Source of the DNA: an uncultured Cytophagia bacterium
GTDB lineage: Bacteria > Zhuqueibacterota > Zhuqueibacteria > Residuimicrobiales > Krinioviventaceae
Direction of reading: 5' to 3'
NCBI GenBank assembly: GCA_964399735.1
Contig: CAYNSO010000003.1
Location: 51,970-115,969, forward strand
DNA: 64,000 nt
Made by a program: the position numbers and the translations under genes. This document shows positions 1 through 64,000 of the stretch, one piece after another (the stretch's first letter is position 1; every line of letters starts with the position of its first letter). The notes under the pieces were generated by a model. It saw nothing but the letters and a program-made list of their open reading frames with translations, was not told the origin of the DNA and searched no databases.

Positions 1-684
1 TTTGGCTGCTCCCTTGCCCAGTTTGAACTGGTTACGGATCACAGCGCGCAGGTTGGTGCGGTTATGGTGCCAGACCCGCATATCAGTCTGCCAATAGATA
101 ACATCGCCACCTGCCAGCGCCCGGCGAAAAAAACGGCTGTCGCTGCCGTTCAAATAATTATCAAATGGTCCGTATTTAGCAAAAATGGCGCGGATGAAAA
201 AAACATTCAGTGTTCCACAGGGGCCAATTTTTATGCCATTGCGCACATTCCAGGAATCGAAAAATTCTAGTAAATACTCTACCGTACCCCAGAGACTGCG
301 GGGGGTGCCGTTCATGACCGGGCCGACGATGATCTGTTTGCCGGCCTTGTAACCGTTGATGATATCATTTACCCACAACTCTCCTACCCGGCAATCGGTA
401 TCGGTGAACAAAAACAGGTCCGATTTGGCATTGTTAATTCCCAAATTTCGTCCCTCGCCCGGATGCAATCGCTTTTTGGAGTGGATGAGATTGACTTGGG
501 GAAAATCTCTACTTACCAGTTCGGCAGTATTGTCTGTGCCGCTATCAACCACAATCACCTCAAAGGCATAATCCGTTTTTTGCGCCTGCAAGGATTGTAA
601 TAAATTACCAATATATCGGGCACAGTTATACGACGGTATAATCACAGAAGCGCATATCTCTTTATTTTGTTCAGCGTTATTCAT
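1..684 (-). CDS. Glycosyltransferase family 2 (partial; C-terminus lies beyond window start)
   Basis: Hand translation of the minus strand from ATG at 682-684 gives MNNAEQNKEICASVIIPSYNCARYIGNLLQSL...VIVVDSGTDNT...FTDTDC. This is the typical GT2 N-terminal Rossmann region with a DxD-like TDTD motif. There is no stop before position 1. The ORF track shows only short antisense ORFs here. Confidence 0.6.
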   Translation of the reverse strand, partial: MNNAEQNKEICASVIIPSYNCARYIGNLLQSLQAQKTDYAFEVIVVDSGTDNTAELVSRDFPQVNLIHSKKRLHPGEGRNLGINNAKSDLFLFTDTDCRVGELWVNDIINGYKAGKQIIVGPVMNGTPRSLWGTVEYLLEFFDSWNVRNGIKIGPCGTLNVFFIRAIFAKYGPFDNYLNGSDSRFFRRALAGGDVIYWQTDMRVWHHNRTNLRAVIRNQFKLGKGAAK

Positions 685-700
685 ATCGTTACTAAATTCA

Positions 701-1852
701 TTATATTTTACCCAGCTCGGAAATTTCTGCTGCCATACCGTCCCAACTAAACTTTTTATTCAATTCTTTGATATGGCTGCGCATTGTTTCCACCATTGCG
801 GTATTTAAAGCGCCATCGATAAAAAACCGTCTTCCTGCCACGACAATTGCATCGGCATTGCCCGGCGGCGTCAGGAACCCGGTTTCGCCATCGGTTACAA
901 TTTCGGCAAAACAGCTTAGATCAGAGGCAATAACCGGTTTTTCCATAGCCAGGGCAACCTGCAAAGCCCCGCTGCCGGTTGCCGAGGTATACGGAAAAAC
1001 CGCAATATCGGCGGCTGCATACAGCCGTTCTACTTCTTCATTGACGATATATTCATTCTTGCGGATAACTATTGCTTGCAGGTTATATTCACTGATTTGT
1101 TTTTGGATAATATCTTCTTCTTCATGCCATGCTTCGCCAGTGAGCAGCAAGCGGATATTCGGAAATTCTATTGCCAGAGTTTTCATAGCCTGGAGTAGAA
1201 CCGGCACACCTTTATATTTACGGATAAAGCCGAAAAACATCAGCACCACATGATTTGGATTAAAGCCCAAACGCTTGCGTTCCTCATCTCGCTGAGCAGA
1301 ATTTGTTTTGAAAAAATTATAATTGGGGTGCGCCTTGACCCTGACATTAGCTTTGGGAACCAGGTAAAGCAACGAATCGCGAATTTCACGGGAATGCGCA
1401 ATAAAATAATCACCCATACGCAACACCAGCCGGGTACAAAATTGGCCAAAGCGGCTGGATTCATGTTCAACCACATTATGGCAAATAAAGACAATTTTGG
1501 GTGTTTTTAATATTTTAATGCCGATGCAAATCACCCAGTAAGGCAGCGTCCAGAAAGATACCCACCAGGGAATGATAACCAGCTGCGGCCGGTGTTTTTT
1601 TATGTGAAAGATAACACGAAACCACGATAACGGATTAAGCGAATCCAGTAAATAATCGACTCCCGGTTCTTCCAGTTTCACCTGGCTTTTATCTTTATCT
1701 GTTTGGCCGGGATAAAGCCACATGGGATACTGACGTTTCACCGCGCCCAGCGCCACCTGGTGTTCCTTTTTCAAGGCGCGAAATAATAATGTAGTATAAT
1801 GGGAAATCCCGCCGCGATACGGCCAGGTTGGTCCAAGCATATATATTTTCAT
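701..1852 (-). CDS. Glycosyltransferase family 4 (GT-B, group 1)
   Basis: 383 aa. N-terminal MKIYMLGPTWPYRGGISHYT and C-terminal nucleotide-sugar-binding region with the E-x7-E-like motif (VFPYTSATGSGALQVALAMEKPVIASD), typical of GT4 enzymes. Confidence 0.8.
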   Translation of the reverse strand: MKIYMLGPTWPYRGGISHYTTLLFRALKKEHQVALGAVKRQYPMWLYPGQTDKDKSQVKLEEPGVDYLLDSLNPLSWFRVIFHIKKHRPQLVIIPWWVSFWTLPYWVICIGIKILKTPKIVFICHNVVEHESSRFGQFCTRLVLRMGDYFIAHSREIRDSLLYLVPKANVRVKAHPNYNFFKTNSAQRDEERKRLGFNPNHVVLMFFGFIRKYKGVPVLLQAMKTLAIEFPNIRLLLTGEAWHEEEDIIQKQISEYNLQAIVIRKNEYIVNEEVERLYAAADIAVFPYTSATGSGALQVALAMEKPVIASDLSCFAEIVTDGETGFLTPPGNADAIVVAGRRFFIDGALNTAMVETMRSHIKELNKKFSWDGMAAEISELGKI

Positions 1853-1889
1853 ATACCACCCCTCTGCTGCAAATCACTCCCTGTCCTGC

Positions 1890-2861
1890 TCACTTATCCG
1901 CCTCATCCCTTGCACCGCCTGTTACGTTGCTTTCCATTTTACGAACCCGGTATAATACATTTTCAATCAGCTGGCGGTTGGCGCCTATTAAATCAGCCAG
2001 CAGGCCAATAATAAATATCTGAAAGCCGACAATCAGTAAAACCGCAGCCAAAATCAGGGACTGTATGTGACCGGCCCCGGATACAAATAAATAAAAATAT
2101 AAAAACCGCAGACCGATCAGAGCGCCCAGTAAAAAGATTATTCCGCCAATATAGGTAAACATTTTTAACGGTTCGTACATGGTGTAAATACGCATGATGG
2201 TACTAACGGAACGTTTGATATATTGCCAGTTACTTTTAAAAAGCCGGGATTCGCGTATTTGTTCGTTAACACGCACCGGCACATGAGTAACAACCAGGTT
2301 CTTTTTGCCGGCCTGGATAATCGTTTCCAAAGTGTAGGTAAAGCGGCTGACGACATTGATTTGCATGGCGGCATCGCGCGAAAAGGCGCGAAAACCGCTG
2401 GGGGCATCCGGTATATTTGTATCGGAAACTTGCTGCACCACCCAGCTGCCAAGATTCTGTAGCCTCTTTTTAATCCAGGAAAAATGCTCAATTTCATTAG
2501 TCTGACGGTCGCCAATAACAATATCCGCTTCCTTTTTCAAGATGGGCGTGATCAGCTTTTCAATATCACTGCCGCAATATTGATTATCGGCATCGGTATT
2601 GACAATGATATCTGCGCCCAACTGCAGGCAGGCATCAATTCCGGCGTTAAACCCCTTGGCCAAACCCTTGTTGCGGGTAAAGCTGACAATGTGCTTTACT
2701 CCCAATTCCTGCGCCACTTGTACGGTACGATCACGGCTGCCGTCATCGACAACCAATATTTCAATTTCATCAATCCCGTTTATCTTTTGCGGAAGATCAG
2801 CCAGAGTTTGAGGCAGGGCTTTTTCCTCATTATAACAGGGTATTTGAATGATCAGTTTCAT
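1890..2861 (-). CDS. GT2 polyprenyl-phosphate sugar synthase (GtrB/ArnC/DPM1-like)
   Basis: 323 aa. IQIPCYNEE...VVDDGSRDRT...NTDADNQ (DxD) followed by two C-terminal TM helices (IGGIIFLLGALIGL..., LILAAVLLIVGFQIFIIGLL). This is the architecture of bactoprenol-phosphate glycosyltransferases. Confidence 0.8.
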   Translation of the reverse strand: MKLIIQIPCYNEEKALPQTLADLPQKINGIDEIEILVVDDGSRDRTVQVAQELGVKHIVSFTRNKGLAKGFNAGIDACLQLGADIIVNTDADNQYCGSDIEKLITPILKKEADIVIGDRQTNEIEHFSWIKKRLQNLGSWVVQQVSDTNIPDAPSGFRAFSRDAAMQINVVSRFTYTLETIIQAGKKNLVVTHVPVRVNEQIRESRLFKSNWQYIKRSVSTIMRIYTMYEPLKMFTYIGGIIFLLGALIGLRFLYFYLFVSGAGHIQSLILAAVLLIVGFQIFIIGLLADLIGANRQLIENVLYRVRKMESNVTGGARDEADK

Positions 2862-2884
2862 TTGATTAATTAATCCCGAAAAGA

Positions 2885-3850
2885 TTATTCTACAATTTCT
2901 TCAATATTATATTCAGTAATTTCATTGGCATGGGTATAAATAATCATTTCTCCCAACAAGCCAATGGATATCAATTGAATGCCGATAATAAACAACATAG
3001 CGCCGAGCAGCAGCATAGGCCGTCCGGCAATTGCGCCATAACCTAAAATCCGGTAAATAAACAAATAAATATTGATCACAGCGCCAATCAAGGTAAAGAT
3101 CACACCTATAAAGCCCAAAAAATGCAGCGGCTTTTTAGAGTATTTGCTGATGAAAATGACATTGAGAAAATCCAGTAACCGTTTGATATAATTTTTAGGA
3201 TAAAGGGATTGCTCAAAATGACCCGGCAGTTGTTCAATGCTTTCCTCAGTAATTTTATAACCCTGCCGGTGGGCAAGAACCGGAATAAAGGCATTCAGTT
3301 CACCATAAAAAGGCACATGTTCAAGCAGAGACTTGCGCGTTGCCAGCACGCCGCTGTTAATATCGTGCAGTTGTAATTTGGTCATTGAACTGGTCATGCA
3401 GTTAAACGCTTTAGAGACAAGTTGATTCAACCGCGAATCACGCCGGGGCGAACGCACACCAATAACAATATCAAACCCCTCATCCAGTTTTTGTACAAAA
3501 CGCACCAAATTTTCAGGACTGACATTGACCCGGCAGGTAAAATAAATAATCTTTTCACCGGCGGCCAGTTTCATACCGGCATCCAGTGCAGCAGATTCGC
3601 CAAACATAGTGCGCAATTTGACCAGCTTGATCTTTTGAAATTGACCGGCCAGTTCCAGCATCTTGTTCCAGGTACCGTCGCTGCTGCCGTCATCGACATA
3701 AATGATCTCAAAATCAAATGCAGCGGCAGTAAAGATCTGCTGTAATTGCTGATTCAGTTCCGGCAAATAATCCTGCTGGTTCTGTGCAGTAATTATTATA
3801 GATACCAGTTTATGATCATTATTGCTTGGCATTGGTTTAATTTGCTCCAT
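2885..3850 (-). CDS. GT2 GtrB-like paralog with degenerate DxD motif (possible pseudo-enzyme)
   Basis: 321 aa with the same architecture as its neighbours (IIITAQNQ...VDDGSSDGT, two C-terminal TM helices). At the position where the paralogs carry DAD/DGD it carries FTCRVN instead. Confidence 0.7.
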   Translation of the reverse strand: MEQIKPMPSNNDHKLVSIIITAQNQQDYLPELNQQLQQIFTAAAFDFEIIYVDDGSSDGTWNKMLELAGQFQKIKLVKLRTMFGESAALDAGMKLAAGEKIIYFTCRVNVSPENLVRFVQKLDEGFDIVIGVRSPRRDSRLNQLVSKAFNCMTSSMTKLQLHDINSGVLATRKSLLEHVPFYGELNAFIPVLAHRQGYKITEESIEQLPGHFEQSLYPKNYIKRLLDFLNVIFISKYSKKPLHFLGFIGVIFTLIGAVINIYLFIYRILGYGAIAGRPMLLLGAMLFIIGIQLISIGLLGEMIIYTHANEITEYNIEEIVE

Positions 3851-3864
3851 ATCTTGTATTTACC

Positions 3865-4821
3865 TTAATATTCAAATTTTTTTCGGGAACCGGTATTCAC
3901 TACCAGTTTACCCACCAGACCATAACACATAAATAAAAAAGCAGTCGCCCAAAGTAGCAAAATAAGAGTAATTTGTATATTTAACTTGGCTGCATCAAAA
4001 TGCTGCATCAGAAAATGATACATAAAATGAACAAAAACAATAATACCGGACCAAAAACATAACGAAGCAAAGGCAGAGAAAAAGCGCAAGGGGTTATGCA
4101 AATGCTTCATCAGCAGCCGGATGGTGGTTAAATCCATAATCACGCGAAAAGTGCGGGTAAGATTATACTTGGACTTGCCAAACTCGCGCGCATGATGGGT
4201 TACCGGCATTTCCGTAATCTGCGCGCCCTGCATACGCAACAACGCCGGAATAAAACGATGCAGTTCACCATAAAGCGAGATACTGCGCAACAAATCGCCG
4301 CGAAACGCTTTGAGTGAACAGCCGGTATCGTGCAATTTTACATTCGTTACCGAGCAAATGATTCGGTTGGCAATTTTTGAAGGCACTTTGCGGACAATAA
4401 ACTTGTCCTTACGGTTCTTGCGCCAGCCACTCACCACGTCATATCCTTGTTCCAGTTTTTGCAGAATCAGCGGAATATCTGCCGGATCATTCTGCAGGTC
4501 GCCATCCATAGCAATCACATTAACGCCGCGGGTGGCTTTGAATCCTGCGGCCATGGCTGCCGACTGCCCGAAATTAGCGCGAAACAAAATGGCTTTGAGC
4601 GGTGCGTTTTCCTGCGCCAGGCGGCGCATTACATCGCGGGTGCCGTCGGCGCTGCCGTCATCAACAAAGATCACTTCATAACTCTTGCCCAACTGATCTA
4701 AAACGCCACTTAACACGCACCATACCCGTTCAACATTTTCTATTTCATTATAAAAAGGAATAACAACGGACAGGTATGGTTGCTCCGTTTGCTTTTCGTT
4801 TATTTCTTTTTCATACATCAT
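3865..4821 (-). CDS. GT2 polyprenyl-phosphate sugar synthase (GtrB/ArnC/DPM1-like)
   Basis: 318 aa. LSVVIPFYNEIENV...VDDGSADGT...AMDGDLQND (DxD), C-terminal TM helices. Confidence 0.8.
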   Translation of the reverse strand: MMYEKEINEKQTEQPYLSVVIPFYNEIENVERVWCVLSGVLDQLGKSYEVIFVDDGSADGTRDVMRRLAQENAPLKAILFRANFGQSAAMAAGFKATRGVNVIAMDGDLQNDPADIPLILQKLEQGYDVVSGWRKNRKDKFIVRKVPSKIANRIICSVTNVKLHDTGCSLKAFRGDLLRSISLYGELHRFIPALLRMQGAQITEMPVTHHAREFGKSKYNLTRTFRVIMDLTTIRLLMKHLHNPLRFFSAFASLCFWSGIIVFVHFMYHFLMQHFDAAKLNIQITLILLLWATAFLFMCYGLVGKLVVNTGSRKKFEY

Positions 4822-5407
4822 GCTTTATAAACCGTTTTTTTAGCAATAAAGCAACAATGACAACCGGCAGCAGCAGATAAATTTCCCGCACCACCGCCAT
4901 AGCATTGTGCCGGTTGAACAAGCTTTTAAAAAATCCCGCGGCATCTGCGCTCCGATGTATATCGGTGAACAAACTTGCAGGAATAATATAATACTGACTA
5001 CTCAAAGGCCAAAACAGCGGCGCACCAAACGGCGGATTGCTGTCGATTGTAACTAGATCAAACAATAAATGTAACAAGCCTGCCAGTACAAATATCAAGG
5101 CCAAAAAACGAAATTGCCGGGCATTCTTTCTGCTGCACAACCAGGCGCCGGGTAAAGCGGCCAGAACTACAAATAAAATGGTATGGGTAACTCCATGATG
5201 ATAACGATTCGGTTCGCCAACCATCAAGCCGAATAAAAAATCAATATCCGGTAATACTGCAAAAAACAGTGAGCCGATCAGAGCGATCCAGTTCAGCTTT
5301 TTACCTGTCCCCACAGTATAAACGACTAGTCCGCCTAAAGCATGTCCAATTGGTGAAGCCATAATCCTTGATTTTTTAAAAATATTACATTTATTACATG
5401 CCGCCAT
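4811..5407 (-). CDS. Small polytopic membrane protein, YdjM/DUF457-like putative membrane-bound metal-dependent hydrolase
   Basis: 198 aa. Several TM helices with conserved His/Asp clusters (PIGHALGG, LPDIDFLFG, HHGVTH). It overlaps both neighbours, indicating translational coupling. The start is uncertain: the second ATG (about 5362), preceded by AAGGA, may be the real one. Confidence 0.4.
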   Translation of the reverse strand: MAACNKCNIFKKSRIMASPIGHALGGLVVYTVGTGKKLNWIALIGSLFFAVLPDIDFLFGLMVGEPNRYHHGVTHTILFVVLAALPGAWLCSRKNARQFRFLALIFVLAGLLHLLFDLVTIDSNPPFGAPLFWPLSSQYYIIPASLFTDIHRSADAAGFFKSLFNRHNAMAVVREIYLLLPVVIVALLLKKRFIKHDV

Positions 5408-6737
5408 TCATTGAATAAAGACGGGCAGTTAATATGATATACACATTATAAAGCAACAATATGGAAATAAATACATTAAAAACAACTTTAACATGCACCG
5501 GACGGTGTAAAATTTTCAGCTTTTTTTCCGGTAATTGCGTTATGATTAAATTAATCACAAACATAAATGGCAAATACAGGGCAAGAATATGCCGTACCGA
5601 AGGTCCCAGGTAATTCCACCAGGCATTCAAACCAAAAAACACTCCAAAATAACAAAACAGGAACAGGAATAAAAACAAATGCTGTTTTAATAATTGCCAG
5701 GCTCTTACCCGGTTCATAAACAGGACGAGCAGAAAGTACAGAGTATAGAAAAAAATGAACCAGAAATAACCATACGCCTGTTTACTGGCTTTGATGGAAG
5801 TGATGCCGCCCGTCCAAACCCGGTTAAAAACCTGGGCCAGGGTATGTTCCTGGAAATACTTTTTCATACCGGGAATCTGCTCCGGGGGCATTTGTGGCCA
5901 GCCGACCCGGTCGCCATGAGCGCGGGTGCCGCTTTTCATTTGCTCGCGGGAATCGTACCACATGTAAAAAGTAGAATTAACATTATAAAAATACTTGCCG
6001 AATATCTTTTTATTGTTTTGAATATAGGGGTAAACAATTACAATAAATGTAACAAGTACCAATACAAGACTGACAAAGGGCACAAGCTGCTGTTTGAGGT
6101 TAATGGAATGAGACGTGCGATTGTGCAGACCAGTTATAAACACATAAATCTGTTTACATGTAAACCACACTGCCAGCAAACCCAAAGCCGGCATTACCGA
6201 TGCTTTGGTTAGAAAGGTGAGCCCGGTAAAAACTCCGGTAAGAATTGCATAATACCAGGTTGGCGCTGTAAACATTTTCAGAATGAGTAAAAAGGTAAGG
6301 AATGATAAAAAGAAAAATAATAACTCGCACTGAAAATAAGGCGCTTTAAAAATAAACACTGTAAATGCGGTTATAAAAAAAAGGTTTACAGCGGCATGGC
6401 GCGGGAAAAACCTGAAAAAAATCCACGCCAATGCGGCCAGTATCAATAAAGCGATTATTATATTTATCCGCTTACCCAGCACAAAATAATCATCCAGCGA
6501 CATACCCGTTTTATAAAACACCGACAGGATCAGGGGATACAAGGGGTGACGATTGCGATCGCCGGTAAAATGATAATTGGTATCGTGCAAATTGTGGGCA
6601 TAATACATATATGCGCCCTGGTCAAATTTGTTATAATCGGTATTCACCTCGCGGGCGTGCCGGTCTGCGCCATAATAAAAAATTCCAATGAACAAAGCTG
6701 CAACCAGGATAACAAGCGCAATTTTTAAATACTTCAT
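5394..6737 (-). CDS. GT-C fold membrane glycosyltransferase (ArnT/PMT, GT39/GT83-like)
   Basis: 447 aa, about 11 predicted TM helices. The first loop carries FDQGAYMYYAHN, resembling the D-E/Q-x-x-Y loop motif of the ArnT/PMT_2 family. It lies adjacent to the GtrB-like GT2 genes. Confidence 0.6.
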   Translation of the reverse strand: MKYLKIALVILVAALFIGIFYYGADRHAREVNTDYNKFDQGAYMYYAHNLHDTNYHFTGDRNRHPLYPLILSVFYKTGMSLDDYFVLGKRINIIIALLILAALAWIFFRFFPRHAAVNLFFITAFTVFIFKAPYFQCELLFFFLSFLTFLLILKMFTAPTWYYAILTGVFTGLTFLTKASVMPALGLLAVWFTCKQIYVFITGLHNRTSHSINLKQQLVPFVSLVLVLVTFIVIVYPYIQNNKKIFGKYFYNVNSTFYMWYDSREQMKSGTRAHGDRVGWPQMPPEQIPGMKKYFQEHTLAQVFNRVWTGGITSIKASKQAYGYFWFIFFYTLYFLLVLFMNRVRAWQLLKQHLFLFLFLFCYFGVFFGLNAWWNYLGPSVRHILALYLPFMFVINLIITQLPEKKLKILHRPVHVKVVFNVFISILLLYNVYIILTARLYSMNGGM

Positions 6738-6822
6738 ATCATTCTCACCTTGATCACTTTGATCATCTTGCTAAATTTTTAACACCATTTCTAAATAACC
6801 GCAAAGCGCGTCTGAACATGTT

Positions 6823-8151
6823 TTAAACTGTTGATGCGCCGTTTTCACTTTTATTCAATAACGAAACCACAAATTTAAACTTGCCGGTCTCTTCATAAGG
6901 TACTTTATCAACAACATGAATATTAATTTGCATGGTATCGCCAAGCTCCTCCAGTAACAGATTACGCAGCAATTGGTGCAAATCATCGGTAAACTGTTTA
7001 ACCGGTACAACATAAAAATCAATAACTCCCGGAACACGTTGCACAATTTGGGATAATCGTATTCCTTTGGCAAAAGTAGTAGCCTTTTGCAAACCGCCAA
7101 TATATTTGCCATATTTGTTGATGAGGCGGTCATCCATCCGTCCAATCAGGCGGTCGATCAACGGCAAGGTTCTGCCGCAGGCACACACCCGGTCGGTAGC
7201 AATCGCATAATCTTTGGTATCATAACGGATGAGTGGAAAAGCGCGGTTATGGAGTCCGGTTGAAATAATTCTTGCTTCCTCACCCGGTTTTGCCGGCGTA
7301 CCGTCATCTTTGATCAATTCGACGTGACCATACTCGGAAGCGATATGATAACCGCCATGCGGGCATTGAATGATCAAAGCCGTGTGCTCGATCAACCCGT
7401 AATTATCGCTTACCGGCGCTCCTGACCAGCTTTCCATAAACTGGCGTTGATTTTCTACCAGCGATTCCGCTACAGACACTATAAACCGGGGCTTGACATC
7501 TGTTATTCCCGCATCGTTCAAAACATGGCAGAGATGATTGAGAGCCGAAGAGTGTCCGCGCCAAAACTTTATCTTGTATTTACGCAGCAAAGCGGCGTAT
7601 TCGTGAATATTGGTTTCATCAATATATTGCGAAGAGAATTCCAGGCCGCGGCACTGCCAGTTCCAGCGATACTTGTTTGGCAGGTGCATTTTAAAATTAC
7701 GAATGTCCATAAAACCATCCCCCAGCTTGTAACCAAACCAGGAAAAATGCCGCCACTGGTGCACCAGTTCAACACTATTGATAAAATTATCCCAATAAAC
7801 TTCCAGAGGTGTGCCTGTTGTACCGCTGGTGTATACAGTTACAGGCCGGTATTTGTTAAAATTATCGGCTTTTAATTCATCCGTATGTTCCAGTACCAGT
7901 TCTTTGGAAAAGATCGGAATTTTATACAGATCAGCAAAAGAATTAAAATCTTGTCGGGCAAGGCCGTTTTCCTGGAAAAATTTGCGATAAAATGGCACGT
8001 TTGCAAAGCAATGATCCAGCATTTTGGAAAAATAAACCCATTGCAGTTGTTGCAATTTTTCAACAGAATAGTATTGGGTTTTCCACAACAACAGCCGCCA
8101 TTTTAACAGGTTGAATGGTGAAAAAAAATCTTCTAATCTGAATTCTTTCAT
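6823..8151 (-). CDS. CapK-like adenylate-forming enzyme (phenylacetate-CoA ligase / coenzyme F390 synthetase family)
   Basis: 442 aa. AMP-binding P-loop-like motif VYTSGTTGTPLEV. Size and N-terminal region are typical of CapK proteins found in capsule loci. Confidence 0.65.
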   Translation of the reverse strand: MKEFRLEDFFSPFNLLKWRLLLWKTQYYSVEKLQQLQWVYFSKMLDHCFANVPFYRKFFQENGLARQDFNSFADLYKIPIFSKELVLEHTDELKADNFNKYRPVTVYTSGTTGTPLEVYWDNFINSVELVHQWRHFSWFGYKLGDGFMDIRNFKMHLPNKYRWNWQCRGLEFSSQYIDETNIHEYAALLRKYKIKFWRGHSSALNHLCHVLNDAGITDVKPRFIVSVAESLVENQRQFMESWSGAPVSDNYGLIEHTALIIQCPHGGYHIASEYGHVELIKDDGTPAKPGEEARIISTGLHNRAFPLIRYDTKDYAIATDRVCACGRTLPLIDRLIGRMDDRLINKYGKYIGGLQKATTFAKGIRLSQIVQRVPGVIDFYVVPVKQFTDDLHQLLRNLLLEELGDTMQINIHVVDKVPYEETGKFKFVVSLLNKSENGASTV

Positions 8152-8185
8152 TTACCACATCTTTAAATTTCAAGATACAAATTAA

Positions 8186-9628
8186 TCAATCTTCAACAAC
8201 ATGAGCGGCGAAATCCTCGCGGTATTTTTTCCACAATGCCGAATTCCAGCTCAGGTCGGAGTCCAGACATTCATTCGCACGCAAAGCCATTTCCATAGTA
8301 TGATGGGTATTGTCGTGAGCAAATAAACCCTGCCTGCCAAGCGAAACCATACCGGAAAACTGAAGGATATAATTGTCGAGCGCCTCTAAATGGTCGGCAA
8401 AATTCTGGTTATAAATGGGATAAGCAAAAGCCAGGCGCTTTGTGTATGCCTTGCGTACCGGACAATTCACTGTCAATTCCATCTGCTGGAGTTCATTTAA
8501 TACTCGCTCCGTTATTGCTTCGTCGCTTGAATTCCATATTTCATCATCGGTGTTACATGGAATTTCTGAACACAATCCGGTTAATCCACGAGGTTGTTCA
8601 TTGCTACTGTAATTTTTGGTTTCCGATATTCTTGAAATAATAAAATGGTCATCGGGCACATAATGGGCATCAAAACTAGTAAACTGATCAGTCTCCAGCA
8701 CCAGGTAATGAAGGATCATGCTGCGGTATTGTAATTTTTTTCCTGCTTCCTGAATATGCTGCGGGGGCGCCGGATTGAGCAAACGCGCCAGCACGGTTAG
8801 CGGAATAGTTGAAAAAACAAAATTACAGCGGCAGTCAATAACCTCGGTTGAATTTTCAGAATTGATTTTTAGCCGCACATTGTCCGGCCGGCCCTGCCTG
8901 AAGCTGATTTGTTCAGCCGTTGAGGAATAATAGATTTTCCCTCCCAGCCGCTCTACCTCGCGGGCAAGAACAACGCTGATCTGCCCGAAACCCTGCCGCG
9001 GATAGAAAAATCGACCGGCGTTTTCCTTTTTAATTCCCGGCAACAGCGACAACACTTTTTTAATAATTTTGCCAAAACTGTTGGCCGCTACCCGACGCTG
9101 CGCCTGAATGATGGAAATTTCCTGCGGCGGCAGTCCCCATAGTTTTTTGGCATAGGGAAAATAAAAATTTTTACAAATGGTTTTTCCCAGTCCTTGCAAA
9201 AGAGCATCGGCAAAAGAGTTTTGCGGCGTGTTTTTTTTACGAAACGGTTTAAGCAGCAAATCGCCGGTAAAACCAATCACAAAAGAAAACGGCAAATGCA
9301 GAACAAGATCAACCGGGTTTAACGGAAACTTGACAAAACGATTTAATAAACGGATTCGACCATTGCGGGGTCGGTTGAGTAGATCGTCACCCAGTAACGC
9401 CTGTAACTCGTGTAAAATTTCAGGCGCAGTAGCCGGGTGCAAACGATGACTGCCAAAGTCAAAATATAATCCTTCATCATTAAAACTGGCGGCAATACCA
9501 CCGGGATATGGCTTTTGTTCGACAAGAATTACATTCCAGTCCGGTTGTTTACGGTGTAAAAGTTGTAATGCCAGCATTAAACCGGCAGGGCCTGCTCCTA
9601 ATATGATAATATTCTTTTTTTCTTCCAT
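8186..9628 (-). CDS. FAD/NAD(P)-binding oxidoreductase (amine-oxidase/protoporphyrinogen-oxidase-like fold)
   Basis: 480 aa. N-terminal dinucleotide-binding motif IIILGAGPAGLMLALQL...VEQKPYPGG. Confidence 0.65.
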   Translation of the reverse strand: MEEKKNIIILGAGPAGLMLALQLLHRKQPDWNVILVEQKPYPGGIAASFNDEGLYFDFGSHRLHPATAPEILHELQALLGDDLLNRPRNGRIRLLNRFVKFPLNPVDLVLHLPFSFVIGFTGDLLLKPFRKKNTPQNSFADALLQGLGKTICKNFYFPYAKKLWGLPPQEISIIQAQRRVAANSFGKIIKKVLSLLPGIKKENAGRFFYPRQGFGQISVVLAREVERLGGKIYYSSTAEQISFRQGRPDNVRLKINSENSTEVIDCRCNFVFSTIPLTVLARLLNPAPPQHIQEAGKKLQYRSMILHYLVLETDQFTSFDAHYVPDDHFIISRISETKNYSSNEQPRGLTGLCSEIPCNTDDEIWNSSDEAITERVLNELQQMELTVNCPVRKAYTKRLAFAYPIYNQNFADHLEALDNYILQFSGMVSLGRQGLFAHDNTHHTMEMALRANECLDSDLSWNSALWKKYREDFAAHVVED

Positions 9629-9630
9629 TC

Positions 9631-10665
9631 TTATTTTACCGCCATGTCAATTTCATTATCTTTTATTTCTTTAATAACAGTAAGAGTGGATTTATTGCCA
9701 GGCGAACCCAGAATGAAAAAGACCGCTCCTGCCAGCGCGGAAATCCACAGAAAAACCAGTTGAATGATACCAAATACTACGGCATGTTCTGTGGCAACAT
9801 TGAACCAGGAAAAAAACACCACATACCCCGCTTCACGAATGCCATACCCGCCGATCGAAGGCAGCAGTTCAGCCACAAAGATCATGGGAATGACTATGGG
9901 GAAACTATACCAGGGCGCATTAAAGCCCAAAATCGCTTTGGCTATCAAATACCCTGTAAAAATAAAAATTACCTGGTTCAAAAACGAATAGACGCTGACC
10001 ATAAAAAAATCTTTGGGATATTTGCGGCTTTCCTGGAAAACCTGCATAAGATCTGTAATACTGTTCCAGAATTTCTGAAACGGCAGCTTTATGGCTATTT
10101 TTTGGTAAAGTTTAAAAAATTGTGGAGAAATAATAATAATTCCCAATATCACCAGCAAGATGGAAAGAACAATAACCGATGGCAGAGCATCCTGCAGCAT
10201 TGGAATGCTGGATGAGGCAATAATACATGCCGACAGGGCAATAAAAACAGTAACAAACATGCCGGAAAGCCGTTCAACCAGAATCGTACCCATAATACCA
10301 CCTAGCGAATACTTGTGGTTCCTGGCAATCACAATAGCACGAATTGCATCACCGCCGCGGCCGGTAGGTAAAAACGTGTTGAAAAAACCGCCGATCATAT
10401 AACCGTAAAAAGATTCACCAAAATTGAGAGCATAGCCGCTGATTTTACCAACAACCACCCAACGTAAAGCACACGGAATAAGACGTAAAAGATAAACTAA
10501 AAAAGCAATAATCAACAACAAAAAATTGATTTGGCTAAATTTATCTAGTACATCGTTCCACTTGACAGTAGAAGCAAACCAGCCGATAGCGCCTAACGAA
10601 AAAAATATTTTTATGAATAACCAAAAGATATTCGATCTGGATTTGCCGGGTATATTAATTGACAT
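9631..10665 (-). CDS. Flippase-like membrane protein (MprF flippase-domain / LPG_synthase_TM / UPF0104 family)
   Basis: 344 aa, about 8 TM helices. N-terminal basic stretch, then FLPTGRGGDAIRAIVIARNHKYS, which matches the G-x-D-x-x-R signature of the family. Confidence 0.6.
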   Translation of the reverse strand: MSINIPGKSRSNIFWLFIKIFFSLGAIGWFASTVKWNDVLDKFSQINFLLLIIAFLVYLLRLIPCALRWVVVGKISGYALNFGESFYGYMIGGFFNTFLPTGRGGDAIRAIVIARNHKYSLGGIMGTILVERLSGMFVTVFIALSACIIASSSIPMLQDALPSVIVLSILLVILGIIIISPQFFKLYQKIAIKLPFQKFWNSITDLMQVFQESRKYPKDFFMVSVYSFLNQVIFIFTGYLIAKAILGFNAPWYSFPIVIPMIFVAELLPSIGGYGIREAGYVVFFSWFNVATEHAVVFGIIQLVFLWISALAGAVFFILGSPGNKSTLTVIKEIKDNEIDMAVK

Positions 10666-10896
10666 AATTGTTCCGGTTGTAAAACAATAACATGTTATTT
10701 TTCACAGAGTTATATATAAGCTATATTATTTATACAGGCAGAAAAAAATTCTGCGGAATACCATTTTTACACATAAACAGCCCATATTTCCTGGCGGAAA
10801 TAATGGTCACCAAACCGGAATGCTGTTTTAATTATATACACAAAAGCATGCCATACAGATGACATGCTTTATTTTTCCAAATCACTGACCAATAAA

Positions 10897-11874
10897 CTAT
10901 TGGTCACTTTTCTCATGCGGTTGAAAAATTCGGATCAGCTGCCTTGAAAATGATTTGGCTTTGGGTGCGCTGTATTGAGCAATTTTACGGTTTATACCGT
11001 CAGCCATCATACCGATCAATAATATTTGCAAACCGGAAAACCACAAGATCAGCACACTGGAAGAAACGACTTTATGGGTGAGAAAATTCAAAGTAAAACC
11101 GCCAGCCTCTTCAAAAGCATAGATCACATCAAAAATAAATTTAATGCCGCCAATTGCCAGGGTAAACATCGCGGCCGGAATAAATATCTTTAACGGGTTG
11201 AACAACATGGACAAACGAATGACCAGGTTCATAAATTCAATAAAATTCCAGGGAACAATTTTGGATTTACCGGCACGCTGGTAATAATTGATGGGCACAT
11301 ATTCCACTTTATAATTATCACTTAAAAAAGCTACTGTAGATGTCGTTGTAAAAGAAAACCGATCGGAAAGAATATTTAGATATTGCATGATCAATTCTTT
11401 ACGGAATATACGCAGACCGGAATTGAGATCGGGAATGCGCTCTCCGGTAACATATTCTGCCAGCTTGCGCAACATCCATTTGGCAGGACGACGTACTAGT
11501 GGAATGGCAACATTTTCACCCTGTCGTGAGCCCACAACCATATCGGCATCCCTGATATAATCCAGCATTTTGGGAATTTGATCGGCAGGGTAGGTATTAT
11601 CGGCATCGGTAATGAGGATAAGTTCGTTCCTGGCAACCTGAATACCGGTTTTTAATGAGGCGCCATAACCACGATTCTTCAAGTGTTGCACGACAATTGC
11701 ATTGGTAGTACGCGCTTTTTCCACTGTTTTGTCTTTGGAACCATCGTCGACAATAATAATTTCATAACTAATACCGGTTTCGGTTAAAACCCGGTTCAAA
11801 TCCTCGACTACGGCAATAATTCCGTTTTCTTCATTAAAAGCTGGAATAACTACGGAAATAGCATTTTCCATCAA
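10897..11874 (-). CDS. GT2 polyprenyl-phosphate sugar synthase (GtrB/ArnC/DPM1-like)
   Basis: 325 aa. ISVVIPAFNEENG...IVDDGSKDKT...ITDADNTY (DxD), C-terminal TM helices. Confidence 0.8.
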   Translation of the reverse strand: MMENAISVVIPAFNEENGIIAVVEDLNRVLTETGISYEIIIVDDGSKDKTVEKARTTNAIVVQHLKNRGYGASLKTGIQVARNELILITDADNTYPADQIPKMLDYIRDADMVVGSRQGENVAIPLVRRPAKWMLRKLAEYVTGERIPDLNSGLRIFRKELIMQYLNILSDRFSFTTTSTVAFLSDNYKVEYVPINYYQRAGKSKIVPWNFIEFMNLVIRLSMLFNPLKIFIPAAMFTLAIGGIKFIFDVIYAFEEAGGFTLNFLTHKVVSSSVLILWFSGLQILLIGMMADGINRKIAQYSAPKAKSFSRQLIRIFQPHEKSDQ

Positions 11875-12464
11875 ATTTTCCTGTATTATTGTTTTGTATT
11901 TCTGCCTGCAAAGAATACAAGATAATACAAAATATGGAGATAATCAACTTTTTTATGTAAAAACACCCGGCAGGATATTAATAAAACGGCTCTATATTGT
12001 TTGTAGTGGGTAATTCTCCCACTATTTTATGTACAAGAATACAGTCATAAAGATCTGATTACTGCAACTTTTCGTTGAACGACATTAAATACATTAAACT
12101 GGTGTTTAAAGAAAAATATTGCCTGCCATCCATATAAAGAGTTTTAAACTAAACCTTATAAAGAATATACTTTAATCAATAAACCTCATAATAACAATTT
12201 TTTGAATGATTTTCTCCGCGTTCCCGGCGGCCGCTGCAGTAAAAAAAATGAAACCGCAAAGTACCCGGAGGACGCAGAGGGAAAAAAGAATAAAACTTTT
12301 TCAGGTATTTTCTATTTTTAAAGTACTAGAATACAATGATTTCATATTGAGCCTTTTATATTTTAACAATGGCTCAATCGGTAAAATTACCCACAGAAAA
12401 GCATATAGAACCAATAAAACTCGATATTACCACCTGCGCCAATGATCAGCTAAAATAACCAGGT

Positions 12465-13604
12465 TCAGGAGAATAATTTAAAATACCAGGCACGGAAACG
12501 ATCGGATTGGAGCAGGCGGTTTTGCCAAGTCATAATTTGATTGAATACCCAGCCACGCAGTGAACCGGTTTTCATTGCAAATGCAACAATCTTGCGCTGA
12601 CCGGTAGACCAGGCAAATTTATAATCCTCATCGCCAAATAAAAAATCAAATTCCTCCGCCCCGGCGGTAATCGCCTCGGTAATACGCTGAGCAAGAACAA
12701 CTTTGCCGGGACTGTATCGGTTCCATTCCGGTTCAAATCCTCCCTGGAAATACAACACCTTGTTCTGAAAAGTAAATGTGCCGATAGCGGCGATGGTTCT
12801 ATCATTGGAACTGATGGTATGAATGGCAATATAGCCACGTTTTTCCAGTTCACGCACCAGGTTTTGAAAACCGCAACGAATTGCATCGGTTGCAAAGGCG
12901 CCGAGTTGGTGTTTTTGCCGGATACGCTTCTGATGAAGATCCATCAATTGTTCCAGGGCTTGCTCCAGCCCCGGCCCATTTTTATACCCCTGGAACCGGC
13001 CGGGAAAATAACGATAAAGATTTTTCACTTCATAACGCACGGCTTTGGCGCGTTTGCTGCTCAGGGCATTCTGAAAATCCGACCAGTTCTTGTCAATTGA
13101 AATAAAAGGCGCCAAACCAATTTTCTGTATGCGGATAAATTCCCAAACCTTGTTTGTAAATAATTCCGGAGCGGTCAGTAGGGTAAAATCTTCACGAAGC
13201 AGCTTGAATTGCATAATATGCCAGTTCTTGCGCTGCGCCAGCAGCCACTCGGCAAAAGCGGGCAAAACAGAGTCCTGATAATTTTTATGGACAATAAAAT
13301 TTTGAAAATCACAGTATTTGACACAGCAAAAGCCAAGCTGTTTGATAACGACAGGGCCAATTTTTGTAATTCGATAACCAAGCGGCGCGCAGCCCACCAA
13401 TTCGCCTTTTTCATTACGAGCCAACGCCAGGTAAGGATGCACCTTGTCGGCAAAGATCTTCCACGCGTAAAACTGAAATACCCAGGTTTGAAAAACAGTC
13501 AAATCGGCGACGTTTTTTTCCAGTTCTTCCCACTCTTTTCTTAACTGAAAAAAGTCATTCTCTGTATCTGCGATAGTAATAGTAATTGCTGAAAACGACG
13601 ACAT
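12465..13604 (-). CDS. GNAT-fold acyltransferase of the FemAB/CelD-like (Acetyltransf_6) type
   Basis: 379 aa. Length and overall pattern resemble cellulose-biosynthesis CelD-like / FemAB-like GNAT proteins common in EPS loci. The call is by resemblance only. Confidence 0.45.
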   Translation of the reverse strand: MSSFSAITITIADTENDFFQLRKEWEELEKNVADLTVFQTWVFQFYAWKIFADKVHPYLALARNEKGELVGCAPLGYRITKIGPVVIKQLGFCCVKYCDFQNFIVHKNYQDSVLPAFAEWLLAQRKNWHIMQFKLLREDFTLLTAPELFTNKVWEFIRIQKIGLAPFISIDKNWSDFQNALSSKRAKAVRYEVKNLYRYFPGRFQGYKNGPGLEQALEQLMDLHQKRIRQKHQLGAFATDAIRCGFQNLVRELEKRGYIAIHTISSNDRTIAAIGTFTFQNKVLYFQGGFEPEWNRYSPGKVVLAQRITEAITAGAEEFDFLFGDEDYKFAWSTGQRKIVAFAMKTGSLRGWVFNQIMTWQNRLLQSDRFRAWYFKLFS

Positions 13605-13628
13605 GAATATCCTGACTATCCCTGTAAA

Positions 13629-14093
13629 TTAATGAATGCCGGGCACATCTTTGATTTTAACTGCCGGCACACCGGCAACGACGGTATCGGCAGGCACATC
13701 TTTGGTCACTACCGCTCCGGCAGCAACAATAGAGCGGTCGCCGATGGTTACTCCGGGTAATATAACCGCATTGGCGCCCAGCCACACATCATTACCGATA
13801 TGGATTGGACGGTTATCTTCCGGATATAATTTTGCCAACACGGAGAAATTCGGATCGGACTGGCCGACAATCACAACACCTGTGGCAATGGCAACCCGAT
13901 CGCCAATTACAACGTTGTTTTTTATAACCCCCTTTTCCGACATGGGGATAATAATGTTAACGCCAAAATTTATAACTACTTTTTCCCCGATTTTGACCCC
14001 GCATTTGCGAAACAGCGTGGTTCGCAGCCCGGGATGCGGACAATAAACAGCCAGCCAGCGCATCATTTCAGTAAATTGCTGGGTAAAGGTCAT
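13629..14093 (-). CDS. Hexapeptide-repeat (left-handed beta-helix) acetyltransferase
   Basis: 154 aa. Imperfect hexapeptide repeats (GVKIGEKVVINFGVNIII..., IGDRVAIATGVVIVG, IGNDVWLGANAVILPGVTIGDRSIV). 4-nt overlap with the downstream gene. Confidence 0.75.
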   Translation of the reverse strand: MTFTQQFTEMMRWLAVYCPHPGLRTTLFRKCGVKIGEKVVINFGVNIIIPMSEKGVIKNNVVIGDRVAIATGVVIVGQSDPNFSVLAKLYPEDNRPIHIGNDVWLGANAVILPGVTIGDRSIVAAGAVVTKDVPADTVVAGVPAVKIKDVPGIH

Positions 14094-15055
14094 ACCTCCT
14101 GCCCTCCTCTTTTAGCCAGTAATTTATCGCGATAGCGGAAAAAACTGCCGGCATAACGCCGGACCAGTACAGTTCCAAAGGAAATTCGACCTTTACCGGG
14201 CAAACAATGTAAAAACTGCGCTTCCAGCCTGACGATATATGCGGAATCACCGGTAAAATCATTGCCGGGTCTGCCCGGTAGTGCGCCCCACCAAAAGCCC
14301 TCATAGCCGAGTTTTCGACCGATGGCTAGCGCTTCATCAGTGCCAAAAAATTTGGGAAAGGCCAGATGCCGCACAGTTTTGCCCAGTTTTTTTTCAATTA
14401 TCTGTTTAGCCAAACCAAAATCGGTTTCCATATCCAGAGGCGTTTGCAAAAGGGATTGAATGACTCGATAGTCGGCGCCGGCAAGTTCCACAAACTCAGG
14501 CCAGCGCGGAACATAGCGATGTTCAAGAGTGTGCGACTGAAAATCAAAAACCCCGGAATTGTGCATTTCCTGTAATTGCTGCCATTGCAATGGCTTGAGA
14601 AAATGCTGTAATTCTGGTAACACCGGTTCGTGAAATCGCGGGGCAATAAATACCACCGCTTTATAACCAAACTGTTTTAGCAGTGGAAAAGCGATATCAT
14701 ACAAATTTTGCGCGCCATCGTCAAAAGTAATTACAATGCTTCTTTCCGGCGCCCTGCTTTCACCTTTAAGATGAGCAAGCAGTGTATCGGCGTCAATCGT
14801 AACATAGCAATTGGCCGCCAAATATTCAAGATCGAGCCTGAACTGTTGCGCAGTAACGGTATGGTAGCAAAAAACAGGAATACCTGATTTGCCAAACTTT
14901 GCTTTTTTACTAAAAACAAAACCGGGAATTCCACCGGTAAACGCCGCATGGACTTCCGGCCAGTTTTTTTCCCAAATATTGCGCATACCGGTAAACAGTG
15001 ACGCCATCACACTTTCCTGAAAACAGATGATCCGGTTGCAATACCGGATCATCAT
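14090..15055 (-). CDS. Polysaccharide deacetylase (CE4, NodB-homology)
   Basis: 321 aa. Contains the CE4 TFDDG motif (VITFDDGAQNLYDIAFPLLKQFGYKAVVF). No obvious signal peptide. Confidence 0.65.
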   Translation of the reverse strand: MMIRYCNRIICFQESVMASLFTGMRNIWEKNWPEVHAAFTGGIPGFVFSKKAKFGKSGIPVFCYHTVTAQQFRLDLEYLAANCYVTIDADTLLAHLKGESRAPERSIVITFDDGAQNLYDIAFPLLKQFGYKAVVFIAPRFHEPVLPELQHFLKPLQWQQLQEMHNSGVFDFQSHTLEHRYVPRWPEFVELAGADYRVIQSLLQTPLDMETDFGLAKQIIEKKLGKTVRHLAFPKFFGTDEALAIGRKLGYEGFWWGALPGRPGNDFTGDSAYIVRLEAQFLHCLPGKGRISFGTVLVRRYAGSFFRYRDKLLAKRGGQEV

Positions 15056-15145
15056 TCAATTTACAAAAATTAGTTAATGGAATAAGGTAAGATATTTTTG
15101 TAAAATTTAAAACACAATTTTACACAAATGCTGCCGCCAGGGTAA

Positions 15146-16765
15146 TTAATCAAACAACGGGGTCAGCATTAAATTTAACGGGGTCGCCGGTGGCGCCAGA
15201 TCCGCACTGCCGGTTGGTTTGTGTAAAACAATATACATACTGCCGGTAGTTGCTGAATTTGCGCCCAAATTAACCGTACCCTGGGCAAAATCTTTGCTAA
15301 GCATTTCAAATTCAACACCCGTATCGTCAATAACATATTTCCCGGTCGACGTCCATGAAGATAGCCACGAAGGTTTGGCAGGAATACGGGTATCGTAACC
15401 GACATATATAGTGGCATCTTGATTAATTGAATACGATAAAAACGGGCTGTCATATACTTTTTTATCGTCATTTGCCGTTTTAAGCCACACAAGCCCCCTG
15501 AATTCCGGTGGAATATAGTACAATGTATAGGTTCGGTCACTATAAAAAACAGAACCCTGCGTTAATGTCTTGTTCATTATATAGGATGAACCTGTACTAG
15601 CATTTATATTTGTAATTTCAAAGGAATCGTAATTGGTAAAATCCAGACAGGCTTCCCCTGCCGGTAAATTAATACCGGTCGCATTATATGACACCGGAAC
15701 AGCGCCTGCAGTAATTTCCTGACCCGGCTCATCACACCAGTTTTCTACGGTATTGACAAAATTCGACAACGTTTCCAGGTACTGTTCTTCCTCCGGATCA
15801 ACTCCCCAAATTGTTGCCAAACCCGCTGCACCGGCAATTAATTCCGAACGCATAAAATCCCAGTTTTTGGTTGGTTCACTATCACCATTCCACACCGCGG
15901 TATTACGGTAAACACCGTCGGTACTCCAGTAAACAAACGGAATTCCTTCTCTCTTGTATGCGTTTCCATCTTCGTCAATTACAAAATCAGCGCCTACTGC
16001 ACGAGCCTGCAGGGGATCCATGGTTTTTTCAATCGCATACAAATGCTTGATATTCGGATTAATCTGCGCGCCCTGCTGATTCATATAATCAATCGACCAT
16101 TTAAACCATTCGGCAACCTTGTAATTCCAGATAACTTTGATCTCCCACCCCGGACTATAATAAACATTAGGATATTGCCAGGTCTTTTCAATAATTTTTC
16201 GCATAATGTCCATCTGCACCTGTCTTGCCTCAACAACGGCAGGATCATTTGAAGTAACATCATAAAAGTCCATCGGGTCCTGAAGCGGGCCGGAATCATA
16301 ATTACATCGTCCGGTACAGGCGGCATTAAAAGAAAAGTTCCAGGGATAATTGATAAGCCCATAACCAAACAAAGATATACCGAAAACTACATCATTTTCA
16401 TAAGCTCTTTGAGCAATAGCCGCAATCTTGTCATAAAAAGAGTTCGGAGTGTTTTTTGTATAGGTCCAGGTACATGCGGTAAAGTTTTCAATCATAACCC
16501 AGACATGATTACCACCATAATTTTTCATTGTGTTGATAAAATTAAGATCAAAATCCATCACATGAAATTTATTATTGTTGGGTACTGAACACATTAAATA
16601 AATAGGTTCACCATTATATGACAGATAATTGGGATTTTTATCAAACACTTCCAACTGAGCTCCGGCATTATGAATAAGAGCAAGGAGAAGCAAAATTAGA
16701 ACGGTATATAATATAATATGATTTTTGTAATTACGAATGTACAGGGTATTCATTGGTTTCTCCAC
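15146..16765 (-). CDS. Secreted protein, possibly a glycoside hydrolase-like enzyme with a C-terminal beta-sandwich domain
   Basis: 539 aa. Clear N-terminal signal peptide (LYTVLILLLLALIHNAGAQ). The central region is rich in aromatic, Asn and Glu residues, compatible with a TIM-barrel glycosidase. The family was not recognised with certainty. Confidence 0.35.
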   Translation of the reverse strand: MEKPMNTLYIRNYKNHIILYTVLILLLLALIHNAGAQLEVFDKNPNYLSYNGEPIYLMCSVPNNNKFHVMDFDLNFINTMKNYGGNHVWVMIENFTACTWTYTKNTPNSFYDKIAAIAQRAYENDVVFGISLFGYGLINYPWNFSFNAACTGRCNYDSGPLQDPMDFYDVTSNDPAVVEARQVQMDIMRKIIEKTWQYPNVYYSPGWEIKVIWNYKVAEWFKWSIDYMNQQGAQINPNIKHLYAIEKTMDPLQARAVGADFVIDEDGNAYKREGIPFVYWSTDGVYRNTAVWNGDSEPTKNWDFMRSELIAGAAGLATIWGVDPEEEQYLETLSNFVNTVENWCDEPGQEITAGAVPVSYNATGINLPAGEACLDFTNYDSFEITNINASTGSSYIMNKTLTQGSVFYSDRTYTLYYIPPEFRGLVWLKTANDDKKVYDSPFLSYSINQDATIYVGYDTRIPAKPSWLSSWTSTGKYVIDDTGVEFEMLSKDFAQGTVNLGANSATTGSMYIVLHKPTGSADLAPPATPLNLMLTPLFD

Positions 16766-17055
16766 TGTTTATGGAACAAGCCGACTCTTTCACATACAGG
16801 TAAATATAGTTATTCTGAAAAATGTAAAGCAATCATTATGCCAGCACAAAAAACTTTGAGGAATAACACTTTTTCTTTTAAATTTACAACACCTTGCAAA
16901 TAATTGAAAATAATACAATTATAATGTGGTCTTACTTCCCGCAATAATCATTTTGAATAACACAATCACAAGCCGATAATTCTATCCCCTTAATGTCTCA
17001 TTTGTATTTCAATATTGTTGCTTAAACGGGGCAGTTTTTCCCCTCACGAAACAAT

Positions 17056-18114
17056 TTATCCCTGCTCTGGTGGTACAAAACTGTCTGCGGCTGCTGGCAA
17101 ATTGTAATTTTTGCCCCCTCGCATGGACAAACCATAGAGCAGGTAAAACACAAATCCGGGTATGGAAATTACAATAACCAGTAAAAAGGTAACAATGGAA
17201 AGCAGGAAAGCCGTGGAAATAGATACCCCAAGTTTACTCAAAAAGAACACAAATGCGCCTTCGCGCACGCCTATCCCGCCAATGGCCAGCGGCAGCATGG
17301 TAGCCAGGGTCACCAGAGGCACAATAACAATCCAGTATCTGACCCCGATATGAATATCAAAAGAAAGAGCGACGAAATATGAAATTGCTATACGGCTAAA
17401 CTGAAAAACAATAGAGACAAGGAATACTCTAAGAATAGCCAGCTTGTTGTTTTTGAAATCAATAATAGAATCATAAATCCTTTGCAGCAAGGTTATATAT
17501 TTTTCTGTTTTTGCCGGATTATAATGGAATTTTTTTAACAACACCTCTAACAAAATAATCAGATAGCGGGACAGGATTACGCCCCAAAATAACACAACAA
17601 TACAAACGACTATGGTGATGATAAACTGCCAGGTATTGTTTATAAAACCGGTCTTGATTGCCAACACCCCCATCAATACCACAAAAATCAGTGAAATAAT
17701 GCCCAGCAGCCGATCGACAACAACGGTTGAAATGGAATCGTGAGTGTTTTTAATATAACGCGACAAACTGTATGACCGCAACAGATCAATACCGAGGCTG
17801 GATGGCAGAAAAGTGCCGATAAAACTGCTGATATAATAAATTTTAAAAATTTCCCAAAAAGGCACCCGGATATTTTTAACCTGAAGAAGCATTCGCCATT
17901 TCACAGATTTAAGGATCAATTCGATCATGGTTGGAATGAGCGCCAGCAATATAAACTCATAGCGTAACGCACCAAGTGTAGATTTTGCAACGCTCCAGTC
18001 GATTTTATCAAGCAAATAAAGAAAAATGGCCCCGCTCAGGACCATTCTTCCCAAATACTTGAATATATTTTTATAATCCGGTTTCTTCATGCGGACAGGT
18101 TTAAAAGACTCCAA
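17056..18114 (-). CDS. Flippase-like membrane protein (MprF flippase-domain / UPF0104 family), second copy
   Basis: 352 aa, multi-TM. Signature FLPSSLGIDLLRSYSLSR (G-x-D-x-x-R). A hairpin (GGGG...CCCC, 17031-17044) followed by a weak U tract lies just downstream. Confidence 0.6.
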   Translation of the reverse strand: MESFKPVRMKKPDYKNIFKYLGRMVLSGAIFLYLLDKIDWSVAKSTLGALRYEFILLALIPTMIELILKSVKWRMLLQVKNIRVPFWEIFKIYYISSFIGTFLPSSLGIDLLRSYSLSRYIKNTHDSISTVVVDRLLGIISLIFVVLMGVLAIKTGFINNTWQFIITIVVCIVVLFWGVILSRYLIILLEVLLKKFHYNPAKTEKYITLLQRIYDSIIDFKNNKLAILRVFLVSIVFQFSRIAISYFVALSFDIHIGVRYWIVIVPLVTLATMLPLAIGGIGVREGAFVFFLSKLGVSISTAFLLSIVTFLLVIVISIPGFVFYLLYGLSMRGGKNYNLPAAADSFVPPEQG

Positions 18115-18119
18115 TTAAT

Positions 18120-19109
18120 TTATTTATCTTTATGAAACGCGCGTTCCAGGCATTCATCAAGGGAAAGTTCCGGGTACCAGTTCAATGTTTTTAAAAGCAG
18201 TGAACCGTCATAGCGAACATTTTTAAACTTGGTATTTAGCCGGTAACGCGTCAGACCGAATTTACCTTTCAAACCCGGTACCTTGTTTGCTATTTCGAAA
18301 CATAAACCCATTAATTTTAAAAATGTGAACGGTATGGGGACGACAATACTTTTCAAGCGCACAGCGCGCAGATAGTATTGTAAATATTCTTTGTAGGTAA
18401 TGGTTTTGGGATCAATAATATTATAAATTTTGCCATTCGTTTTATCATTTTCCAGCAGGCGGCTCATTGCTTCACAGGTGTTATAAATATACGTCAAAGG
18501 TAACAGTTTTTCCTCACAGCCGATGCGTAGAATGACCCGACCACCGGCAGCAGAAAAACCGAGGTGTGGGAAAAACATGTTACGGCGCGCACCATACACC
18601 AAACCAGGCCGGACAATGGTAACCGGCATAGCAGAGGATTTCATAAATTCCTGAACATATTGTTCGCTGATCGTTTTGGTATAGGCATAAGGGCCGGCCC
18701 GTTCCGGGAAGCGCTCCAGCGGAAAACTTTCATTGATCAAAGATTTTTTGGGAATGCTGTTCATATCATAAACCACCAGTGAACTGACATGGATAAATTT
18801 TTTAATACCCGCTTGTTGCGCCAGTTCCAGCATGTATTTGGTGCCCTCGATTGTGCCGCGTTTTTGCTCCTCAAATGTGCCAAAGGTAGTCGCCCCGGCA
18901 TGTATGACCATATCCACGTCATCCATAATTCCCTGCAGGGAGGCTTTATCACCCAGGTCGCCAACAAATATCTCTACCGGCATTTTTTCCAGAAATGTCC
19001 GGTTACTTTTCGGCCTGACCATGGCTTTAACCTGGTATTCTTTTTGTAACAAGACCTCAACAAGGCGGCTGCCTAAAAAACCGGAAGCGCCGGTTACCAG
19101 TACTTTCAT
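18120..19109 (-). CDS. NAD-dependent epimerase/dehydratase (SDR family)
   Basis: 329 aa. N-terminal VLVTGASGFLGSRL Rossmann motif. Confidence 0.8.
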   Translation of the reverse strand: MKVLVTGASGFLGSRLVEVLLQKEYQVKAMVRPKSNRTFLEKMPVEIFVGDLGDKASLQGIMDDVDMVIHAGATTFGTFEEQKRGTIEGTKYMLELAQQAGIKKFIHVSSLVVYDMNSIPKKSLINESFPLERFPERAGPYAYTKTISEQYVQEFMKSSAMPVTIVRPGLVYGARRNMFFPHLGFSAAGGRVILRIGCEEKLLPLTYIYNTCEAMSRLLENDKTNGKIYNIIDPKTITYKEYLQYYLRAVRLKSIVVPIPFTFLKLMGLCFEIANKVPGLKGKFGLTRYRLNTKFKNVRYDGSLLLKTLNWYPELSLDECLERAFHKDK

Positions 19110-19120
19110 GCTATGCTCCT

Positions 19121-20149
19121 TTATTTCCAGATTTTTTCTGATAATTCAATCACCTTTAGCGCCTCTTGCCCGCTTACCGGCAATGGCCAGTCTTTATCCA
19201 GACTGGTATAAAAAGCGTTGATAAGATTTGTCATACCCGCTGTGGGTGATATTCTTTTCAAAGCAACTCCTGCGGTTACGTAGATTGTATTACCAAACAT
19301 TTGCATAGACTGTGAAACACTATCTACTCCCCTGGCAAAGGCTTTGGGAATCCGGCGGTATGTTTTTTGTTTTACAATACTCATGTTCGACAAATCTACC
19401 CGTGCGATCATTTTCGTGCCATACAGAACCAGGGTAAAAATATCGGGTTTAACCGACAACGACATATTAATTGCAGCAGTGGCATTCTTTGCGTCAAGCA
19501 AAATCCGCACTTCTTCTTGCAGTTTGTTACCGCTAGCCGATTTTTTTTTGATGATATGGGTTGTTTTGACTTCCTGCAGCAGATCCAGGGCTATTGCGGC
19601 GGGATGAGGAAACAGATCCTGCAAAAAATGCCCTTTCATTTCCTTTAACCAGGTTCCTTCCAGGCTATTAGCGCCAATGACCCTGCGGGTATCAAAGCCA
19701 AAAAATATTTCGGCATGAAGCAAATCGCCAAAGGCATAGCTGTTGGCTATATCGCGGGCTTTACCGTAGGTCGGGTCATACAACATGTTATGATTAACAC
19801 CCAGTTTGGCGTTGCCTTTTTCAGCTGCATGGTTCATCTCTTCCAGTTCCTTTACGGACAAGGCAATCGGCTTTTCAACTAGAACATGAATACCCTTGCC
19901 CAGAGCCGACAGCGCTATCTCTTTGTGCAAATGAGGCGGGGTTAATACATGCAATACATCAATTTTTTCATTATTCAACAATTCGTTAACGCTGGTATAA
20001 AATTTTACTCCACCCAGTTCTTGCGCTTTGCGTTTGGCCAGTTCCGGGTTCACATCACAAATGGCCGCCAGTTCCGTAAGCGGATTTGTCATTATTGCAT
20101 GAAAATGAAACCTGGATATATTCCCACAACCAACTACTGCTGATCTCAT
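19121..20149 (-). CDS. Gfo/Idh/MocA-family NAD(P)-dependent oxidoreductase (sugar dehydrogenase)
   Basis: 342 aa. N-terminal AVVGCGNISRFHFHAI...HVLVEKP, typical of the family (WbpB-like sugar-nucleotide 3-dehydrogenases). Confidence 0.75.
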   Translation of the reverse strand: MRSAVVGCGNISRFHFHAIMTNPLTELAAICDVNPELAKRKAQELGGVKFYTSVNELLNNEKIDVLHVLTPPHLHKEIALSALGKGIHVLVEKPIALSVKELEEMNHAAEKGNAKLGVNHNMLYDPTYGKARDIANSYAFGDLLHAEIFFGFDTRRVIGANSLEGTWLKEMKGHFLQDLFPHPAAIALDLLQEVKTTHIIKKKSASGNKLQEEVRILLDAKNATAAINMSLSVKPDIFTLVLYGTKMIARVDLSNMSIVKQKTYRRIPKAFARGVDSVSQSMQMFGNTIYVTAGVALKRISPTAGMTNLINAFYTSLDKDWPLPVSGQEALKVIELSEKIWK

Positions 20150-20279
20150 CCGTTAATCCTCATTTTATGTTGATAATAAAGCCAAAGGCGCAACCCGCTC
20201 ATTTTAGCGCCGTGACATGTTTTCCTGCCAATTAAGTAAACATAACCATAATGATCTGGAAATGTATATAATACAAAAT

Positions 20280-21437
20280 TTATTTATCTTTATCAAGCAG
20301 CTCGATATAGATCTTTTCCAACTCCTGAACATTATTTTGAATACTGAAACGCTTGCATGCCTCCGGGCCGCTTGAAGCCATTTGTTGCGCCAAAGCGGTA
20401 TTTTCAATGATCTTGTTTATACTTTTAGCCAACGCTGCGGGTTGCCCGGCCGGAACCAGTAAAGCGGCGCCGGAATCACCGTTTATTTCAATCATACCGC
20501 CAACCTGCGAAGCGACAATCGGCTTGCCCATTGCCATTGCTTCCACCATCACCAAACCAAATCCCTCGTTGAGAGAAGGAATAGCTACCAGGTCATACAG
20601 GGTCAACAATTCATAAATATCCGTACGGAAGCCAATCAATTTGACTTGTTCCTGCAAATTCAGTTCGGCGATCAATTGCAGCAGGGCATCCTTTTGTGGG
20701 CCGTCGCCGGTTATCAGCAAGCGCGCCTGCGGGTGTTTATCAACAATATTTCGCATGGCAGCTATCAAAAACTGGTTGCCCTTTTCCTCGCGCAAGCGGG
20801 TGAGGGTACCGATAATAAAATGATCCTTGCGCAAACCCAATTCCTGACGTAATTCGGCAAGACGCTTGTCATCGCAGCGTTTAAAAGGTTCCAGGTTCAC
20901 ACCATTATAAACCACCTTAATCAATTCATGAGGAACGTGCCGGCCGCTATGTAAAAAATCCTTAACTGCACCGGAAACGCCAATAGCCAGGTCGGTATAG
21001 CGGCGTAACATAAAATCTGCCAGGTACTGATGCGGCAGAATTTTTAAAATAGCGTGCTCATGCACTATATTGGGGATATGTTTTAGTCGTGCGGCAATTC
21101 TGCCGAAATTGGCGGAGCTATAACCATGCAAATGCAGCAGGTCTATTTTTTCTTTGTCAATCAGCTTCATCAGGCTGGTGATATTGCCAACAGAATACTT
21201 GCCATTGCCAAGAAAAAAAACCGGAATCCCCTCCTGCCGATAAATCTGCCCGGCGGGTTCCTCGTTTTTTAAACCGCAAGCCATTACATGAAAACGTTCT
21301 CTATCGGCATAACGATGCCAGTCGCGGATCAGATATGCACAACTGCTGGGATTAATGCCATCCATGGAAAATTTATCGATTACATGCAGGATATTATATT
21401 TCTTTTTCAAACTATCTCCACAAACTCTATTGATCAT
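20280..21437 (-). CDS. Glycosyltransferase family 4
   Basis: 385 aa. GT-B C-terminal motif region (AIPSLNEGFGLVMVEAMAMGKPIVASQVGG). Confidence 0.8.
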   Translation of the reverse strand: MINRVCGDSLKKKYNILHVIDKFSMDGINPSSCAYLIRDWHRYADRERFHVMACGLKNEEPAGQIYRQEGIPVFFLGNGKYSVGNITSLMKLIDKEKIDLLHLHGYSSANFGRIAARLKHIPNIVHEHAILKILPHQYLADFMLRRYTDLAIGVSGAVKDFLHSGRHVPHELIKVVYNGVNLEPFKRCDDKRLAELRQELGLRKDHFIIGTLTRLREEKGNQFLIAAMRNIVDKHPQARLLITGDGPQKDALLQLIAELNLQEQVKLIGFRTDIYELLTLYDLVAIPSLNEGFGLVMVEAMAMGKPIVASQVGGMIEINGDSGAALLVPAGQPAALAKSINKIIENTALAQQMASSGPEACKRFSIQNNVQELEKIYIELLDKDK

Positions 21438-21477
21438 TCATTCAAAACAAGAACGATTCAAGCTGCAATCAGAATGA

Positions 21478-22230
21478 TCAAGAGTTACCATTCTGTTTAC
21501 GGTTTTTAATCACTTTGGCCGGAATGCCCACAGCCACGCTAAATTCAGGAATAGCGCCGCGCACCACTGCCGAGGTGCCGATAATACAATCACGACCGAT
21601 ATGCGCGCCATCTGTCACTTTAACGCTAGCGCCCAGCCAGACATTATCCTCAACAACAATACCATCGGACTTGCGCTCCTGTTCCAGCACCGATATATCG
21701 GTTCGCGCAAAAGTATGCTCACCGCCGACAAGATAACAATAAGCGGCAAACAGGGCATTTTTACCCAATGTTACCTTGCTGGCAGAAAAAATCTCGCAAT
21801 TGAAACCAATGTTGGCATTATCGCCAATCTCTATATCGCCGTCCTTGCAGCTTAGAATTGTATTTCTGCCGATAAATGAACCGGAACCGATTGTGATGCC
21901 GTAATTGTTTTCACCTTTGGCATCCAGCAGACAGTTATCATCTATCACCACATTATCGCCAATATAAATTTTATGCGGATGACGCAACACCACATTCATC
22001 CCAAAATTGACATTTCTGCCAACCCGGCCAAGCAGCGCCGGATAGAGCTTGCTGCGCAGCAGTAATCCTAACGCTCCGGGCATATTGGCACATAGCATTA
22101 CAATCAACTCGTATTTAACCAGCGTCCATATTCCCCTTTTACCGATCACGAGATTACAGTATTTGCCAATTTTACCGACACGGGCATCGTGCAGATCCCG
22201 CTGAATTCCTACCGGAACAGCATTATCCAT
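21478..22230 (-). CDS. Hexapeptide-repeat (LbH) acyl/acetyltransferase
   Basis: 250 aa. Multiple hexapeptide repeats (IGDNVVIDDNCLL, IGSGSFIGRNTIL, IGDNANIGFNCEI, IGRDCIIGTSAVV). Confidence 0.75.
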   Translation of the reverse strand: MDNAVPVGIQRDLHDARVGKIGKYCNLVIGKRGIWTLVKYELIVMLCANMPGALGLLLRSKLYPALLGRVGRNVNFGMNVVLRHPHKIYIGDNVVIDDNCLLDAKGENNYGITIGSGSFIGRNTILSCKDGDIEIGDNANIGFNCEIFSASKVTLGKNALFAAYCYLVGGEHTFARTDISVLEQERKSDGIVVEDNVWLGASVKVTDGAHIGRDCIIGTSAVVRGAIPEFSVAVGIPAKVIKNRKQNGNS

Positions 22231-22239
22231 ATAAACACC

Positions 22240-23262
22240 TCATACTGTGTTAGTGTGGCGTGGTTTAAGGTAACCTTGTTCAATGTACCAGTCCGCTGTT
22301 TCGTGGATACCCTTCTGGAGCGTGACACCGGGCTGATAACCCAATTCGGCTTTGGCTTTATTGATCGAAAAAGCCCGATCTTTGATGTAAATATCCACGC
22401 GCCGCCGAAAAATGGGTGGCTGCACCCGCAGAGGGATACATATCTTTTCACATAAATATCCGGCGCAATAGACCGGCCATAACGGTAGCCTGATAATTTT
22501 CAGCTTTATTCCCAAATCTTGAGCCACGTATTTGGCAAAATCGCACAATGTGCAATACCCGTCACCGGCGATAATGTAAATTTGACCGACTGCTTCGGGG
22601 TTTTCTCCTGCCAGGCGGAAACCTTCAACAATATCCGTTACATGAGTTAAATGATAAAACGGATCCTTGCGGCCCAGCATAATAAAGCGGTTTTTCTGTA
22701 CCATGCGGTACATTTTCAGCATTCGTAAATCACCGGGCCCATAAATACCCGAAGGTCGAACAATTGTTACCGCAAGTTTCTTTTGGCAATGATAAAACAT
22801 GACCATTTTTTCCGCTGCAAGTTTGGTCTCTTGATAGATATCACCCGGCTTGCAGGGCGCATTTTCATCAGCAGGTGGATGATCAACATGACCATGCACA
22901 CCAACGGTGCTGCAATACACCACCCGTTTTATACCATGACGCAGAGCGGCAATCAGCACATTTTCGGTGCCGGTTACATTAACATTGTAATATTCATGAT
23001 CCGGCACATTGGCTGCCCGGTACAAAGCGGCAATGTGAAAAACAATATCCATATCCTGGACGGCTGCCTCAACCTCGGCAGGATTGGTAATGTTGCCATA
23101 AACAATTTCAACCGGCAATGAACGTAAATGGTCAATTTTACTGGAGGCGCGCACCAGGGCACGCACGGAATAACCATGCGTTAACAGGTTTTGCACCATA
23201 TACCTGCCGGTAAAACCGGAAGCTCCGGTAACCAGCGCTTTTTTTAGTGTTTGCTCCTGCAT
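22240..23262 (-). CDS. NAD-dependent epimerase/dehydratase (SDR family)
   Basis: 340 aa. ALVTGASGFTGRYM Rossmann motif; YxxxK (YQETK). Confidence 0.8.
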   Translation of the reverse strand: MQEQTLKKALVTGASGFTGRYMVQNLLTHGYSVRALVRASSKIDHLRSLPVEIVYGNITNPAEVEAAVQDMDIVFHIAALYRAANVPDHEYYNVNVTGTENVLIAALRHGIKRVVYCSTVGVHGHVDHPPADENAPCKPGDIYQETKLAAEKMVMFYHCQKKLAVTIVRPSGIYGPGDLRMLKMYRMVQKNRFIMLGRKDPFYHLTHVTDIVEGFRLAGENPEAVGQIYIIAGDGYCTLCDFAKYVAQDLGIKLKIIRLPLWPVYCAGYLCEKICIPLRVQPPIFRRRVDIYIKDRAFSINKAKAELGYQPGVTLQKGIHETADWYIEQGYLKPRHTNTV

Positions 23263-23267
23263 TTTAT

Positions 23268-24953
23268 TTACACCGTTTTATATTTATCTTTAACCTGATT
23301 AATTTCAGCAGCAATCCGCTCATTATTCCAGCCCAGCTCTCCGGCCATCAGAGCAGCACAAGCTTGCAAACATTCATCAGCAGGGCAATCGCCTGAACCC
23401 AGATCGGAGCGGCGCAACACAAAATCTGCCAGCTTTAATGCGCCTTCTTCGCGAACTGCATTGATAACCTCCGCTTTAATTACCAGAGAATTTTTAACCA
23501 GCGGTTGCGCCAGATCGGGCTGTTGCTTGATACTGGCAATAATTTGCTTGTATAGCGTGCCATAATTATATAATAAACGGACTAGAATATCTTTGGGCAA
23601 CACATCCGTATTGGCGGCAAGTGCATTGGTTATAAAATCATTATAATCATTAATATCGCCGCCGGTCAATGGCTTTTGTCGCGTAGAGAACAACCGGGTA
23701 TCATTATGCAATTTTGTCATGACCAGGTTCATGGTTTTTTCCGCCACGTCGCGGGCAGTCGTATATTTTACGCCGACTATACTCAACAATCCATCAACCT
23801 GTGCGGTTTTACTATAATCGACAATCCGGTAATGCGGCAGTAGTTGTACATCCTCACCAGGCCTGGGCTCGGCAGCCAGAGGCAGCACGCCGCCATGTAC
23901 ATAGGTAATGTCGCTGCGCTGTAATTTCAATTCCGGCAAAAGAACATTCAGCTCCTGCAGCAGGTCTTGAACATCAGTTTCTTTTACTTTAAAAGAGTCT
24001 GCATCGCCATTATAGGGCAAATGCGAAGTGCCAATAACTGTATAATCGCGCCAGGGAGTGATAAATAATAAACGGCGTTTGTTGCGGCGGTATTGCTTGC
24101 CTTCACGAAACTCGATATTGCTGGATATACCAAAAGCATAATTGTTGTTAATTTTGCGTTTCAGCACAATATTCATGGCTTTGGAAAGGATGAATTTGGG
24201 TGCAGCTGCAGAATCAACCAACCCGGCGATTTTATTTGTCCATGGCCCGGCTGTGGTCACTATCATTTTTGCATTGATTTCATATTCCGTACCATTCAAA
24301 ACATCTTTAACCCGCGCACCGGTAATTTGGTTACCATTTTTTAAAAAGGAAACCGCTTCCATATAATTAAACACATCAGCGCCATTGTTGGCAGCAGCCA
24401 GGATAAAAGAGATTACCAGGCGTTCCGTGTTGTATGCCTGTGCGTCATACCATACCGCAGCGCCGGTAAAATTACTGTCCATCAATACCGGCATTTCTGC
24501 CGCGCAGGTGCGGCGGGAAATTACTTTGCCATTACCAATTCTCTTTTGTGCATCATTGCCGCGATTACGGGTGCAACTGATAATATCATTCATTAATAAA
24601 CCGGCAAACATGACATGCTTGCTTTTCATTGTTAATCCGTATGTTGGCATCATACATGCCAGCGGATGAACAAGGTGCGGAGCTATTTTTAGCATGATCT
24701 TGCGTTCGCGAATGGATTCCACAGTACGTTTAAAATCCAGCGTTTGTAAATAGCGCAAGCCGCCATGAATAATTTTCAAACTATTGCCGGAGGTTTCTGC
24801 AGCGAAATCGGTTTTTTCAACCAGTGCGACCCGCAAACCACGTGATACTGCTTCCCAGACCAGCGCAGCGCCATACATACCACCACCAATAATTAACAGA
24901 TCGTATTGTTTGTCCTGTATATTTTGCAAATTTCTTTTCATCAAATTCCTCAT
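23268..24953 (-). CDS. FAD-dependent oxidoreductase, glycerol-3-phosphate dehydrogenase (GlpA/GlpD)-like
   Basis: 561 aa. N-terminal DLLIIGGGMYGAALVWEAVSRGLRVALVEKTDFAAETSGNSLKIIHGGLRY is the canonical GlpD/DAO-family FAD-binding start. Confidence 0.7.
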   Translation of the reverse strand: MRNLMKRNLQNIQDKQYDLLIIGGGMYGAALVWEAVSRGLRVALVEKTDFAAETSGNSLKIIHGGLRYLQTLDFKRTVESIRERKIMLKIAPHLVHPLACMMPTYGLTMKSKHVMFAGLLMNDIISCTRNRGNDAQKRIGNGKVISRRTCAAEMPVLMDSNFTGAAVWYDAQAYNTERLVISFILAAANNGADVFNYMEAVSFLKNGNQITGARVKDVLNGTEYEINAKMIVTTAGPWTNKIAGLVDSAAAPKFILSKAMNIVLKRKINNNYAFGISSNIEFREGKQYRRNKRRLLFITPWRDYTVIGTSHLPYNGDADSFKVKETDVQDLLQELNVLLPELKLQRSDITYVHGGVLPLAAEPRPGEDVQLLPHYRIVDYSKTAQVDGLLSIVGVKYTTARDVAEKTMNLVMTKLHNDTRLFSTRQKPLTGGDINDYNDFITNALAANTDVLPKDILVRLLYNYGTLYKQIIASIKQQPDLAQPLVKNSLVIKAEVINAVREEGALKLADFVLRRSDLGSGDCPADECLQACAALMAGELGWNNERIAAEINQVKDKYKTV

Positions 24954-25688
24954 GCTCTTTTTTGAAATTTAATCGTAATTGGAGTTCCAAATAATTTTAT
25001 AATCCCAATTTTTCCAAAAAAACTTTCCACACGAAAAGCAAGACGCGGTGAATTTAATACCCGGTATAATGCAACCGGTAAAAAAAAGCTCTTGAGTTTA
25101 ATCTCTAAAGCAAAGCCATGACGTTTAAATTCAGTGTCGACTGTTTTTCCCAAAAAGCCATGATAAGTTTGAATATTCTTATTCAAGGGTTTAAAAAGTT
25201 TGCGGAACACCCGCTCGAAAAGAGACAGGCTGAAATAATTGGGAAAATCCAGCGCAATATCTTTGCGGGATACACGACATAATTCCGCAACCATCCGCTT
25301 CCAGTCCACAACGTGCATAAGTACCCGTGAAGAAACCACTGCGTCAAAGGAATGATCACGAAAGCAGAGCTGATGGGCATCGCAAACAACCGCCTCATAG
25401 TGGATATTATGCTTTTGCGCCAGTTTACGCGCCTGAATCAGCATGTGCAGCGAAGCATCGGAGGCAACGACAAAACCGCGCCGGGCAAAATGGCTGGTCA
25501 GCTTGCCGGTGCCGGCGCCAACATCCAGCATAAATTGAAAATGGGGAATCAGCTTGTCATATAGTTCCGTTTCATATTGCTTTAAAAATGCGCCAAATCC
25601 GGAACCGAAACGATCCTTTTCATAATCATCTGCAAAATGGGCGTCGGCATACAAGGAATAACTGTAATGTTTTTTTATATTTTTTTTC
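24950..25688 (-). CDS. Class I SAM-dependent methyltransferase
   Basis: Motif I LDVGAGTGKLT. The ORF track extends to ATG 25861, which would overlap the upstream GT4 by about 160 nt. An in-frame TTG at 25686-25688, preceded by GAGG with a 6-nt spacer, gives a non-overlapping start. End coordinate chosen on that basis. Confidence 0.65.
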
Positions 25689-25703
25689 AAACAAGCCTCA
25701 ATA

Positions 25704-26924
25704 TTAATTCTGATAACCTTGCAGGGCCATATCCAAAATTTTACCTGTTTTATCAAGATAATTCTGATAGCTGTATTGACGTTCAGCGAGTTGGCGGGCA
25801 GCTTGCACCATTCCGGTTCGCCGCGATTCATCTTGCAAAATTGCAATAATTCCGGCGGCAAAATCTTCCGGCTCGGCGCGAGTCAGCACAGCGACTGAAT
25901 CATCCAATATCTGTGTATGAGTAATATGGCGTGTTGCAACAATCGGTTTTCCTGAACGCAAATAAGAATATATTTTTAGCGGTGAATTATTGCCCTTTAA
26001 ACGGGGCGATACCAGTACATCTGCCAGTTGTACAAACGCCGGGATTATTTGAGGTTGCACAAAACCGGTAAAAATCATATTTTCGCCGAATCCAGTCTTG
26101 AACGCCATGTTACGGTAAAACTGTTGCTGCGCTTCATTACCACCCACCAATACAAAACGCACGGCATCACCATATTTTTTAATGACCGGAACGGCGCTCT
26201 GTACCAACAGGTCAATGCCCTGATATGGCTCAAAAGTGCCATAGTATAAAATTACCGTTTTCCCGGCTAGCCCATATTCAGTTTGCAGGCGCTGCAATGC
26301 GTTTTCATCGGGGGGAAAAACCAAACTGTTATCTGCAACATTTTCAATAAGCAGGCTTTTTTTATTCGGAAAATTCTCTTCCACATAATGTTGCAACTCC
26401 GGGCAAATAGTAATGACTGCACTGGCGCTTTTAATGGTATATTGTTCCAAACGATCAAACAATTTTAAAAATGGTTTAAACCCGGTAAACTTGAAATTAG
26501 TCAATTGCTGCGGCAGGCTGGAATGCATGTCATACAAATGCGGGATGTTGTAGCGTTTGGCTAAAAATGCACCCCAAAAGCTGGCTTCCTCATGAGTATG
26601 AATAATGTCGTATTTATTTTTCCGTAATAATTTTATGGTTAGAATAATAAGAAATAAATCCAGAAAAATTTTGGTTTTTGAAGGCCCCACTTTAACTTTA
26701 CGAACAAAAGGGATACGGGCAGACCGATAGATTGTAACACCATCAATAAGCACATTTTGACCGACCGGATAGGTAACCAAATCTACCTGGTGCCCAAGTA
26801 AAGACAGGGCTTTCATACGATGTAAAACACTAAAAGGAGTGCCGCGGGGCTGAAACCAGGGTTGAGGCGCCAGCATTAAAATCCGTAATTTTTTCATATC
26901 TCCGGGTTCATTCCTTCCAGTCAC
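25704..26924 (-). CDS. Glycosyltransferase family 4
   Basis: 406 aa. GT-B fold with typical C-terminal donor-binding region (PRLKGNNSPLKIYSYLRSGKPIVAT). Confidence 0.8.
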   Translation of the reverse strand: MTGRNEPGDMKKLRILMLAPQPWFQPRGTPFSVLHRMKALSLLGHQVDLVTYPVGQNVLIDGVTIYRSARIPFVRKVKVGPSKTKIFLDLFLIILTIKLLRKNKYDIIHTHEEASFWGAFLAKRYNIPHLYDMHSSLPQQLTNFKFTGFKPFLKLFDRLEQYTIKSASAVITICPELQHYVEENFPNKKSLLIENVADNSLVFPPDENALQRLQTEYGLAGKTVILYYGTFEPYQGIDLLVQSAVPVIKKYGDAVRFVLVGGNEAQQQFYRNMAFKTGFGENMIFTGFVQPQIIPAFVQLADVLVSPRLKGNNSPLKIYSYLRSGKPIVATRHITHTQILDDSVAVLTRAEPEDFAAGIIAILQDESRRTGMVQAARQLAERQYSYQNYLDKTGKILDMALQGYQN

Positions 26925-26954
26925 ATATTCAGTTACGTGTAATAAATCCCGATC

Positions 26955-28412
26955 CTACTCGGCTCCATATCCTGTTATCACGACAAAAAATGTTTTCATC
27001 ATGATCCGCCAATCCAGCATTAAAGACCAGTTATCAATATATTCCAAATCCATTTTCATCCACTGATCAAAAGACAGCTTGTTCCTACCACTAACCTGCC
27101 AAATGCAGGTAATGCCAGGCTTTAAAGATAAGCGCCGGCGCTGCCAGATTTTATAATTTTCCACTTCACTGACTATTGGCGGCCGCGGCCCGACAATACT
27201 CATATCGCCTTTTAAAACATTAAATAATTGCGGTAATTCATCAATGCTGGTTTTGCGAATAAATGAACCGACTTTGGTTATGCGCGGGTCTTTTTTAATT
27301 TTAAAGACCGGTCCGTCCATTTCATTATCCTCCTGCAACTCTGCTTTCATCTCTTCGGCATTATTTACCATAGAGCGAAATTTATAAAGAATGAACTTGC
27401 GGCCCTTTAAGCCGCAACGCACCTGTTTGAACAAAATTGGCCCTTTGGAGGTAACTTTGATCGCAATCGCGGTTATCAGCATAATTGGAGAAAGCACAAT
27501 TAATGATAATGCGGATATAAGAATATCTAGTAATCGTTTGATAAAAAGCTGCCATTCGCGGGCATGAAAAGTTTTAAATTCCAGCAGCGGAAAACCGTTA
27601 AAGTCCGTTTGCCGGGTATGCGCCAAAGTTAAATTGTAAAAATCCAGCGAAAGAGCTGTAGTAATGCCCACCTCTTCACAGGCCAGAATAGCTTCTTCAA
27701 TCAAGGGCAGCCAATGCCGGGGAACAACAAAGATAACCTGGTCTATAACTATCTGGTTGATAATAAAGGGAATATCTTTGATGCGGCCCATCACCCGGTA
27801 ACCGGCAATTTTTTTGCCATACAGGGCATGGTCGTCGTCAATCAGACCGACAATTTTCAAGCCCCAGTTGCCATGGTTGTGCACAGCATCAATAAATTCC
27901 AAAGCTCTTTTGCCGGTTCCAACAATTAACAGATTCTCCTGGTTTAATCCCTTGGAATGAACATTATCCAAAATTTTTAAAAGCGCCCACTTTTCCAGCA
28001 AGATTAATAAATACGCGGTAGCAGCATAAACAACAAAGAACAAACGGCTGGTCATTTGTAGTTTAGCTAAAAAGACAAAGTTACCGGAGGCAAGCGTTGC
28101 CCATAACCCGGAAACAATAATAAGCCAGACTAATTTCCGAAAAGGTCTGGTACGGTAACCCTCATATATTCCATAAATGGAAAATATAACTACCCAAATC
28201 AGTGGAAAGCCCCCAAACAACATCCAGAAATTGCTGGCAAAATTTACAAATCCGGAAAAAGTAGCGCTGGTAGCATAGGCTTTAATATTTAACTGGGCTA
28301 CCTGGCGAATAAATTCATCAAGAAAATAGGCAATAGGAAAAACAACAAGAAGCACAAAAAAATCAATGCCTTTTAAAATATTACCTAAAAACTTTTCTCG
28401 TTCAGATACCAT
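26955..28412 (-). CDS. Polyprenyl-phosphate glycosyl-1-phosphate transferase (WbaP/WcaJ-like initiating sugar transferase)
   Basis: 485 aa. N-terminal TM helices, central Rossmann-like region, and the C-terminal bacterial sugar transferase domain with conserved PGITCIWQVSGRN and DLEYIDNWSL. Confidence 0.85.
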   Translation of the reverse strand: MVSEREKFLGNILKGIDFFVLLVVFPIAYFLDEFIRQVAQLNIKAYATSATFSGFVNFASNFWMLFGGFPLIWVVIFSIYGIYEGYRTRPFRKLVWLIIVSGLWATLASGNFVFLAKLQMTSRLFFVVYAATAYLLILLEKWALLKILDNVHSKGLNQENLLIVGTGKRALEFIDAVHNHGNWGLKIVGLIDDDHALYGKKIAGYRVMGRIKDIPFIINQIVIDQVIFVVPRHWLPLIEEAILACEEVGITTALSLDFYNLTLAHTRQTDFNGFPLLEFKTFHAREWQLFIKRLLDILISALSLIVLSPIMLITAIAIKVTSKGPILFKQVRCGLKGRKFILYKFRSMVNNAEEMKAELQEDNEMDGPVFKIKKDPRITKVGSFIRKTSIDELPQLFNVLKGDMSIVGPRPPIVSEVENYKIWQRRRLSLKPGITCIWQVSGRNKLSFDQWMKMDLEYIDNWSLMLDWRIMMKTFFVVITGYGAE

Positions 28413-28433
28413 AAAATATTACAAAACTTTCTG

Positions 28434-29390
28434 TCAAACAGAATTCTTGTTATTGAACCACTGTATAAATTTATCAATACCGGCTTCAATGGCAACTTGC
28501 GGATTATAATTCAAATCCTGCTTTGCCCGGCTGATATCGGCAAATGTAATTGGCACATCACCAGGTTGATCCGGCTTCCAGTCAATAATGGCTTTTTTCC
28601 CCAAACCTTTTTGTATCAAATCAATCAGATACATTAATTCAACCGTATTCGATTCACCAAGGTTATAGATATGGTAACCGTCGCAATGCAAAATTGCTGC
28701 TTGTATCCCCTGTAATATATCATCTATAAAAGTATAGTCACGCCGGCTTTTACCGTTGCCAAAAACCGGAATGGGTTTACCATTGTCAATTAAATTGGCA
28801 AATTTATGAATAGCCATATCCGGTCTCTGCCGTGGACCATAGACAGTAAAAAAACGCAGGCAATTAACAGAAATCTTGTAAAGTTTATGATAGGTGTAAC
28901 AAACCAATTCGCCGGCTTTTTTAGTGGCAGCATAAGGCGAAATGGGGTTATCAACAGAATCACTCTCGCTGAATGGCACTTTATCATTGGCGCCATATAC
29001 GGAAGATGAAGAAGCAAACACAAACCCGGATACATCATGTTCCCTGCACATTTCCAGCAAATGCATGGTACCCTGCACGTTCACTCTTTCATACAATAAT
29101 GGTTCCTGGATTGAAGGCCTTACACCGGCGCGGGCAGCCAGGTGAACAATAACGTCGAATTTATGCGCGGAAAAAATCTTTTGCAGCAACGGCAGGTCAA
29201 GAATATCGCCTTCAATCAGTTGGTAATTTTTATGCGCCAACAGTTCTTTGATATTGTTTCTTTTTATAGCCGGATCATAATAGTTGTTAAAATTATCCAG
29301 GCACACAACATCATCCCCCTGTTTTACCAATCTTTCACTCAAATGTGAGCCAATAAAACCGGCGCCCCCGGTGACCAATAACTTCATCAT
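28434..29390 (-). CDS. NDP-sugar 4-epimerase (GalE/UDP-glucuronate-epimerase-like SDR)
   Basis: 318 aa. LVTGGAGFIGSHL; catalytic YAATK. Confidence 0.8.
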   Translation of the reverse strand: MMKLLVTGGAGFIGSHLSERLVKQGDDVVCLDNFNNYYDPAIKRNNIKELLAHKNYQLIEGDILDLPLLQKIFSAHKFDVIVHLAARAGVRPSIQEPLLYERVNVQGTMHLLEMCREHDVSGFVFASSSSVYGANDKVPFSESDSVDNPISPYAATKKAGELVCYTYHKLYKISVNCLRFFTVYGPRQRPDMAIHKFANLIDNGKPIPVFGNGKSRRDYTFIDDILQGIQAAILHCDGYHIYNLGESNTVELMYLIDLIQKGLGKKAIIDWKPDQPGDVPITFADISRAKQDLNYNPQVAIEAGIDKFIQWFNNKNSV

Positions 29391-29413
29391 CTACCCTTAA
29401 TAAAGATCAAACC

Positions 29414-31732
29414 CTAATAATGATAATAACTATATGTATTATTCAAGATGGCCGTTTCCGAACCGTTCAATATTACACCAATAAGATTTACATTTACATT
29501 GCTAAACAACTCTAATTTTTCCTGGGCAATCTTTCTATCCGTTTGCCCGGCTTTAACAACCACGGCAACGGCATCCATCTGAGTACCAATTACCACACAA
29601 TCAGTCGCCGCTTCAAGGGGGGGAGCATCGAAGAGGATAAAATCAAATTTTCGGCGCGCTTCATCAAGAAAATGACGCATTTGCTGCGAGCCCAATAATT
29701 CCGAAGGATTGGGGATCATCGATCCGCAGCTGATAATCGACAAATTGGGAATATGAGTCTGCTGTACCACACTGGACAATGTTACCCGGTTATTTAAATA
29801 ATTTGTAAAACCCGGCTCCTTTTTCATCCCAAAAGTGTTATGCAACACACCGCGGCGTAAATCGGCATCGACCAGCAGGGTATTGGTTCGCTGTTGAGCA
29901 AGAATAATAGCCAGGTTGCTGGCGGTAAACGATTTGCCCTCTTCCGGGCTGATACTGGTAAGCAGCAACGTGTGAATTCGCCCGGTATTTTTTGAAAACA
30001 TTAAATGAGTGCGCAAAGCGCGGTACGATTCCCCTATGGGTGTGGGTGAATAATCATGTGTGACCAATTGTCGGTCTATTTGCTTGGCTTTTTCAAAATC
30101 CTGATATTCTTTGATATTGCCAAATTTTACTATTGGTATTGCGCCCAAAACCGGCAAATTCAAAAGTCTTTCAACATCGTTAAATGACCGGATCTTGTTA
30201 TCAGAAATTTCCAAAAGCAGGGCAATAACAACACCTAAAATTAAACCCAAACCTCCGCCCAGTAAAACCCGCGACATTTTGCTGGGGTTAATTGGCGAAG
30301 TTGGTGTTATGGCCCGATCAAGAATAGCAATTTCATTTTCTTCAACTACATCGGCCAGTTCCATTTTTTGCATTTCCTGCAGTAACAGAAAATACTTGTC
30401 CTCGGCAATTTTCTTCTTCCGTTCCAGTTCCATAAAGCGATACTGATCCTGTGGCAGTAAATTTAGCTGTGTTTGAATACCAGATAAATCCGTGCGATAT
30501 TCCGATTCGCGTCTTGCCAGGGTATTACGAAAACTGGAAGCAAAATTGGTGATCTCTTTGTGAGTTGTGCGAATATTATTCATTACCTCCAACAATTCCG
30601 GATGATCGGGCGAGAATTGTTGATAGAGCATGTCGTATTGCTTGTTCAAAGCCTGCAATTGCTGCTTGAGGATTGCCATTTTAGTTTCATTAACAAACAT
30701 CGGGTTATTGGCAATTTCTGTAACAATAAAACTGCGGTATTGATCGGGGTCAGGCTCGGAATCGGCTTTATCCAGCCGATCCAGGTATTCGGTCAGTTGA
30801 TTCCTTTGCCGCGGTAAATCCCGAAGCGCTTTATCATAATCGGTAAGCCGATCCAGCAATCTTTTCTTTTCGCCGTCCAGACTAAGCGGATAGCGTGAAT
30901 AAAAACTACGCAGTTCAGCCTCAACAGCGTTCACTTTAACTTCTGCAGTTTTTAATTGTTTGGAAATAATATCCCTTTTTAAATCTACATCTCGGGTTTT
31001 TAAATTCATACTTTGGTCGACATATACTTCGGCAATTCGGTTCAACTTTTTCGGCAAGAGTTCAGGGTCGGTACCGTTCATTTGCAGGATCATATACGAA
31101 CCGCCGCCAAAGAAATCTACACTCAAATCTCTGGATATAGCGTCTGCGGCTTTATCAATTGATACAACTTTGAATTTGATCTCTTTGGGAAACTCGACAG
31201 CGTGGGGTTGTAGTTGGAAAGTAATGCCATTCCCGCTGCGTTCGCTGGCAACTGCGTCCCATACATTGGCGCTATCGAGCACTGTTCCACCGGTGCTATC
31301 CATAAAAACAAAATAATAATTTCCGGCTTCGTCAATTGAAACTTTGTATTTACCAATAACCGGGCTTTCGCTGGTATAATAGCTAAAAAATATTTCATCA
31401 GCGCTTTTCATTGTGGTATCCTGAAGCACAATTGCCAGCCCTAACTGGGCAGTAACCCGGTTAATAAATGTGCGGCTGCGAATTTCACCCTTGCGCTCAT
31501 TGTTCCAGAATTGGCCGGCGTCCTGATCGATCGATCTTATTTTCAAATTTACATAAGCCCGGTAAATGGGCACCTGGTTTCTGGCTTTTAAATAAAAAGG
31601 CACTGCTACCAATATCATACATACCAGTATCAGATATTTTCTTTTCCAAATGCCTTTAATATACTTTTGGAAATCAATTTGAGAAACATTTGCTGGTTCT
31701 GCAGGTATATGTAGATTGTCTAATTCTTCCAT
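29414..31732 (-). CDS. Polysaccharide co-polymerase / tyrosine autokinase (Wzc / BY-kinase-like)
   Basis: 772 aa. N-terminal TM, long coiled-coil periplasmic region, second TM, cytoplasmic P-loop ATPase (Walker A SPEEGKSFTASNLA), and a C-terminal tyrosine cluster (NNTYSYYHY). Confidence 0.8.
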   Translation of the reverse strand: MEELDNLHIPAEPANVSQIDFQKYIKGIWKRKYLILVCMILVAVPFYLKARNQVPIYRAYVNLKIRSIDQDAGQFWNNERKGEIRSRTFINRVTAQLGLAIVLQDTTMKSADEIFFSYYTSESPVIGKYKVSIDEAGNYYFVFMDSTGGTVLDSANVWDAVASERSGNGITFQLQPHAVEFPKEIKFKVVSIDKAADAISRDLSVDFFGGGSYMILQMNGTDPELLPKKLNRIAEVYVDQSMNLKTRDVDLKRDIISKQLKTAEVKVNAVEAELRSFYSRYPLSLDGEKKRLLDRLTDYDKALRDLPRQRNQLTEYLDRLDKADSEPDPDQYRSFIVTEIANNPMFVNETKMAILKQQLQALNKQYDMLYQQFSPDHPELLEVMNNIRTTHKEITNFASSFRNTLARRESEYRTDLSGIQTQLNLLPQDQYRFMELERKKKIAEDKYFLLLQEMQKMELADVVEENEIAILDRAITPTSPINPSKMSRVLLGGGLGLILGVVIALLLEISDNKIRSFNDVERLLNLPVLGAIPIVKFGNIKEYQDFEKAKQIDRQLVTHDYSPTPIGESYRALRTHLMFSKNTGRIHTLLLTSISPEEGKSFTASNLAIILAQQRTNTLLVDADLRRGVLHNTFGMKKEPGFTNYLNNRVTLSSVVQQTHIPNLSIISCGSMIPNPSELLGSQQMRHFLDEARRKFDFILFDAPPLEAATDCVVIGTQMDAVAVVVKAGQTDRKIAQEKLELFSNVNVNLIGVILNGSETAILNNTYSYYHY

Positions 31733-31749
31733 AATTTTCTTTTTTCACA

Positions 31750-32463
31750 TTATTGTTTCAACAGTGTTAAATATAAAATGATTAACGACATTCCAAACTG
31801 GAAATATCGCATCATACTTCTAAAAGTTGGCCGATTGGCACGCGGCACCACCAGTTCATCGCCTGATACAAAACCTAATTCATAAAGTGAAGTGCCCTGC
31901 TGAATTGCCTCAATAAAATCTTTATAAATAATTTCATCTTTGCGCATAATAAACATATCATTCAAAGCCGAAAGTGCATCCAATCCACCGACCAGCCCGC
32001 CGGCCTCTCTGATCATATCCCAAAAAGACATATCCAGACTTACTCGATACATTCCAGGTTGACCAAAATCACCACGCAGCGTGATACGAATTAATGGCTT
32101 GACAATGACCATAGGTTCACGGGCATAGGGTTTAAACTGTTCTGTTAATAATAACCGGACTTCTTCTGTAGTCATTCCGGCAACATGGATACTTCCCAAA
32201 GTTAAAAGATCAACCTGCCCGAAGCCGTTGATTGTAAATGCTTTGTCATGGAAATTTGCTACAAACTTTCCTTCAACCGGTGCAAAGCCACCATCATAGA
32301 CATATAAATGAATAGCATCACCGGGACCAACAATTATTTCACCCAGCCGGTCATCCTGGGAATAAACGCTGCCAGATAATAAAAGATGCAGCAATAATAG
32401 TAATATTCCAGCAATTGACAGTTGCTTCACGATAAACCTCTTGTTTAACCTGTTCTTTTCCAA
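31750..32463 (-). CDS. Polysaccharide export protein (Wza-like, Poly_export/SLBB)
   Basis: 237 aa. Signal peptide and IIVGPGDAIHLYVYDG, resembling the PGDxLxIxV motif of Wza-family exporters. Shorter than E. coli Wza. Confidence 0.6.
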   Translation of the reverse strand: MEKNRLNKRFIVKQLSIAGILLLLLHLLLSGSVYSQDDRLGEIIVGPGDAIHLYVYDGGFAPVEGKFVANFHDKAFTINGFGQVDLLTLGSIHVAGMTTEEVRLLLTEQFKPYAREPMVIVKPLIRITLRGDFGQPGMYRVSLDMSFWDMIREAGGLVGGLDALSALNDMFIMRKDEIIYKDFIEAIQQGTSLYELGFVSGDELVVPRANRPTFRSMMRYFQFGMSLIILYLTLLKQ

Positions 32464-32478
32464 ACTTTTTTCCTGCCC

Positions 32479-33201
32479 TTAGCGTGAACGGTAAAAGCGA
32501 TACCGCTTGGCTTTGGTTTCCATATTCATTTTCTTTAATGTTGCTCTGAGCTTGAAATAGCCGATTCTGGTAAAACCAAACCGCTGCGATTTCAACTCTT
32601 TGCGAATATTCATAACTCCCCCCATAGGATTTTCGATAACTATTTTTTTAATTTTTTCAGTAACAGGTAAATCAGCTTCTTCAACAGTCAGTTTTCGTTT
32701 GGCAAACGAGGCGGACTTGGCCGCAGCGCCTTTATCTTGACGGCGCGCTGCTATTGCGTCAATTTCGTCTTGTCCGGGCGCTAAATCGCTTTCCTGTATT
32801 TCCAATAATGATCCGTTTTGGGGGGTTGTAAATTTTAAACCACGGCAATAATCAAAATCGTCTATTGCTTCTTCCAGGGAATCATAGCTGGTAAGAATGC
32901 GGTTAAATTCAAGCATTTCAAACACTTCGTACACATCAGGGGTCATTTGGGTAATTTTTAAATCACCACCTTTTTCACGCAGACCACGAATTTCACCCAC
33001 AAAGATACCCCAGCCCGCGCTGCTGACATAATGCACGCCACCCAGATCTATGATAAACTGGTTGTTTCCCTGATTGATTTGCTCTGCAATTGTTTTTTGC
33101 AAATCAGATGAAGTTGTTGTGTCAATATAGCCGCTCACACGTAATAAAATAATATCTTTTAACGCGCCTATTTTATATATACTTTTTTCAATACCTTCCA
33201 T
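32479..33201 (-). CDS. STAS-domain (anti-sigma-factor-antagonist-like) protein with a basic C-terminal extension
   Basis: 240 aa. The N-terminal roughly 115 aa form a SpoIIAA-like STAS fold with the conserved Ser region (GGVHYVSSAGWGIF). The C-terminal roughly 120 aa are charged and Lys/Arg-rich with no recognised domain. Confidence 0.6.
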   Translation of the reverse strand: MEGIEKSIYKIGALKDIILLRVSGYIDTTTSSDLQKTIAEQINQGNNQFIIDLGGVHYVSSAGWGIFVGEIRGLREKGGDLKITQMTPDVYEVFEMLEFNRILTSYDSLEEAIDDFDYCRGLKFTTPQNGSLLEIQESDLAPGQDEIDAIAARRQDKGAAAKSASFAKRKLTVEEADLPVTEKIKKIVIENPMGGVMNIRKELKSQRFGFTRIGYFKLRATLKKMNMETKAKRYRFYRSR

Positions 33202-33262
33202 GCCCTGCCCAAGTACGAATTTATTCCATATAGATTGTACGTAATTAATTTATTAAAAAAAG

Positions 33263-33280
33263 GCAAAGTTAATGCCAACA
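33263..33280 (-). promoter_or_regulatory. Candidate sigma-54 (-24/-12) promoter upstream of the STAS-wza-wzc operon
   Basis: The minus strand reads TTGGCATTAACTTTGCC. This has correctly spaced GG (-25/-24) and GC (-13/-12) elements (TGGCAT-N5-TTGCC versus consensus TGGCAC-N5-TTGCW). It sits about 60-80 nt upstream of the STAS start codon. A sigma-54 activator is encoded at the window end. Confidence 0.35.
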
Positions 33281-33520
33281 ATAAACCTGGTAATAACTAA
33301 TTTATAATAAATATCAATCATATTTTAACTGCATTGTTTATTTTTATTACACTTAAAGAACCTGTTTTGCCGGCTGTTTTTGCCTGTTTTGCCCAAAACC
33401 AAAAAGGGCACAAAAATGCCGTTCTTTTATCTGATATTGTTATAATGCGAAACATTTGTGACTCATACCAAAACAATATCAGTATGACAATAAACTTGCA
33501 TCAAGAACGGCATGGAAATA

Positions 33521-35047
33521 CTATTTATGTTTTTTATTATTTACCAGCGATAAATACGTTTTTACATACTTTTCTGCAGCAACGGACCAGGAATAATCGG
33601 CACGCATTCCCCGCTTTATCAGTTTTTGCCAGTTCTTTTGATCGCCATAAGCAGCAACCGCGCGTTTAATGGCATCAACCAAATCTTTTTTATTATAGGG
33701 CTCAAAAGTAAAGCCATTGCCATTTTCAGGGTCCTGGTCAAAATCAATTACTGTATCTTTCAACCCCCCGGTACTGCGGACAATAGGTACAGTACCATAT
33801 TTCAAGCTGTATAACTGATTCAGACCACAAGGCTCATACCGGGATGGCATTAAAAACATATCACTGCCAGCTTCAATCAAATGCGCCAAATCATTGTCAA
33901 AACGTAAAAAGAGCGCTACATTTTTGGGATAGGTTTTACAGATTTTTTGCAAAGCCTCGTGATATGCAGGTTCGCCAAGACCCAAAATAACCAACCGCAC
34001 ATCTTGTGCAATTATATCTTTGATAGCAGCCTGGATCAAATCGAACCCCTTTTGGCCGGCTAAACGCGATACCATACCAATTAGTGGTTTATTGTCATCT
34101 GTCGGAAAATTACATTTTTCCAGCAATTCTTTTTTGTTAAGAGCTTTACCTTCCGGCTTATTACAGGAATACTTTTCAGCAATCAACGAATCGGTTTCCG
34201 GATTCCATTCCGAATAATCGGCGCCATTAAGAATACCTTCAAAATCTTGATTACGCGATTGTAAATACTCGGTCATACCCGCGCCAGTTTCTGAATTGGT
34301 GAGCACTTCATTGGCATACGCCTGGCTAACGGTTACAATCTTGTCGGCAGTTTGAATTCCGGCTTTTAAAAAGTTTATATTTTTGTGGTGCAGTAAATCA
34401 TTTACACCATCCTTATTCTTTTGTTCAATTCCCAGCAATTCAAGATTATCGTTGGAAAAATTGCCCTGATAAGCCATATTGTGAATCGATAAAACCGTTG
34501 CACAATTGGCATAAAAAGCGTCTTTATTAAATTCATGTTTCAAATACCAGGGCACAAGACCGGTTTGCCAGTCGTTGCAATGGATGATTTGTGGTTCCCA
34601 ATGCAGTAATTTTATCGTTTCCAGGGCTGCCTTGCAAAACAATCCAAATCTTTCCGCATTATCAGGCAAGTCCTTTCCGGTCTCCGAATCGACATACAAA
34701 TCGTTGCCACCAAAAAAAGGTTTGTATTCCAGAAAATAAATTTGCACTTTGGAATCGGGTATAAAAGCCGATTTGGCGCATGCGATATGATCATTTTCCC
34801 CCATTTTAATTTTAACCCTTTTTAACCGTATAACTTCACGTAACACATACTTGCGATCATTAATACATCCATATTTGGGCATTATCACTCGTATATCATG
34901 CCCCATATCATAAAGCGCTTTTGGCAGGGCGCTGGAAACATCTGCCAAACCGCCTGTCTTGGCAAAAGGAGTTACTTCGGATGATAAGAATAAAATTCGT
35001 AGCCTGGTTTTCATAGCATTACCTTTTTTCTTTTGACGATGGGGCAA
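33521..35047 (-). CDS. glgA: Glycogen synthase (GT5, ADP-glucose type)
   Basis: 508 aa. Canonical start MKTRLRILFLSSEVTPFAKTGGLADVSSALPKAL and conserved KTGGL motif. Confidence 0.85.
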   Translation of the reverse strand: MPHRQKKKGNAMKTRLRILFLSSEVTPFAKTGGLADVSSALPKALYDMGHDIRVIMPKYGCINDRKYVLREVIRLKRVKIKMGENDHIACAKSAFIPDSKVQIYFLEYKPFFGGNDLYVDSETGKDLPDNAERFGLFCKAALETIKLLHWEPQIIHCNDWQTGLVPWYLKHEFNKDAFYANCATVLSIHNMAYQGNFSNDNLELLGIEQKNKDGVNDLLHHKNINFLKAGIQTADKIVTVSQAYANEVLTNSETGAGMTEYLQSRNQDFEGILNGADYSEWNPETDSLIAEKYSCNKPEGKALNKKELLEKCNFPTDDNKPLIGMVSRLAGQKGFDLIQAAIKDIIAQDVRLVILGLGEPAYHEALQKICKTYPKNVALFLRFDNDLAHLIEAGSDMFLMPSRYEPCGLNQLYSLKYGTVPIVRSTGGLKDTVIDFDQDPENGNGFTFEPYNKKDLVDAIKRAVAAYGDQKNWQKLIKRGMRADYSWSVAAEKYVKTYLSLVNNKKHK

Positions 35048-35181
35048 ATGAATCTATTAGAAGAAGAATTTCAATTAATTCCATCAACACAGACCCTATA
35101 ATTTAACAAAATTTTAATCAAAATCAATAAAAAAGGGTAACGTGTGTTACCCTTTGAAAAAACAAAGTCGGGGTTTCCTGA

Positions 35182-35973
35182 TTATAACCGGGACAAATAA
35201 GTTTGCGCCCTGGAAATATATTCGCTATCGGGATAGTTGGAAATTAATTTTTCAAATTCACTTTTAGCCCGGTCTTTATTTCCAAGACGTAAATAGCATA
35301 GACCAATTTTAAGTTGCGCCGAATCTAATTTATTGGATCCGCTGTAAGTAAATACCTTTTGAAATTCAAGGATTGCCTGATTAAAATCAGCCAGGGCATA
35401 ATAACATTCCCCTTTCCAGTACTGACAATTATCTATCAGCGAGTTGGAGACATTTTGGGCTAGCAAATTATCGAAACTTTGAATGGCTTGGCGATAACTG
35501 CGATTCCGGTATAAATTCAAAGCGGCTTCATAACGTCCCTTGAAGGTGTTGTCTGTAGCAACAGCGCCGGTCGGCGCTTCTGTTGTCATCTGATTTTGCA
35601 ATTCCTGAATACGCCGGTCGCGTTCCGCTACCTGGTTTTTTAAATTTGCCAGTTCTTCTTCCTTGCGTTTCGCTTCCGCTTCCAGTTGATCAACCGGAAC
35701 ATTTGTATTCCCGGAATCAGAAAATTCTGTCTGCGGTATAGTTTGAGTATTTTCCTCGGTAATTCCTAATAAACGCAACACTTCTTCTTCATCAGAAGAC
35801 GCGTCCAGATCGCTAAGAAGTTGACTATCCAAATCATCAAGGTTATCTTCTTCAAACAAGCTGTCATCATAACCCTGACCGCCGGCGCCGGTACTGGCAC
35901 AGGAACCTAAATATAAAACAGATATAATGCTTAACAGCATAATAATCAAGGGCATATATTTTTTTGTGCTCAT
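35182..35973 (-). CDS. TPR-repeat lipoprotein with N-terminal coiled coil (YbgF/CpoB-like)
   Basis: 263 aa. Lipobox LYLGSC, acidic low-complexity region, coiled coil (EELANLKNQVAERDRRIQELQN), then TPR repeats. Start overlaps the stop of the upstream gene. Confidence 0.5.
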   Translation of the reverse strand: MSTKKYMPLIIMLLSIISVLYLGSCASTGAGGQGYDDSLFEEDNLDDLDSQLLSDLDASSDEEEVLRLLGITEENTQTIPQTEFSDSGNTNVPVDQLEAEAKRKEEELANLKNQVAERDRRIQELQNQMTTEAPTGAVATDNTFKGRYEAALNLYRNRSYRQAIQSFDNLLAQNVSNSLIDNCQYWKGECYYALADFNQAILEFQKVFTYSGSNKLDSAQLKIGLCYLRLGNKDRAKSEFEKLISNYPDSEYISRAQTYLSRL

Positions 35974-37136
35974 TGTTCACTCCTGCTTTGTTTTCTTTGT
36001 AGCAAAAAGCTAGCTGTTCCCCAGCCTAATGCGGTTATTGCTCTGGTAGCAGTCCGCCAAATCGGGGCATTTTTAATTATGGTTACTTGAATGGGTCTTT
36101 TCGGTAAACCGGAATAACCGATACCGGATAAATCATCTGTTATTGCAACAATAAAATATTCCAGGCCGGAGGCATCAACCTGGCTCTTGTCCAGAACAGC
36201 GCGATAATCTGTTCCCTGGACGGTTTCCATTTTTAAAACATTCCAGTTTTTTGTACCAACAGTCCGATACAAAACAGCAACTACACGTAGAGGAATTGTG
36301 GAAAACACCTGTGCTTTATATTTAATACTATTGCCAGATTCTGCCTCAAAAATCGGAACATGTTTAACCAGGGGCTTTTTATAATCAAAATCTACCGGCA
36401 CCCCTCCTTCGGGCATTCCATCATGATCCATGTAACCATTGAGGTCTTCGGGCTGCATTGGATCAATATCCAGTTTCAGGGGGATATAATCTCGATCCAA
36501 ATCTTTTTTATTTTCGACCGGTAAAAAATAATTAACGCCTATTGAAGCAGTGAGAACACCATCATTTTCATCACCGCTTTTTATTTGATCCAGGCGGTCG
36601 GTAAAGGTATATTTGTAATCCATTTCAAAGAGCAAACTGAATTTTTCTTCAATTTTAAACTGCAAACCGCCGCCAAATTTAATAAATGAATTGAGGCGCT
36701 TGGCGTTTTTGCCATGTATAACCAACAATTCTTTATCAAAAGTTGTTTGATACCATAATCCACCGACGCCGATCAGTGAATAGGGATTGATGCGCTTTAA
36801 AGGCATCAGGTTCATTCGCATGGATAAATCAAAGGGAATGATACTGGTTTTTAATTTCTCCGCTTGTTTAAAATCACTGTTTATTCGTTCCGCATCACGA
36901 TTGGTGCGCAGGGTGCTAAACCCCACTTCACTGCCAAAAAGCAGATAGGGATTTGGACTATAACCAACAAACAAGACAATATGGGGTGACAATACCGGCC
37001 CGTTCCAGTCGCCCTCAAGCCTTGCCGCACCCAGCTTAAATCCGGCGCCAAAACGTGGTTCATAAGCGTAGACGTTGGAATAACTGTTACAACAAAATAA
37101 AATGAAAACTGTTACTATCAGGAATTTTTTTATCAA
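35970..37136 (-). CDS. Outer-membrane beta-barrel-domain protein
   Basis: 388 aa. Signal peptide and an N-terminal region with alternating hydrophobic pattern ending in aromatic residues, typical of OMP barrels. The C-terminal domain is unassigned. Confidence 0.4.
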   Translation of the reverse strand: MIKKFLIVTVFILFCCNSYSNVYAYEPRFGAGFKLGAARLEGDWNGPVLSPHIVLFVGYSPNPYLLFGSEVGFSTLRTNRDAERINSDFKQAEKLKTSIIPFDLSMRMNLMPLKRINPYSLIGVGGLWYQTTFDKELLVIHGKNAKRLNSFIKFGGGLQFKIEEKFSLLFEMDYKYTFTDRLDQIKSGDENDGVLTASIGVNYFLPVENKKDLDRDYIPLKLDIDPMQPEDLNGYMDHDGMPEGGVPVDFDYKKPLVKHVPIFEAESGNSIKYKAQVFSTIPLRVVAVLYRTVGTKNWNVLKMETVQGTDYRAVLDKSQVDASGLEYFIVAITDDLSGIGYSGLPKRPIQVTIIKNAPIWRTATRAITALGWGTASFLLQRKQSRSEQ

Positions 37137-37238
37137 TTGATAATAATCTCTAGCAAGTTATCTTGTTATTTCATTAAATTTATTAAAGTTATATTAAAAA
37201 GTCAAGAAATTTCTATCTGCTCCAAATAGAACATAATT

Positions 37239-38054
37239 TTAGTCTTTTCCGCCATTTTTTGAATAACCAATTATTAACAACACAATTCCAAACAATACAA
37301 ACACCAGGCTGATTCCCTGATTCAAGCTGATTCCTTTATCGCCTATCATAAAAATAATCATGCTGGACTCGTAATAACGGAAAAAATCTATAGTAAAACG
37401 GGCAATTCCATACAAAATTAAAAAGAGATACAATAAAAAGCCATCAAATTTTTTCCACCTTTCTGCATATAACAAAATTCCCAATATGATTAATCCATAG
37501 AGAGAGGAATATAACTGGGCCGGAATAAGCGGGGTATTTGGAAAGGTAAATCCGGCGGCGCTGTTGGACGGAAAAACAAAGCAAAAATGATCATGCGCTT
37601 GACAAGGCAAACCAAAACAGCAGCCATTTAAAAAACATCCGATGCGGGTCAAAAAGATACCCAAGCCTACGCTGGGGATAACAACATCGGCAATTTTTAA
37701 AAAAGAGAGCTTTTTAACTTTTAAAAAGACTAATGCAGAAATAAAGCAGAGAATGACTCCACCAAGCAGGGTCAAGCCTCCCATGCCAATTGTGCCGTCG
37801 CTCTGGAATGGGCTAATTGCATCAATCCAGTGGCCACGGAATTCTTCCGGATGATAGATAACGTATAAAAAACGCGATCCAACAATTGCGCTAATGATCA
37901 ATATGACCGATAGATCCATGATTAGATTGGGATCAACATTTACTTTTTTCGCCCGATGCAAAGCGAATAGAATACCTAAAAGAAAAGAAATAGCAAGCAT
38001 AACACCATACGCGCGAATTTCAAAAGCGCCGAGTTTTAATAATACAGGGTGCAA
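37239..38054 (-). CDS. lgt: Prolipoprotein diacylglyceryl transferase
   Basis: 271 aa. Typical Lgt N-terminus (MHPVLLKLGAFEIRAYGVMLAISFLLG) and multi-TM organisation. Confidence 0.8.
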   Translation of the reverse strand: MHPVLLKLGAFEIRAYGVMLAISFLLGILFALHRAKKVNVDPNLIMDLSVILIISAIVGSRFLYVIYHPEEFRGHWIDAISPFQSDGTIGMGGLTLLGGVILCFISALVFLKVKKLSFLKIADVVIPSVGLGIFLTRIGCFLNGCCFGLPCQAHDHFCFVFPSNSAAGFTFPNTPLIPAQLYSSLYGLIILGILLYAERWKKFDGFLLYLFLILYGIARFTIDFFRYYESSMIIFMIGDKGISLNQGISLVFVLFGIVLLIIGYSKNGGKD

Positions 38055-38073
38055 TTTTTCCTCCTGTTCGTCT

Positions 38074-39294
38074 TTATTTATAACGTTGTAACGATGTATT
38101 TAAAATCAAGCCAATCATAACCATGTTGGTCAACAGCGATGACCCGCCGTAACTGATAAACGGCAGCGGCATCCCTGTAACCGGCATTATTCCCATGGTC
38201 ATGCCGATATTGACAATAACCTGAAACGCTAAAATAACAACAAAACCTGTTGTCATCAAACCTGAAAAATCACTTTTTGCATGATATGCAATGGACAGAC
38301 TATGCAACAGTAAAACGAGAAAAGTCACCAGTACAACCAATGCACCCAGCAAGCCCCATTCTTCTGCCAGTACTGAAAAAATAAAATCGGTATGCTGGGC
38401 TGGTAAAAAGCGAAGCTGGGTTTGAGAGCCTTGTAAAAATCCTTTGCCAATAATACCACCTGAGCCAATGGCCACTTTGGATTGAATGATCTGATACCCG
38501 GCTCCCTGCGGATCCGAAACCAGGCCAAGAAAACTGAGCACACGCTGTTTTTGGTAATCGTGCAAATGATTCCAGAAATGTGGAGCGACGATACCGACAA
38601 TAATATTAACCAGAAATACCGCCCAAAACACGAGCGCTCGTTGACGGCTCAGGATTAATATAGCACAAATTATTAACATTATGAAAGAAAAAGTCCAAAA
38701 ATTAAAAGATGCTATAAATGTTAAAACCGGCAATAAAATGAACATTATAACAGTTAGACGCAAACCCTTCCAGTAAAGCATGGGAATGAGGATAATGATA
38801 AATGTTAATGATGTTCCCAGATCCGGTTGCTTTAAAACAAGAATAAAAGGCGCCAGCACAAGCGCAAAAGCCGCCAAAAGATAACGCAAGCGACGGGGAG
38901 AATAGTTACGCGAACTCAATAGAGCAGCCAGCGTAATAACAAGAATTGGTTTGAAAAATTCAGAGGGCTGTAACTGGATACTGCCCAGATTGATCCAACG
39001 ACTGGGTTGACCGGTATTTGGTATGATTAATAATAGAATTAAAAAACACAAACAAACAAAATACAATCCAAAAGCTGAAATACGCACCCAATCGAGCGGA
39101 ATTTTTGCAGCAACAAGCAGAAAAACAAAGCCAATAATGATCCAGATCAATTGCCGGAGGAAATAGCCCTTCCAGGCGCCATCCTCGCCGGTCCAGGTAG
39201 CGCTGTATATGGCTATTAGCCCATAAAGGCATAATAGCAACACAGTAATAATAATGACCCGGTCGGTTTTAATTTTATTGAGCGTATTTAGCAT
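38074..39294 (-). CDS. rodA: Rod-shape-determining protein RodA (FtsW/RodA/SpoVE SEDS family)
   Basis: 406 aa multi-TM SEDS protein immediately downstream of mrdA-mreD-mreC. Confidence 0.8.
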   Translation of the reverse strand: MLNTLNKIKTDRVIIITVLLLCLYGLIAIYSATWTGEDGAWKGYFLRQLIWIIIGFVFLLVAAKIPLDWVRISAFGLYFVCLCFLILLLIIPNTGQPSRWINLGSIQLQPSEFFKPILVITLAALLSSRNYSPRRLRYLLAAFALVLAPFILVLKQPDLGTSLTFIIILIPMLYWKGLRLTVIMFILLPVLTFIASFNFWTFSFIMLIICAILILSRQRALVFWAVFLVNIIVGIVAPHFWNHLHDYQKQRVLSFLGLVSDPQGAGYQIIQSKVAIGSGGIIGKGFLQGSQTQLRFLPAQHTDFIFSVLAEEWGLLGALVVLVTFLVLLLHSLSIAYHAKSDFSGLMTTGFVVILAFQVIVNIGMTMGIMPVTGMPLPFISYGGSSLLTNMVMIGLILNTSLQRYK

Positions 39295-39322
39295 TTTTCA
39301 TTCAAAAATATTTTTATAAAAT

Positions 39323-41149
39323 TTAATCAACATGCCTGACGGCGCTATCCTGTTCGGCCAAAATGCGTGATTTATTAAAATACATTTGCAATAAATCATG
39401 AGCAATGGGTGCAGCCTGGGCGCCGCCGCCGCCGCCATTTTCAATAAAAACGCAAAAAGCAATTTCCGGATTTTCAAAAGGAGCAAAGCCAATAAACCAG
39501 GCATGATCCTCGCCATGGGGATTTTGCGCGGTGCCGGTTTTACCCGCAACATGAATATTCGGTAAACGGCTGGCCCGCCCTGTACCTTTCTCGCCATTAA
39601 CTACCAGGCGCATTCCATTACGTATAATTGAATAGGTCTGCGACGATATACCGGTCGTTTGATTTTTTTGAAATAAAGTATTGGGTATTTCACGGTTTTG
39701 GGAATCGACAAAACGCTGCACCAGGTGGGGTGTATACCAGACGCCTGAATTTGCCAAAATCATGGCAAACTGAGCCATTTGCAGGGGTGTAGTTAACAGA
39801 TCGCCCTGGCCGATCCCTACATTCAGCAACATTCCCGCGGTCCAGCCCGTTTTTTGATAAACCTTGTTCAGGTATGTGCTATCGGGAACATTGCCCGCTC
39901 TTTCATCAGGTAAATCTATACCAGTAACACGGCCAAAACCAAACTCACGGGCATACCGGGCCCAGGTGTTTACATCCAGAGTAAGACTAACATTATACAA
40001 ATAGACATTACACGACATTTTAATAGCATCAGTCAGATTATTTGTGCCATGTCCGGCATGATTCCAGCAGTTAAAGGTTGCGTTTCCAAAACGAAAATAG
40101 CCCGGGCATGAATACATAGTATGCTCGGTTATTTTATTCTCTTGCAACGCTGCTGCCAGCATAACCAGTTTGAATGTAGAACCGGGGGGAAATTCTCCCT
40201 GGATCATTCTGTCATAAAGAGGTTTGGCGGGATTGTTGAGCAGGTTTTGCCAGGTTTTATGAGGTATATTACCCGCTAGTAGCGCCGGGTTATAATCCGG
40301 CTTGCTGCACATTACCAGCACTTCTCCATTCCTGGTATCGAGAAATACCGCGCCTCCCTGGCGATTTTGAAATAAATCTTCTGCAAATTTTTGCATATCC
40401 AGGTCGATTGCAAGATACAGATCATGCCCGGGTACAGGGTCTCTTTCTCCCGAGAACTCTTTATCAGCAACCTCCCTGCCAAGTGCGTTTACTTCAATAA
40501 AATTAAAGCCTGCCTGACCGCGTAATTTATCATCAAAAGCCTTTTCAATACCTTTTTTACCAATTATATCTCCTTGCACAATGCCGGTTTGCGGCAAGCC
40601 CTCCAGTTCTTTTTTTGATACTTCGGCCAAATATCCCAATAAATGGGCTGACCAAAGATTGTCCAGATACGTTCGTTTTGGTTCAATCTTTAAATAAATC
40701 CCCGGCAGGTTCAGCTTGTTTTCCTCAATACGGATCATTGCCTCAAATTCTATATCATTCCATACTTTGATAGATGTAAAAGGATTTTGAGCTGACGATA
40801 TTTTTTTACGAATTACAGCAAGAGAATCATCAAGAATATCCGACAATAAATTAATAACACTATCTTTGCGGCATTCAAAAGGCACTGCAAACACAGAATA
40901 GGATGGCTGATTTTTTACAATTATCTTGCCGTTCCGGTCATAAATAATGCCTCGTGACGGAATAATTCGCACACGGCGTATTCTATTTATATCTGAAAAA
41001 TTACGGTATTTTTGTCTTTCATAAACCTGTAGTTGAAACAGCTTGACCAACAGTAAAAAGAAAAAGAAGATTATGACGGCGCTGGATAATATTTTTTTAT
41101 CTTTATATATTGTCATAAATTCACTAATGATCAGGTCTTGTGAAATCAA
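39323..41149 (-). CDS. mrdA: Penicillin-binding protein 2 (class B transpeptidase)
   Basis: 608 aa. N-terminal TM, dimerisation domain, transpeptidase motifs (STFK in PPGSTFKLVMLAA, SCN, KTGT). The overlapping 99-aa ORF at 39298-39597 is treated as spurious. Confidence 0.85.
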   Translation of the reverse strand: MISQDLIISEFMTIYKDKKILSSAVIIFFFFLLLVKLFQLQVYERQKYRNFSDINRIRRVRIIPSRGIIYDRNGKIIVKNQPSYSVFAVPFECRKDSVINLLSDILDDSLAVIRKKISSAQNPFTSIKVWNDIEFEAMIRIEENKLNLPGIYLKIEPKRTYLDNLWSAHLLGYLAEVSKKELEGLPQTGIVQGDIIGKKGIEKAFDDKLRGQAGFNFIEVNALGREVADKEFSGERDPVPGHDLYLAIDLDMQKFAEDLFQNRQGGAVFLDTRNGEVLVMCSKPDYNPALLAGNIPHKTWQNLLNNPAKPLYDRMIQGEFPPGSTFKLVMLAAALQENKITEHTMYSCPGYFRFGNATFNCWNHAGHGTNNLTDAIKMSCNVYLYNVSLTLDVNTWARYAREFGFGRVTGIDLPDERAGNVPDSTYLNKVYQKTGWTAGMLLNVGIGQGDLLTTPLQMAQFAMILANSGVWYTPHLVQRFVDSQNREIPNTLFQKNQTTGISSQTYSIIRNGMRLVVNGEKGTGRASRLPNIHVAGKTGTAQNPHGEDHAWFIGFAPFENPEIAFCVFIENGGGGGAQAAPIAHDLLQMYFNKSRILAEQDSAVRHVD

Positions 41150-41646
41150 TAAGAATCAAAAGGATTGATCGTTGATTTTTTCCAGATTTTATGAGGTAAA
41201 AGCAAAATTATTAATCCCAGTACAATAAGGGTATACAAAATCTGCGGCGCCAGGTGTTTAAATATACCAGACCAGAAAGTTACTGACATAAAATTAATAA
41301 AAAAATGAGCCAGAAAAAAGTACTGTAAAATATAAACTACAAAGGTAAAGTAAAGTTCAATTTTCTTATGAAACACCCGTTTACTAAATAAAGAACCGGC
41401 AATAAACCCGCTGATAGAAAAAAGCAGGGAGCCCACTCCGGGTATGCCATAACCAAGTACATCGCGCAAAAAACCGGTAAAAAAACCGGCCAGGGTTGTA
41501 TAACTTTTGTTTGAACCCAGAGCTGCCAGGCCCAGTACAATAATGCTCAAATCGGGAACACTTTGGAACAAGGAAAAATGTCCCACCACCGAAACCTGTA
41601 AAATAACCGATAGCAGTAATAAAACCGCATAAATAATACTTTTCAT
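41146..41646 (-). CDS. mreD: Rod-shape-determining protein MreD
   Basis: 166 aa polytopic membrane protein between mreC and mrdA. 4-nt overlaps on both sides. Confidence 0.65.
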   Translation of the reverse strand: MKSIIYAVLLLLSVILQVSVVGHFSLFQSVPDLSIIVLGLAALGSNKSYTTLAGFFTGFLRDVLGYGIPGVGSLLFSISGFIAGSLFSKRVFHKKIELYFTFVVYILQYFFLAHFFINFMSVTFWSGIFKHLAPQILYTLIVLGLIILLLPHKIWKKSTINPFDSY

Positions 41647-42440
41647 TGCTGCATTTCTTTACTTTTAATAATTAAAACATACTCAAGCCGGGTATAATCG
41701 ACTTGAGGTTTAACGACAAGAATGTGAAACAAACGATTCGGGTCTCGTTTAATGCCAACCACATGACCAATAATAATGCCTTCCGGAAAAAAAGAATTGG
41801 TTCCGGCAGTAATGATCTGCTCGCCATTGGTAATGGTTACTGTTTGCGGCACACCCCACATAAGAGCCTTGTCGTCGCCATTTCCTTCAAAAACTCCGGT
41901 ATAGCGGGATTCTGCAAGTCGAGCGGCAGCGCGAAAATTTTTATCAACCAAAAGCTGACCAACAGAATAAGACCCGCTAACCCGCGCTATCTTGCCGGCC
42001 AAACCGGAACTGGCCATAAAGGGCATGTTTTCTTTAATTCCCTTGTCGTTCCCGGCATCAAGTATTACGGTTTTCATGCCGCCGGCGCCGTCAAAACCGG
42101 TTACCCGCGCCGCAACAGTTTCACCGGGCAGATATTGTTTCAGATCCAACAACGCCAAAAGCCTTTGATTTTTCCGCCCCAATTCCTCAAGTTGAGAATT
42201 ATGGTGTGCCAGTTGAATATTTTCTTTATAGAGGCGTGCATTCTCGGCGCGGATGCCCTGTAATTCCCACAATCCGGCAACAGGCTCCAGAATCCGGCCG
42301 GTTACATCCAGGGTCCATATATAAATTGCACTATCGCGGCCGGTTTGATGTGTAGATACAAGTATAATCAAAGAAGCGATTATCGTCATCGCTAAAAAGA
42401 AATAATCTCTCCATTGCGTTTTTTGCATTCTACCCGACAA
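41643..42440 (-). CDS. mreC: Rod-shape-determining protein MreC
   Basis: 265 aa. N-terminal TM, coiled coil, C-terminal beta-rich domain; conserved position in the operon. Confidence 0.75.
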   Translation of the reverse strand: MSGRMQKTQWRDYFFLAMTIIASLIILVSTHQTGRDSAIYIWTLDVTGRILEPVAGLWELQGIRAENARLYKENIQLAHHNSQLEELGRKNQRLLALLDLKQYLPGETVAARVTGFDGAGGMKTVILDAGNDKGIKENMPFMASSGLAGKIARVSGSYSVGQLLVDKNFRAAARLAESRYTGVFEGNGDDKALMWGVPQTVTITNGEQIITAGTNSFFPEGIIIGHVVGIKRDPNRLFHILVVKPQVDYTRLEYVLIIKSKEMQQ

Positions 42441-42454
42441 GCTGTTTTTCCTGG

Positions 42455-43240
42455 TTATTTTGTCAAATTACCCGGAGGCAAGGTTACAGAAAATTGTTGC
42501 GCTTTACCATTTTTCCATTGTAAAACCTCCGGCACACCGTTATCGATAACAGCAAATGTAAAATCATCCATCCAGTAACCGGGGTTAATATACCATCCTC
42601 CGCCATGTTGCTCCAGCGCCGGCCAGTGAGTATGTCCCAAAACAACATAATCATAACCATCGGCTATTCGCGCATAAGCAAATTCGCGGTAATCCATATC
42701 GGAATAGCCGGAACGATCCCTGGAAGCTTGCCGGCTAAGATGGGAACAAAATAGAGCCAGCGGTATGCCCAGATCGGGATGCAACATCCTGTACAGAGAT
42801 GTATTTAACGGACTGCGCAGCACTTTTTTCATAGCCCGGTACAAATAATCTTTTTTCAACAATCCGTCACCGTGTTTCATAAAAATTTTATAATTTTCAT
42901 TATTGATGACATAATCATCAAGGTGAAGATGCAAGCCGACTTCATTCTTCATAAATGACCCCAGCCAGAAATCATGGTTTCCAGCCATATAATGAATCTC
43001 TTTCCCGGAGCGGCAAAGATTGGTCAATAAAGAGATAATATGAAAATGCCGCTGGGGAATGGCGTGACGGTACTCGAACCAAAAATCAAACAAATCGCCG
43101 ACGATCACCAGAATTGCATCCTGAGCGGCAAAATATTCTAAAAAAGAAACGAGATGATGTGCTTTTCTGGCTTCTGCTTCATGATCCTGGGCGCCTAAAT
43201 GGGCATCGGAAAGAAAATAAATTTTACTCATTAAAATCAT
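42455..43240 (-). CDS. Calcineurin-like metallophosphoesterase, LpxH-like (UDP-2,3-diacylglucosamine pyrophosphatase family)
   Basis: 261 aa. Metal-binding motifs IYFLSDAHLG, GDLFDFW, GNHDFW, typical of LpxH-like phosphoesterases. Confidence 0.6.
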   Translation of the reverse strand: MILMSKIYFLSDAHLGAQDHEAEARKAHHLVSFLEYFAAQDAILVIVGDLFDFWFEYRHAIPQRHFHIISLLTNLCRSGKEIHYMAGNHDFWLGSFMKNEVGLHLHLDDYVINNENYKIFMKHGDGLLKKDYLYRAMKKVLRSPLNTSLYRMLHPDLGIPLALFCSHLSRQASRDRSGYSDMDYREFAYARIADGYDYVVLGHTHWPALEQHGGGWYINPGYWMDDFTFAVIDNGVPEVLQWKNGKAQQFSVTLPPGNLTK

Positions 43241-43445
43241 CCATCCTGTTTAAAAAATAAATTAAACAAACATGGATTCAAATGCAAGACCAGAATGCAA
43301 CCAGTGATATAAATACAGGAAAACAGCAAAATTAAAGCACCCATTATTTAAAAAGAGTTGACAAATAATTAAAAGTTTATTACTTTTTAACTTACATACA
43401 TCATTTTTTTTAAATAGCAGAAAAAAATTGGAGGCAGATTTGACA

Positions 43446-43730
43446 ATGGAAGCATTAGGTCTGGTAGAAACTCGTGGATTTATCCCCGCCATCGAAGCGG
43501 CTGATGCCATGGTAAAAGCAGCAAATGTTCAACTGGTTGGCACCGAACGGGTAGGCAGTGGTTTGGTTACAGTTATCGTTCGTGGTGATGTTGGCGCTGT
43601 CAAAGCGGCCACCGATGCCGGCGCTGCTGCCGCTGAAAAAGTTGGCGAACTGGTTTCAGTTCACGTTATTCCGCGTCCTCATTCCGAGGTTGAACAAATT
43701 TTACCCAAAGTAAAAACATCCGTAAAATAG
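43446..43730 (+). CDS. Bacterial microcompartment shell protein, BMC-H (PduA/EutM/CcmK-like, Pfam00936)
   Basis: 94 aa [82 protein letters not shown], near-identical in pattern to PduA/EutM. GGAGG lies 11 nt upstream of the ATG at 43446. The ORF track uses an upstream TTG at 43428. Confidence 0.85.
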
Positions 43731-43857
43731 TTACTTTCGGTTCGGAATAATCATTTAACTTTCAGGATATACCGGGTTTTATTCCAGACCCTGTTATATC
43801 ATTATTACTATAACATTTTATTATTTATCTATTCCAATGCAGATTACAGGAACATAA

Positions 43858-44724
43858 GTGCAAATTTCATCTTTTGCTAAAATCAACCTGGGCTTGAGAA
43901 TTCTGGGGAAGCGTAATGATGGTTTCCATGAATTAGAGACTATTTTCCAAACGATCAGCGTACATGACGATTTAGAATTTTACCCGGCGGATAAAGAGAT
44001 CACCTTGAAAGGAGATTCGCCGGGCTGTTCGTCAGAACACAATCTTGTTTATAAAGCAGCGTTATTGCTAAAACAGCATTGCAGTATTGAGCAAGGGTGC
44101 ATAATAAAACTCGATAAAAGAATTCCAGTCGGAGCAGGCTTGGGCGGGGGCAGCAGTAATGCCGCAACAACCCTGATTGCCCTGAACAATTTATGGAATA
44201 TTGGCCTTAAAACTGATTCGCTGCTGTCTCTTGCGGCGCAGCTTGGTTCCGATGTACCTTTTTTTATTATTAAAGGAACGGCATTGGGTCAAGGCAGGGG
44301 TGAAATATTAACGCCGCTTGATTTTTCCCTGCAATTCCATGGGGTGCTGGTTTGCCCCGATTTGCGTATAATAACGAAAACAGCTTATGAAATGCTTAAT
44401 TTTAGCTTGACAAAGTCATTTAAAAAAAGTAAATTTAGTGTCTTGACAAGATGGAAGACCGATTACAAGATATGGAATACACAACTGGTAAATGATTTTG
44501 AACCAGTAATATTTAACGCATATCCTGAACTGAGTCAAATTTTCCAAGATTTTAAAAAGCAGGATGCGTTTTATTCCCGGATGTCAGGAAGCGGTTCAAC
44601 AATGTTTGGCTTGTTTGAAAATGAAGAAAAGGCAGTAAAAGCCCGGCAGTATTTTCAAAAAAAATACAAAACCTTTATTTTTACGCCGCTTTATCAAAGT
44701 ACTATAATAACTGAATCCGGATAA
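43858..44724 (+). CDS. ispE: 4-diphosphocytidyl-2-C-methyl-D-erythritol kinase
   Basis: 288 aa, GTG start. N-terminus FAKINLGLRILGKRNDGFHEL and GHMP-kinase motif PVGAGLGGGSSNAA. Confidence 0.85.
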   Translation: MQISSFAKINLGLRILGKRNDGFHELETIFQTISVHDDLEFYPADKEITLKGDSPGCSSEHNLVYKAALLLKQHCSIEQGCIIKLDKRIPVGAGLGGGSSNAATTLIALNNLWNIGLKTDSLLSLAAQLGSDVPFFIIKGTALGQGRGEILTPLDFSLQFHGVLVCPDLRIITKTAYEMLNFSLTKSFKKSKFSVLTRWKTDYKIWNTQLVNDFEPVIFNAYPELSQIFQDFKKQDAFYSRMSGSGSTMFGLFENEEKAVKARQYFQKKYKTFIFTPLYQSTIITESG

Positions 44725-44739
44725 AATAGAAATCATTTT

Positions 44740-44810
44740 GGGGCGTCGTCAAGCGGTAAGACACAGGATTTTGGATCCTGCATTCGGAGGTTCGAATCCT
44801 CCCGCCCCAG
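44740..44810 (+). tRNA. tRNA-Gln (anticodon UUG)
   Basis: Cloverleaf folded by hand. Acceptor stem TGGGGCG/CGCCCCA, D-arm GTC-AAGCGGTAAG-GAC, anticodon stem CAGGA/TCCTG with loop TTTTGGA (anticodon TTG), T-arm GGAGG-TTCGAAT-CCTCC, discriminator G. Nearly colinear with E. coli tRNA-Gln. CCA is not encoded. Confidence 0.8.
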
Positions 44811-44821
44811 CAAGATCCTTT

Positions 44822-44853
44822 AAATGACGAAATAAATATATTCGTCATTTTTT
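44822..44853 (+). terminator. Rho-independent terminator after ispE-tRNA-Gln
   Basis: 10-bp stem AAATGACGAA / TTCGTCATTT with a 9-nt loop, followed by a T run (TTTTTCG). Confidence 0.55.
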
Positions 44854-44906
44854 CGTTAAAATATTCAAGTTACTTTCATTACCAGGCCAATGCGGTAAAG
44901 GCAGGA

Positions 44907-45911
44907 ATGAAAAAACAAATTGACAAAAAAAATAGTATTGGAATGGTGAATTCATCAAATGCACCCGAAATTAAAATTTTTTCGGGGCGATCAAATCCCG
45001 GCCTAGCTGAAAGAATTGCCTCGATTTTAGACAAGCCTCTTGGGCAGGTTGAAATCAAAAATTTCTCCGATGGGGAAATTTGGGTTAAATATAATGAAAA
45101 TATTCGGGGTACTGATGTTTTTATCGTTCAACCGACAAATGCACCGGCAGAAAATCTGCTGGAATTGCTCATTATGATCGATGCGGCGCGGCGGGCTTCT
45201 GCTTCCTGCATTACTGCAGTTATCCCTTATTTTGGGTATGCCCGGCAGGACAGGAAAGATCAGCCAAGAGTGGCAATCAGTTCCAAACTGGTGGCCAACC
45301 TGATCGTCAAAGCCGGGATTAACCGGGTATTAACCATGGATTTACACGCCCCGCAAATTCAGGGTTTTTTTGATATACCATTGGATCATTTATATGCCGC
45401 CACTTTATTTATTGATCATATAAAAAAATTAAACCTGCCGAATCTGGTGGTCGCTTCACCGGATATTGGCGGCATTCATTTGGCTCGCGCTTATGCCAGC
45501 AGGCTGGGTTCGGATCTGGTTATGATGAACAAACGTAGAATAAAACATAATGTATGCTGCGTTACGGAACTGATTGGCGATGTTCGTGATAAAAATGTTC
45601 TCGTTGTTGATGACATCATCGATACTGCCGGCACCCTGGTTAACGGTGTTAAAGTTTTAAAAGATAAAGGCGCCAATGATATTTATGTAGCGTGTACTCA
45701 TGCCTTGTTATCGGGCAATGCTGTGGAATTGATTCAGAATTCAAATATAACCAAAATATTTTGCAGCAATTCAACCAGTTTGCCGGAACATAAAAAGCTC
45801 GATAATATGGAAGTCCTTTGTATCTCCAGGTTATTGGCTGAAGCAATTACACGAATACACGAAGAGAGATCGATTTCCGATCTGTTTCCACAAAAAGGAC
45901 CAATGCATTAA
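44907..45911 (+). CDS. prs: Ribose-phosphate pyrophosphokinase (PRPP synthetase)
   Basis: 334 aa. IKIFSGRSNPGLAERIA, PRPP-binding loop VVDDIIDTAGT. The true start may be the internal Met at MVNSSNAPEIKIFSG (44943). Confidence 0.9.
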   Translation: MKKQIDKKNSIGMVNSSNAPEIKIFSGRSNPGLAERIASILDKPLGQVEIKNFSDGEIWVKYNENIRGTDVFIVQPTNAPAENLLELLIMIDAARRASASCITAVIPYFGYARQDRKDQPRVAISSKLVANLIVKAGINRVLTMDLHAPQIQGFFDIPLDHLYAATLFIDHIKKLNLPNLVVASPDIGGIHLARAYASRLGSDLVMMNKRRIKHNVCCVTELIGDVRDKNVLVVDDIIDTAGTLVNGVKVLKDKGANDIYVACTHALLSGNAVELIQNSNITKIFCSNSTSLPEHKKLDNMEVLCISRLLAEAITRIHEERSISDLFPQKGPMH

Positions 45912-45956
45912 AATAAAAATACTGATACAAAGCAGATAAATTTATGGAGATATGAA

Positions 45957-46583
45957 ATGTCAGAACTTTCGTTGACAGTTGAAACCCGTAAAGAAACGGG
46001 CAAGCAATATGCAAAAAAATTAAAACGGGAAAATAAAATACCAGGCATATTTTATTTTCATGGTAAGGAAAGTATTCCATTTACAGTTGGATTGAAAGAA
46101 GCACAAGCGCTGGTCGGTAAGGAAAGCGGAATATTAAAAGTATTGTTTGATGGCAAACAGGAAAAAAATTGCATCATCAGGGAGATTCAATATAACCCCA
46201 TTACTGCCAAACCGATTCATATTGATTTAATGGGAATTTTGATGACCGAAAAGGTTCATGTTACTGTTCCCGTGCATTTGACAGGAATACCGATTGGAGT
46301 TAAAAATTTTAACGGCCTTTTACAACACAATACCCGTGAAATTGAAATTATGTGTATGCCGGCAGATATTCCCCAGTTTATTGAGATTGATGTAACAAAA
46401 TTGGGCATTGGCGATTCGGTCCACCTTTCATCCATTAAAATGGATAAAATTGAATTTTTGAACGAACCTGAAACAGTAATTGCCTCAGTCGGCGCTATGC
46501 GAGCCGCTGAAGGGGCTGCCGAAGCCGGTGAAGAAGGAACAAAAGAACCGGAATTGATTACCAAAGCCGAAGAGAATGAATAA
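45957..46583 (+). CDS. rplY: 50S ribosomal protein L25 / general stress protein Ctc
   Basis: 208 aa. The N-terminal L25 domain (LTVETRKETGKQYAKKLKRENKIPGIFY) plus a C-terminal Ctc-type extension. Confidence 0.8.
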   Translation: MSELSLTVETRKETGKQYAKKLKRENKIPGIFYFHGKESIPFTVGLKEAQALVGKESGILKVLFDGKQEKNCIIREIQYNPITAKPIHIDLMGILMTEKVHVTVPVHLTGIPIGVKNFNGLLQHNTREIEIMCMPADIPQFIEIDVTKLGIGDSVHLSSIKMDKIEFLNEPETVIASVGAMRAAEGAAEAGEEGTKEPELITKAEENE

Positions 46584-46619
46584 TGACGACAAGCTGGCTC
46601 GGATAAACCTGGTGAATAA

Positions 46620-47201
46620 ATGCCCGAAACATATTTCATCGTCGGATTGGGAAATCCAGGTCGCCGGTATAGCAAAACTCGTCATAATACAGGTTTTATG
46701 GTTGCAGACAAGATAGTGTCAACGTTTTATGGTTCTTTGGAAAAAATAGAAACACTTGCGGAAATTGCACACCTGACAATTAGCCAAAAACAGGTAATTG
46801 TTGCAAAACCGCAAACATATATGAACAACAGCGGCATTGCCGTTAAAGCCCTGGTTCAGCGTTTTAATATAAATCTGGATCATTTACTGGTCATTTATGA
46901 TGATGTTAATCTTGAATTTGGCCGGCTAAAAATTAAAGGCGGAGGAAGTTCCGGAGGGCATAATGGAATGGAATCAATTCTGTTTCATTTACAGTCCGAT
47001 GAATTTCCACGGTTACGGGTGGGCATAGGTTCGCCCAAAATGGCACACAATATGGTTCGCTTTGTATTATCCGGTTTTACACGAACCGAACGGCAATTAA
47101 TGAACGATATTGTACATAATGCAGAAAAAGCAGCGACCAGCTTTATAATGGACGGACTTGAAAAAACAATGAATAGTTATAATGCCAAATTGAATAAATA
47201 A
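46620..47201 (+). CDS. pth: Peptidyl-tRNA hydrolase
   Basis: 193 aa. YFIVGLGNPGRRYSKTRHNTGFMV is the canonical Pth N-terminus. Confidence 0.9.
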   Translation: MPETYFIVGLGNPGRRYSKTRHNTGFMVADKIVSTFYGSLEKIETLAEIAHLTISQKQVIVAKPQTYMNNSGIAVKALVQRFNINLDHLLVIYDDVNLEFGRLKIKGGGSSGGHNGMESILFHLQSDEFPRLRVGIGSPKMAHNMVRFVLSGFTRTERQLMNDIVHNAEKAATSFIMDGLEKTMNSYNAKLNK

Positions 47202-47221
47202 TCCTATCAGGAGGAGTAAAC

Positions 47222-47734
47222 TTGCGTAAATACGAAACCATATTTGTAATTGATTCGTTACTAAAATCAGATGAAATTGAAAGCATCATTACAAAATATG
47301 AAAAATTTATCTCGGCAAATGGCGGACAAATTGAAACATTGGAGCGGTGGGGCAAAAAGAGACTTGCCTTTGAAATTAAAAAAAGACAATATGGTTATTA
47401 TGTCTTTATTCGTTTTGACGGCAGCCCGTCTATGATCAAACCGCTGGAACGGGAATATCGTTTGAATGAATCAATTTTACGCTATAAAACAATTTTATTA
47501 TCAACAATGGCTTTAAAAGCGCTGGCGATACAGCAGGCAATGGGTTTAACAAAAAGAGCACAAGAGGAATCAGAAGACAAAACTGCTGCGGTTCAAGTTG
47601 CGCCGGTTGATGTTGCGCCGGTTGATGTTGCGCCGGTTGATGTTGATGATGATAGTGAAATCACGAAAAGTTCACAGCAAGAAAATGATTCATTACAAGC
47701 CGAACAACCTGTGGAAGAAAAACAAGACGATTGA
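47222..47734 (+). CDS. rpsF: 30S ribosomal protein S6 with extended acidic/repetitive C-terminal tail
   Basis: 170 aa, TTG start preceded by AGGAGG. N-terminal S6 fold (RKYETIFVIDS...). The C-terminal tail contains (VAPVD)x3 and is acidic. Confidence 0.85.
   Translation: MRKYETIFVIDSLLKSDEIESIITKYEKFISANGGQIETLERWGKKRLAFEIKKRQYGYYVFIRFDGSPSMIKPLEREYRLNESILRYKTILLSTMALKALAIQQAMGLTKRAQEESEDKTAAVQVAPVDVAPVDVAPVDVDDDSEITKSSQQENDSLQAEQPVEEKQDD
47597..47641 (+). repeat. Perfect 3 x 15-nt tandem repeat (GTTGCGCCGGTTGAT) inside the rpsF tail
   Basis: Read directly from the sequence. Three identical in-frame copies encoding VAPVD, followed by GTTGATGATGAT. Confidence 0.85.
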
Positions 47735-47823
47735 TTGTTCACTTGATATTTGCAGATAAATTTTGTATTATTATCTAAATATATCTCAACAGGATTTGTT
47801 AAAAAGGCCATAGGAGCAGGTAT

Positions 47824-48351
47824 ATGTCCGAATTGAAAATGCCTGATATCAATAATGTGCTGATTGCCGGAAATTTAACGAGCGATCCTATATTTCGAAA
47901 AACCAATAATGGAACATCTGTAACAAATTTCTTTATTGCTTCAAATCGTAAATACCGGGATAATTCCGGTATATGGCGAGAGAACCTTTGTTATGTTGGT
48001 GTTGTTGCCTGGCATAGATTGGCAGATACATGTAATGAAATTTTGAAAAAGGGCAGCGCCGTTTTGATTGATGGAGAATTACAAAGCAGAAACTGGCGGA
48101 ATGAAGATGGTACCAGCAGAAATGTAGTAGAAATTCGTGCACGGAGAATTCAATTCCTTGACAAAGCATTATCGGCAGAAGTTGAAGAAATGGCAATTAA
48201 TGATAGTGAAGAAAAGACTAACATAACAAATGATGAACAACCGGGTATCCAGCAGCCAATTCCGGAAGAAAATATTCCCATTGCACCAATAAAAGAAATC
48301 AAGGTGGAACCAACTGAATTTGATTTTGGTTATAAAAATTTGAATCTATAA
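47824..48351 (+). CDS. ssb: Single-stranded DNA-binding protein (OB fold; between rpsF and rpsR)
   Basis: 175 aa. OB-fold core (NNVLIAGNLTSDPIFRKTNNGTSVTNFFIASNRKY...WHRLADTCNEILKKGSAVLIDGELQSRNW). The C-terminus ends ...FDFGYKNLNL rather than the classic DDDIPF. Confidence 0.7.
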   Translation: MSELKMPDINNVLIAGNLTSDPIFRKTNNGTSVTNFFIASNRKYRDNSGIWRENLCYVGVVAWHRLADTCNEILKKGSAVLIDGELQSRNWRNEDGTSRNVVEIRARRIQFLDKALSAEVEEMAINDSEEKTNITNDEQPGIQQPIPEENIPIAPIKEIKVEPTEFDFGYKNLNL

Positions 48352-48372
48352 AGTATCATAAAAGGAGTTTCT

Positions 48373-48594
48373 ATGCTCAAAAAGAAAAGGATTTGCAGAT
48401 TTTGTGAAGAAAAAATCTTGTATATCGATTATAAAGACGATAAAAAGCTGCAACGATTCACAACCGAACAAGGGAAAATTATCCCCCGCAGAACATCTGG
48501 CACATGTGCAAAACATCAGCGTCAGTTGGTCAAAGCCCTTAATTTGGCCAGAGAAATCGCTCTGATACCATACGTTGCAGATTTGACTAAATAA
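48373..48594 (+). CDS. rpsR: 30S ribosomal protein S18
   Basis: 73 aa. [17 protein letters not shown]...[17 protein letters not shown]. Confidence 0.9.
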
Positions 48595-48615
48595 ATAATG
48601 CACAGGAAAGGAAAT

Positions 48616-49059
48616 ATGAAAGTAATATTAAAAAAAGATATTGATACTTTGGGTAATGCTGGAGACATTGTTGAAGTGAAACAAGGTTATGCCAGAAATT
48701 TCCTGATTCCCTCCAACATGGCTATTGCCGCCTCACCTTCAAACCTGCGATCTTTTAATGAAGAAAAAAAGTTGTTTGAAAGACGCGAACTGAAAGGCAA
48801 AAAAGAGGCCGAACTATTGGCTGCAAAACTGGATAAAGTATCCCTTACCGCTACTGTTCAGGTTGGTGAAGAAGATAAAGTGTTTGGCTCGGTAACAAAC
48901 CAGAATATTGCTGATATGCTAAAAGATCAGGGTTTTGACATCGACCGTAGAAAAATCCAGCTGGATGAACCTTTAAAAGCATTGGGAGTATACGATATTC
49001 CCGTAAAACTGCACCATGAAGTTGAAGCCAAAGTAAAAGTGTGGGTGGTGAGAGACTAG
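48616..49059 (+). CDS. rplI: 50S ribosomal protein L9
   Basis: MKVILKKDIDTLGNAGDIVEVKQGYARNFLIP is the canonical L9 N-terminus. ATG at 48616 is preceded by AGGAAAGG. The ORF track starts 18 nt further upstream. Confidence 0.9.
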   Translation: MKVILKKDIDTLGNAGDIVEVKQGYARNFLIPSNMAIAASPSNLRSFNEEKKLFERRELKGKKEAELLAAKLDKVSLTATVQVGEEDKVFGSVTNQNIADMLKDQGFDIDRRKIQLDEPLKALGVYDIPVKLHHEVEAKVKVWVVRD

Positions 49060-49336
49060 TTTTTACCGGCAATCAATCCCGGAATGTTTTTTTGATTGAT
49101 TGCCTTTCTGCCAGCAATTTGCATAAATTCTCATTGAAACAGGGGGAAGAGAACTCGTCAACAAACCGGCGCTTCCCTGATAATACTTGACTTTATCATT
49201 ATTAGCAACAGTTTATTATTCCCGTAAAATTACGTGTAAAAAGAGTTGATTTTAATAATCCAAACGATTATTTTATAATAACTAAAACTTGTTTGCCACT
49301 TGTTAAAATTAACTAATAACCAAGAGGGAAAAAAAA

Positions 49337-49528
49337 GTGGAAAGTACATTTCCGAAATGCCAAAAATGTAATAATGGAATACTGATTCCCTTGTCAGATT
49401 ACGGCAGAGATGGCGCGACGATCATGTACAAAGCATGGGTTTGCACAAATCCATCCTGTGGATTTAACATCAGAATTGATAACGGTGAAATCAGTCTGGG
49501 TAAAGAAATTAAAGAATCCACAAAATAG
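49337..49528 (+). CDS. Small zinc-ribbon protein (CxxC...CxxxxC), hypothetical
   Basis: 63 aa, GTG start preceded by AGAGGGA. Cys pairs CQKC and CTNPSC, about 30 residues apart. Follows a 277-nt leader/intergenic region. Confidence 0.35.
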   Translation: MESTFPKCQKCNNGILIPLSDYGRDGATIMYKAWVCTNPSCGFNIRIDNGEISLGKEIKESTK

Positions 49529-49564
49529 CGCGTTGACGGATTTTCCTGTATCGTAATTGTTGGT

Positions 49565-50539
49565 TTGTCTATTTTGAAACTGATTAAAAAAAATATCCTG
49601 TTTAAACAGGAATTAAGCTTTTGGAGGCGGCATAAAGTAAAAATTATTTCCACTCTTGTCGCCTTATTTGTCTGGTTTTTAATTGTATCAGGGGGTACTT
49701 TTGATTACAATGTGTCAATTCCAATTACCTGTACCAATACCGGGGATAGTTACATTGTTGTTAATAAATTACCAAAAAACGGCCGGGTTATTCTCCGGGG
49801 TCAGGGTATTCATTTAATGGTTTTTTCTTTATTTAAAGAGGGACGCTTAAATATTGAACCGCAATGGGAAGCCGGACAATCATTTATTTACCCTTCTGAA
49901 AAAGATGTAATATTGTATGGCAATGCGCTAAAGTTACAAATTGTAAAACTGACAGAACCGGATTCAATTGAATTACAGATCGAAAAACTGATTATACGCG
50001 AAGTTCCTGTAATAAATCAGGTTAATATCGTTCCCACAATTGGTCATACAATCGTTGGCGATATTATTATTGAACCGGATATTGCACTGATTAAAGGGCC
50101 AAAATCTATTGTTGATACAGTGAATTCTATATATACAAAAAAAGCCAAAGTTGAAAACATAAAATATCCCCTGCAAAAACAAATCGGCCTGATAAAACCA
50201 GCTATCCCCAATCTTGAACTGTTAAACAAGAATACTATGATAACCGCGGATATTCAAAAATTGATGGAGAAAAAAATAACCAATATCCCGGTTACGATTA
50301 TTAATCTTCCTCCCAATGTTTCCGCACTAATTATCCCATCACACATTTCCCTGGTAATACAAGGTGGTGCAAACCTGGTTTTTCCAGTAAACGAAAAAGA
50401 TATTGAAGCATATATCGATTATGCCAGGCAGCGCCCGTCCACTCAGCAGGATTTTCCAGCTTATATAAAACCAATTGCCGGGATTCGTTATCGCGATATT
50501 GAACCAAAACGCTTCAAGGTCATTCTTGAAAGAGAATAA
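49565..50539 (+). CDS. YbbR-like domain protein
   Basis: 324 aa, TTG start. N-terminal TM helix (IISTLVALFVWFLIV) followed by repeated beta-rich YbbR-like modules. No diadenylate cyclase gene is adjacent. Confidence 0.5.
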   Translation: MSILKLIKKNILFKQELSFWRRHKVKIISTLVALFVWFLIVSGGTFDYNVSIPITCTNTGDSYIVVNKLPKNGRVILRGQGIHLMVFSLFKEGRLNIEPQWEAGQSFIYPSEKDVILYGNALKLQIVKLTEPDSIELQIEKLIIREVPVINQVNIVPTIGHTIVGDIIIEPDIALIKGPKSIVDTVNSIYTKKAKVENIKYPLQKQIGLIKPAIPNLELLNKNTMITADIQKLMEKKITNIPVTIINLPPNVSALIIPSHISLVIQGGANLVFPVNEKDIEAYIDYARQRPSTQQDFPAYIKPIAGIRYRDIEPKRFKVILERE

Positions 50540-50552
50540 AGCTTGGAAAAAA

Positions 50553-51566
50553 ATGAACATATTAGGTATTGAAACATCCTGCGACGAAACAAGCGCAGCC
50601 GTGGTAAATGAACGCTCAATCCTTGCGAATATTATTGCCACACAAAGCATTCATCAAAAATATGGCGGCGTAGTACCGGAATATGCTTCGCGTGCTCATA
50701 TTGTCAAGCTGGCGCCAATTGTACAGGAAGCATTACAAACAGCCGGTGTAAACTATAAAGATTTGGATGGTCTGGCAGTTACTTATGGGCCGGGGCTGGC
50801 TGGCTCACTGCTGGCCGGGCTGTGCTTTTGCAAAGGACTGGCGCTCTCTTTAAATATTCCCTGGGTTGGAGTGAATCATATCGAAGGTCATATTGTTGCT
50901 GTTCATGCTAATGAACAAGAAATTGAATATCCGGCAATTTGTCTGGTGGCTTCCGGCGGGCATACTATTTTGATCCTTATCAAAGAACCCCTGCACTACC
51001 AGATACTGGGCAGAACAATAGATGATGCCGCTGGAGAGGCTTTTGATAAAATTGCAAAAATTCTGGGCCTTCCCTATCCGGGGGGGCCATCTATTGAAAA
51101 AGCAGCCGAAACAGGTAATGATAATGCAATCCGTTTTCCCCGCGCATTGATGGAAAACAATAATTATAATTTCAGTTTTAGTGGACTCAAAACCGCGGTT
51201 CTTTATCATGTGGAATCTTTACATAAATTGGGTAAAGAAATTCCTGTTGATGATATTTGCGCCAGTTTTCAAAAAGCGGTTATCGATGTGCTGGTACAAA
51301 AGAGTATGAATGCTGTAAAAGAATTCAAATGCAATTCACTGATTTTGGCAGGCGGGGTGGTACGCAACACACCACTACGGGAAAATTTCAGGGAACTTGC
51401 CAGGCAAGCTCAAGTTAACTTTTATGCACCGGCGCCGGAGCTCTGTACAGATAACGCGGCAATGATTGCCCGGGCTGGTTACATGCGCATGATGAAAAAC
51501 CAGCATTCTGATTTTTCGCTCGATGTTGTACCCAATTTATCATTTACCGACAGCGTCAATCAGTGA
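50553..51566 (+). CDS. tsaD: tRNA N6-adenosine threonylcarbamoyltransferase (Kae1/YgjD family)
   Basis: MNILGIETSCDETSAAVV..., HIEGH metal-binding motif (GVNHIEGHIVAVH). ATG at 50553. The ORF-track start at 50475 is an upstream in-frame extension. Confidence 0.9.
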   Translation: MNILGIETSCDETSAAVVNERSILANIIATQSIHQKYGGVVPEYASRAHIVKLAPIVQEALQTAGVNYKDLDGLAVTYGPGLAGSLLAGLCFCKGLALSLNIPWVGVNHIEGHIVAVHANEQEIEYPAICLVASGGHTILILIKEPLHYQILGRTIDDAAGEAFDKIAKILGLPYPGGPSIEKAAETGNDNAIRFPRALMENNNYNFSFSGLKTAVLYHVESLHKLGKEIPVDDICASFQKAVIDVLVQKSMNAVKEFKCNSLILAGGVVRNTPLRENFRELARQAQVNFYAPAPELCTDNAAMIARAGYMRMMKNQHSDFSLDVVPNLSFTDSVNQ

Positions 51567-51684
51567 CAATCATGAAATATGTAAATTCAGGTTTTTATCC
51601 TGGTGTAAAAATATTTATCCGGTAAAACAAGAAATTTTCTATTAAACAATAATCGCTATAACTCCTGGCAGGAACCAGACCAGT

Positions 51685-53853
51685 ATGTTATTTTTAACCA
51701 TATCACAGTTCCATATTGCTGCAAAAAGTGTTTTGCTTTTATTTGCATTTATTATTGCAGGTATTTTTTTTACCCTTTATATTTATCGTTTTACCATCCC
51801 CCCTGTTTCATTATTTTTGAAAAGAATAATGTCCGGTTTACGTATAATTGCTCTGCTCCTGCTGCTTTTTGTAATATTTGAACTATCAGTAAACCTGATA
51901 AAAACCCGCAAAGACAAACCCCAGGTTGCAATAGCAATTGATACTTCGGCCAGTATGGCGGTAAAAGACGAAACCGGCATTCGTGCCGAAATCATTAAAG
52001 AGGTTTTACAAAACCCTGCATTTGCATACCTGCAGAACAATTTTATTATGAATTATTACACTTTTTCCAATACAACTCTAACTCATAAACAAGCGGATTC
52101 TTTGTTCTTTTCCGGTGATGCAACCAATATTATTCAATGTTTGCAATTTATAAAAAAAGAATTTACAGAAAAAAATCTTGCTGCAATCATTATGCTTTCC
52201 GATGGAAATTATAACCGGGGTGGCAACCCGGTGCGAATAGCGGAGCAACTGGGTACGCCGGTTTTTACAGTTGGCCTGGGTTCCGCGGAACCGGTAAAAG
52301 ATTTAGCCATTATCGAAGTTGAAAACAATTCGTTTTGTTATCTCGATGAATCCACACCGGTAAATGTCACAATCCGTAACCGCGGTTACGGGGAAATCGG
52401 CCTGCCAATATCTCTGACTGTTAATGATGAACTGATTGAAACTCAAATGCACACCCTGCCGGCTTTATCCGAACTTGAAGCTACCTTTAACGTAACACCA
52501 AAAATAACCGGAATCAATAAACTGGTTATCAGTATACCGGTGCAAAAAAATGAATTAATCGAACAAAATAACAGCCGCACAATATATATTGATGTTTTAA
52601 AATCCAGACTTTATATTCAGATTTATGCAGGTAGTCTGTCGCCTGATATTTCATTCCTGAAAAACAGTATTCTGTCGTCAAAACGATACTCTGTCGGTCT
52701 TTTAGTTGAAAAACCGGGCGGCGGTTTTTACAATTATGATAATGACACACAAGATACAGATATAATAATATTTATAGATTTTCCTACAGCTGTTACAGAC
52801 CAGGCGACTTTGACCCGGCTACTAGACGCTATGGAGACAAATGCGACTCCACTCTGGGTGATTACCGGAAAAAACATCAACCTGAAAAAATTATCCGCAT
52901 TTGAAAACTGGCTACCCTTTAAATGTAACGCCAATTACATAAATGAAACTCAAATTTATGCAGAACCCGGAGAAATTGGAAAAAACCATCCCATTCTTCA
53001 GCCGGCAATGCAAACATCAACCTGGATCTCAGCCTGGTTAAAATTGCCGCCAATATATACAATTCATCAGTTCCAACAATTCTGGCCTGAAACACAAACC
53101 CTGGTTAATGCAAGAACAACGTCAAGCCAACAGAACGCAAAAACCCCTGGTTCGCTTGTCGTCATTAGAACCAGGCAAATGCATAAATCTGCTGCAATTT
53201 TAGGGTATGGTTTATGGCGTTGGGAATTATTAATGAGGGGGGTCGGTGACGATAGCGATATTTATAATAATTTTATTAATAACATGTTACAATGGCTTGA
53301 AACAAAAAAAGAAACAAGCGCCTGGCAAATTAAAACCGATAAACAACATTATAATTTCGGGGAACCAATTAAAGTAACCGTAAATATAACAAAGCAGGCA
53401 TTGGCAATGGTAAATGAACCGGAATTAACCCTGTTACTCAACCATAAACAGGGTCAGGAATCTGTTACCGTATCCCGATCCGGTGATGACAGCTATTCAA
53501 ATGTTTTATACCTGGATAAAGCCGGCGATTACCAACTGACGCTTGATAGCGCCACAATGTCACATATTACCAATAAACCCGATGAAGCAGTGTTTAGCAT
53601 TGGTGAATATAGTGTTGAACTGAATAATACGCAATTACAAAAACCGACATTACAGGACCTGGCGCTCAATAGCGGTGGCAGATACGTTGAGCCGGACTCG
53701 GTAGCTTTACTGCAAAAAGTGATTCATGGCGCTACCAGAACCAGCGCCCAGGCCTGGAATAAGGAATTATGGAATGAAAAATATATTCTTTTTTTAATCA
53801 TCTTTTTATTAGCTCTGGAATGGTTTTTGCGTAAGAAAAAGGGAATGCTTTAA
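51685..53853 (+). CDS. Membrane-anchored vWA-domain protein with N-terminal double-TM anchor (BatA-like architecture, longer)
   Basis: 722 aa. Two N-terminal TM helices, MIDAS-like motif VAIAIDTSASMAV, large extracytoplasmic region, and a C-terminal TM helix (ILFLIIFLLALEWFL). Confidence 0.55.
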   Translation: MLFLTISQFHIAAKSVLLLFAFIIAGIFFTLYIYRFTIPPVSLFLKRIMSGLRIIALLLLLFVIFELSVNLIKTRKDKPQVAIAIDTSASMAVKDETGIRAEIIKEVLQNPAFAYLQNNFIMNYYTFSNTTLTHKQADSLFFSGDATNIIQCLQFIKKEFTEKNLAAIIMLSDGNYNRGGNPVRIAEQLGTPVFTVGLGSAEPVKDLAIIEVENNSFCYLDESTPVNVTIRNRGYGEIGLPISLTVNDELIETQMHTLPALSELEATFNVTPKITGINKLVISIPVQKNELIEQNNSRTIYIDVLKSRLYIQIYAGSLSPDISFLKNSILSSKRYSVGLLVEKPGGGFYNYDNDTQDTDIIIFIDFPTAVTDQATLTRLLDAMETNATPLWVITGKNINLKKLSAFENWLPFKCNANYINETQIYAEPGEIGKNHPILQPAMQTSTWISAWLKLPPIYTIHQFQQFWPETQTLVNARTTSSQQNAKTPGSLVVIRTRQMHKSAAILGYGLWRWELLMRGVGDDSDIYNNFINNMLQWLETKKETSAWQIKTDKQHYNFGEPIKVTVNITKQALAMVNEPELTLLLNHKQGQESVTVSRSGDDSYSNVLYLDKAGDYQLTLDSATMSHITNKPDEAVFSIGEYSVELNNTQLQKPTLQDLALNSGGRYVEPDSVALLQKVIHGATRTSAQAWNKELWNEKYILFLIIFLLALEWFLRKKKGML

Positions 53854-54015
53854 CTCATCAATCTCTAGTAATATCAACGCCAGAGCTAATCCGGGTTCTG
53901 GCAAAATAAATGTTGCAATTTTGCTTCACTTGTCATAAATTTAAGACTAATATGTAAAGTGTGCATTGACGTTTTTGCAATTGAGTATTTCTAATTTGAA
54001 TTCCGGTTATATAAA

Positions 54016-55053
54016 ATGAAAGGATATACTTTGAAAAAGACAACGTTATTGTTGATAGTAATGTATGTTATTATCCCCTTGCGTTCCTTTTCCCAGGTAT
54101 CATATTACGGTGGTAAAGGGCTATTGAGAATAATTGAAGCAGAGACAATTCATCCCGGAATTCTGGCTGTCAATGCTGTATATAACGGCTATGCCGCAGG
54201 AGACAACTATAATTTCAGTGAAGACCATTCCTTATATCTGGGGGCGACGGTTGGTATATCGGAACATTTTGAAATATTTTCACAATTAACGCCCTACCAG
54301 GATGATCAAAAACACACCTGGGGGCCAATTGGCGATTCCAAATTGTGTGTTAAATATCACATTCCCAATAACAGCACAATGGTAAAATTTGGAATTGTTG
54401 GTTATCTGAGTTTTCCAACTGCGGTAAACCACAATGTACCATTTGAATCGTACAGCAACGATGCAATGGGCTGGGCATTAATGAGTTTAACATCGTTCGA
54501 TTTGAAAAATGTCTCCTCCACCCTGCCCCTGAAATTGACTCTGAATTTGGGATATCGGGATCATAATTGGGGCGATCAATTCTTTTCTGCTCGCAAGGAT
54601 CAGTTAATAGGCGGGTTGGGATTTAAATTTCCAGTTCGTTCCAATCTGCTTTATTCTGAAATAACCGGTGAATATTTTATCAATAATACCGAAAATGTTA
54701 CCCCCAGTCAAAATTTTATTCGCTTTACCCAGGGTTATCGTTTTGTTGGCCCCTGGCATCTTATTTGTGACCTTGCCGCAGATATTGAACTGGGTGGTTA
54801 CAGACCAGATAAAAAAGATCTATACAAAGATTCCTACATTAAAGATTATGCCGACTGGAAAATTATATTCGGAGTTTCTTATCGTACCACACTGTTTGCA
54901 GGTAAAACCAAAGCAGAAAAACTTGAAGAAGAAAAAGCTCGTTTGGAACAACAGGAACTCAATAAAATTCAGGACAAACGAGAAAAAGTAATAAAAGATT
55001 TGGAAGAATTAAGAAAGCAACTGGAACAGGAAAAAAAGCCAACTACGGATTAA
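54016..55053 (+). CDS. Secreted/outer-membrane protein with C-terminal coiled coil, hypothetical
   Basis: 345 aa. Signal peptide (LLLIVMYVIIPLRSFSQ), beta-rich body, and a C-terminal charged coiled coil (KAEKLEEEKARLEQQELNKIQDKREKVIKDLEELRKQLEQEKK). Confidence 0.4.
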   Translation: MKGYTLKKTTLLLIVMYVIIPLRSFSQVSYYGGKGLLRIIEAETIHPGILAVNAVYNGYAAGDNYNFSEDHSLYLGATVGISEHFEIFSQLTPYQDDQKHTWGPIGDSKLCVKYHIPNNSTMVKFGIVGYLSFPTAVNHNVPFESYSNDAMGWALMSLTSFDLKNVSSTLPLKLTLNLGYRDHNWGDQFFSARKDQLIGGLGFKFPVRSNLLYSEITGEYFINNTENVTPSQNFIRFTQGYRFVGPWHLICDLAADIELGGYRPDKKDLYKDSYIKDYADWKIIFGVSYRTTLFAGKTKAEKLEEEKARLEQQELNKIQDKREKVIKDLEELRKQLEQEKKPTTD

Positions 55054-55147
55054 ATTTTTTACGTAAACCCTATGTTTTGTTGTATAATTTAATAATAAAA
55101 AGAGTGAAATATGTGGTGTTTTTTCAGCAGCGCCGGGAAAATACCGA

Positions 55148-56590
55148 TTGATAATTATTATAAAGCTGTACAGACCAAGAATGAATTTTTTGATGCAAAA
55201 TCTTGCAATACCTGAAAAAAAGCAATTTAACATCAGGGCGATTTTTATCGTCCTCTTGTTTTTTATATTACAATCATATTCTTTAGCTATACCCCCGGTT
55301 GACTCACCGACTAAACAGCTAAGCCCACGGCAGTATGATGAACTTGAAAAAGCCTCGGCAAAACTACATTCAGAAGCTCAGCAATTGTTTGATAATGGTA
55401 ATTACTGGGAAAGCGCCCGCAATCTGATCATTTTACTCGATTTTAATAATAGCTATTCAAAAATTGATGAAGTGATTTTTACTCTGGGCGACTGTTTGTA
55501 TGAAATTGGTCTTAATGAGGGCTCCAAGAAAATATTCAAATACCTGGTAAAAAAATTCATATCCAGCGATCAACTTCCCCGCGCTTTGCTCGGGCTGCAA
55601 CGGATAGAATATGATAGTGAAAACCTGATAAAATGTATTGATTTTTATAAAGTGATCTCCAGAGGCAGTCCTCCCCAGGAGATTCTGGATTGTTCACGTT
55701 ATTATGCAGGTCTCAGTTTTTATAAACTGAATGATTACACAAATGCAATTGATATTTTATCACAAATTAATCGCTCGAATCCATATTATGCCTTTGGGCA
55801 GTACACATGCGGCTTGTCGTACCTGCGTTTGAAAAAAGTTCGCAAAGCCGTCGATACCATGAACGGGATATTGCGTATTGCTATTGTTAATGATGAAATG
55901 CGCAGCATTGTGGACGAGACTCACTTGACTTTGGGTTATATTTATTACGAACTCGGCTATTATGAACATTCCTGGCAGCAATTTAATTCTGTTTCGTCAA
56001 ATCATACCAATTATCGCGATGCCTTGTTATCCGCCGGGTGGGCTGCAACCAAACTGCAAGATTATGAGCGGGCTATCAATCCATTAACACAATTGGTTAG
56101 TTTTAAAGAAGAAGATGAAAAAACCCAGGAAGGGTTCTTTTTACTTGGTCAATGTTATTTAAAATTAGGGCTGTATGACGATGCCCTTAAAATATACGAG
56201 TTTCTGGTTAACATACTACCCAAAAGAGAACTGGTGCCCGTCATAATTCAGCAAGTTGGTGGTGGTATTGCCCAGGAAGAGAAAAAAATTGAAAAAATAA
56301 AAATGGATTTACTGGTTCTGGAAACAAAATTATTAAACCTGATTCAGCTAAACCCCGATATGGACACCCCGGCATACCTGCAGAAAGAAAAATCAGAGAT
56401 TACGACAACACGGAACAATTTGTTAACTCAAATTCAATCAGAACGTAAATCGTTCGAACAGTTCTCCGGTCAAATTAAAGAGATGAAAGAAAAAATTCAA
56501 ATCAGAAAAGAACGGCAGGACTGGAGAGCTTTTGCTGAATATGGTAAATCACGAGCTATGTTTTTAAAAAGAACTGAAACACAAAATTAA
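55148..56590 (+). CDS. TPR-repeat protein with C-terminal coiled coil
   Basis: 480 aa. N-terminal signal/TM, multiple TPR-like repeats (YYAGLSFYKLNDYTNAIDIL, GYIYYELGYYEHSWQQF, LGQCYLKLGLYDDALKIY). The start is possibly Met at 55181. Confidence 0.65.
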   Translation: MIIIIKLYRPRMNFLMQNLAIPEKKQFNIRAIFIVLLFFILQSYSLAIPPVDSPTKQLSPRQYDELEKASAKLHSEAQQLFDNGNYWESARNLIILLDFNNSYSKIDEVIFTLGDCLYEIGLNEGSKKIFKYLVKKFISSDQLPRALLGLQRIEYDSENLIKCIDFYKVISRGSPPQEILDCSRYYAGLSFYKLNDYTNAIDILSQINRSNPYYAFGQYTCGLSYLRLKKVRKAVDTMNGILRIAIVNDEMRSIVDETHLTLGYIYYELGYYEHSWQQFNSVSSNHTNYRDALLSAGWAATKLQDYERAINPLTQLVSFKEEDEKTQEGFFLLGQCYLKLGLYDDALKIYEFLVNILPKRELVPVIIQQVGGGIAQEEKKIEKIKMDLLVLETKLLNLIQLNPDMDTPAYLQKEKSEITTTRNNLLTQIQSERKSFEQFSGQIKEMKEKIQIRKERQDWRAFAEYGKSRAMFLKRTETQN

Positions 56591-59526
56591 TGCAACTGAT
56601 GAAAAAATCCTTTTATAATAAAATTCCAGGCATCCTGTTTCTATTTCTTTCAATATTTCCCCTCTGTTTACAAACCGGTTATTCACAGGAAAGCGCTTTT
56701 GTTTCAGCGATTATCAAAGAAACGGGCGAAGACCTGGTTAAACTGGGTGAAATTATTAAAGAACACCAAGCCTTGTTGGAAAAATACCCGAAAGGGCCTT
56801 TTGCTTCCACAATTATGTTTCAACTTGCCGAACTGGAAGCACAAAGAAGCAATGTAATTTATCAACAGGAAATGCGGTTATTTGAAGAAAACCTCAAAAA
56901 ATTTGACGAAGGACAGCTTGCTGTCGAGCCCCCAATGCCAAAATTGGACATGAGCACAACCATTCAATATTGCAACACTTTGCTCAAAGAGTTTCCCAAT
57001 TCAAAATTCCAGGATAAAATCCTGTACAAGCTGGGCATTTCATACTTGCAGGAAGGGGATAAACTAAAAGCCAAAAACTATTTTGAAAGCATTGTTGGCA
57101 ATTACCCGGAATCACCAGTTGCCCTTGAAGCTCATTTTCGTATTGGTGAATATTATTTTGATAAACGCGATCTTGAAAATGCAATTTATCATTACAGCAA
57201 ATTGTTAGCAGACTGGAATAATCCTTATTTTGATATGTCGCTCTACAAACTGGGTTGGTCGTATTATAACCTGAGCAGTTATAGCAAGGCAATCAGCAGT
57301 TTTTTATATTTGATAGAAGATATTTCCCTGGTGGAAAAAGCTGAAACGCAAATTCTCAGTAAAAGTAAAACAGATTTACGGCTTGAATCTATTCATTATA
57401 TTGCCAGTTGTTTTACAGAATTTGGCGGCCCCCGGGGAGCTAAAGAATTCCTGGTAAAATATAAAGAAAAAGAATATACAATGCCAATTCTGCTTAAAAT
57501 GAGCGAACTCTATAAAAAACGCAATTACTATGCAGAGGCAATTGAAACCTATAAAGCAATTCTTGAATTATATCCCTATTATTCCGAAGCGCCGGAGATA
57601 TATCAAAACATTATAGATAATTATGAAGCCAATGAAGATTTGTCAGGCGCCAATAAAGTCCGTGAAGAACTGGTAGATCAAATCGGACCGGGAAGTAACT
57701 GGCTTACTCAAAACCCCGACAATGAAGTAAAGAATAACGGTCTTGCTGTAACCCGCGAAACGCTTGTTTACCTGGGAGGTTTTTACCAGGCTGAAGCACA
57801 AACCTCCGGCAGCAAAGAAACCTATTTGAAAGCAATTGCAAAATACCTGGACTATATTAAAAAATTTCCAAATGCCGAGGATGTACCAAAAATTAATTAC
57901 TATCTGGCAGAATGTTACTATAATATCCAGGATTTCACCCAGGCCGCCGATTGTTATCACAATGTTGTAATTCAAGACCCCCTGAACAAAACCGGGTTTC
58001 GTGAAGAAGCGGCATATAACCGAATTTTATGTTATTATGAATTAATGAATACCTCCGGAACGCCTGATGTAAACTCGACCAGTATCCCCAATTTTTTAGG
58101 TACAAACGACACGCTGGTTATTGCGAATATTAATAAACCGGCAGAAATAAATACTCTACTGGCAAGCAATGATTTCTTTCTCACCTTTCCTCACAGCAAA
58201 TGGCTTGATCAGGTGATGATGAAATATGGTGAAATTTTGCACAGTTTGAAATATTATCTGCCGGCTATCGAAGTCTACAAAAAAATATTACAACTTGGTA
58301 ATGCCAGGCCCTACTCTCTTACCGCTTCCATGAGCGCCGGGCAATGTTATTTTGATGCAGAATTGTTTTATGAAGCGGAAATCTGGTTTAATAATATTGT
58401 AAAGAATTTTCCCGATTCAACCCGTTATACCAAAAGAGCGCAAATCCTTGCATCATCGGCAAATTTTAAAATAGCCGAGCAACTTAGCGACTCGGGGAAA
58501 AATCTTGAAGCGGCAAAACTGCTTGGTACAGTTGTAGACAAAGCGGCTGAACCGGGTATCCAGGAACGGGCAGTATTTGAGGCCGCCGCACAATACCAAA
58601 AAGCCGGTCAACCGGGCCAGGCCGCCACAATGCTTGAAAAATTATATACTCTGCAACCAAATTCAAACCTGGTTGATGAAGCTTTAAAAAATGCAGCTGA
58701 ATTACGGGAAAATAATAAAGAGGCTTCTTTGGCAGCTCGTAATTATCTGCTGCTGGCAGACAATTACCCCCTCTCCAAACATGCCAAACGCTCTGTTATT
58801 AATGCTGCTGTTAATTACGAAAATTTGCAGGACTGGTTTTCTGCCAAAGCTACATACAATAAATATGTCACATCTTTTCCGGATTCCGGCGATGATTATA
58901 TAGAGTGTATGTTTAAAATTGGGGAAATGAACTACAAGCTGAATGATTATTACAATGCCGAAATCGCATTCAACAATACAATCATTACCTACAATAACAT
59001 GGTTAATGAAGGGCAGTTCCTCGATACTTATTTCATTGCCCAGGCGCAATTTATGCTAGGTGAAATTTATTATATCTCGTATAAGCAAATCAACCTCACC
59101 CCCCCCCTTGAAACAAATTTAAAGCTGAAAGTAGCGAGCTATCAAAAGGTTCTTAATGCATATAAAGATGCCTTGCTATACCAGGTAGCTGACTGGAGTA
59201 CGGCCGCCACTTTTAAAATTGGCATGACTTTTGAAGAGTTATTCAGAGCATTTATTGAATCACCTCCGCCTGACGGATTGACCGACGATCAGTTAAATAC
59301 TTATGTTACCGCACTGCAGGAAAGAGCGGAACCATATAAACAACAGGCATTGGAAACATACAAACTCAATGTAGAACAGGCGATAAGTAATAATATATCA
59401 AATAGTTGGATAGAGGAAAGCAAAAAAAGAATAGAAGCGCTTTCCGGTGAAACAGAAAAAAATGATATTGAAATGAACAGCGCCGACCAGGAAAATGTAA
59501 CACAGGGAACATTAGGAAAATCTTGA
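56590..59526 (+). CDS. Large TPR-repeat protein (secreted)
   Basis: 978 aa. Signal peptide, then more than 10 TPR-like repeats throughout (e.g. LGISYLQEGDKLKAKNYFESIVGNYPESP). Confidence 0.65.
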   Translation: MQLMKKSFYNKIPGILFLFLSIFPLCLQTGYSQESAFVSAIIKETGEDLVKLGEIIKEHQALLEKYPKGPFASTIMFQLAELEAQRSNVIYQQEMRLFEENLKKFDEGQLAVEPPMPKLDMSTTIQYCNTLLKEFPNSKFQDKILYKLGISYLQEGDKLKAKNYFESIVGNYPESPVALEAHFRIGEYYFDKRDLENAIYHYSKLLADWNNPYFDMSLYKLGWSYYNLSSYSKAISSFLYLIEDISLVEKAETQILSKSKTDLRLESIHYIASCFTEFGGPRGAKEFLVKYKEKEYTMPILLKMSELYKKRNYYAEAIETYKAILELYPYYSEAPEIYQNIIDNYEANEDLSGANKVREELVDQIGPGSNWLTQNPDNEVKNNGLAVTRETLVYLGGFYQAEAQTSGSKETYLKAIAKYLDYIKKFPNAEDVPKINYYLAECYYNIQDFTQAADCYHNVVIQDPLNKTGFREEAAYNRILCYYELMNTSGTPDVNSTSIPNFLGTNDTLVIANINKPAEINTLLASNDFFLTFPHSKWLDQVMMKYGEILHSLKYYLPAIEVYKKILQLGNARPYSLTASMSAGQCYFDAELFYEAEIWFNNIVKNFPDSTRYTKRAQILASSANFKIAEQLSDSGKNLEAAKLLGTVVDKAAEPGIQERAVFEAAAQYQKAGQPGQAATMLEKLYTLQPNSNLVDEALKNAAELRENNKEASLAARNYLLLADNYPLSKHAKRSVINAAVNYENLQDWFSAKATYNKYVTSFPDSGDDYIECMFKIGEMNYKLNDYYNAEIAFNNTIITYNNMVNEGQFLDTYFIAQAQFMLGEIYYISYKQINLTPPLETNLKLKVASYQKVLNAYKDALLYQVADWSTAATFKIGMTFEELFRAFIESPPPDGLTDDQLNTYVTALQERAEPYKQQALETYKLNVEQAISNNISNSWIEESKKRIEALSGETEKNDIEMNSADQENVTQGTLGKS

Positions 59527-59537
59527 GGTAATACAAA

Positions 59538-59921
59538 ATGGTAATTAAAAATAACAAATTTGCAATTCTTTATGCTGTTATCATTTTACTTTTTATTAAC
59601 AGCTCTCTTTACTCGCAAGAATCGGGTAATAATACATTATCTGAAAATTCGACAATAAATAGCCCGGTTATTTCAAATGATTCTTTGAACATTGATAATG
59701 AAAATATCAAAATGTTCATTGATAAAATCGAAGTAAATGTTCAACTGGAAAAACCACAAGCATTATTTATCTTGCCGGGTACAACACCGGATATTGATGA
59801 CATTCAAATTGAGCATTCATTTTTCAATGAAATTTTTCGGCCTGTCGAAAAACGGGGAAGAATCCAGACAAGTCTGACAACAGAGCCTGCCAAAGATCGT
59901 AAAGATTACATTCCCTGGTAA
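59538..59921 (+). CDS. Small secreted hypothetical protein
   Basis: 127 aa. Signal peptide (FAILYAVIILLFINSSLYSQ), Ser/Asn-rich region. No recognised domain. Confidence 0.3.
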   Translation: MVIKNNKFAILYAVIILLFINSSLYSQESGNNTLSENSTINSPVISNDSLNIDNENIKMFIDKIEVNVQLEKPQALFILPGTTPDIDDIQIEHSFFNEIFRPVEKRGRIQTSLTTEPAKDRKDYIPW

Positions 59922-59991
59922 GCCCGAATTTTAAAATTTTCTTTTGTGTAATAATCTTAACTAGTCATAACAACTGATTAAGGAGGTATCC

Positions 59992-60609
59992 TTGGGTAGC
60001 ATTATAGGTTTTTTTGTAAAGGGCGGAACGGTCATGTATCCGATTCTTCTGGCATTGATATTTGGCCTTGTGGTTATCATTGAAAGAGTAATCTTTATTC
60101 TATTTAAAAACCGCATAGATTCCGAATTGTTTGTTAACAAGATTGCCGAACTAATTAAAAGCGGGAACATCAACAAGGCGATTGAATATTGCAATATTTC
60201 GGATGCGGCTCTACCAAATATTACCAAAGCCGGTTTACAGGAAATTCATTCTACGCCGGCCAGCATTCAAAATGCTTTGGAACTGGCAGCTATGGTAGAA
60301 ATACCAAAACTTGAAAAACGAGTCAATTATCTTGCCATGATTGCCAATGTTGCTACCCTGTTGGGGTTGCTTGGTACTATTTTTGGTCTTATCAATTCAT
60401 TTGCCGCAGTTGCCCATGCCGAAGCGGCTGAAAAAGCAACTTTATTAACAGCCGGTATTTCTATCGCCATGAATACAACCGCATTTGGATTGGTTGTCGC
60501 TATTCCCTGCCTGATCGGGTATACATATCTGACGGAGAAAACCAATGAAATTATTGATGAAATAAACGAAAACGTAGCTCGTCTTTACAGGATCATGACT
60601 ACGAGGTAA
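59992..60609 (+). CDS. MotA/TolQ/ExbB proton-channel family protein
   Basis: 205 aa. Three TM helices and the conserved C-terminal channel region (LGLLGTIFGLINSFAAVA...AGISIAMNTTAFGLVVAIP). Confidence 0.8.
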   Translation: MGSIIGFFVKGGTVMYPILLALIFGLVVIIERVIFILFKNRIDSELFVNKIAELIKSGNINKAIEYCNISDAALPNITKAGLQEIHSTPASIQNALELAAMVEIPKLEKRVNYLAMIANVATLLGLLGTIFGLINSFAAVAHAEAAEKATLLTAGISIAMNTTAFGLVVAIPCLIGYTYLTEKTNEIIDEINENVARLYRIMTTR

Positions 60610-60612
60610 TGA

Positions 60613-61080
60613 ATGAATCTTAAAGAATCAATGCGCCGGAGAATGAGGGGGCATGCTCAGGATGTAGAAATTAATCTCACTTCAGTTATGAATATTTTTT
60701 TGATTCTTATTCCATTTTTATTGTTGACCGCAGTTTTTGTTCGTATTTCTGTTCTTGAACTGTCATTACCATCCCTGGATTCCAGCAGCCGGTCAGCTCA
60801 GGTAAAAAAACAAAAAAATGCAATCATTAATATTCTCATGATTGATGGCAATGGCTTTGAACTGAAAAGCCCGGAAATGAAATTTGCGCTAATAGCAAAA
60901 AAAGATGACAATTACGATTGGGACAAGCTGGTGACACAATTGAAAGAAATTAAAACCAAATATCCCGATTCTGAAGATATTCTTATTTCCGCAGTAGATT
61001 CAATTAAATATCAAATCATTATCAGTGTTATGGACAAATGCCGTGAATCCGGTTTTCCCAATATTTCTATTTCAGGTTAA
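60613..61080 (+). CDS. ExbD/TolR biopolymer transport protein
   Basis: 155 aa. N-terminal basic segment, single TM (INLTSVMNIFLILIPFLLL), periplasmic domain. Confidence 0.7.
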   Translation: MNLKESMRRRMRGHAQDVEINLTSVMNIFLILIPFLLLTAVFVRISVLELSLPSLDSSSRSAQVKKQKNAIINILMIDGNGFELKSPEMKFALIAKKDDNYDWDKLVTQLKEIKTKYPDSEDILISAVDSIKYQIIISVMDKCRESGFPNISISG

Positions 61081-61095
61081 GAAAGATTATTAATT

Positions 61096-61611
61096 ATGAA
61101 TATCGATGATAAAGCTCATTTAATAAATCTGTCGAAAAGCACAAAACACCGAGGACGTGGCACTGCCAGTTTGAAACTGACATCCATGATTGATATGTTT
61201 ACCATTCTACTGGTTTTTTTACTGAATCAGTACAGCGCCGAGGGACAGATCATGACCCTGACCAAAGATCTCAATCTGCCAGCATCAACATCGCAATTGC
61301 AACCCAGGGTAACCTCTATTATTTCAATAACGCAAGAATGGATTTTGGTAGATGGCAGACCTGTAGAGCGCATTGAAAACATTGTTACAGATGAGAAATT
61401 GATCATAGCTCCACTTTATTCAGAATTGACCAAAATCAAAAGCATAACCCAGGGTATTAACACAATTACCGATCAAATGGGCGGGTTTAAAGGGAACATT
61501 ACCATTCAAGGTAATTATGATATAACTTTTGACCTTTTGAAAAGAGTAATGTTAACCTGCGGCACAACCGGTTATAACAATATGCTACTAGCTGTTGCGC
61601 AAATAGAGTAG
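61096..61611 (+). CDS. ExbD/TolR biopolymer transport protein (second copy)
   Basis: 171 aa. LTSMIDMFTILLVFLL TM segment and ExbD-like periplasmic domain. Confidence 0.65.
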   Translation: MNIDDKAHLINLSKSTKHRGRGTASLKLTSMIDMFTILLVFLLNQYSAEGQIMTLTKDLNLPASTSQLQPRVTSIISITQEWILVDGRPVERIENIVTDEKLIIAPLYSELTKIKSITQGINTITDQMGGFKGNITIQGNYDITFDLLKRVMLTCGTTGYNNMLLAVAQIE

Positions 61612-61661
61612 TACGATAAATAACGATGACAGTTTTTAAAAAAATATAGAAATTCATATTA

Positions 61662-63056
61662 ATGGCATCTATGCGAAAACATTCAATTCTGGCGACAAAA
61701 ATTGTTCAGGGTAATAAAGAGACTGAACTGCATATCAAGCCGAATAAAAAGCTGACCATTGGCCGCAGTCCGGATAATGATATTGTCGTTTACAGTGACG
61801 CTTATCCCAAGAAACATACTCTTATTGAATGTAAAAAGGATACGTGTGTTTTAAACATAACTCCTAATATGAGTGGAGTTATTGAATATAAAAATTCCAG
61901 GCTCGATTTCAATGATTTATTTCTGCATGACCTGTTACCACGCAAAGGTGAGTTTTATACTCTGCCTTTCAGTCATGGCAGAACCGGCGCAATTAAAATT
62001 GCAGATACGGTAATTTATTTCAACTATGACGGCGACGGGTTACAATCATTAAAGGACATGCCGGGTTATACATGGAAGCAATCATTTTCCAAGACATTTT
62101 CCAAAGATTTATTATTCAAAACCTTATTAACACTTTTTTGTGTATTGGAAATTTTTCTGGCTATAAAATTAAAGGGCTATGAAGTTCCTCCTGTTGAGCC
62201 GCCGGATATTGATAAAGTACCTCAACGTTTTGCCAAATTTATTATTAACAAACCTGCGCCGCCAATCGAAACGGAATTGGCAACAACATCCGGGGCCGCT
62301 TCAGGTTCATCGGAAGAGGAATCTGGAGAGAATAAAGATAAAGAACCGGAAGCAAAAAAACCGGCAGGCGGTTCGGGAAGCGAACCGGGCAGCAAACCGG
62401 TAGTTGCCCAGGGTTTGCTGGGGCTTATTGGCGGAGCCGGAAGTTCAGACAATGCCAGCGCCACAGCAGATTTTTTAATTGAACAGGGCCTGGTAAAAGA
62501 ACTGGATGAATTGATAGGTACGCAAAAACTAACCAATACCCGTGCGAACGGCAGAAGAGGCGATGGCTCCGGCAGCGGGGGCGGTAGTGGTTCAGGCTCA
62601 GGTTCCGGTGACGGACTTGATGATCTTCTTGCCCTGGGTTTAGCCGGTGGAATTGATGATTTGTTACCCGCCGGCGGTGGAGTGGAAAAAGTTACATTAC
62701 AGAAAAAAGGGAATGTAAATATTGAACAACCCAAACAAATGCGAGGTTCTCAAGCCGCCCAGGCACAGCGTACACAACAGTCTGTAATGTCCATTATCAA
62801 TTCCCAGGAGGGGCGCATTATGTATACTTATAATAAATACCTGCGCGAAGACCCGAACCTGAGGGGCAAGATCAATGTCGACATTACTATTGAAGCAGAT
62901 GGAACGGTTAGTAATGTTGCTATTCTTGAAACGGATATACCCATACAGGAATTTATTCAGGATATTGTCAATATTTTACGACGTTTAAAATTTCCACCGA
63001 TAACCGAAGGGGCTGTTCAGGTCAATCTTCCCTTTGTGTTTAATCGAATGAACTGA
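61662..63056 (+). CDS. TonB/TolA-like energy transducer with FHA-like N-terminal cytoplasmic domain
   Basis: 464 aa. Residues about 1-150 are FHA-like (LTIGRSPDNDIVVYSD...KKHTLIE...NMSGVIEYKNSRLDFND). Then a single TM (LLFKTLLTLFCVLEIFLAIKL), a Pro-rich segment and a Gly/Ser low-complexity linker (GSGSGGGSGSGSGSGDG). The C-terminal roughly 90 aa resemble TonB_C (KINVDITIEADGTVSNVAILETD...FPPITEGAVQVNLPFVF). Confidence 0.5.
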   Translation: MASMRKHSILATKIVQGNKETELHIKPNKKLTIGRSPDNDIVVYSDAYPKKHTLIECKKDTCVLNITPNMSGVIEYKNSRLDFNDLFLHDLLPRKGEFYTLPFSHGRTGAIKIADTVIYFNYDGDGLQSLKDMPGYTWKQSFSKTFSKDLLFKTLLTLFCVLEIFLAIKLKGYEVPPVEPPDIDKVPQRFAKFIINKPAPPIETELATTSGAASGSSEEESGENKDKEPEAKKPAGGSGSEPGSKPVVAQGLLGLIGGAGSSDNASATADFLIEQGLVKELDELIGTQKLTNTRANGRRGDGSGSGGGSGSGSGSGDGLDDLLALGLAGGIDDLLPAGGGVEKVTLQKKGNVNIEQPKQMRGSQAAQAQRTQQSVMSIINSQEGRIMYTYNKYLREDPNLRGKINVDITIEADGTVSNVAILETDIPIQEFIQDIVNILRRLKFPPITEGAVQVNLPFVFNRMN

Positions 63057-63093
63057 TAAAAAAACCCTGCTTATGGCAGGGTTTTTTATTTTT
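63057..63093. terminator. Bidirectional rho-independent terminator between the convergent tonB-like gene and the sigma-54 activator gene
   Basis: TAAAAAAACCCTGC-ttatg-GCAGGGTTTTTTATTTTT. GC-rich 8-bp stem flanked by an A run on one side and a T run on the other. Confidence 0.75.
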
Positions 63094-63118
63094 GAACAAT
63101 ATGATTCTTGACAGTTTA

Positions 63119-64000
63119 TCAGTGTCTATTATTATGTGACCTGTCATTTTTATAATCAAGCGGATTAATTTGCAAATTGCGAATTTTTTGTTGCAAAAAC
63201 TGTCGTTTCATTTCCAATAATTTTGCTGCCTGGCTCACATTGCCCAAGGTCATTTTAAGAGCCTGATCGATCATACTCCATTCAAATTCACGAATCACCA
63301 GGTCTTTGGCATTGCTGAATGACACATCACCAGGCGCTAAATTTAAAAGATTTTGCGGGGTCTTTACCAACTCCGGGGGTAACAAATCGACAGTAATCAG
63401 CGGCTTTTCTGCCAGCACAACGCATTGTTCCAAAACATGTATAAATTGCCGAACATTTCCTGGCCAGTCATAATCCAGTAATAACTGCATAGCGGCAGAA
63501 TCAAAAGCTTGTATGTTTTTTGCATGCTTTTCAGCATAAACTTGCATATAATGGTTAGCCAGAACAGGAATATCAATTTTACGTTCGCGTAATGCCGGCA
63601 ACTGAATTTCTACAACCTTGATGCGATAATATAAATCCTCCCGGAATCTCCCCTCTTCAATTTCTTTGCGTAAATTTTTATTGGTAGCGCTAATCAACCG
63701 AACATCAGTTTGCAGCATTTTTTTGCCGCCCAAACGGGTAAAGGCTTTTTCTTCCAAAATTCGCAGAATTTTCGCCTGCGTGTCTATGCTCATATCGGCA
63801 ATTTCATCCAGAAACAGGGTGCCGCCATTGGCAATTTCAAACTTGCCCTGACGCTGGTTGATAGCCCCGGTATATGCTCCTTTTTCATGTCCGAACAACT
63901 CACTTTCCACCAGGTCTTTGGGAATAGCTGCACAGTTCATGGTAATAAAAGGCCCTGTTGCTCTTGCGCTGTATGAATGAATTGTCTTGGCAGCCAGTTC
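63119..64000 (-). CDS. Sigma-54-dependent transcriptional activator (bacterial enhancer-binding protein), N-terminus beyond window end
   Basis: AAA+ sigma-54 interaction domain with the GAFTGA-type motif (ESELFGHEKGAYTGA) and Walker B (GTLFLDEIADM). C-terminal Fis-type HTH (LGNVSQAAKLLEMKRQFLQQKIRNL). The ORF is open to the window edge. Confidence 0.85.
   Translation of the reverse strand, partial: ELAAKTIHSYSARATGPFITMNCAAIPKDLVESELFGHEKGAYTGAINQRQGKFEIANGGTLFLDEIADMSIDTQAKILRILEEKAFTRLGGKKMLQTDVRLISATNKNLRKEIEEGRFREDLYYRIKVVEIQLPALRERKIDIPVLANHYMQVYAEKHAKNIQAFDSAAMQLLLDYDWPGNVRQFIHVLEQCVVLAEKPLITVDLLPPELVKTPQNLLNLAPGDVSFSNAKDLVIREFEWSMIDQALKMTLGNVSQAAKLLEMKRQFLQQKIRNLQINPLDYKNDRSHNNRH

Follow-up and report, generated by a model that had tools for sequence, protein, structure and literature searches.

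A lone PduA/EutM-like BMC-H gene fixed upstream of ispE in a subclade of candidate division KSB1, and its possible link to fragmented microcompartments

The stretch of DNA analysed here (64 kb, hereafter the window) carries a canonical single-domain BMC-H shell protein gene of the PduA/EutM kind, which stands apart from any microcompartment locus at the point where a leftward cell-wall gene string and a rightward housekeeping string headed by ispE diverge. The gene is old, fixed in its place and under strong purifying selection. We propose, with somewhat more confidence than doubt, that it is the standard BMC-H of a microcompartment encoded elsewhere, most likely one of a FRAG3-like fragmented type. 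As far as the available text of the published shell-locus catalogue goes, the gene belongs to a kind already catalogued; its embedding at the ispE junction, and a BMC-H gene pair at the same site in the relative L103, are the parts not found in that text.

The BMC-H ORF is the sole gene inside positions 43241 to 43857 (Table 1). Its 94-aa product matches PF00936 with E=6.2e-31 and 106.6 bits against the Pfam cut-off of 24.5, and the match covers residues 3-78 and the whole profile (positions 1-75 of 75); the profile search thus confirms the 94-aa BMC-H of PduA/EutM type that an earlier sequence-only reading had recognised. The best natural PDB match is EutM of Clostridium difficile (4AXJ, E=2.6e-41), and PduA of Salmonella (3NGK) is found at E=8.8e-39; identity to EutM/PduA is about 80% and collinear across residues 2-88, with weaker structure matches to the Haliangium BMC-H (E=4.8e-32), CsoS1 and CcmK. 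On the NCBIfam EutM equivalog NF012018 the protein scores 130.2 bits, just below the cut-off of 133, and it is therefore best called PduA/EutM-like and named as neither. The ORF list also offers a TTG start at 43428, which would give a 100-aa product; the ATG is preferred because all orthologues open with MEALGL and a GGAGG motif lies 11 nt upstream of it. Alignment to 3NGK shows that the residues corresponding to PduA K26, N29, S40 (in the Gly-Ser-Gly pore loop) and R79 (in PRPH) are all kept. Following published PduA work, we take K26, N29 and R79 to be the edge residues through which hexamers tile, and S40 to be the pore residue. These edge and pore residues, IPRPH included, are also kept in the orthologues, except for an R to H change in L091. 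Given about 80% identity to solved hexamers, the window protein is predicted to assemble as hexamers and, by their tiling, to build sheets or shell facets.

Table 1. Positions of genes and putative control elements around the BMC-H gene in the window.
Feature	Position	Strand	Remarks
Calcineurin-type metallophosphoesterase, LpxH-like	42455-43240	-	Pfam Metallophos and Metallophos_2; heads the leftward cell-wall string
Probable promoter of the leftward operon	43262-43288	-	TTGCAT-17-TAATTT; columns invariant across 6 loci
Predicted BMC-H promoter block, AAAAAGAGTTGACAAATAATTAAAAGTTTATTACTTT	43350-43386	+	37 nt; -35 TTGACA at 43358-43363, 17-nt spacer, -10 TACTTT at 43381-43386
Shine-Dalgarno GGAGG	43430-43434	+	11 nt before the ATG; invariant in the upstream alignment
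BMC-H shell protein gene	43446-43730	+	94 aa, PduA/EutM-like; one canonical, non-permuted PF00936 domain
BMC-H to ispE spacer	43731-43857	+	Poorly conserved; without conserved terminator or RNA motif
ispE	43858-44724	+	Pfam, ORF list
prs	44907-45911	+	Recorded Pfam hits of L001
L25	45957-46583	+	Recorded Pfam hits of L001
pth	46620-47201	+	Recorded Pfam hits of L001
S6	47222-47734	+	Pfam, ORF list
ssb	47824-48351	+	Pfam, ORF list
S18	48373-48594	+	73-aa ORF where related loci carry PF01084
L9	48598-49059	+	Pfam, ORF list

The location between the LpxH-like phosphoesterase and ispE is as the sequence-only reading had given it. The phosphoesterase, which reaches 93 bits on the NCBIfam LpxH equivalog, below the cut-off of 134, holds the same position in all related loci. 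It is followed on the minus strand by mreC, mreD, PBP2, rodA, lgt and the genes of an outer-membrane barrel protein, a TPR protein and a glycogen synthase, with a long exopolysaccharide cluster left of the last. On the other side the housekeeping string from ispE to L9 (43858-49059) is co-directional with the BMC-H gene and has the same gene order in all related loci; right of L9 the plus strand continues with a 63-aa protein, a YbbR-like protein, tsaD, TPR proteins and ExbBD/TonB. The divergence at the BMC-H gene had been described as the only strand switch of the window, which is incorrect, since a sigma-54 activator fragment on the minus strand (63119-63940) makes a second one near 63.1 kb. 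The GC skew flips sign at 43-44 kb, but a replication origin at the strand switch was rejected for want of a DnaA-box cluster.

Shell genes were sought in six-frame translations with HMMs made from 64 BMC-P and 120 BMC-H sequences. In the 64-kb window these detected a single BMC-domain ORF and no ORF for a BMC-P, and likewise one BMC-domain ORF and no BMC-P in each of five orthologous loci (20 kb each of L001, L005, L006 and L007, and the 7.6-kb contig of L009). Of the 57 large window ORFs, about 50 were scanned directly against Pfam, and four further ones, from 701 to 4821, were assigned through identical copies in L094 with recorded glycosyltransferase Pfam hits; no aldehyde dehydrogenase, PduCDE/EutBC, glycyl-radical enzyme or PTAC appeared among the window ORFs. 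A Pfam listing of the 10 kb to the left of the window contained only glycosyltransferases, and the BMC-H gene is thereby isolated from other shell genes over about 53 kb to its left (43 kb of the window plus these 10 kb) and 20 kb to its right. The claim of the sequence-only reading that no microcompartment locus lies nearby is borne out by these searches; its sentence placing aldehyde dehydrogenase, PduCDE/EutBC, glycyl-radical enzyme and PduL/pta among the surrounding genes is literally false, none of these being present. The gene fits the 'distal from main locus' part of the definition of a satellite locus (Axen 2014; Sutter 2021). It does not sit in a metabolosome locus of the PDU, EUT or GRM kind, as neither a signature enzyme, an aldehyde dehydrogenase nor a PTAC occurs over the 64 kb and the 10 kb to the left, and it shows the dispersal and remoteness of FRAG3 shell genes, its neighbours being cell-wall, exopolysaccharide, isoprenoid, PRPP and ribosomal genes.

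The arrangement of a minus-strand phosphoesterase gene followed by plus-strand BMC-H, ispE, prs, L25, pth, S6, ssb, S18 and L9 recurs in about nine distinct related loci, among them L005/L006, L007, L009, L091, L096 and L097, and those carriers that have a name belong to candidate division KSB1. The identical BMC-H protein occurs with the same neighbours on NCBI and Logan contigs. Six further lineages carry a protein 86-96% identical in the same position, namely L007 (GCA_016934825.1, candidate division KSB1 at NCBI), L009, L091/L092 and L096 (both JGI), L097, and L005/L006, of which L005 is a 3.6-Mb contig (ERZ21869602 ctg94855l) and L006 a 6.5-Mb circular contig (ENA ERZ21831104 ctg97550c). 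In L100 (GCA_016931775.1), a more distant KSB1 MAG whose contig begins 31 nt before the gene, the BMC-H is 83% identical, lies 25 nt upstream of ispE and is followed by the same rightward string. A search for IspE homologues led to two loci that have the same junction of phosphoesterase (-) and ispE (+) and the same flanking order without a BMC-H gene: L101 (KSB1, GCA_016929055.1), with a gap of 132 nt, and L102 (an 897-kb contig of ERZ928041), with a gap of 71 nt; no BMC domain was detected within about 18-21 kb of sequence in either. Neighbour-joining trees built on five to seven concatenated neighbour proteins place the BMC-H carriers in one clade and leave L101 and L102 outside it; bootstrap support is 96.5% for the core of this clade, falling to only 62.5% once L100 is included. 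With L103 as the outgroup, ancestral presence requires two losses plus loss of an extended paralogue, and independent gain requires two insertions at one site. Identity does not discriminate between the two, the BMC-H proteins of EUT/PDU loci being 86-89% identical to the window protein against 83% for L100 and 81% for L103. We found no discussion of microcompartments in the literature on KSB1/Zhuqueibacterota.

An alignment of six loci showed that the intergenic DNA upstream of the BMC-H gene cannot be aligned among orthologues, with the exception of two blocks. One of them, AAAAAGAGTTGACAAATAATTAAAAGTTTATTACTTT, is identical in the orthologous loci at all but three positions (two in the spacer and one in the -10 hexamer) and is conserved despite saturation at synonymous sites. 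The window contains it once, where 0 occurrences are expected by chance, and the invariant GGAGG follows about 45 nt after it; the promoter with which the sequence-only reading had credited the gene is thus supported as a prediction. The other block probably represents the divergent promoter of the leftward operon, and a comparable AAAAGCAAG element is present in L101 and L102 as well, both of which lack the BMC-H gene. An exact-pattern scan of metagenome contigs with the BMC-H promoter block returned only three further orthologous loci; a shared regulon of dispersed shell genes under this block was considered and dropped, the scan having given no sign of one.

In L102 the sequence AAAAAAGTTGACA-17-TAATAT lies directly before ispE and shares an A-tract, the -35 hexamer and an AAAAGTT spacer motif with the AAAAAGAGTTGACAAATAATTAAAAGTTTATTACTTT block. 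Since so similar a promoter abuts ispE in a locus without BMC-H, the gene appears to be placed between the ancestral promoter of the operon and ispE. This placement between an ancient sigma-70-type promoter and ispE suggests that BMC-H is probably transcribed as the first cistron of an ispE-prs-L25-pth-S6-ssb-S18-L9 operon. BMC-H and ispE are 68 nt apart in L005 and 25 nt apart in L100. Within the spacer of the window terminator-like sites are not above shuffled expectation and no Rfam match was found; among the spacer folds of five loci four are no better than shuffles, only that of L091 is better, and no hairpin is shared. A terminator, attenuator or riboswitch in this spacer was accordingly rejected, there being no Rfam match, conserved fold or hairpin.

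The sequence-only reading had noted that the gene is richer in GC than its neighbours and had offered horizontal acquisition as a possible cause. The first point holds for overall GC, which at 0.495 is the highest of the 57 window genes (mean 0.414), but not for third codon positions, where the value of 0.347 lies below the mean of 0.402 and ranks 50 of 57. With 0.705 and 0.432 at the first and second positions, the high GC arises entirely from codon positions 1 and 2, and an inference of horizontal transfer from GC was rejected on the ground of the low GC3. Pairwise dN/dS values among orthologues are 0.03-0.06, with dS from 0.26 to above 2. Across the roughly nine related loci the BMC-H protein is 83-99% identical, against only 40-80% for the neighbouring proteins; between the window and L005/L006, for example, identity is 40% for MreC, 52% for Pth, 57% for IspE, 59% for L25, 60% for the phosphoesterase, 79% for Prs and 92% for BMC-H. 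The low dN/dS at saturated dS (1-2), together with the fixed site, indicates that the gene is old and is neither a recent import nor a relic, and as a recent event horizontal acquisition does not agree with these values or with the host-like GC3.

The positional evidence extends to L103 (GCA_014359355.1, labelled Calditrichaeota), the most distant relative examined, in which the upstream genes differ and two BMC-H genes lie directly upstream of ispE-spoVG-prs-L25-pth. One of them encodes a standard BMC-H (98 aa) with 81% identity to the window protein; the product of the other, 150 aa long, is extended at its C-terminus by about 60 residues, and the pair is preceded by a TTGACA-17-TAACTT promoter. 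L079 and L099, two loci of Rhodothermales type, likewise pair a standard with an extended BMC-H and have no BMC-P within 10 kb. The window protein is about 81% identical to the proteins of L103, L099 and L079, and 86-89% identical to BMC-H from EUT/PDU loci. No extended BMC-H exists at the ispE junction in any of the KSB1 carriers, and with the extended BMC-H of L079 as the query no known KSB1 contig was among the best 120 matches listed. With the window BMC-H as the query, no second BMC-H on the 6.5-Mb circular contig was among the best 120 matches listed.

Lone BMC-H genes are found in other phyla. Five of 80 reference-genome BMC-H loci, with the full 10 kb on both sides, hold a single BMC-H and no BMC-P; four of these are from Poribacteria and one from Acidobacteriota, and a sixth lone BMC-H without BMC-P is that of L075 (Acidobacteria), seen on a shorter stretch. 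The 80 loci are mostly Firmicutes PDU/EUT, with no KSB1 genome among them. The available text of the catalogue (Sutter 2021, PMC8217296) describes fragmented (FRAG) microcompartments, in which the shell genes are spread over as many as six sites, for the most part far from enzymes; the FRAG types share a BMC-P triplet, and no encapsulation peptides were found in their genomes. According to the same text Poribacteria are the main FRAG2 phylum, and FRAG3, which has one standard BMC-H and one with a C-terminal extension of about 50 aa, is drawn mostly from Calditrichaeota, with one member each from LCP-89 and 'candidate division KB1' (PMC8217296). The last name is absent from the NCBI taxonomy listing, and 'KB1' is therefore probably a misprint for KSB1. 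On the basis of the lone loci in Poribacteria and Acidobacteriota and of the FRAG types in the available catalogue text, a lone BMC-H is a recognised pattern, and the description of the solitary gene as unusual was overstated. We could not find, in the catalogue text available to us (PMC8217296), either the embedding of BMC-H in an ispE operon behind a conserved promoter or a FRAG-type pair upstream of ispE in a Calditrichaeota-labelled MAG.

We propose the following scheme. In one subclade of KSB1 (Zhuqueibacterota) the BMC-H gene would have been set between an ancient sigma-70-type promoter and ispE, and as the first cistron of the ispE operon it would be expressed together with core housekeeping genes and not induced with a catabolic locus. 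Its PduA-like hexamers, each with a Gly-Ser-Gly pore at the centre, would be tiled side by side, with contacts made by the conserved edge residues Lys, Asn and Arg, and BMC-P pentamers from other loci would close the shell. The other parts of the microcompartment, including the partner shell genes, whose existence we infer, would be encoded elsewhere in the same genome.

What speaks for a FRAG3-like form of this scheme is that L103, labelled Calditrichaeota, carries a FRAG3-style pair directly upstream of ispE. Against it, no BMC-P, BMC-T or second BMC-H gene turned up in the sequence covered from any carrier genome, the KSB1 loci hold the standard BMC-H only and not the FRAG3 pair, identity appears to tie the KSB1 protein no closer to the FRAG type than to the EUT/PDU types, and the available catalogue text gives KSB1 genomes with MIC4 and SPU3 main loci as well. 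This last point bears on a reading that the sequence-only reading had already offered, in which the gene is a satellite serving a distant locus; that some form of service to components elsewhere is meant is the best supported of the roles then suggested, in view of the dispersed BMC-H genes in the available catalogue text and of the L103 pair upstream of ispE, and it is the ordinary form of the satellite that gives way to the FRAG3-like one. As an ordinary, separately transcribed satellite the BMC-H would supplement or tune the shell of a conventional main locus elsewhere that has BMC-H, BMC-P and enzymes, such as an SPU3 or MIC4 locus, much like CcmK3/K4 in carboxysomes. Satellite loci of shell proteins only are a defined and common category in the catalogue text at hand, which also lists two KSB1 MAGs with conventional MIC4 and SPU3 main loci (PMC8217296). 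The BMC-H of KSB1 MIC4, however, is of a different subtype (H_camo2, 96-100 aa) and not PduA-like, the two catalogued genomes may lie outside the carrier clade, and the best positional parallel is the FRAG-type pair of L103. We accordingly regard an ordinary satellite as unlikely, and less likely than the FRAG3-like reading. L084, considered as a MIC4 locus, was set aside because its class II FBP aldolase, isochorismatase and PduS-like protein show that it is not one.

PduA-type hexamers expressed alone assemble into sheets and nanotubes. The gene might stand by itself, in genomes without vertex or other shell proteins, its constitutively made hexamers acting as a sheet, tube or scaffold instead of a closed compartment, a role of the kind that the sequence-only reading had also suggested. 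No partner gene lies in the 74 kb covered here, in the 20-kb stretches of L001, L005, L006 and L007 or in L009, the 6.5-Mb contig shows no second shell gene among the best 120 matches listed for two queries, and the housekeeping promoter context is unlike that of inducible catabolic microcompartments. An identity of over 80% to true shell proteins, with the edge and pore residues kept, fits unchanged constraints of a shell, and related phyla with a lone BMC-H are listed with BMC-P triplets elsewhere in the available catalogue text (PMC8217296). A stand-alone BMC-H is for these reasons improbable in our view, and a stricter version, in which the KSB1 subclade retains or ever acquired no microcompartment gene other than BMC-H, whose product forms a constitutive, self-assembling cytoplasmic lattice or scaffold without vertex proteins or encapsulated enzymes, is slightly more so. 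That the gene is a recent horizontal insertion or a decaying, functionless relic would agree with its having the highest overall GC in the window, with its being missing from the identical junction in L101 and L102, and with its closest non-syntenic relatives among the best 120 matches listed being EUT/PDU BMC-H labelled Desulfobacterales. Yet GC at third codon positions falls under the average of the window genes, dN/dS stays at 0.03-0.06 between lineages whose dS is saturated, and the ORF is intact, with conserved promoter and ribosome binding site, in about nine distinct loci, which leaves this explanation with hardly any credibility. An ancient single gain may have taken place and is compatible with the FRAG3-like reading.

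FRAG microcompartments occur in many uncultured phyla, and their cargo and function are unknown. If the window protein is the main hexamer of such a shell, its fixed place at the head of an essential operon suggests that these compartments are constitutive and not substrate-induced; this hint comes from the conserved promoter and the embedding in the ispE operon, together with the FRAG-type pair of L103 at the same site. Constitutive expression, if true, would narrow the search for the role of FRAG microcompartments and give them a simple genomic marker. Should the genomes prove instead to be without vertex proteins, the gene would represent a natural and selected use of a shell protein outside a compartment.

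Among known systems, the hexamers PduA (of the Salmonella 1,2-propanediol microcompartment) and EutM (ethanolamine) resemble the window protein in length, in having a single PF00936 domain and in about 80% identity, whereas the window gene lies outside a PDU or EUT locus, with no signature enzyme, BMC-P or BMC-T nearby. The CcmK3/CcmK4 satellites of the beta-carboxysome are likewise BMC-H genes that lie away from the main shell operon and have transcriptional control of their own, as described in the available catalogue text (PMC8217296), but they serve a known main locus and cargo and are divergent, permeability-modulating paralogues, not the canonical major hexamer. The Haliangium ochraceum (HO) system, in the same source, builds its shell from a single standard BMC-H and a BMC-P triplet that is partly in satellite loci (PMC8217296); its BMC-H differs in being encoded in a main locus, where other shell genes and an aldehyde dehydrogenase are also found. 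FRAG3, going by the catalogue text available, is defined by the pair of BMC-H proteins and the BMC-P triplet, of which the KSB1 loci have the standard BMC-H only; what the window gene shares with it are the standard interface residues, a position remote from enzymes and from other shell genes, and a fitting range of taxa.

GC skew is negative throughout the window up to about 43 kb and positive from the strand switch on (1-44000 compared with 44000-50000), and the cumulative skew reaches its minimum at 43-44 kb. A replication origin was considered as the source of this switch and set aside, since a search for a cluster of DnaA boxes at that position found none; the change at 43-44 kb is probably a bias that follows the strand of transcription. 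A second invariant intergenic block, at window positions 43262-43288, adjoins the start of the phosphoesterase gene and is still discernible in L101 and L102, two related loci that have the same phosphoesterase/ispE junction and lack BMC-H (AAAAGCAAG.ATGAAC). The block probably serves as promoter for the mreCD-PBP2-rodA string, but it may instead be a regulatory site.

Several related loci with BMC-H before ispE show peculiarities of their own. In the BMC-H protein of L091 (10001-10285) the PRPH motif reads IPHPH: its Arg, aligned with PduA R79 and invariant elsewhere, is His here. Either a sequencing error or a genuine change at a tiling residue could account for this. In the JGI contig L092, ispE is broken into a 165-aa and a 118-aa ORF (5820-6658) and the L25 gene is likewise broken up; these are probably assembly frameshifts, not pseudogenes. 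The BMC-H of L100 (32-313), from a distant KSB1 MAG, is nearest to the database proteins P0071, P0032 and P0056 (91-92%; 83% to the core KSB1 orthologues), and these proteins may represent further lineages with the same arrangement or a separate acquisition.

Coordinates of features in the window and in comparison loci
Feature	Position	Remark
Exopolysaccharide or capsule cluster	window 701-33201, plus 10 kb further left (L094)	>40 kb, very large
63-aa ORF	window 49337-49528	two CxxC pairs, zinc-ribbon-like; between L9 and YbbR-like gene
YbbR-like genes	L079 6455-7465; L099 10673-11656; window 49565-50539	
Conserved ~720-aa protein	window 51685-53853	after tsaD
Extended BMC-H genes	L103 7504-7956; L099 10001-10456; L079 5972-6451	FRAG-type

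In the left part of the window, together with the overlapping contig L094, glycosyltransferases of families GT2 and GT4 are numerous, and they are accompanied by a Wza-like exporter and a GNVR/P-loop tyrosine-kinase-like protein. The cluster also encodes sugar epimerases and dehydratases, acetyltransferases, PMT-family transferases, a polysaccharide deacetylase and two LPG_synthase_TM proteins. Downstream of BMC-H, the 63-aa ORF is found in nearly all related loci and gave no match in a Pfam search. The ~720-aa protein, for which Pfam returned no significant family, is kept in the related loci that extend that far; L102 differs at that point.

A YbbR-like gene directly follows the BMC-H pair in both Rhodothermales-type loci (L079 and L099), and in KSB1 BMC-H shares its co-directional string with such a gene some 6 kb downstream. 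The Pfam YbbR matches of the L079 and L099 proteins fall slightly under threshold, and their BLASTP comparison with the YbbR-like protein of the window gave E=2e-6. There may be a broader association across the FCB group between a YbbR-containing housekeeping string and BMC-H genes of FRAG type, the fragmented microcompartments of the Sutter 2021 catalogue (PMC8217296). A Pfam search of the extended BMC-H proteins matched the BMC domain alone and nothing in the extensions. The C-terminal extensions of L079, L099 and the Calditrichaeota-labelled L103 have in common the approximate motif L-[ST]-V-[RK]-x-L-R-x-hAR-x-x-PG-x-x-hxGR-x-hSRA-x-[KR]-x-x-L-h-x-x-L, which, judged by eye from the sequence, looks similar to a nucleic-acid-binding motif of the helix-extended-helix kind (SAP or Rho-N-like).

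Follow-up and report, generated by a model that had tools for sequence, protein, structure and literature searches.

Within the stretch of DNA analysed here (the window, 64,000 nucleotides), nine genes at positions 51685-63056 probably constitute an operon for an envelope machine in an uncultured KSB1-type bacterium of the FCB group (Fibrobacterota-Chlorobiota-Bacteroidota). The features of the locus are listed in Table 1. The last four open reading frames are all encoded on the plus strand with intergenic gaps of 3-50 bp, and their positions are exactly those of the original prediction, which had read them as a motor-type module (one ExbB protein, two ExbD proteins) followed by a TonB-like protein; the module is confirmed by Pfam. 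An intrinsic-terminator-like hairpin, located between convergent genes, marks the end of the operon. The cluster adjoins housekeeping genes (TsaD and ribosomal proteins).

Table 1. Positions of genes, protein segments and the hairpin in the window.
Feature	Position	Strand	Remarks
722-aa vWA membrane protein	51685..53853	+	First gene of syntenic cluster
345-aa exported protein	54016..55053	+	Signal-like N-terminal segment; charged coiled-coil-like tail
480-aa exported TPR protein	55148..56590	+	Pfam TPR matches; long-helix region at C-terminus; syntenic
978-aa exported TPR protein	56590..59526	+	Pfam TPR_6/TPR_2/TPR_16 matches
127-aa small exported protein	59538..59921	+	Signal peptide, low-complexity region, conserved C-terminal block
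205-aa MotA/TolQ/ExbB-family stator channel subunit, AglR-like	59992..60609	+	Pfam MotA_ExbB 9e-30
ExbD/TolR paralog 1, 155 aa	60613..61080	+	Pfam ExbD 4e-22
ExbD/TolR paralog 2, 171 aa	61096..61611	+	Pfam ExbD 6e-10
464-aa GltG/PglI-like bitopic energy transducer	61662..63056	+	Top NCBIfam match GltG
Cytoplasmic FHA-fold domain, residues ~8-123	61683..62030	+	Predicted fold; degenerate pThr-binding site
Single TM helix, residues ~150-172	62109..62177	+	Sole Kyte-Doolittle peak
Periplasmic linker	62178..62768	+	Pro-rich start; acidic/Gly/Ser low-complexity stretches; conserved islands
TonB/TolA-fold C-terminal domain, AgmX/PglI subtype, residues ~370-464	62769..63053	+	Predicted fold
Intrinsic-terminator-like hairpin	63059..63097	+	13-bp stem plus T run, 3 nt past stop codon

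The 722-aa protein has two TM segments near its N-terminus, a vWA domain of the BatA/BatB type (~residues 73-200) and, at the C-terminus, a hydrophobic tail. Pfam did not detect the vWA domain in the single sequence; a profile of 11 orthologs matches the vWA structures 4jdu, 3ibs and 4rck (3.6e-5 to 2e-4), and in this profile the MIDAS residues D86, S88, S90, T147 and D173 are invariant. The gene is syntenic in most related loci and missing from the synteny in the most divergent ones. The neighbouring 345-aa protein, which has a hydrophobic segment at residues 10-29 and returned no match in Pfam, NCBIfam or PDB-profile searches, keeps its place in 23 of 31 distinct loci, divergent ones included, and is possibly an outer-membrane component. 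The genes of the two TPR proteins overlap by 1 nt, the start of the second covering the stop of the first. Neither protein matches GltD or GltE in NCBIfam; the 480-aa protein shows a weak GltC match (1.1e-8), to be read in light of the fact that TPR models cross-match freely, and the 978-aa protein, whose gene is syntenic in every locus long enough, exceeds the cutoff of the YbgF/CpoB repeat model (116.6 vs 90.1 bits) via six repeat stretches. Judged by size and position, the 480-aa protein would be the GltE/GltC analogue and the 978-aa protein the analogue of the GltD scaffold. The 127-aa protein has no family match in Pfam or NCBIfam, but an alignment of 19 orthologs reveals a conserved block (KLFLDKIEV..LEKPQAVFI.PG..IDDIQIERSFF.EIFRPVEK...RKDYIPW); distant relatives hold a small gene in the same slot, and its position would make it the GltF analogue.

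The ExbB-family protein contains three TM segments (hydrophobic stretches 4-42, 113-141 and 151-181), and its top NCBIfam match is TolQ (2.4e-23). The two ExbD paralogs differ at the canonical proton-binding TM aspartate. In paralog 1, whose top NCBIfam match is TolR (9e-10), the position is occupied by Asn27 (aligned to ExbD 7ajq_F); it is Asn in all 32 related locus records, and distant relatives have Asn, Ser or Ala there. Paralog 2 keeps the aspartate, with D33 opposite D25 of E. coli ExbD (aligned to 6tyi_Y), as do its counterparts in 32 of 32 related locus records and in three distant relatives. Because the first paralog consistently lacks the aspartate, the pair suggests a heterodimeric plug with one proton site.

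The 464-aa protein encoded by the last gene matches the NCBIfam GltG model (NF033760) with an E-value of 8.2e-23, its residues 27-461 aligning with profile positions 224-646 of 650, which cover the membrane-proximal FHA domain, the TM helix, the linker and the C-terminal domain of GltG. The score of 80.8 bits lies far below the equivalog cutoff of 650, so that the protein is a distant GltG homolog, not an ortholog or equivalog by the NCBI standard. Residues 371-461 exceed the cutoff of the AgmX/PglI C-terminal domain model (NF033768; 72.9 bits vs 40). There are 54 homologs, those that are named being from KSB1; one that is 86% identical carries the NCBI name 'AgmX/PglI C-terminal domain-containing protein', and the GltG and AgmX/PglI-C models are both matched by all 46 KSB1-type homologs. 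A search with a profile of the N-terminal domain yielded 671 cluster representatives at 50% identity, indicating that the single-FHA form of ~450 aa is widespread; among the 103 full-length top matches, GltG is matched by 101 and AgmX/PglI-C by 98.

The TonB architecture proposed for this protein at the outset, with a long cytoplasmic N-terminus, one TM helix, a linker and a TonB-like C-terminus, stands. The TM helix is flanked by Lys-rich sequence on its N side and acidic sequence on its C side, which fits an N-in/C-out orientation and thus a cytoplasmic part of ~150 residues. A polar residue in the middle of the helix, E163, is nearly invariant among KSB1-type homologs, and in a MAFFT alignment of the wider family polar residues predominate in its column (H, Q, N or E in 72 of 103). 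The linker includes the stretches PPVEPPDIDKVP, PAPP and GSGSGGGSGSGSGSG, as well as two islands, GLLGLIGG and DFLxxQGLVKELD, that form invariant or near-invariant columns at 251-258 and 270-282. The predicted structure of the C-terminus has a TonB/TolA fold, well beyond chance, with TolA among its structural matches, and the sequence scores below the cutoffs of the TonB models (PF03544, TonB_C, 20.4 vs 24.6 bits; TIGR01352, tonB_Cterm, 23.4 vs 27.1 bits).

The N-terminal domain is likewise predicted to adopt the FHA beta-sandwich that had been proposed for it, well beyond chance, and its structural matches include the FHA domains of the membrane-machine proteins YscD, MxiG and EssC. The two outcomes that would have contradicted the original prediction, an N-terminus without the FHA sandwich and a C-terminus without the TonB/TolA fold, were not observed. 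At the sequence level Pfam FHA (PF00498) is sub-threshold (17.0 vs 20.7 bits, E 0.008) and matches only residues 32-64, and there is a weak match to Pfam Yop-YscD_cpl (0.0034). The motifs reported earlier (G34-R35, N39-D40-I-V-V, H52 and N69-M-S-G72) are all present. The same account held that the canonical Ser-Arg pair is replaced by Lys-Lys; the canonical residues are indeed replaced, but the assignment is off by one. Specifically, alignment to the ArnA FHA domain places the canonical S-R-K-H opposite P49-K50-K51-H52, so that Ser corresponds to Pro49 and Arg to Lys50. The positions that contact pThr (the Arg after Gly, the Ser of S-x-x-H and the Asn of N-G) are here R35, P49 and S71. The protein resembles T3SS YscD/SctD, MxiG and PrgH and T7SS EssC as a single-pass envelope-machine protein whose cytoplasmic part carries an FHA fold with degenerate pThr residues. 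It differs from these secretion-ring proteins in that it is not a member of their families at the sequence level, its periplasmic part is TonB-like rather than ring-building, and its partner is a Tol/Exb-type stator instead of a secretion apparatus.

Synteny bears out the suggestion that the motor belongs together with the TPR proteins and the vWA membrane protein encoded upstream. In ~30 related KSB1-type loci the order is kept as vWA protein, exported protein, TPR, TPR, small protein, ExbB, ExbD, ExbD and GltG-like protein. The ExbB and two ExbD genes lie beside the GltG-like gene in 29 of 31 distinct related loci and in four distant relatives, and the sub-module TPR, small gene, ExbB, ExbD, ExbD, GltG-like is seen again in two distant relatives, one of them a Fermentibacterales MAG. 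In one distant relative the adjacent TPR protein matches the GltE model (3.7e-14), a match that is absent for the 480-aa protein.

The closest known system is that of Myxococcus xanthus GltG (PglI, MXAN_4867), part of the Agl-Glt gliding/bacterial focal-adhesion machinery (Luciano et al. 2011, PMC3169522; Commun Biol 2025, PMC11761067). As described in 2011, GltG/PglI combines FHA with TonB_C and links the AglRQS stator to TPR proteins; a two-hybrid assay showed its interaction with AglR (PMC3169522). Outside myxobacteria, including one Fibrobacteres member, a single operon made up of aglRQS, gltD/E/C (TPR) and gltG encodes the core complex, whose genes are also clustered in non-gliding bacteria (PMC3169522). 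The novelty implied by the original prediction is therefore not upheld, as an FHA domain on a TonB-like transducer is the published GltG/PglI architecture (PMC3169522, Table 1; PMC11761067); what is new here is the KSB1-type member. In both systems a cytoplasmic FHA fold directly precedes the TM helix (in GltG the central FHA spans residues 190-329 and the TM helix 330-348; PMC11761067), the periplasmic linker is Pro-rich and disordered, and the TonB C-terminal domain is of the AgmX/PglI type. Both also combine one gene of the TolQ/ExbB kind and two dissimilar genes of the TolR/ExbD kind with genes for exported proteins, namely large TPR proteins and a small one, and the layout here is the single-operon one of the non-myxobacterial core complexes. 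However, GltG has 640 aa and two FHA domains, whereas the 464-aa protein has one and lacks the additional N-terminal FHA, whose predicted binding partner is GltI, a giant cytoplasmic TPR protein. None of the myxobacteria-specific GltA/B/H/K, CglB, GltI/J and AglZ was seen in this cluster, its TPR proteins are not demonstrably GltD/E orthologs, and it adds the BatA/B-like vWA membrane protein and the 345-aa exported protein. The host also differs from M. xanthus, being an uncultured KSB1-type bacterium without known gliding; KSB1 has no cultured members.

We consider it probable, for the explanation as a whole, that the last four genes encode a Tol/Exb-type proton-motive-force (PMF) motor of the Agl/Glt 'core complex' kind. 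By its family assignment, the ExbB-like protein would form the membrane channel, presumably as a pentamer. By analogy with the AglQ/AglS model, the two ExbD paralogs, which are asymmetric in sequence, would form a heterodimeric plug in which only ExbD2 carries a protonatable TM Asp and ExbD1 an Asn. The TM helix of the transducer may pack against this stator, and the membrane-proximal FHA-fold domain may dock, independently of phosphorylation, onto the stator's cytoplasmic face or onto a different cytoplasmic partner, as suggested by an AlphaFold model in which the central FHA and TM helix of M. xanthus GltG are bound to AglR5QS. On the other side of the membrane, the long linker with its conserved islands could wrap the exported TPR scaffolds, while the TonB-fold C-terminal domain would capture a beta-strand of a periplasmic or outer-membrane partner, possibly the 127-aa protein. 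Such a motor most likely uses force to organise or move some component of the envelope or surface; TonB-dependent nutrient import is a less likely role.

Control of the motor by Ser/Thr kinase signalling, or recruitment of a phosphorylated partner, had been proposed on the premise that the FHA domain is functional in reading phosphothreonine. This reading is favoured by the predicted fold, by the retention of G34-R35 and H52, and by a few homologs that weakly match pThr-binding FHA proteins (FhaB, 1.6e-4; OdhI, 1.9e-6); with R35 and H52 present here, some residual phosphopeptide binding is conceivable. We nevertheless regard it as very unlikely, and the proposed control is not supported, as the canonical pThr triad is not conserved in 46 KSB1-type homologs and 103 wider-family representatives: the Ser position is Pro in 43 and 92 of them, respectively, the Arg is kept in only 22 and 15, and the Asn position is variable. 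The columns conserved across the family (G34, N39, P49, G72, G109 and F120) do not include the canonical pThr contacts, and judged from sequence the domain appears to lack the residues needed to read phosphothreonine. Its membrane-machine structural matches point the same way, and several FHA-fold domains of YscD/MxiG/EssC-like machines are reported not to bind pThr. In addition, no kinase or PP2C domain was found among the ~29 of 60 large window ORFs scanned with Pfam.

Two further alternatives invoke a familiar system. That the locus encodes an ordinary TonB-ExbB-ExbD system with an accessory N-terminal domain, energising TonB-dependent outer-membrane transporters for nutrient uptake, deserves scarcely any credence, even though the E. 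coli-type system shares the ExbB-family channel, an ExbD-family plug with a TM Asp (paralog 2), a single-TM transducer, a proline-containing spacer and the C-terminal fold, homologs go by the names 'energy transducer TonB' or 'TonB family protein' in several sources, and the gene order ExbB-ExbD-ExbD-TonB is common in the FCB group. TonB has only a few cytoplasmic residues instead of an FHA-fold domain, its system lacks two non-equivalent ExbD paralogs and the tight, conserved linkage to exported TPR proteins, and its TM helix features an SHLS-type motif that is missing here. The C-terminus, moreover, scores far higher for AgmX/PglI than for tonB_Cterm, and there is no TonB-dependent receptor gene in the cluster or among the large window ORFs, those of at least 700 aa encoding only Wzc-like, vWA and TPR proteins. 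A divergent Tol-Pal-type system (TolQ-TolR-TolA plus CpoB-like TPR proteins) that tethers and constricts the outer membrane at division, as opposed to a Glt-like surface process, is improbable but has more to recommend it: the stator subunits match TolQ and TolR best, the 978-aa protein has CpoB/YbgF-like repeats, the transducer follows a TolA-like logic (TM helix, long periplasmic extension, small C-terminal domain), and the cluster lies beside housekeeping genes. The unknown function of the core complex outside myxobacteria (PMC3169522) also leaves room for a Tol-like role. Against this, neither a TolB (beta-propeller)/PD40 nor a Pal (OmpA-like lipoprotein) signature was found in the nine cluster genes with Pfam and NCBIfam, the single TolR is replaced by two distinct and presumably heterodimeric ExbD paralogs, the YbgF match is a repeat-level TPR match, and the transducer carries an FHA-fold domain and specifically matches the GltG and AgmX/PglI models.

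The preferred reading, a motor of the Agl/Glt core-complex kind, would extend this complex to an uncultured FCB phylum (KSB1/Zhuqueibacterota), and it corrects a tempting over-interpretation, as the FHA fold is not evidence here for Ser/Thr-phosphorylation control of a PMF motor. More tentatively, and with considerable doubt, the form found in KSB1/FCB may be an Agl/Glt machine that is reduced to a minimum and does not drive gliding, and it might serve an undescribed PMF-driven envelope function, for instance by displacing or exposing an adhesin or polymer on the surface. In such a machine a single FHA-fold domain would act as the stator adaptor independently of phosphorylation, the ExbD heterodimer would be obligately asymmetric, with only one protonatable Asp, and a pair of TPR scaffolds, a small protein donating a beta-strand, the MIDAS-bearing vWA membrane protein and the 345-aa exported protein would complete the set; if the machine exists, it offers a route to the ancestral role of the core complex, unknown since 2011. 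The FHA domain kept in this form is the membrane-proximal one, i.e. that docked onto the stator in the 2025 model. The retained FHA domain, the Asp-less first ExbD and a domain swap in one variant locus should be useful for work on motor-transducer coupling. In that locus, which has no adjacent ExbB/ExbD genes, the TonB_C protein bears a different, non-FHA N-terminal domain, which is consistent with the FHA-like domain being linked to the stator.

For the 464-aa protein that ends the motor gene cluster, NCBIfam tells more than Pfam. Its top NCBIfam match is GltG (8.2e-23; residues 27-461 align to positions 224-646 of the 650-position profile), and its C-terminus scores 72.9 bits against the AgmX/PglI C-terminal domain model (curated cutoff 40), whereas Pfam yields only sub-threshold matches to TonB_C (7e-4, residues 399-461), Yop-YscD_cpl (0.0034, residues 14-65) and FHA (0.008, residues 32-64). 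Membership in the GltG equivalog family itself was rejected, as the score is 80.8 bits against a cutoff of 650. We collected 54 homologs, aligned the 46 that are full-length and cut N- and C-terminal sub-alignments from these; all 46 behave in the same way toward both NCBIfam models, and a homolog that is 86% identical carries the NCBI name 'AgmX/PglI C-terminal domain-containing protein'. The two matches are explained by the architecture published for Myxococcus xanthus GltG/PglI: according to Luciano et al. 2011 (PMC3169522), this protein is bitopic, carries an FHA domain (PF00498) on its cytosolic side and ends in a TonB C-terminal domain. The original prediction, which read an FHA-like fold at the N-terminus and a TonB/TolA-like fold at the C-terminus, stands for both domains.

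A Kyte-Doolittle plot of the 464-aa protein contains one hydrophobic segment, at residues ~150-172, with a Lys-rich N-terminal and an acidic C-terminal flank; from these flank charges, the first ~150 residues are assigned to the cytoplasm and the remainder to the periplasm. The linker that follows has a Pro-rich beginning (PPVEPPDIDKVP, PAPP) and continues in Gly/Ser/acidic stretches, and the family alignment reveals two conserved islands within it, GLLGLIGG and DFLxxQGLVKELD. In the middle of the membrane helix lies E163, which is nearly invariant in KSB1-type homologs; most members of the wider family have His, Gln, Asn or Glu at this position, in a region that aligns with less certainty. 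The TM helix of TonB and TolA has a functionally important histidine, which E163 recalls.

The positions claimed for the ExbB-ExbD-ExbD-transducer cluster were reproduced exactly by an ORF listing of 52-64 kb, in which gaps of 3, 15 and 50 bp separate the four motor genes. The operon end is marked, 3 nt past the stop codon of the 464-aa gene, by a strong hairpin and its T run. Convergent to the operon is a gene for a sigma-54-dependent response regulator, which at least 14 related loci carry in the same position and which in one of them (L001) is followed by a HisKA/HATPase_c kinase gene; the regulator may have a regulatory connection with the operon.

Features of the window and of two related loci (positions are those of the window unless a locus is named)
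Feature	Position	Strand	Remarks
Bac_transf priming glycosyltransferase	26955-28412	-	Part of exopolysaccharide-type locus 26955-35047
Wzc-like GNVR + AAA_31 protein, 772 aa	29414-31732	-	Exopolysaccharide-type locus
Starch-synthase-like GT5/GT1	33521-35047	-	Exopolysaccharide-type locus
RodA/FtsW-family gene	38074-39294	-	Cell-elongation machinery
PBP2-type transpeptidase	39323-41149	-	Cell-elongation machinery
Housekeeping genes	44907-51566		Upstream of the operon
345-aa protein	54016-55053		Exported
205-aa gene (ExbB)	59992-60609	+	Pfam MotA_ExbB 9e-30
155-aa gene (ExbD1)	60613-61080	+	Pfam ExbD 4e-22
171-aa gene (ExbD2)	61096-61611	+	Pfam ExbD 6e-10
464-aa gene	61662-63056	+	Pfam: sub-threshold matches only
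TM helix of 464-aa protein	62109-62177		Residues ~150-172
Hairpin + T run	63059-63087		Operon end
Sigma-54-dependent response regulator	63119-63940	-	Sigma54_activat, AAA_lid_14, HTH_8; partial at window end
426-aa TonB_C protein	L033:9437-10717		Variant locus
925-aa protein	L036:10001-12778		Three domain copies

To place the phosphothreonine-contacting positions, the register was set by profile-to-sequence alignment with the ArnA FHA domain. In this register the canonical G-R corresponds to G34-R35, the canonical S-R-K-H to P49-K50-K51-H52 and the canonical T-N-G to M70-S71-G72. The original prediction that Lys-Lys replaces the Ser-Arg pair was right that the site is altered, but the ArnA alignment places that reading one residue out of register, as the pThr-contacting Ser is in fact a proline. 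This proline is shared by 43 of 46 KSB1-type homologs and by 92 of 103 wider representatives, the Arg position holds an arginine in only 22/46 and 15/103, respectively, and the Asn position is variable in both sets (Asn in a single one of the 46). The columns that are conserved across the family (G34, N39, P49, G72, G109 and F120) include no canonical pThr-contact position. We conclude that the N-terminal domain has an FHA fold, but that its phosphopeptide site is not under selection, and the proposed control of the motor by Ser/Thr phosphorylation is not supported, as the contact positions are not conserved in the 46 and 103 sequences. The 464-aa protein itself keeps R35 and H52, so that some residual phosphopeptide binding might conceivably persist. 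A phospho-independent docking role for the domain agrees with the published AlphaFold model of GltG, as well as with the structural matches, which include FHA-fold domains from membrane proteins of secretion systems. Another hint of such a role comes from the variant locus L033, in which the upstream genes are the same (for a vWA protein, an exported protein, two TPR proteins and a small protein) and ExbB/ExbD genes are absent; its 426-aa TonB_C protein has the linker and C-terminus in common with the 464-aa protein and a different, largely non-FHA N-terminal cytoplasmic region. P0050 and P0051, from the homolog collection, likewise have another N-terminal region instead of the FHA-fold domain.

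The two ExbD paralogs are asymmetric. Opposite the essential TM aspartate of ExbD, ExbD1 has Asn27 (alignment to 7ajq_F), whereas ExbD2 keeps the aspartate as D33 (alignment to 6tyi_Y). The related locus records L001-L032 all agree, with Asn in ExbD1 (32/32) and Asp in ExbD2 (32/32), and three distant relatives (L034-L036) likewise pair an Asp in the second paralog with Asn, Ser or Ala in the first. This pattern suggests a heterodimeric plug in which a single site can be protonated, and it agrees with the AglQ/AglS heterodimer of the Myxococcus model.

In M. xanthus, a two-hybrid assay shows an interaction of GltG with the TolQ-like AglR, and aglR, aglQ, aglS, gltD, gltE and gltC (the last three all encoding TPR proteins) together with gltG define a 'core complex'; gammaproteobacteria, betaproteobacteria, Geobacter and one Fibrobacteres member have these genes clustered in a single region (PMC3169522). 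Structural modelling published in 2025 describes two FHA domains in GltG, the second of which (residues 190-329) directly precedes the TM helix (330-348); in the AlphaFold model this second FHA domain and the TM helix are docked on the cytoplasmic face of the AglR5-AglQ-AglS stator, the disordered periplasmic segment lies around the TPR protein GltD, and GltF, a small protein, contributes a β-strand that pairs with the TonB-like domain (PMC11761067). The 464-aa protein aligns to the second FHA domain, TM helix, linker and C-terminal domain of GltG, but lacks the additional N-terminal FHA domain, whose predicted partner is GltI, a myxobacteria-specific cytoplasmic TPR protein (PMC11761067).

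Five genes precede the motor genes on the same strand, encoding in order a 722-aa membrane protein, a 345-aa exported protein, exported TPR proteins of 480 and 978 aa, and a 127-aa exported protein. The resulting nine-gene order is common to ~30 of 31 related loci found by tblastn in species-representative genomes, with labels such as KSB1, Calditrichota and 'uncultured Cytophagia'; only in the most divergent of the 31 did the 722-aa gene go undetected. By the names of the homologs, the source organism is probably a KSB1/Zhuqueibacterota-type member of the FCB superphylum. Single-sequence Pfam and NCBIfam searches with the 722-, 345- and 127-aa proteins gave no useful match. A profile of 11 orthologs of the 722-aa protein matches BatA/BatB vWA crystal structures in the PDB (3.6e-5), and its MIDAS residues (D86, S88, S90, T147 and D173) are invariant among them, bearing out the vWA membrane protein predicted here. 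The 345-aa protein is without a match in Pfam, NCBIfam or a PDB profile search; it is conserved, has a highly charged, coiled-coil-like Lys/Glu tail at its C-terminus, keeps its gene position even among divergent loci, and may represent the outer-membrane end of the apparatus. The 127-aa protein has a signal peptide and a low-complexity stretch, its C-terminal block is strongly conserved, and it occupies the slot of gltF in Myxococcus.

A contig scan with the family alignment, whose back-translated patterns are too specific, reached no further than close relatives labelled KSB1/Calditrichota, and distant relatives were found by an N-domain profile search instead. Among 1.84 billion cluster representatives, the N-domain HMM matches 671 proteins at E <= 1e-3, of which 114 reach E <= 1e-10; the majority of the proteins are 430-500 aa long with the domain at the extreme N-terminus. 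Of the 103 full-length top matches, 101 fit the GltG model, and 98 fit the model of the AgmX/PglI C-terminal domain. Gene neighbourhoods were inspected for four distant representatives. A Fermentibacterales MAG (L034) has the order TPR, small gene, ExbB, ExbD, ExbD, GltG-like; L035 has the same order, with a TPR protein that matches the GltE model (3.7e-14); the P0104 locus has three TPR genes ahead of the small gene and is otherwise alike; and in L036 the 925-aa protein precedes ExbB-ExbD-ExbD. From the matches, model fits and neighbourhoods, the fusion of FHA-fold and TonB-like domains is a large, already named family that recurs widely and not a peculiarity of the window. Proteins of ~925 aa (P0078, P0084 and P0097) carry three tandem GltG-type FHA-fold domains, and in a 5013-aa protein (P0099) profile positions 99-125 are matched by 31 short stretches, perhaps as a repeat artefact. 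The combination of an FHA + TonB_C transducer, a one-ExbB/two-ExbD stator and TPR partners is already known, described in 2011 and modelled in 2025. Three points are modestly new: the genes form a conserved operon of nine in KSB1-type genomes, the retained domain is recognised as the FHA next to the membrane, with a degenerate phospho-site, and the first ExbD paralog has consistently lost the Asp. Literature searches on KSB1 and gliding turned up no account of such a system, and the Zhuqueibacterota phylum description makes no mention of a GltG-like operon.

In the mechanism that we propose, ExbB would form the PMF channel with an ExbD1/ExbD2 heterodimer as its plug, and the GltG-like protein would bind this stator via its TM helix, with the polar E163, and its FHA-fold domain. 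The conserved linker islands would bind the TPR scaffolds, and the TonB-fold domain would take a β-strand from a partner, possibly the 127-aa protein. A divergent Tol-Pal system is an unlikely alternative reading of the TolQ/TolR/CpoB-like matches, as the cluster is without TolB and Pal. That the N-terminal domain is a working pThr reader is very improbable given its unconserved contact positions, and this candidate was rejected. An ordinary TonB uptake system, which is marginally less probable still, was likewise rejected, as the neighbourhood is without a TonB-dependent receptor and the C-terminal domain belongs to the AgmX/PglI subtype.

Elsewhere in the window, the housekeeping genes upstream of the operon encode PRPP synthetase, L25, Pth, S6, SSB, L9 and TsaD. 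The window also holds an exopolysaccharide-type locus, and the GltG-like module adjoins Wza/Wzc-like polysaccharide-export genes in L035 and has a Wza-like export gene just downstream in the P0104 locus.
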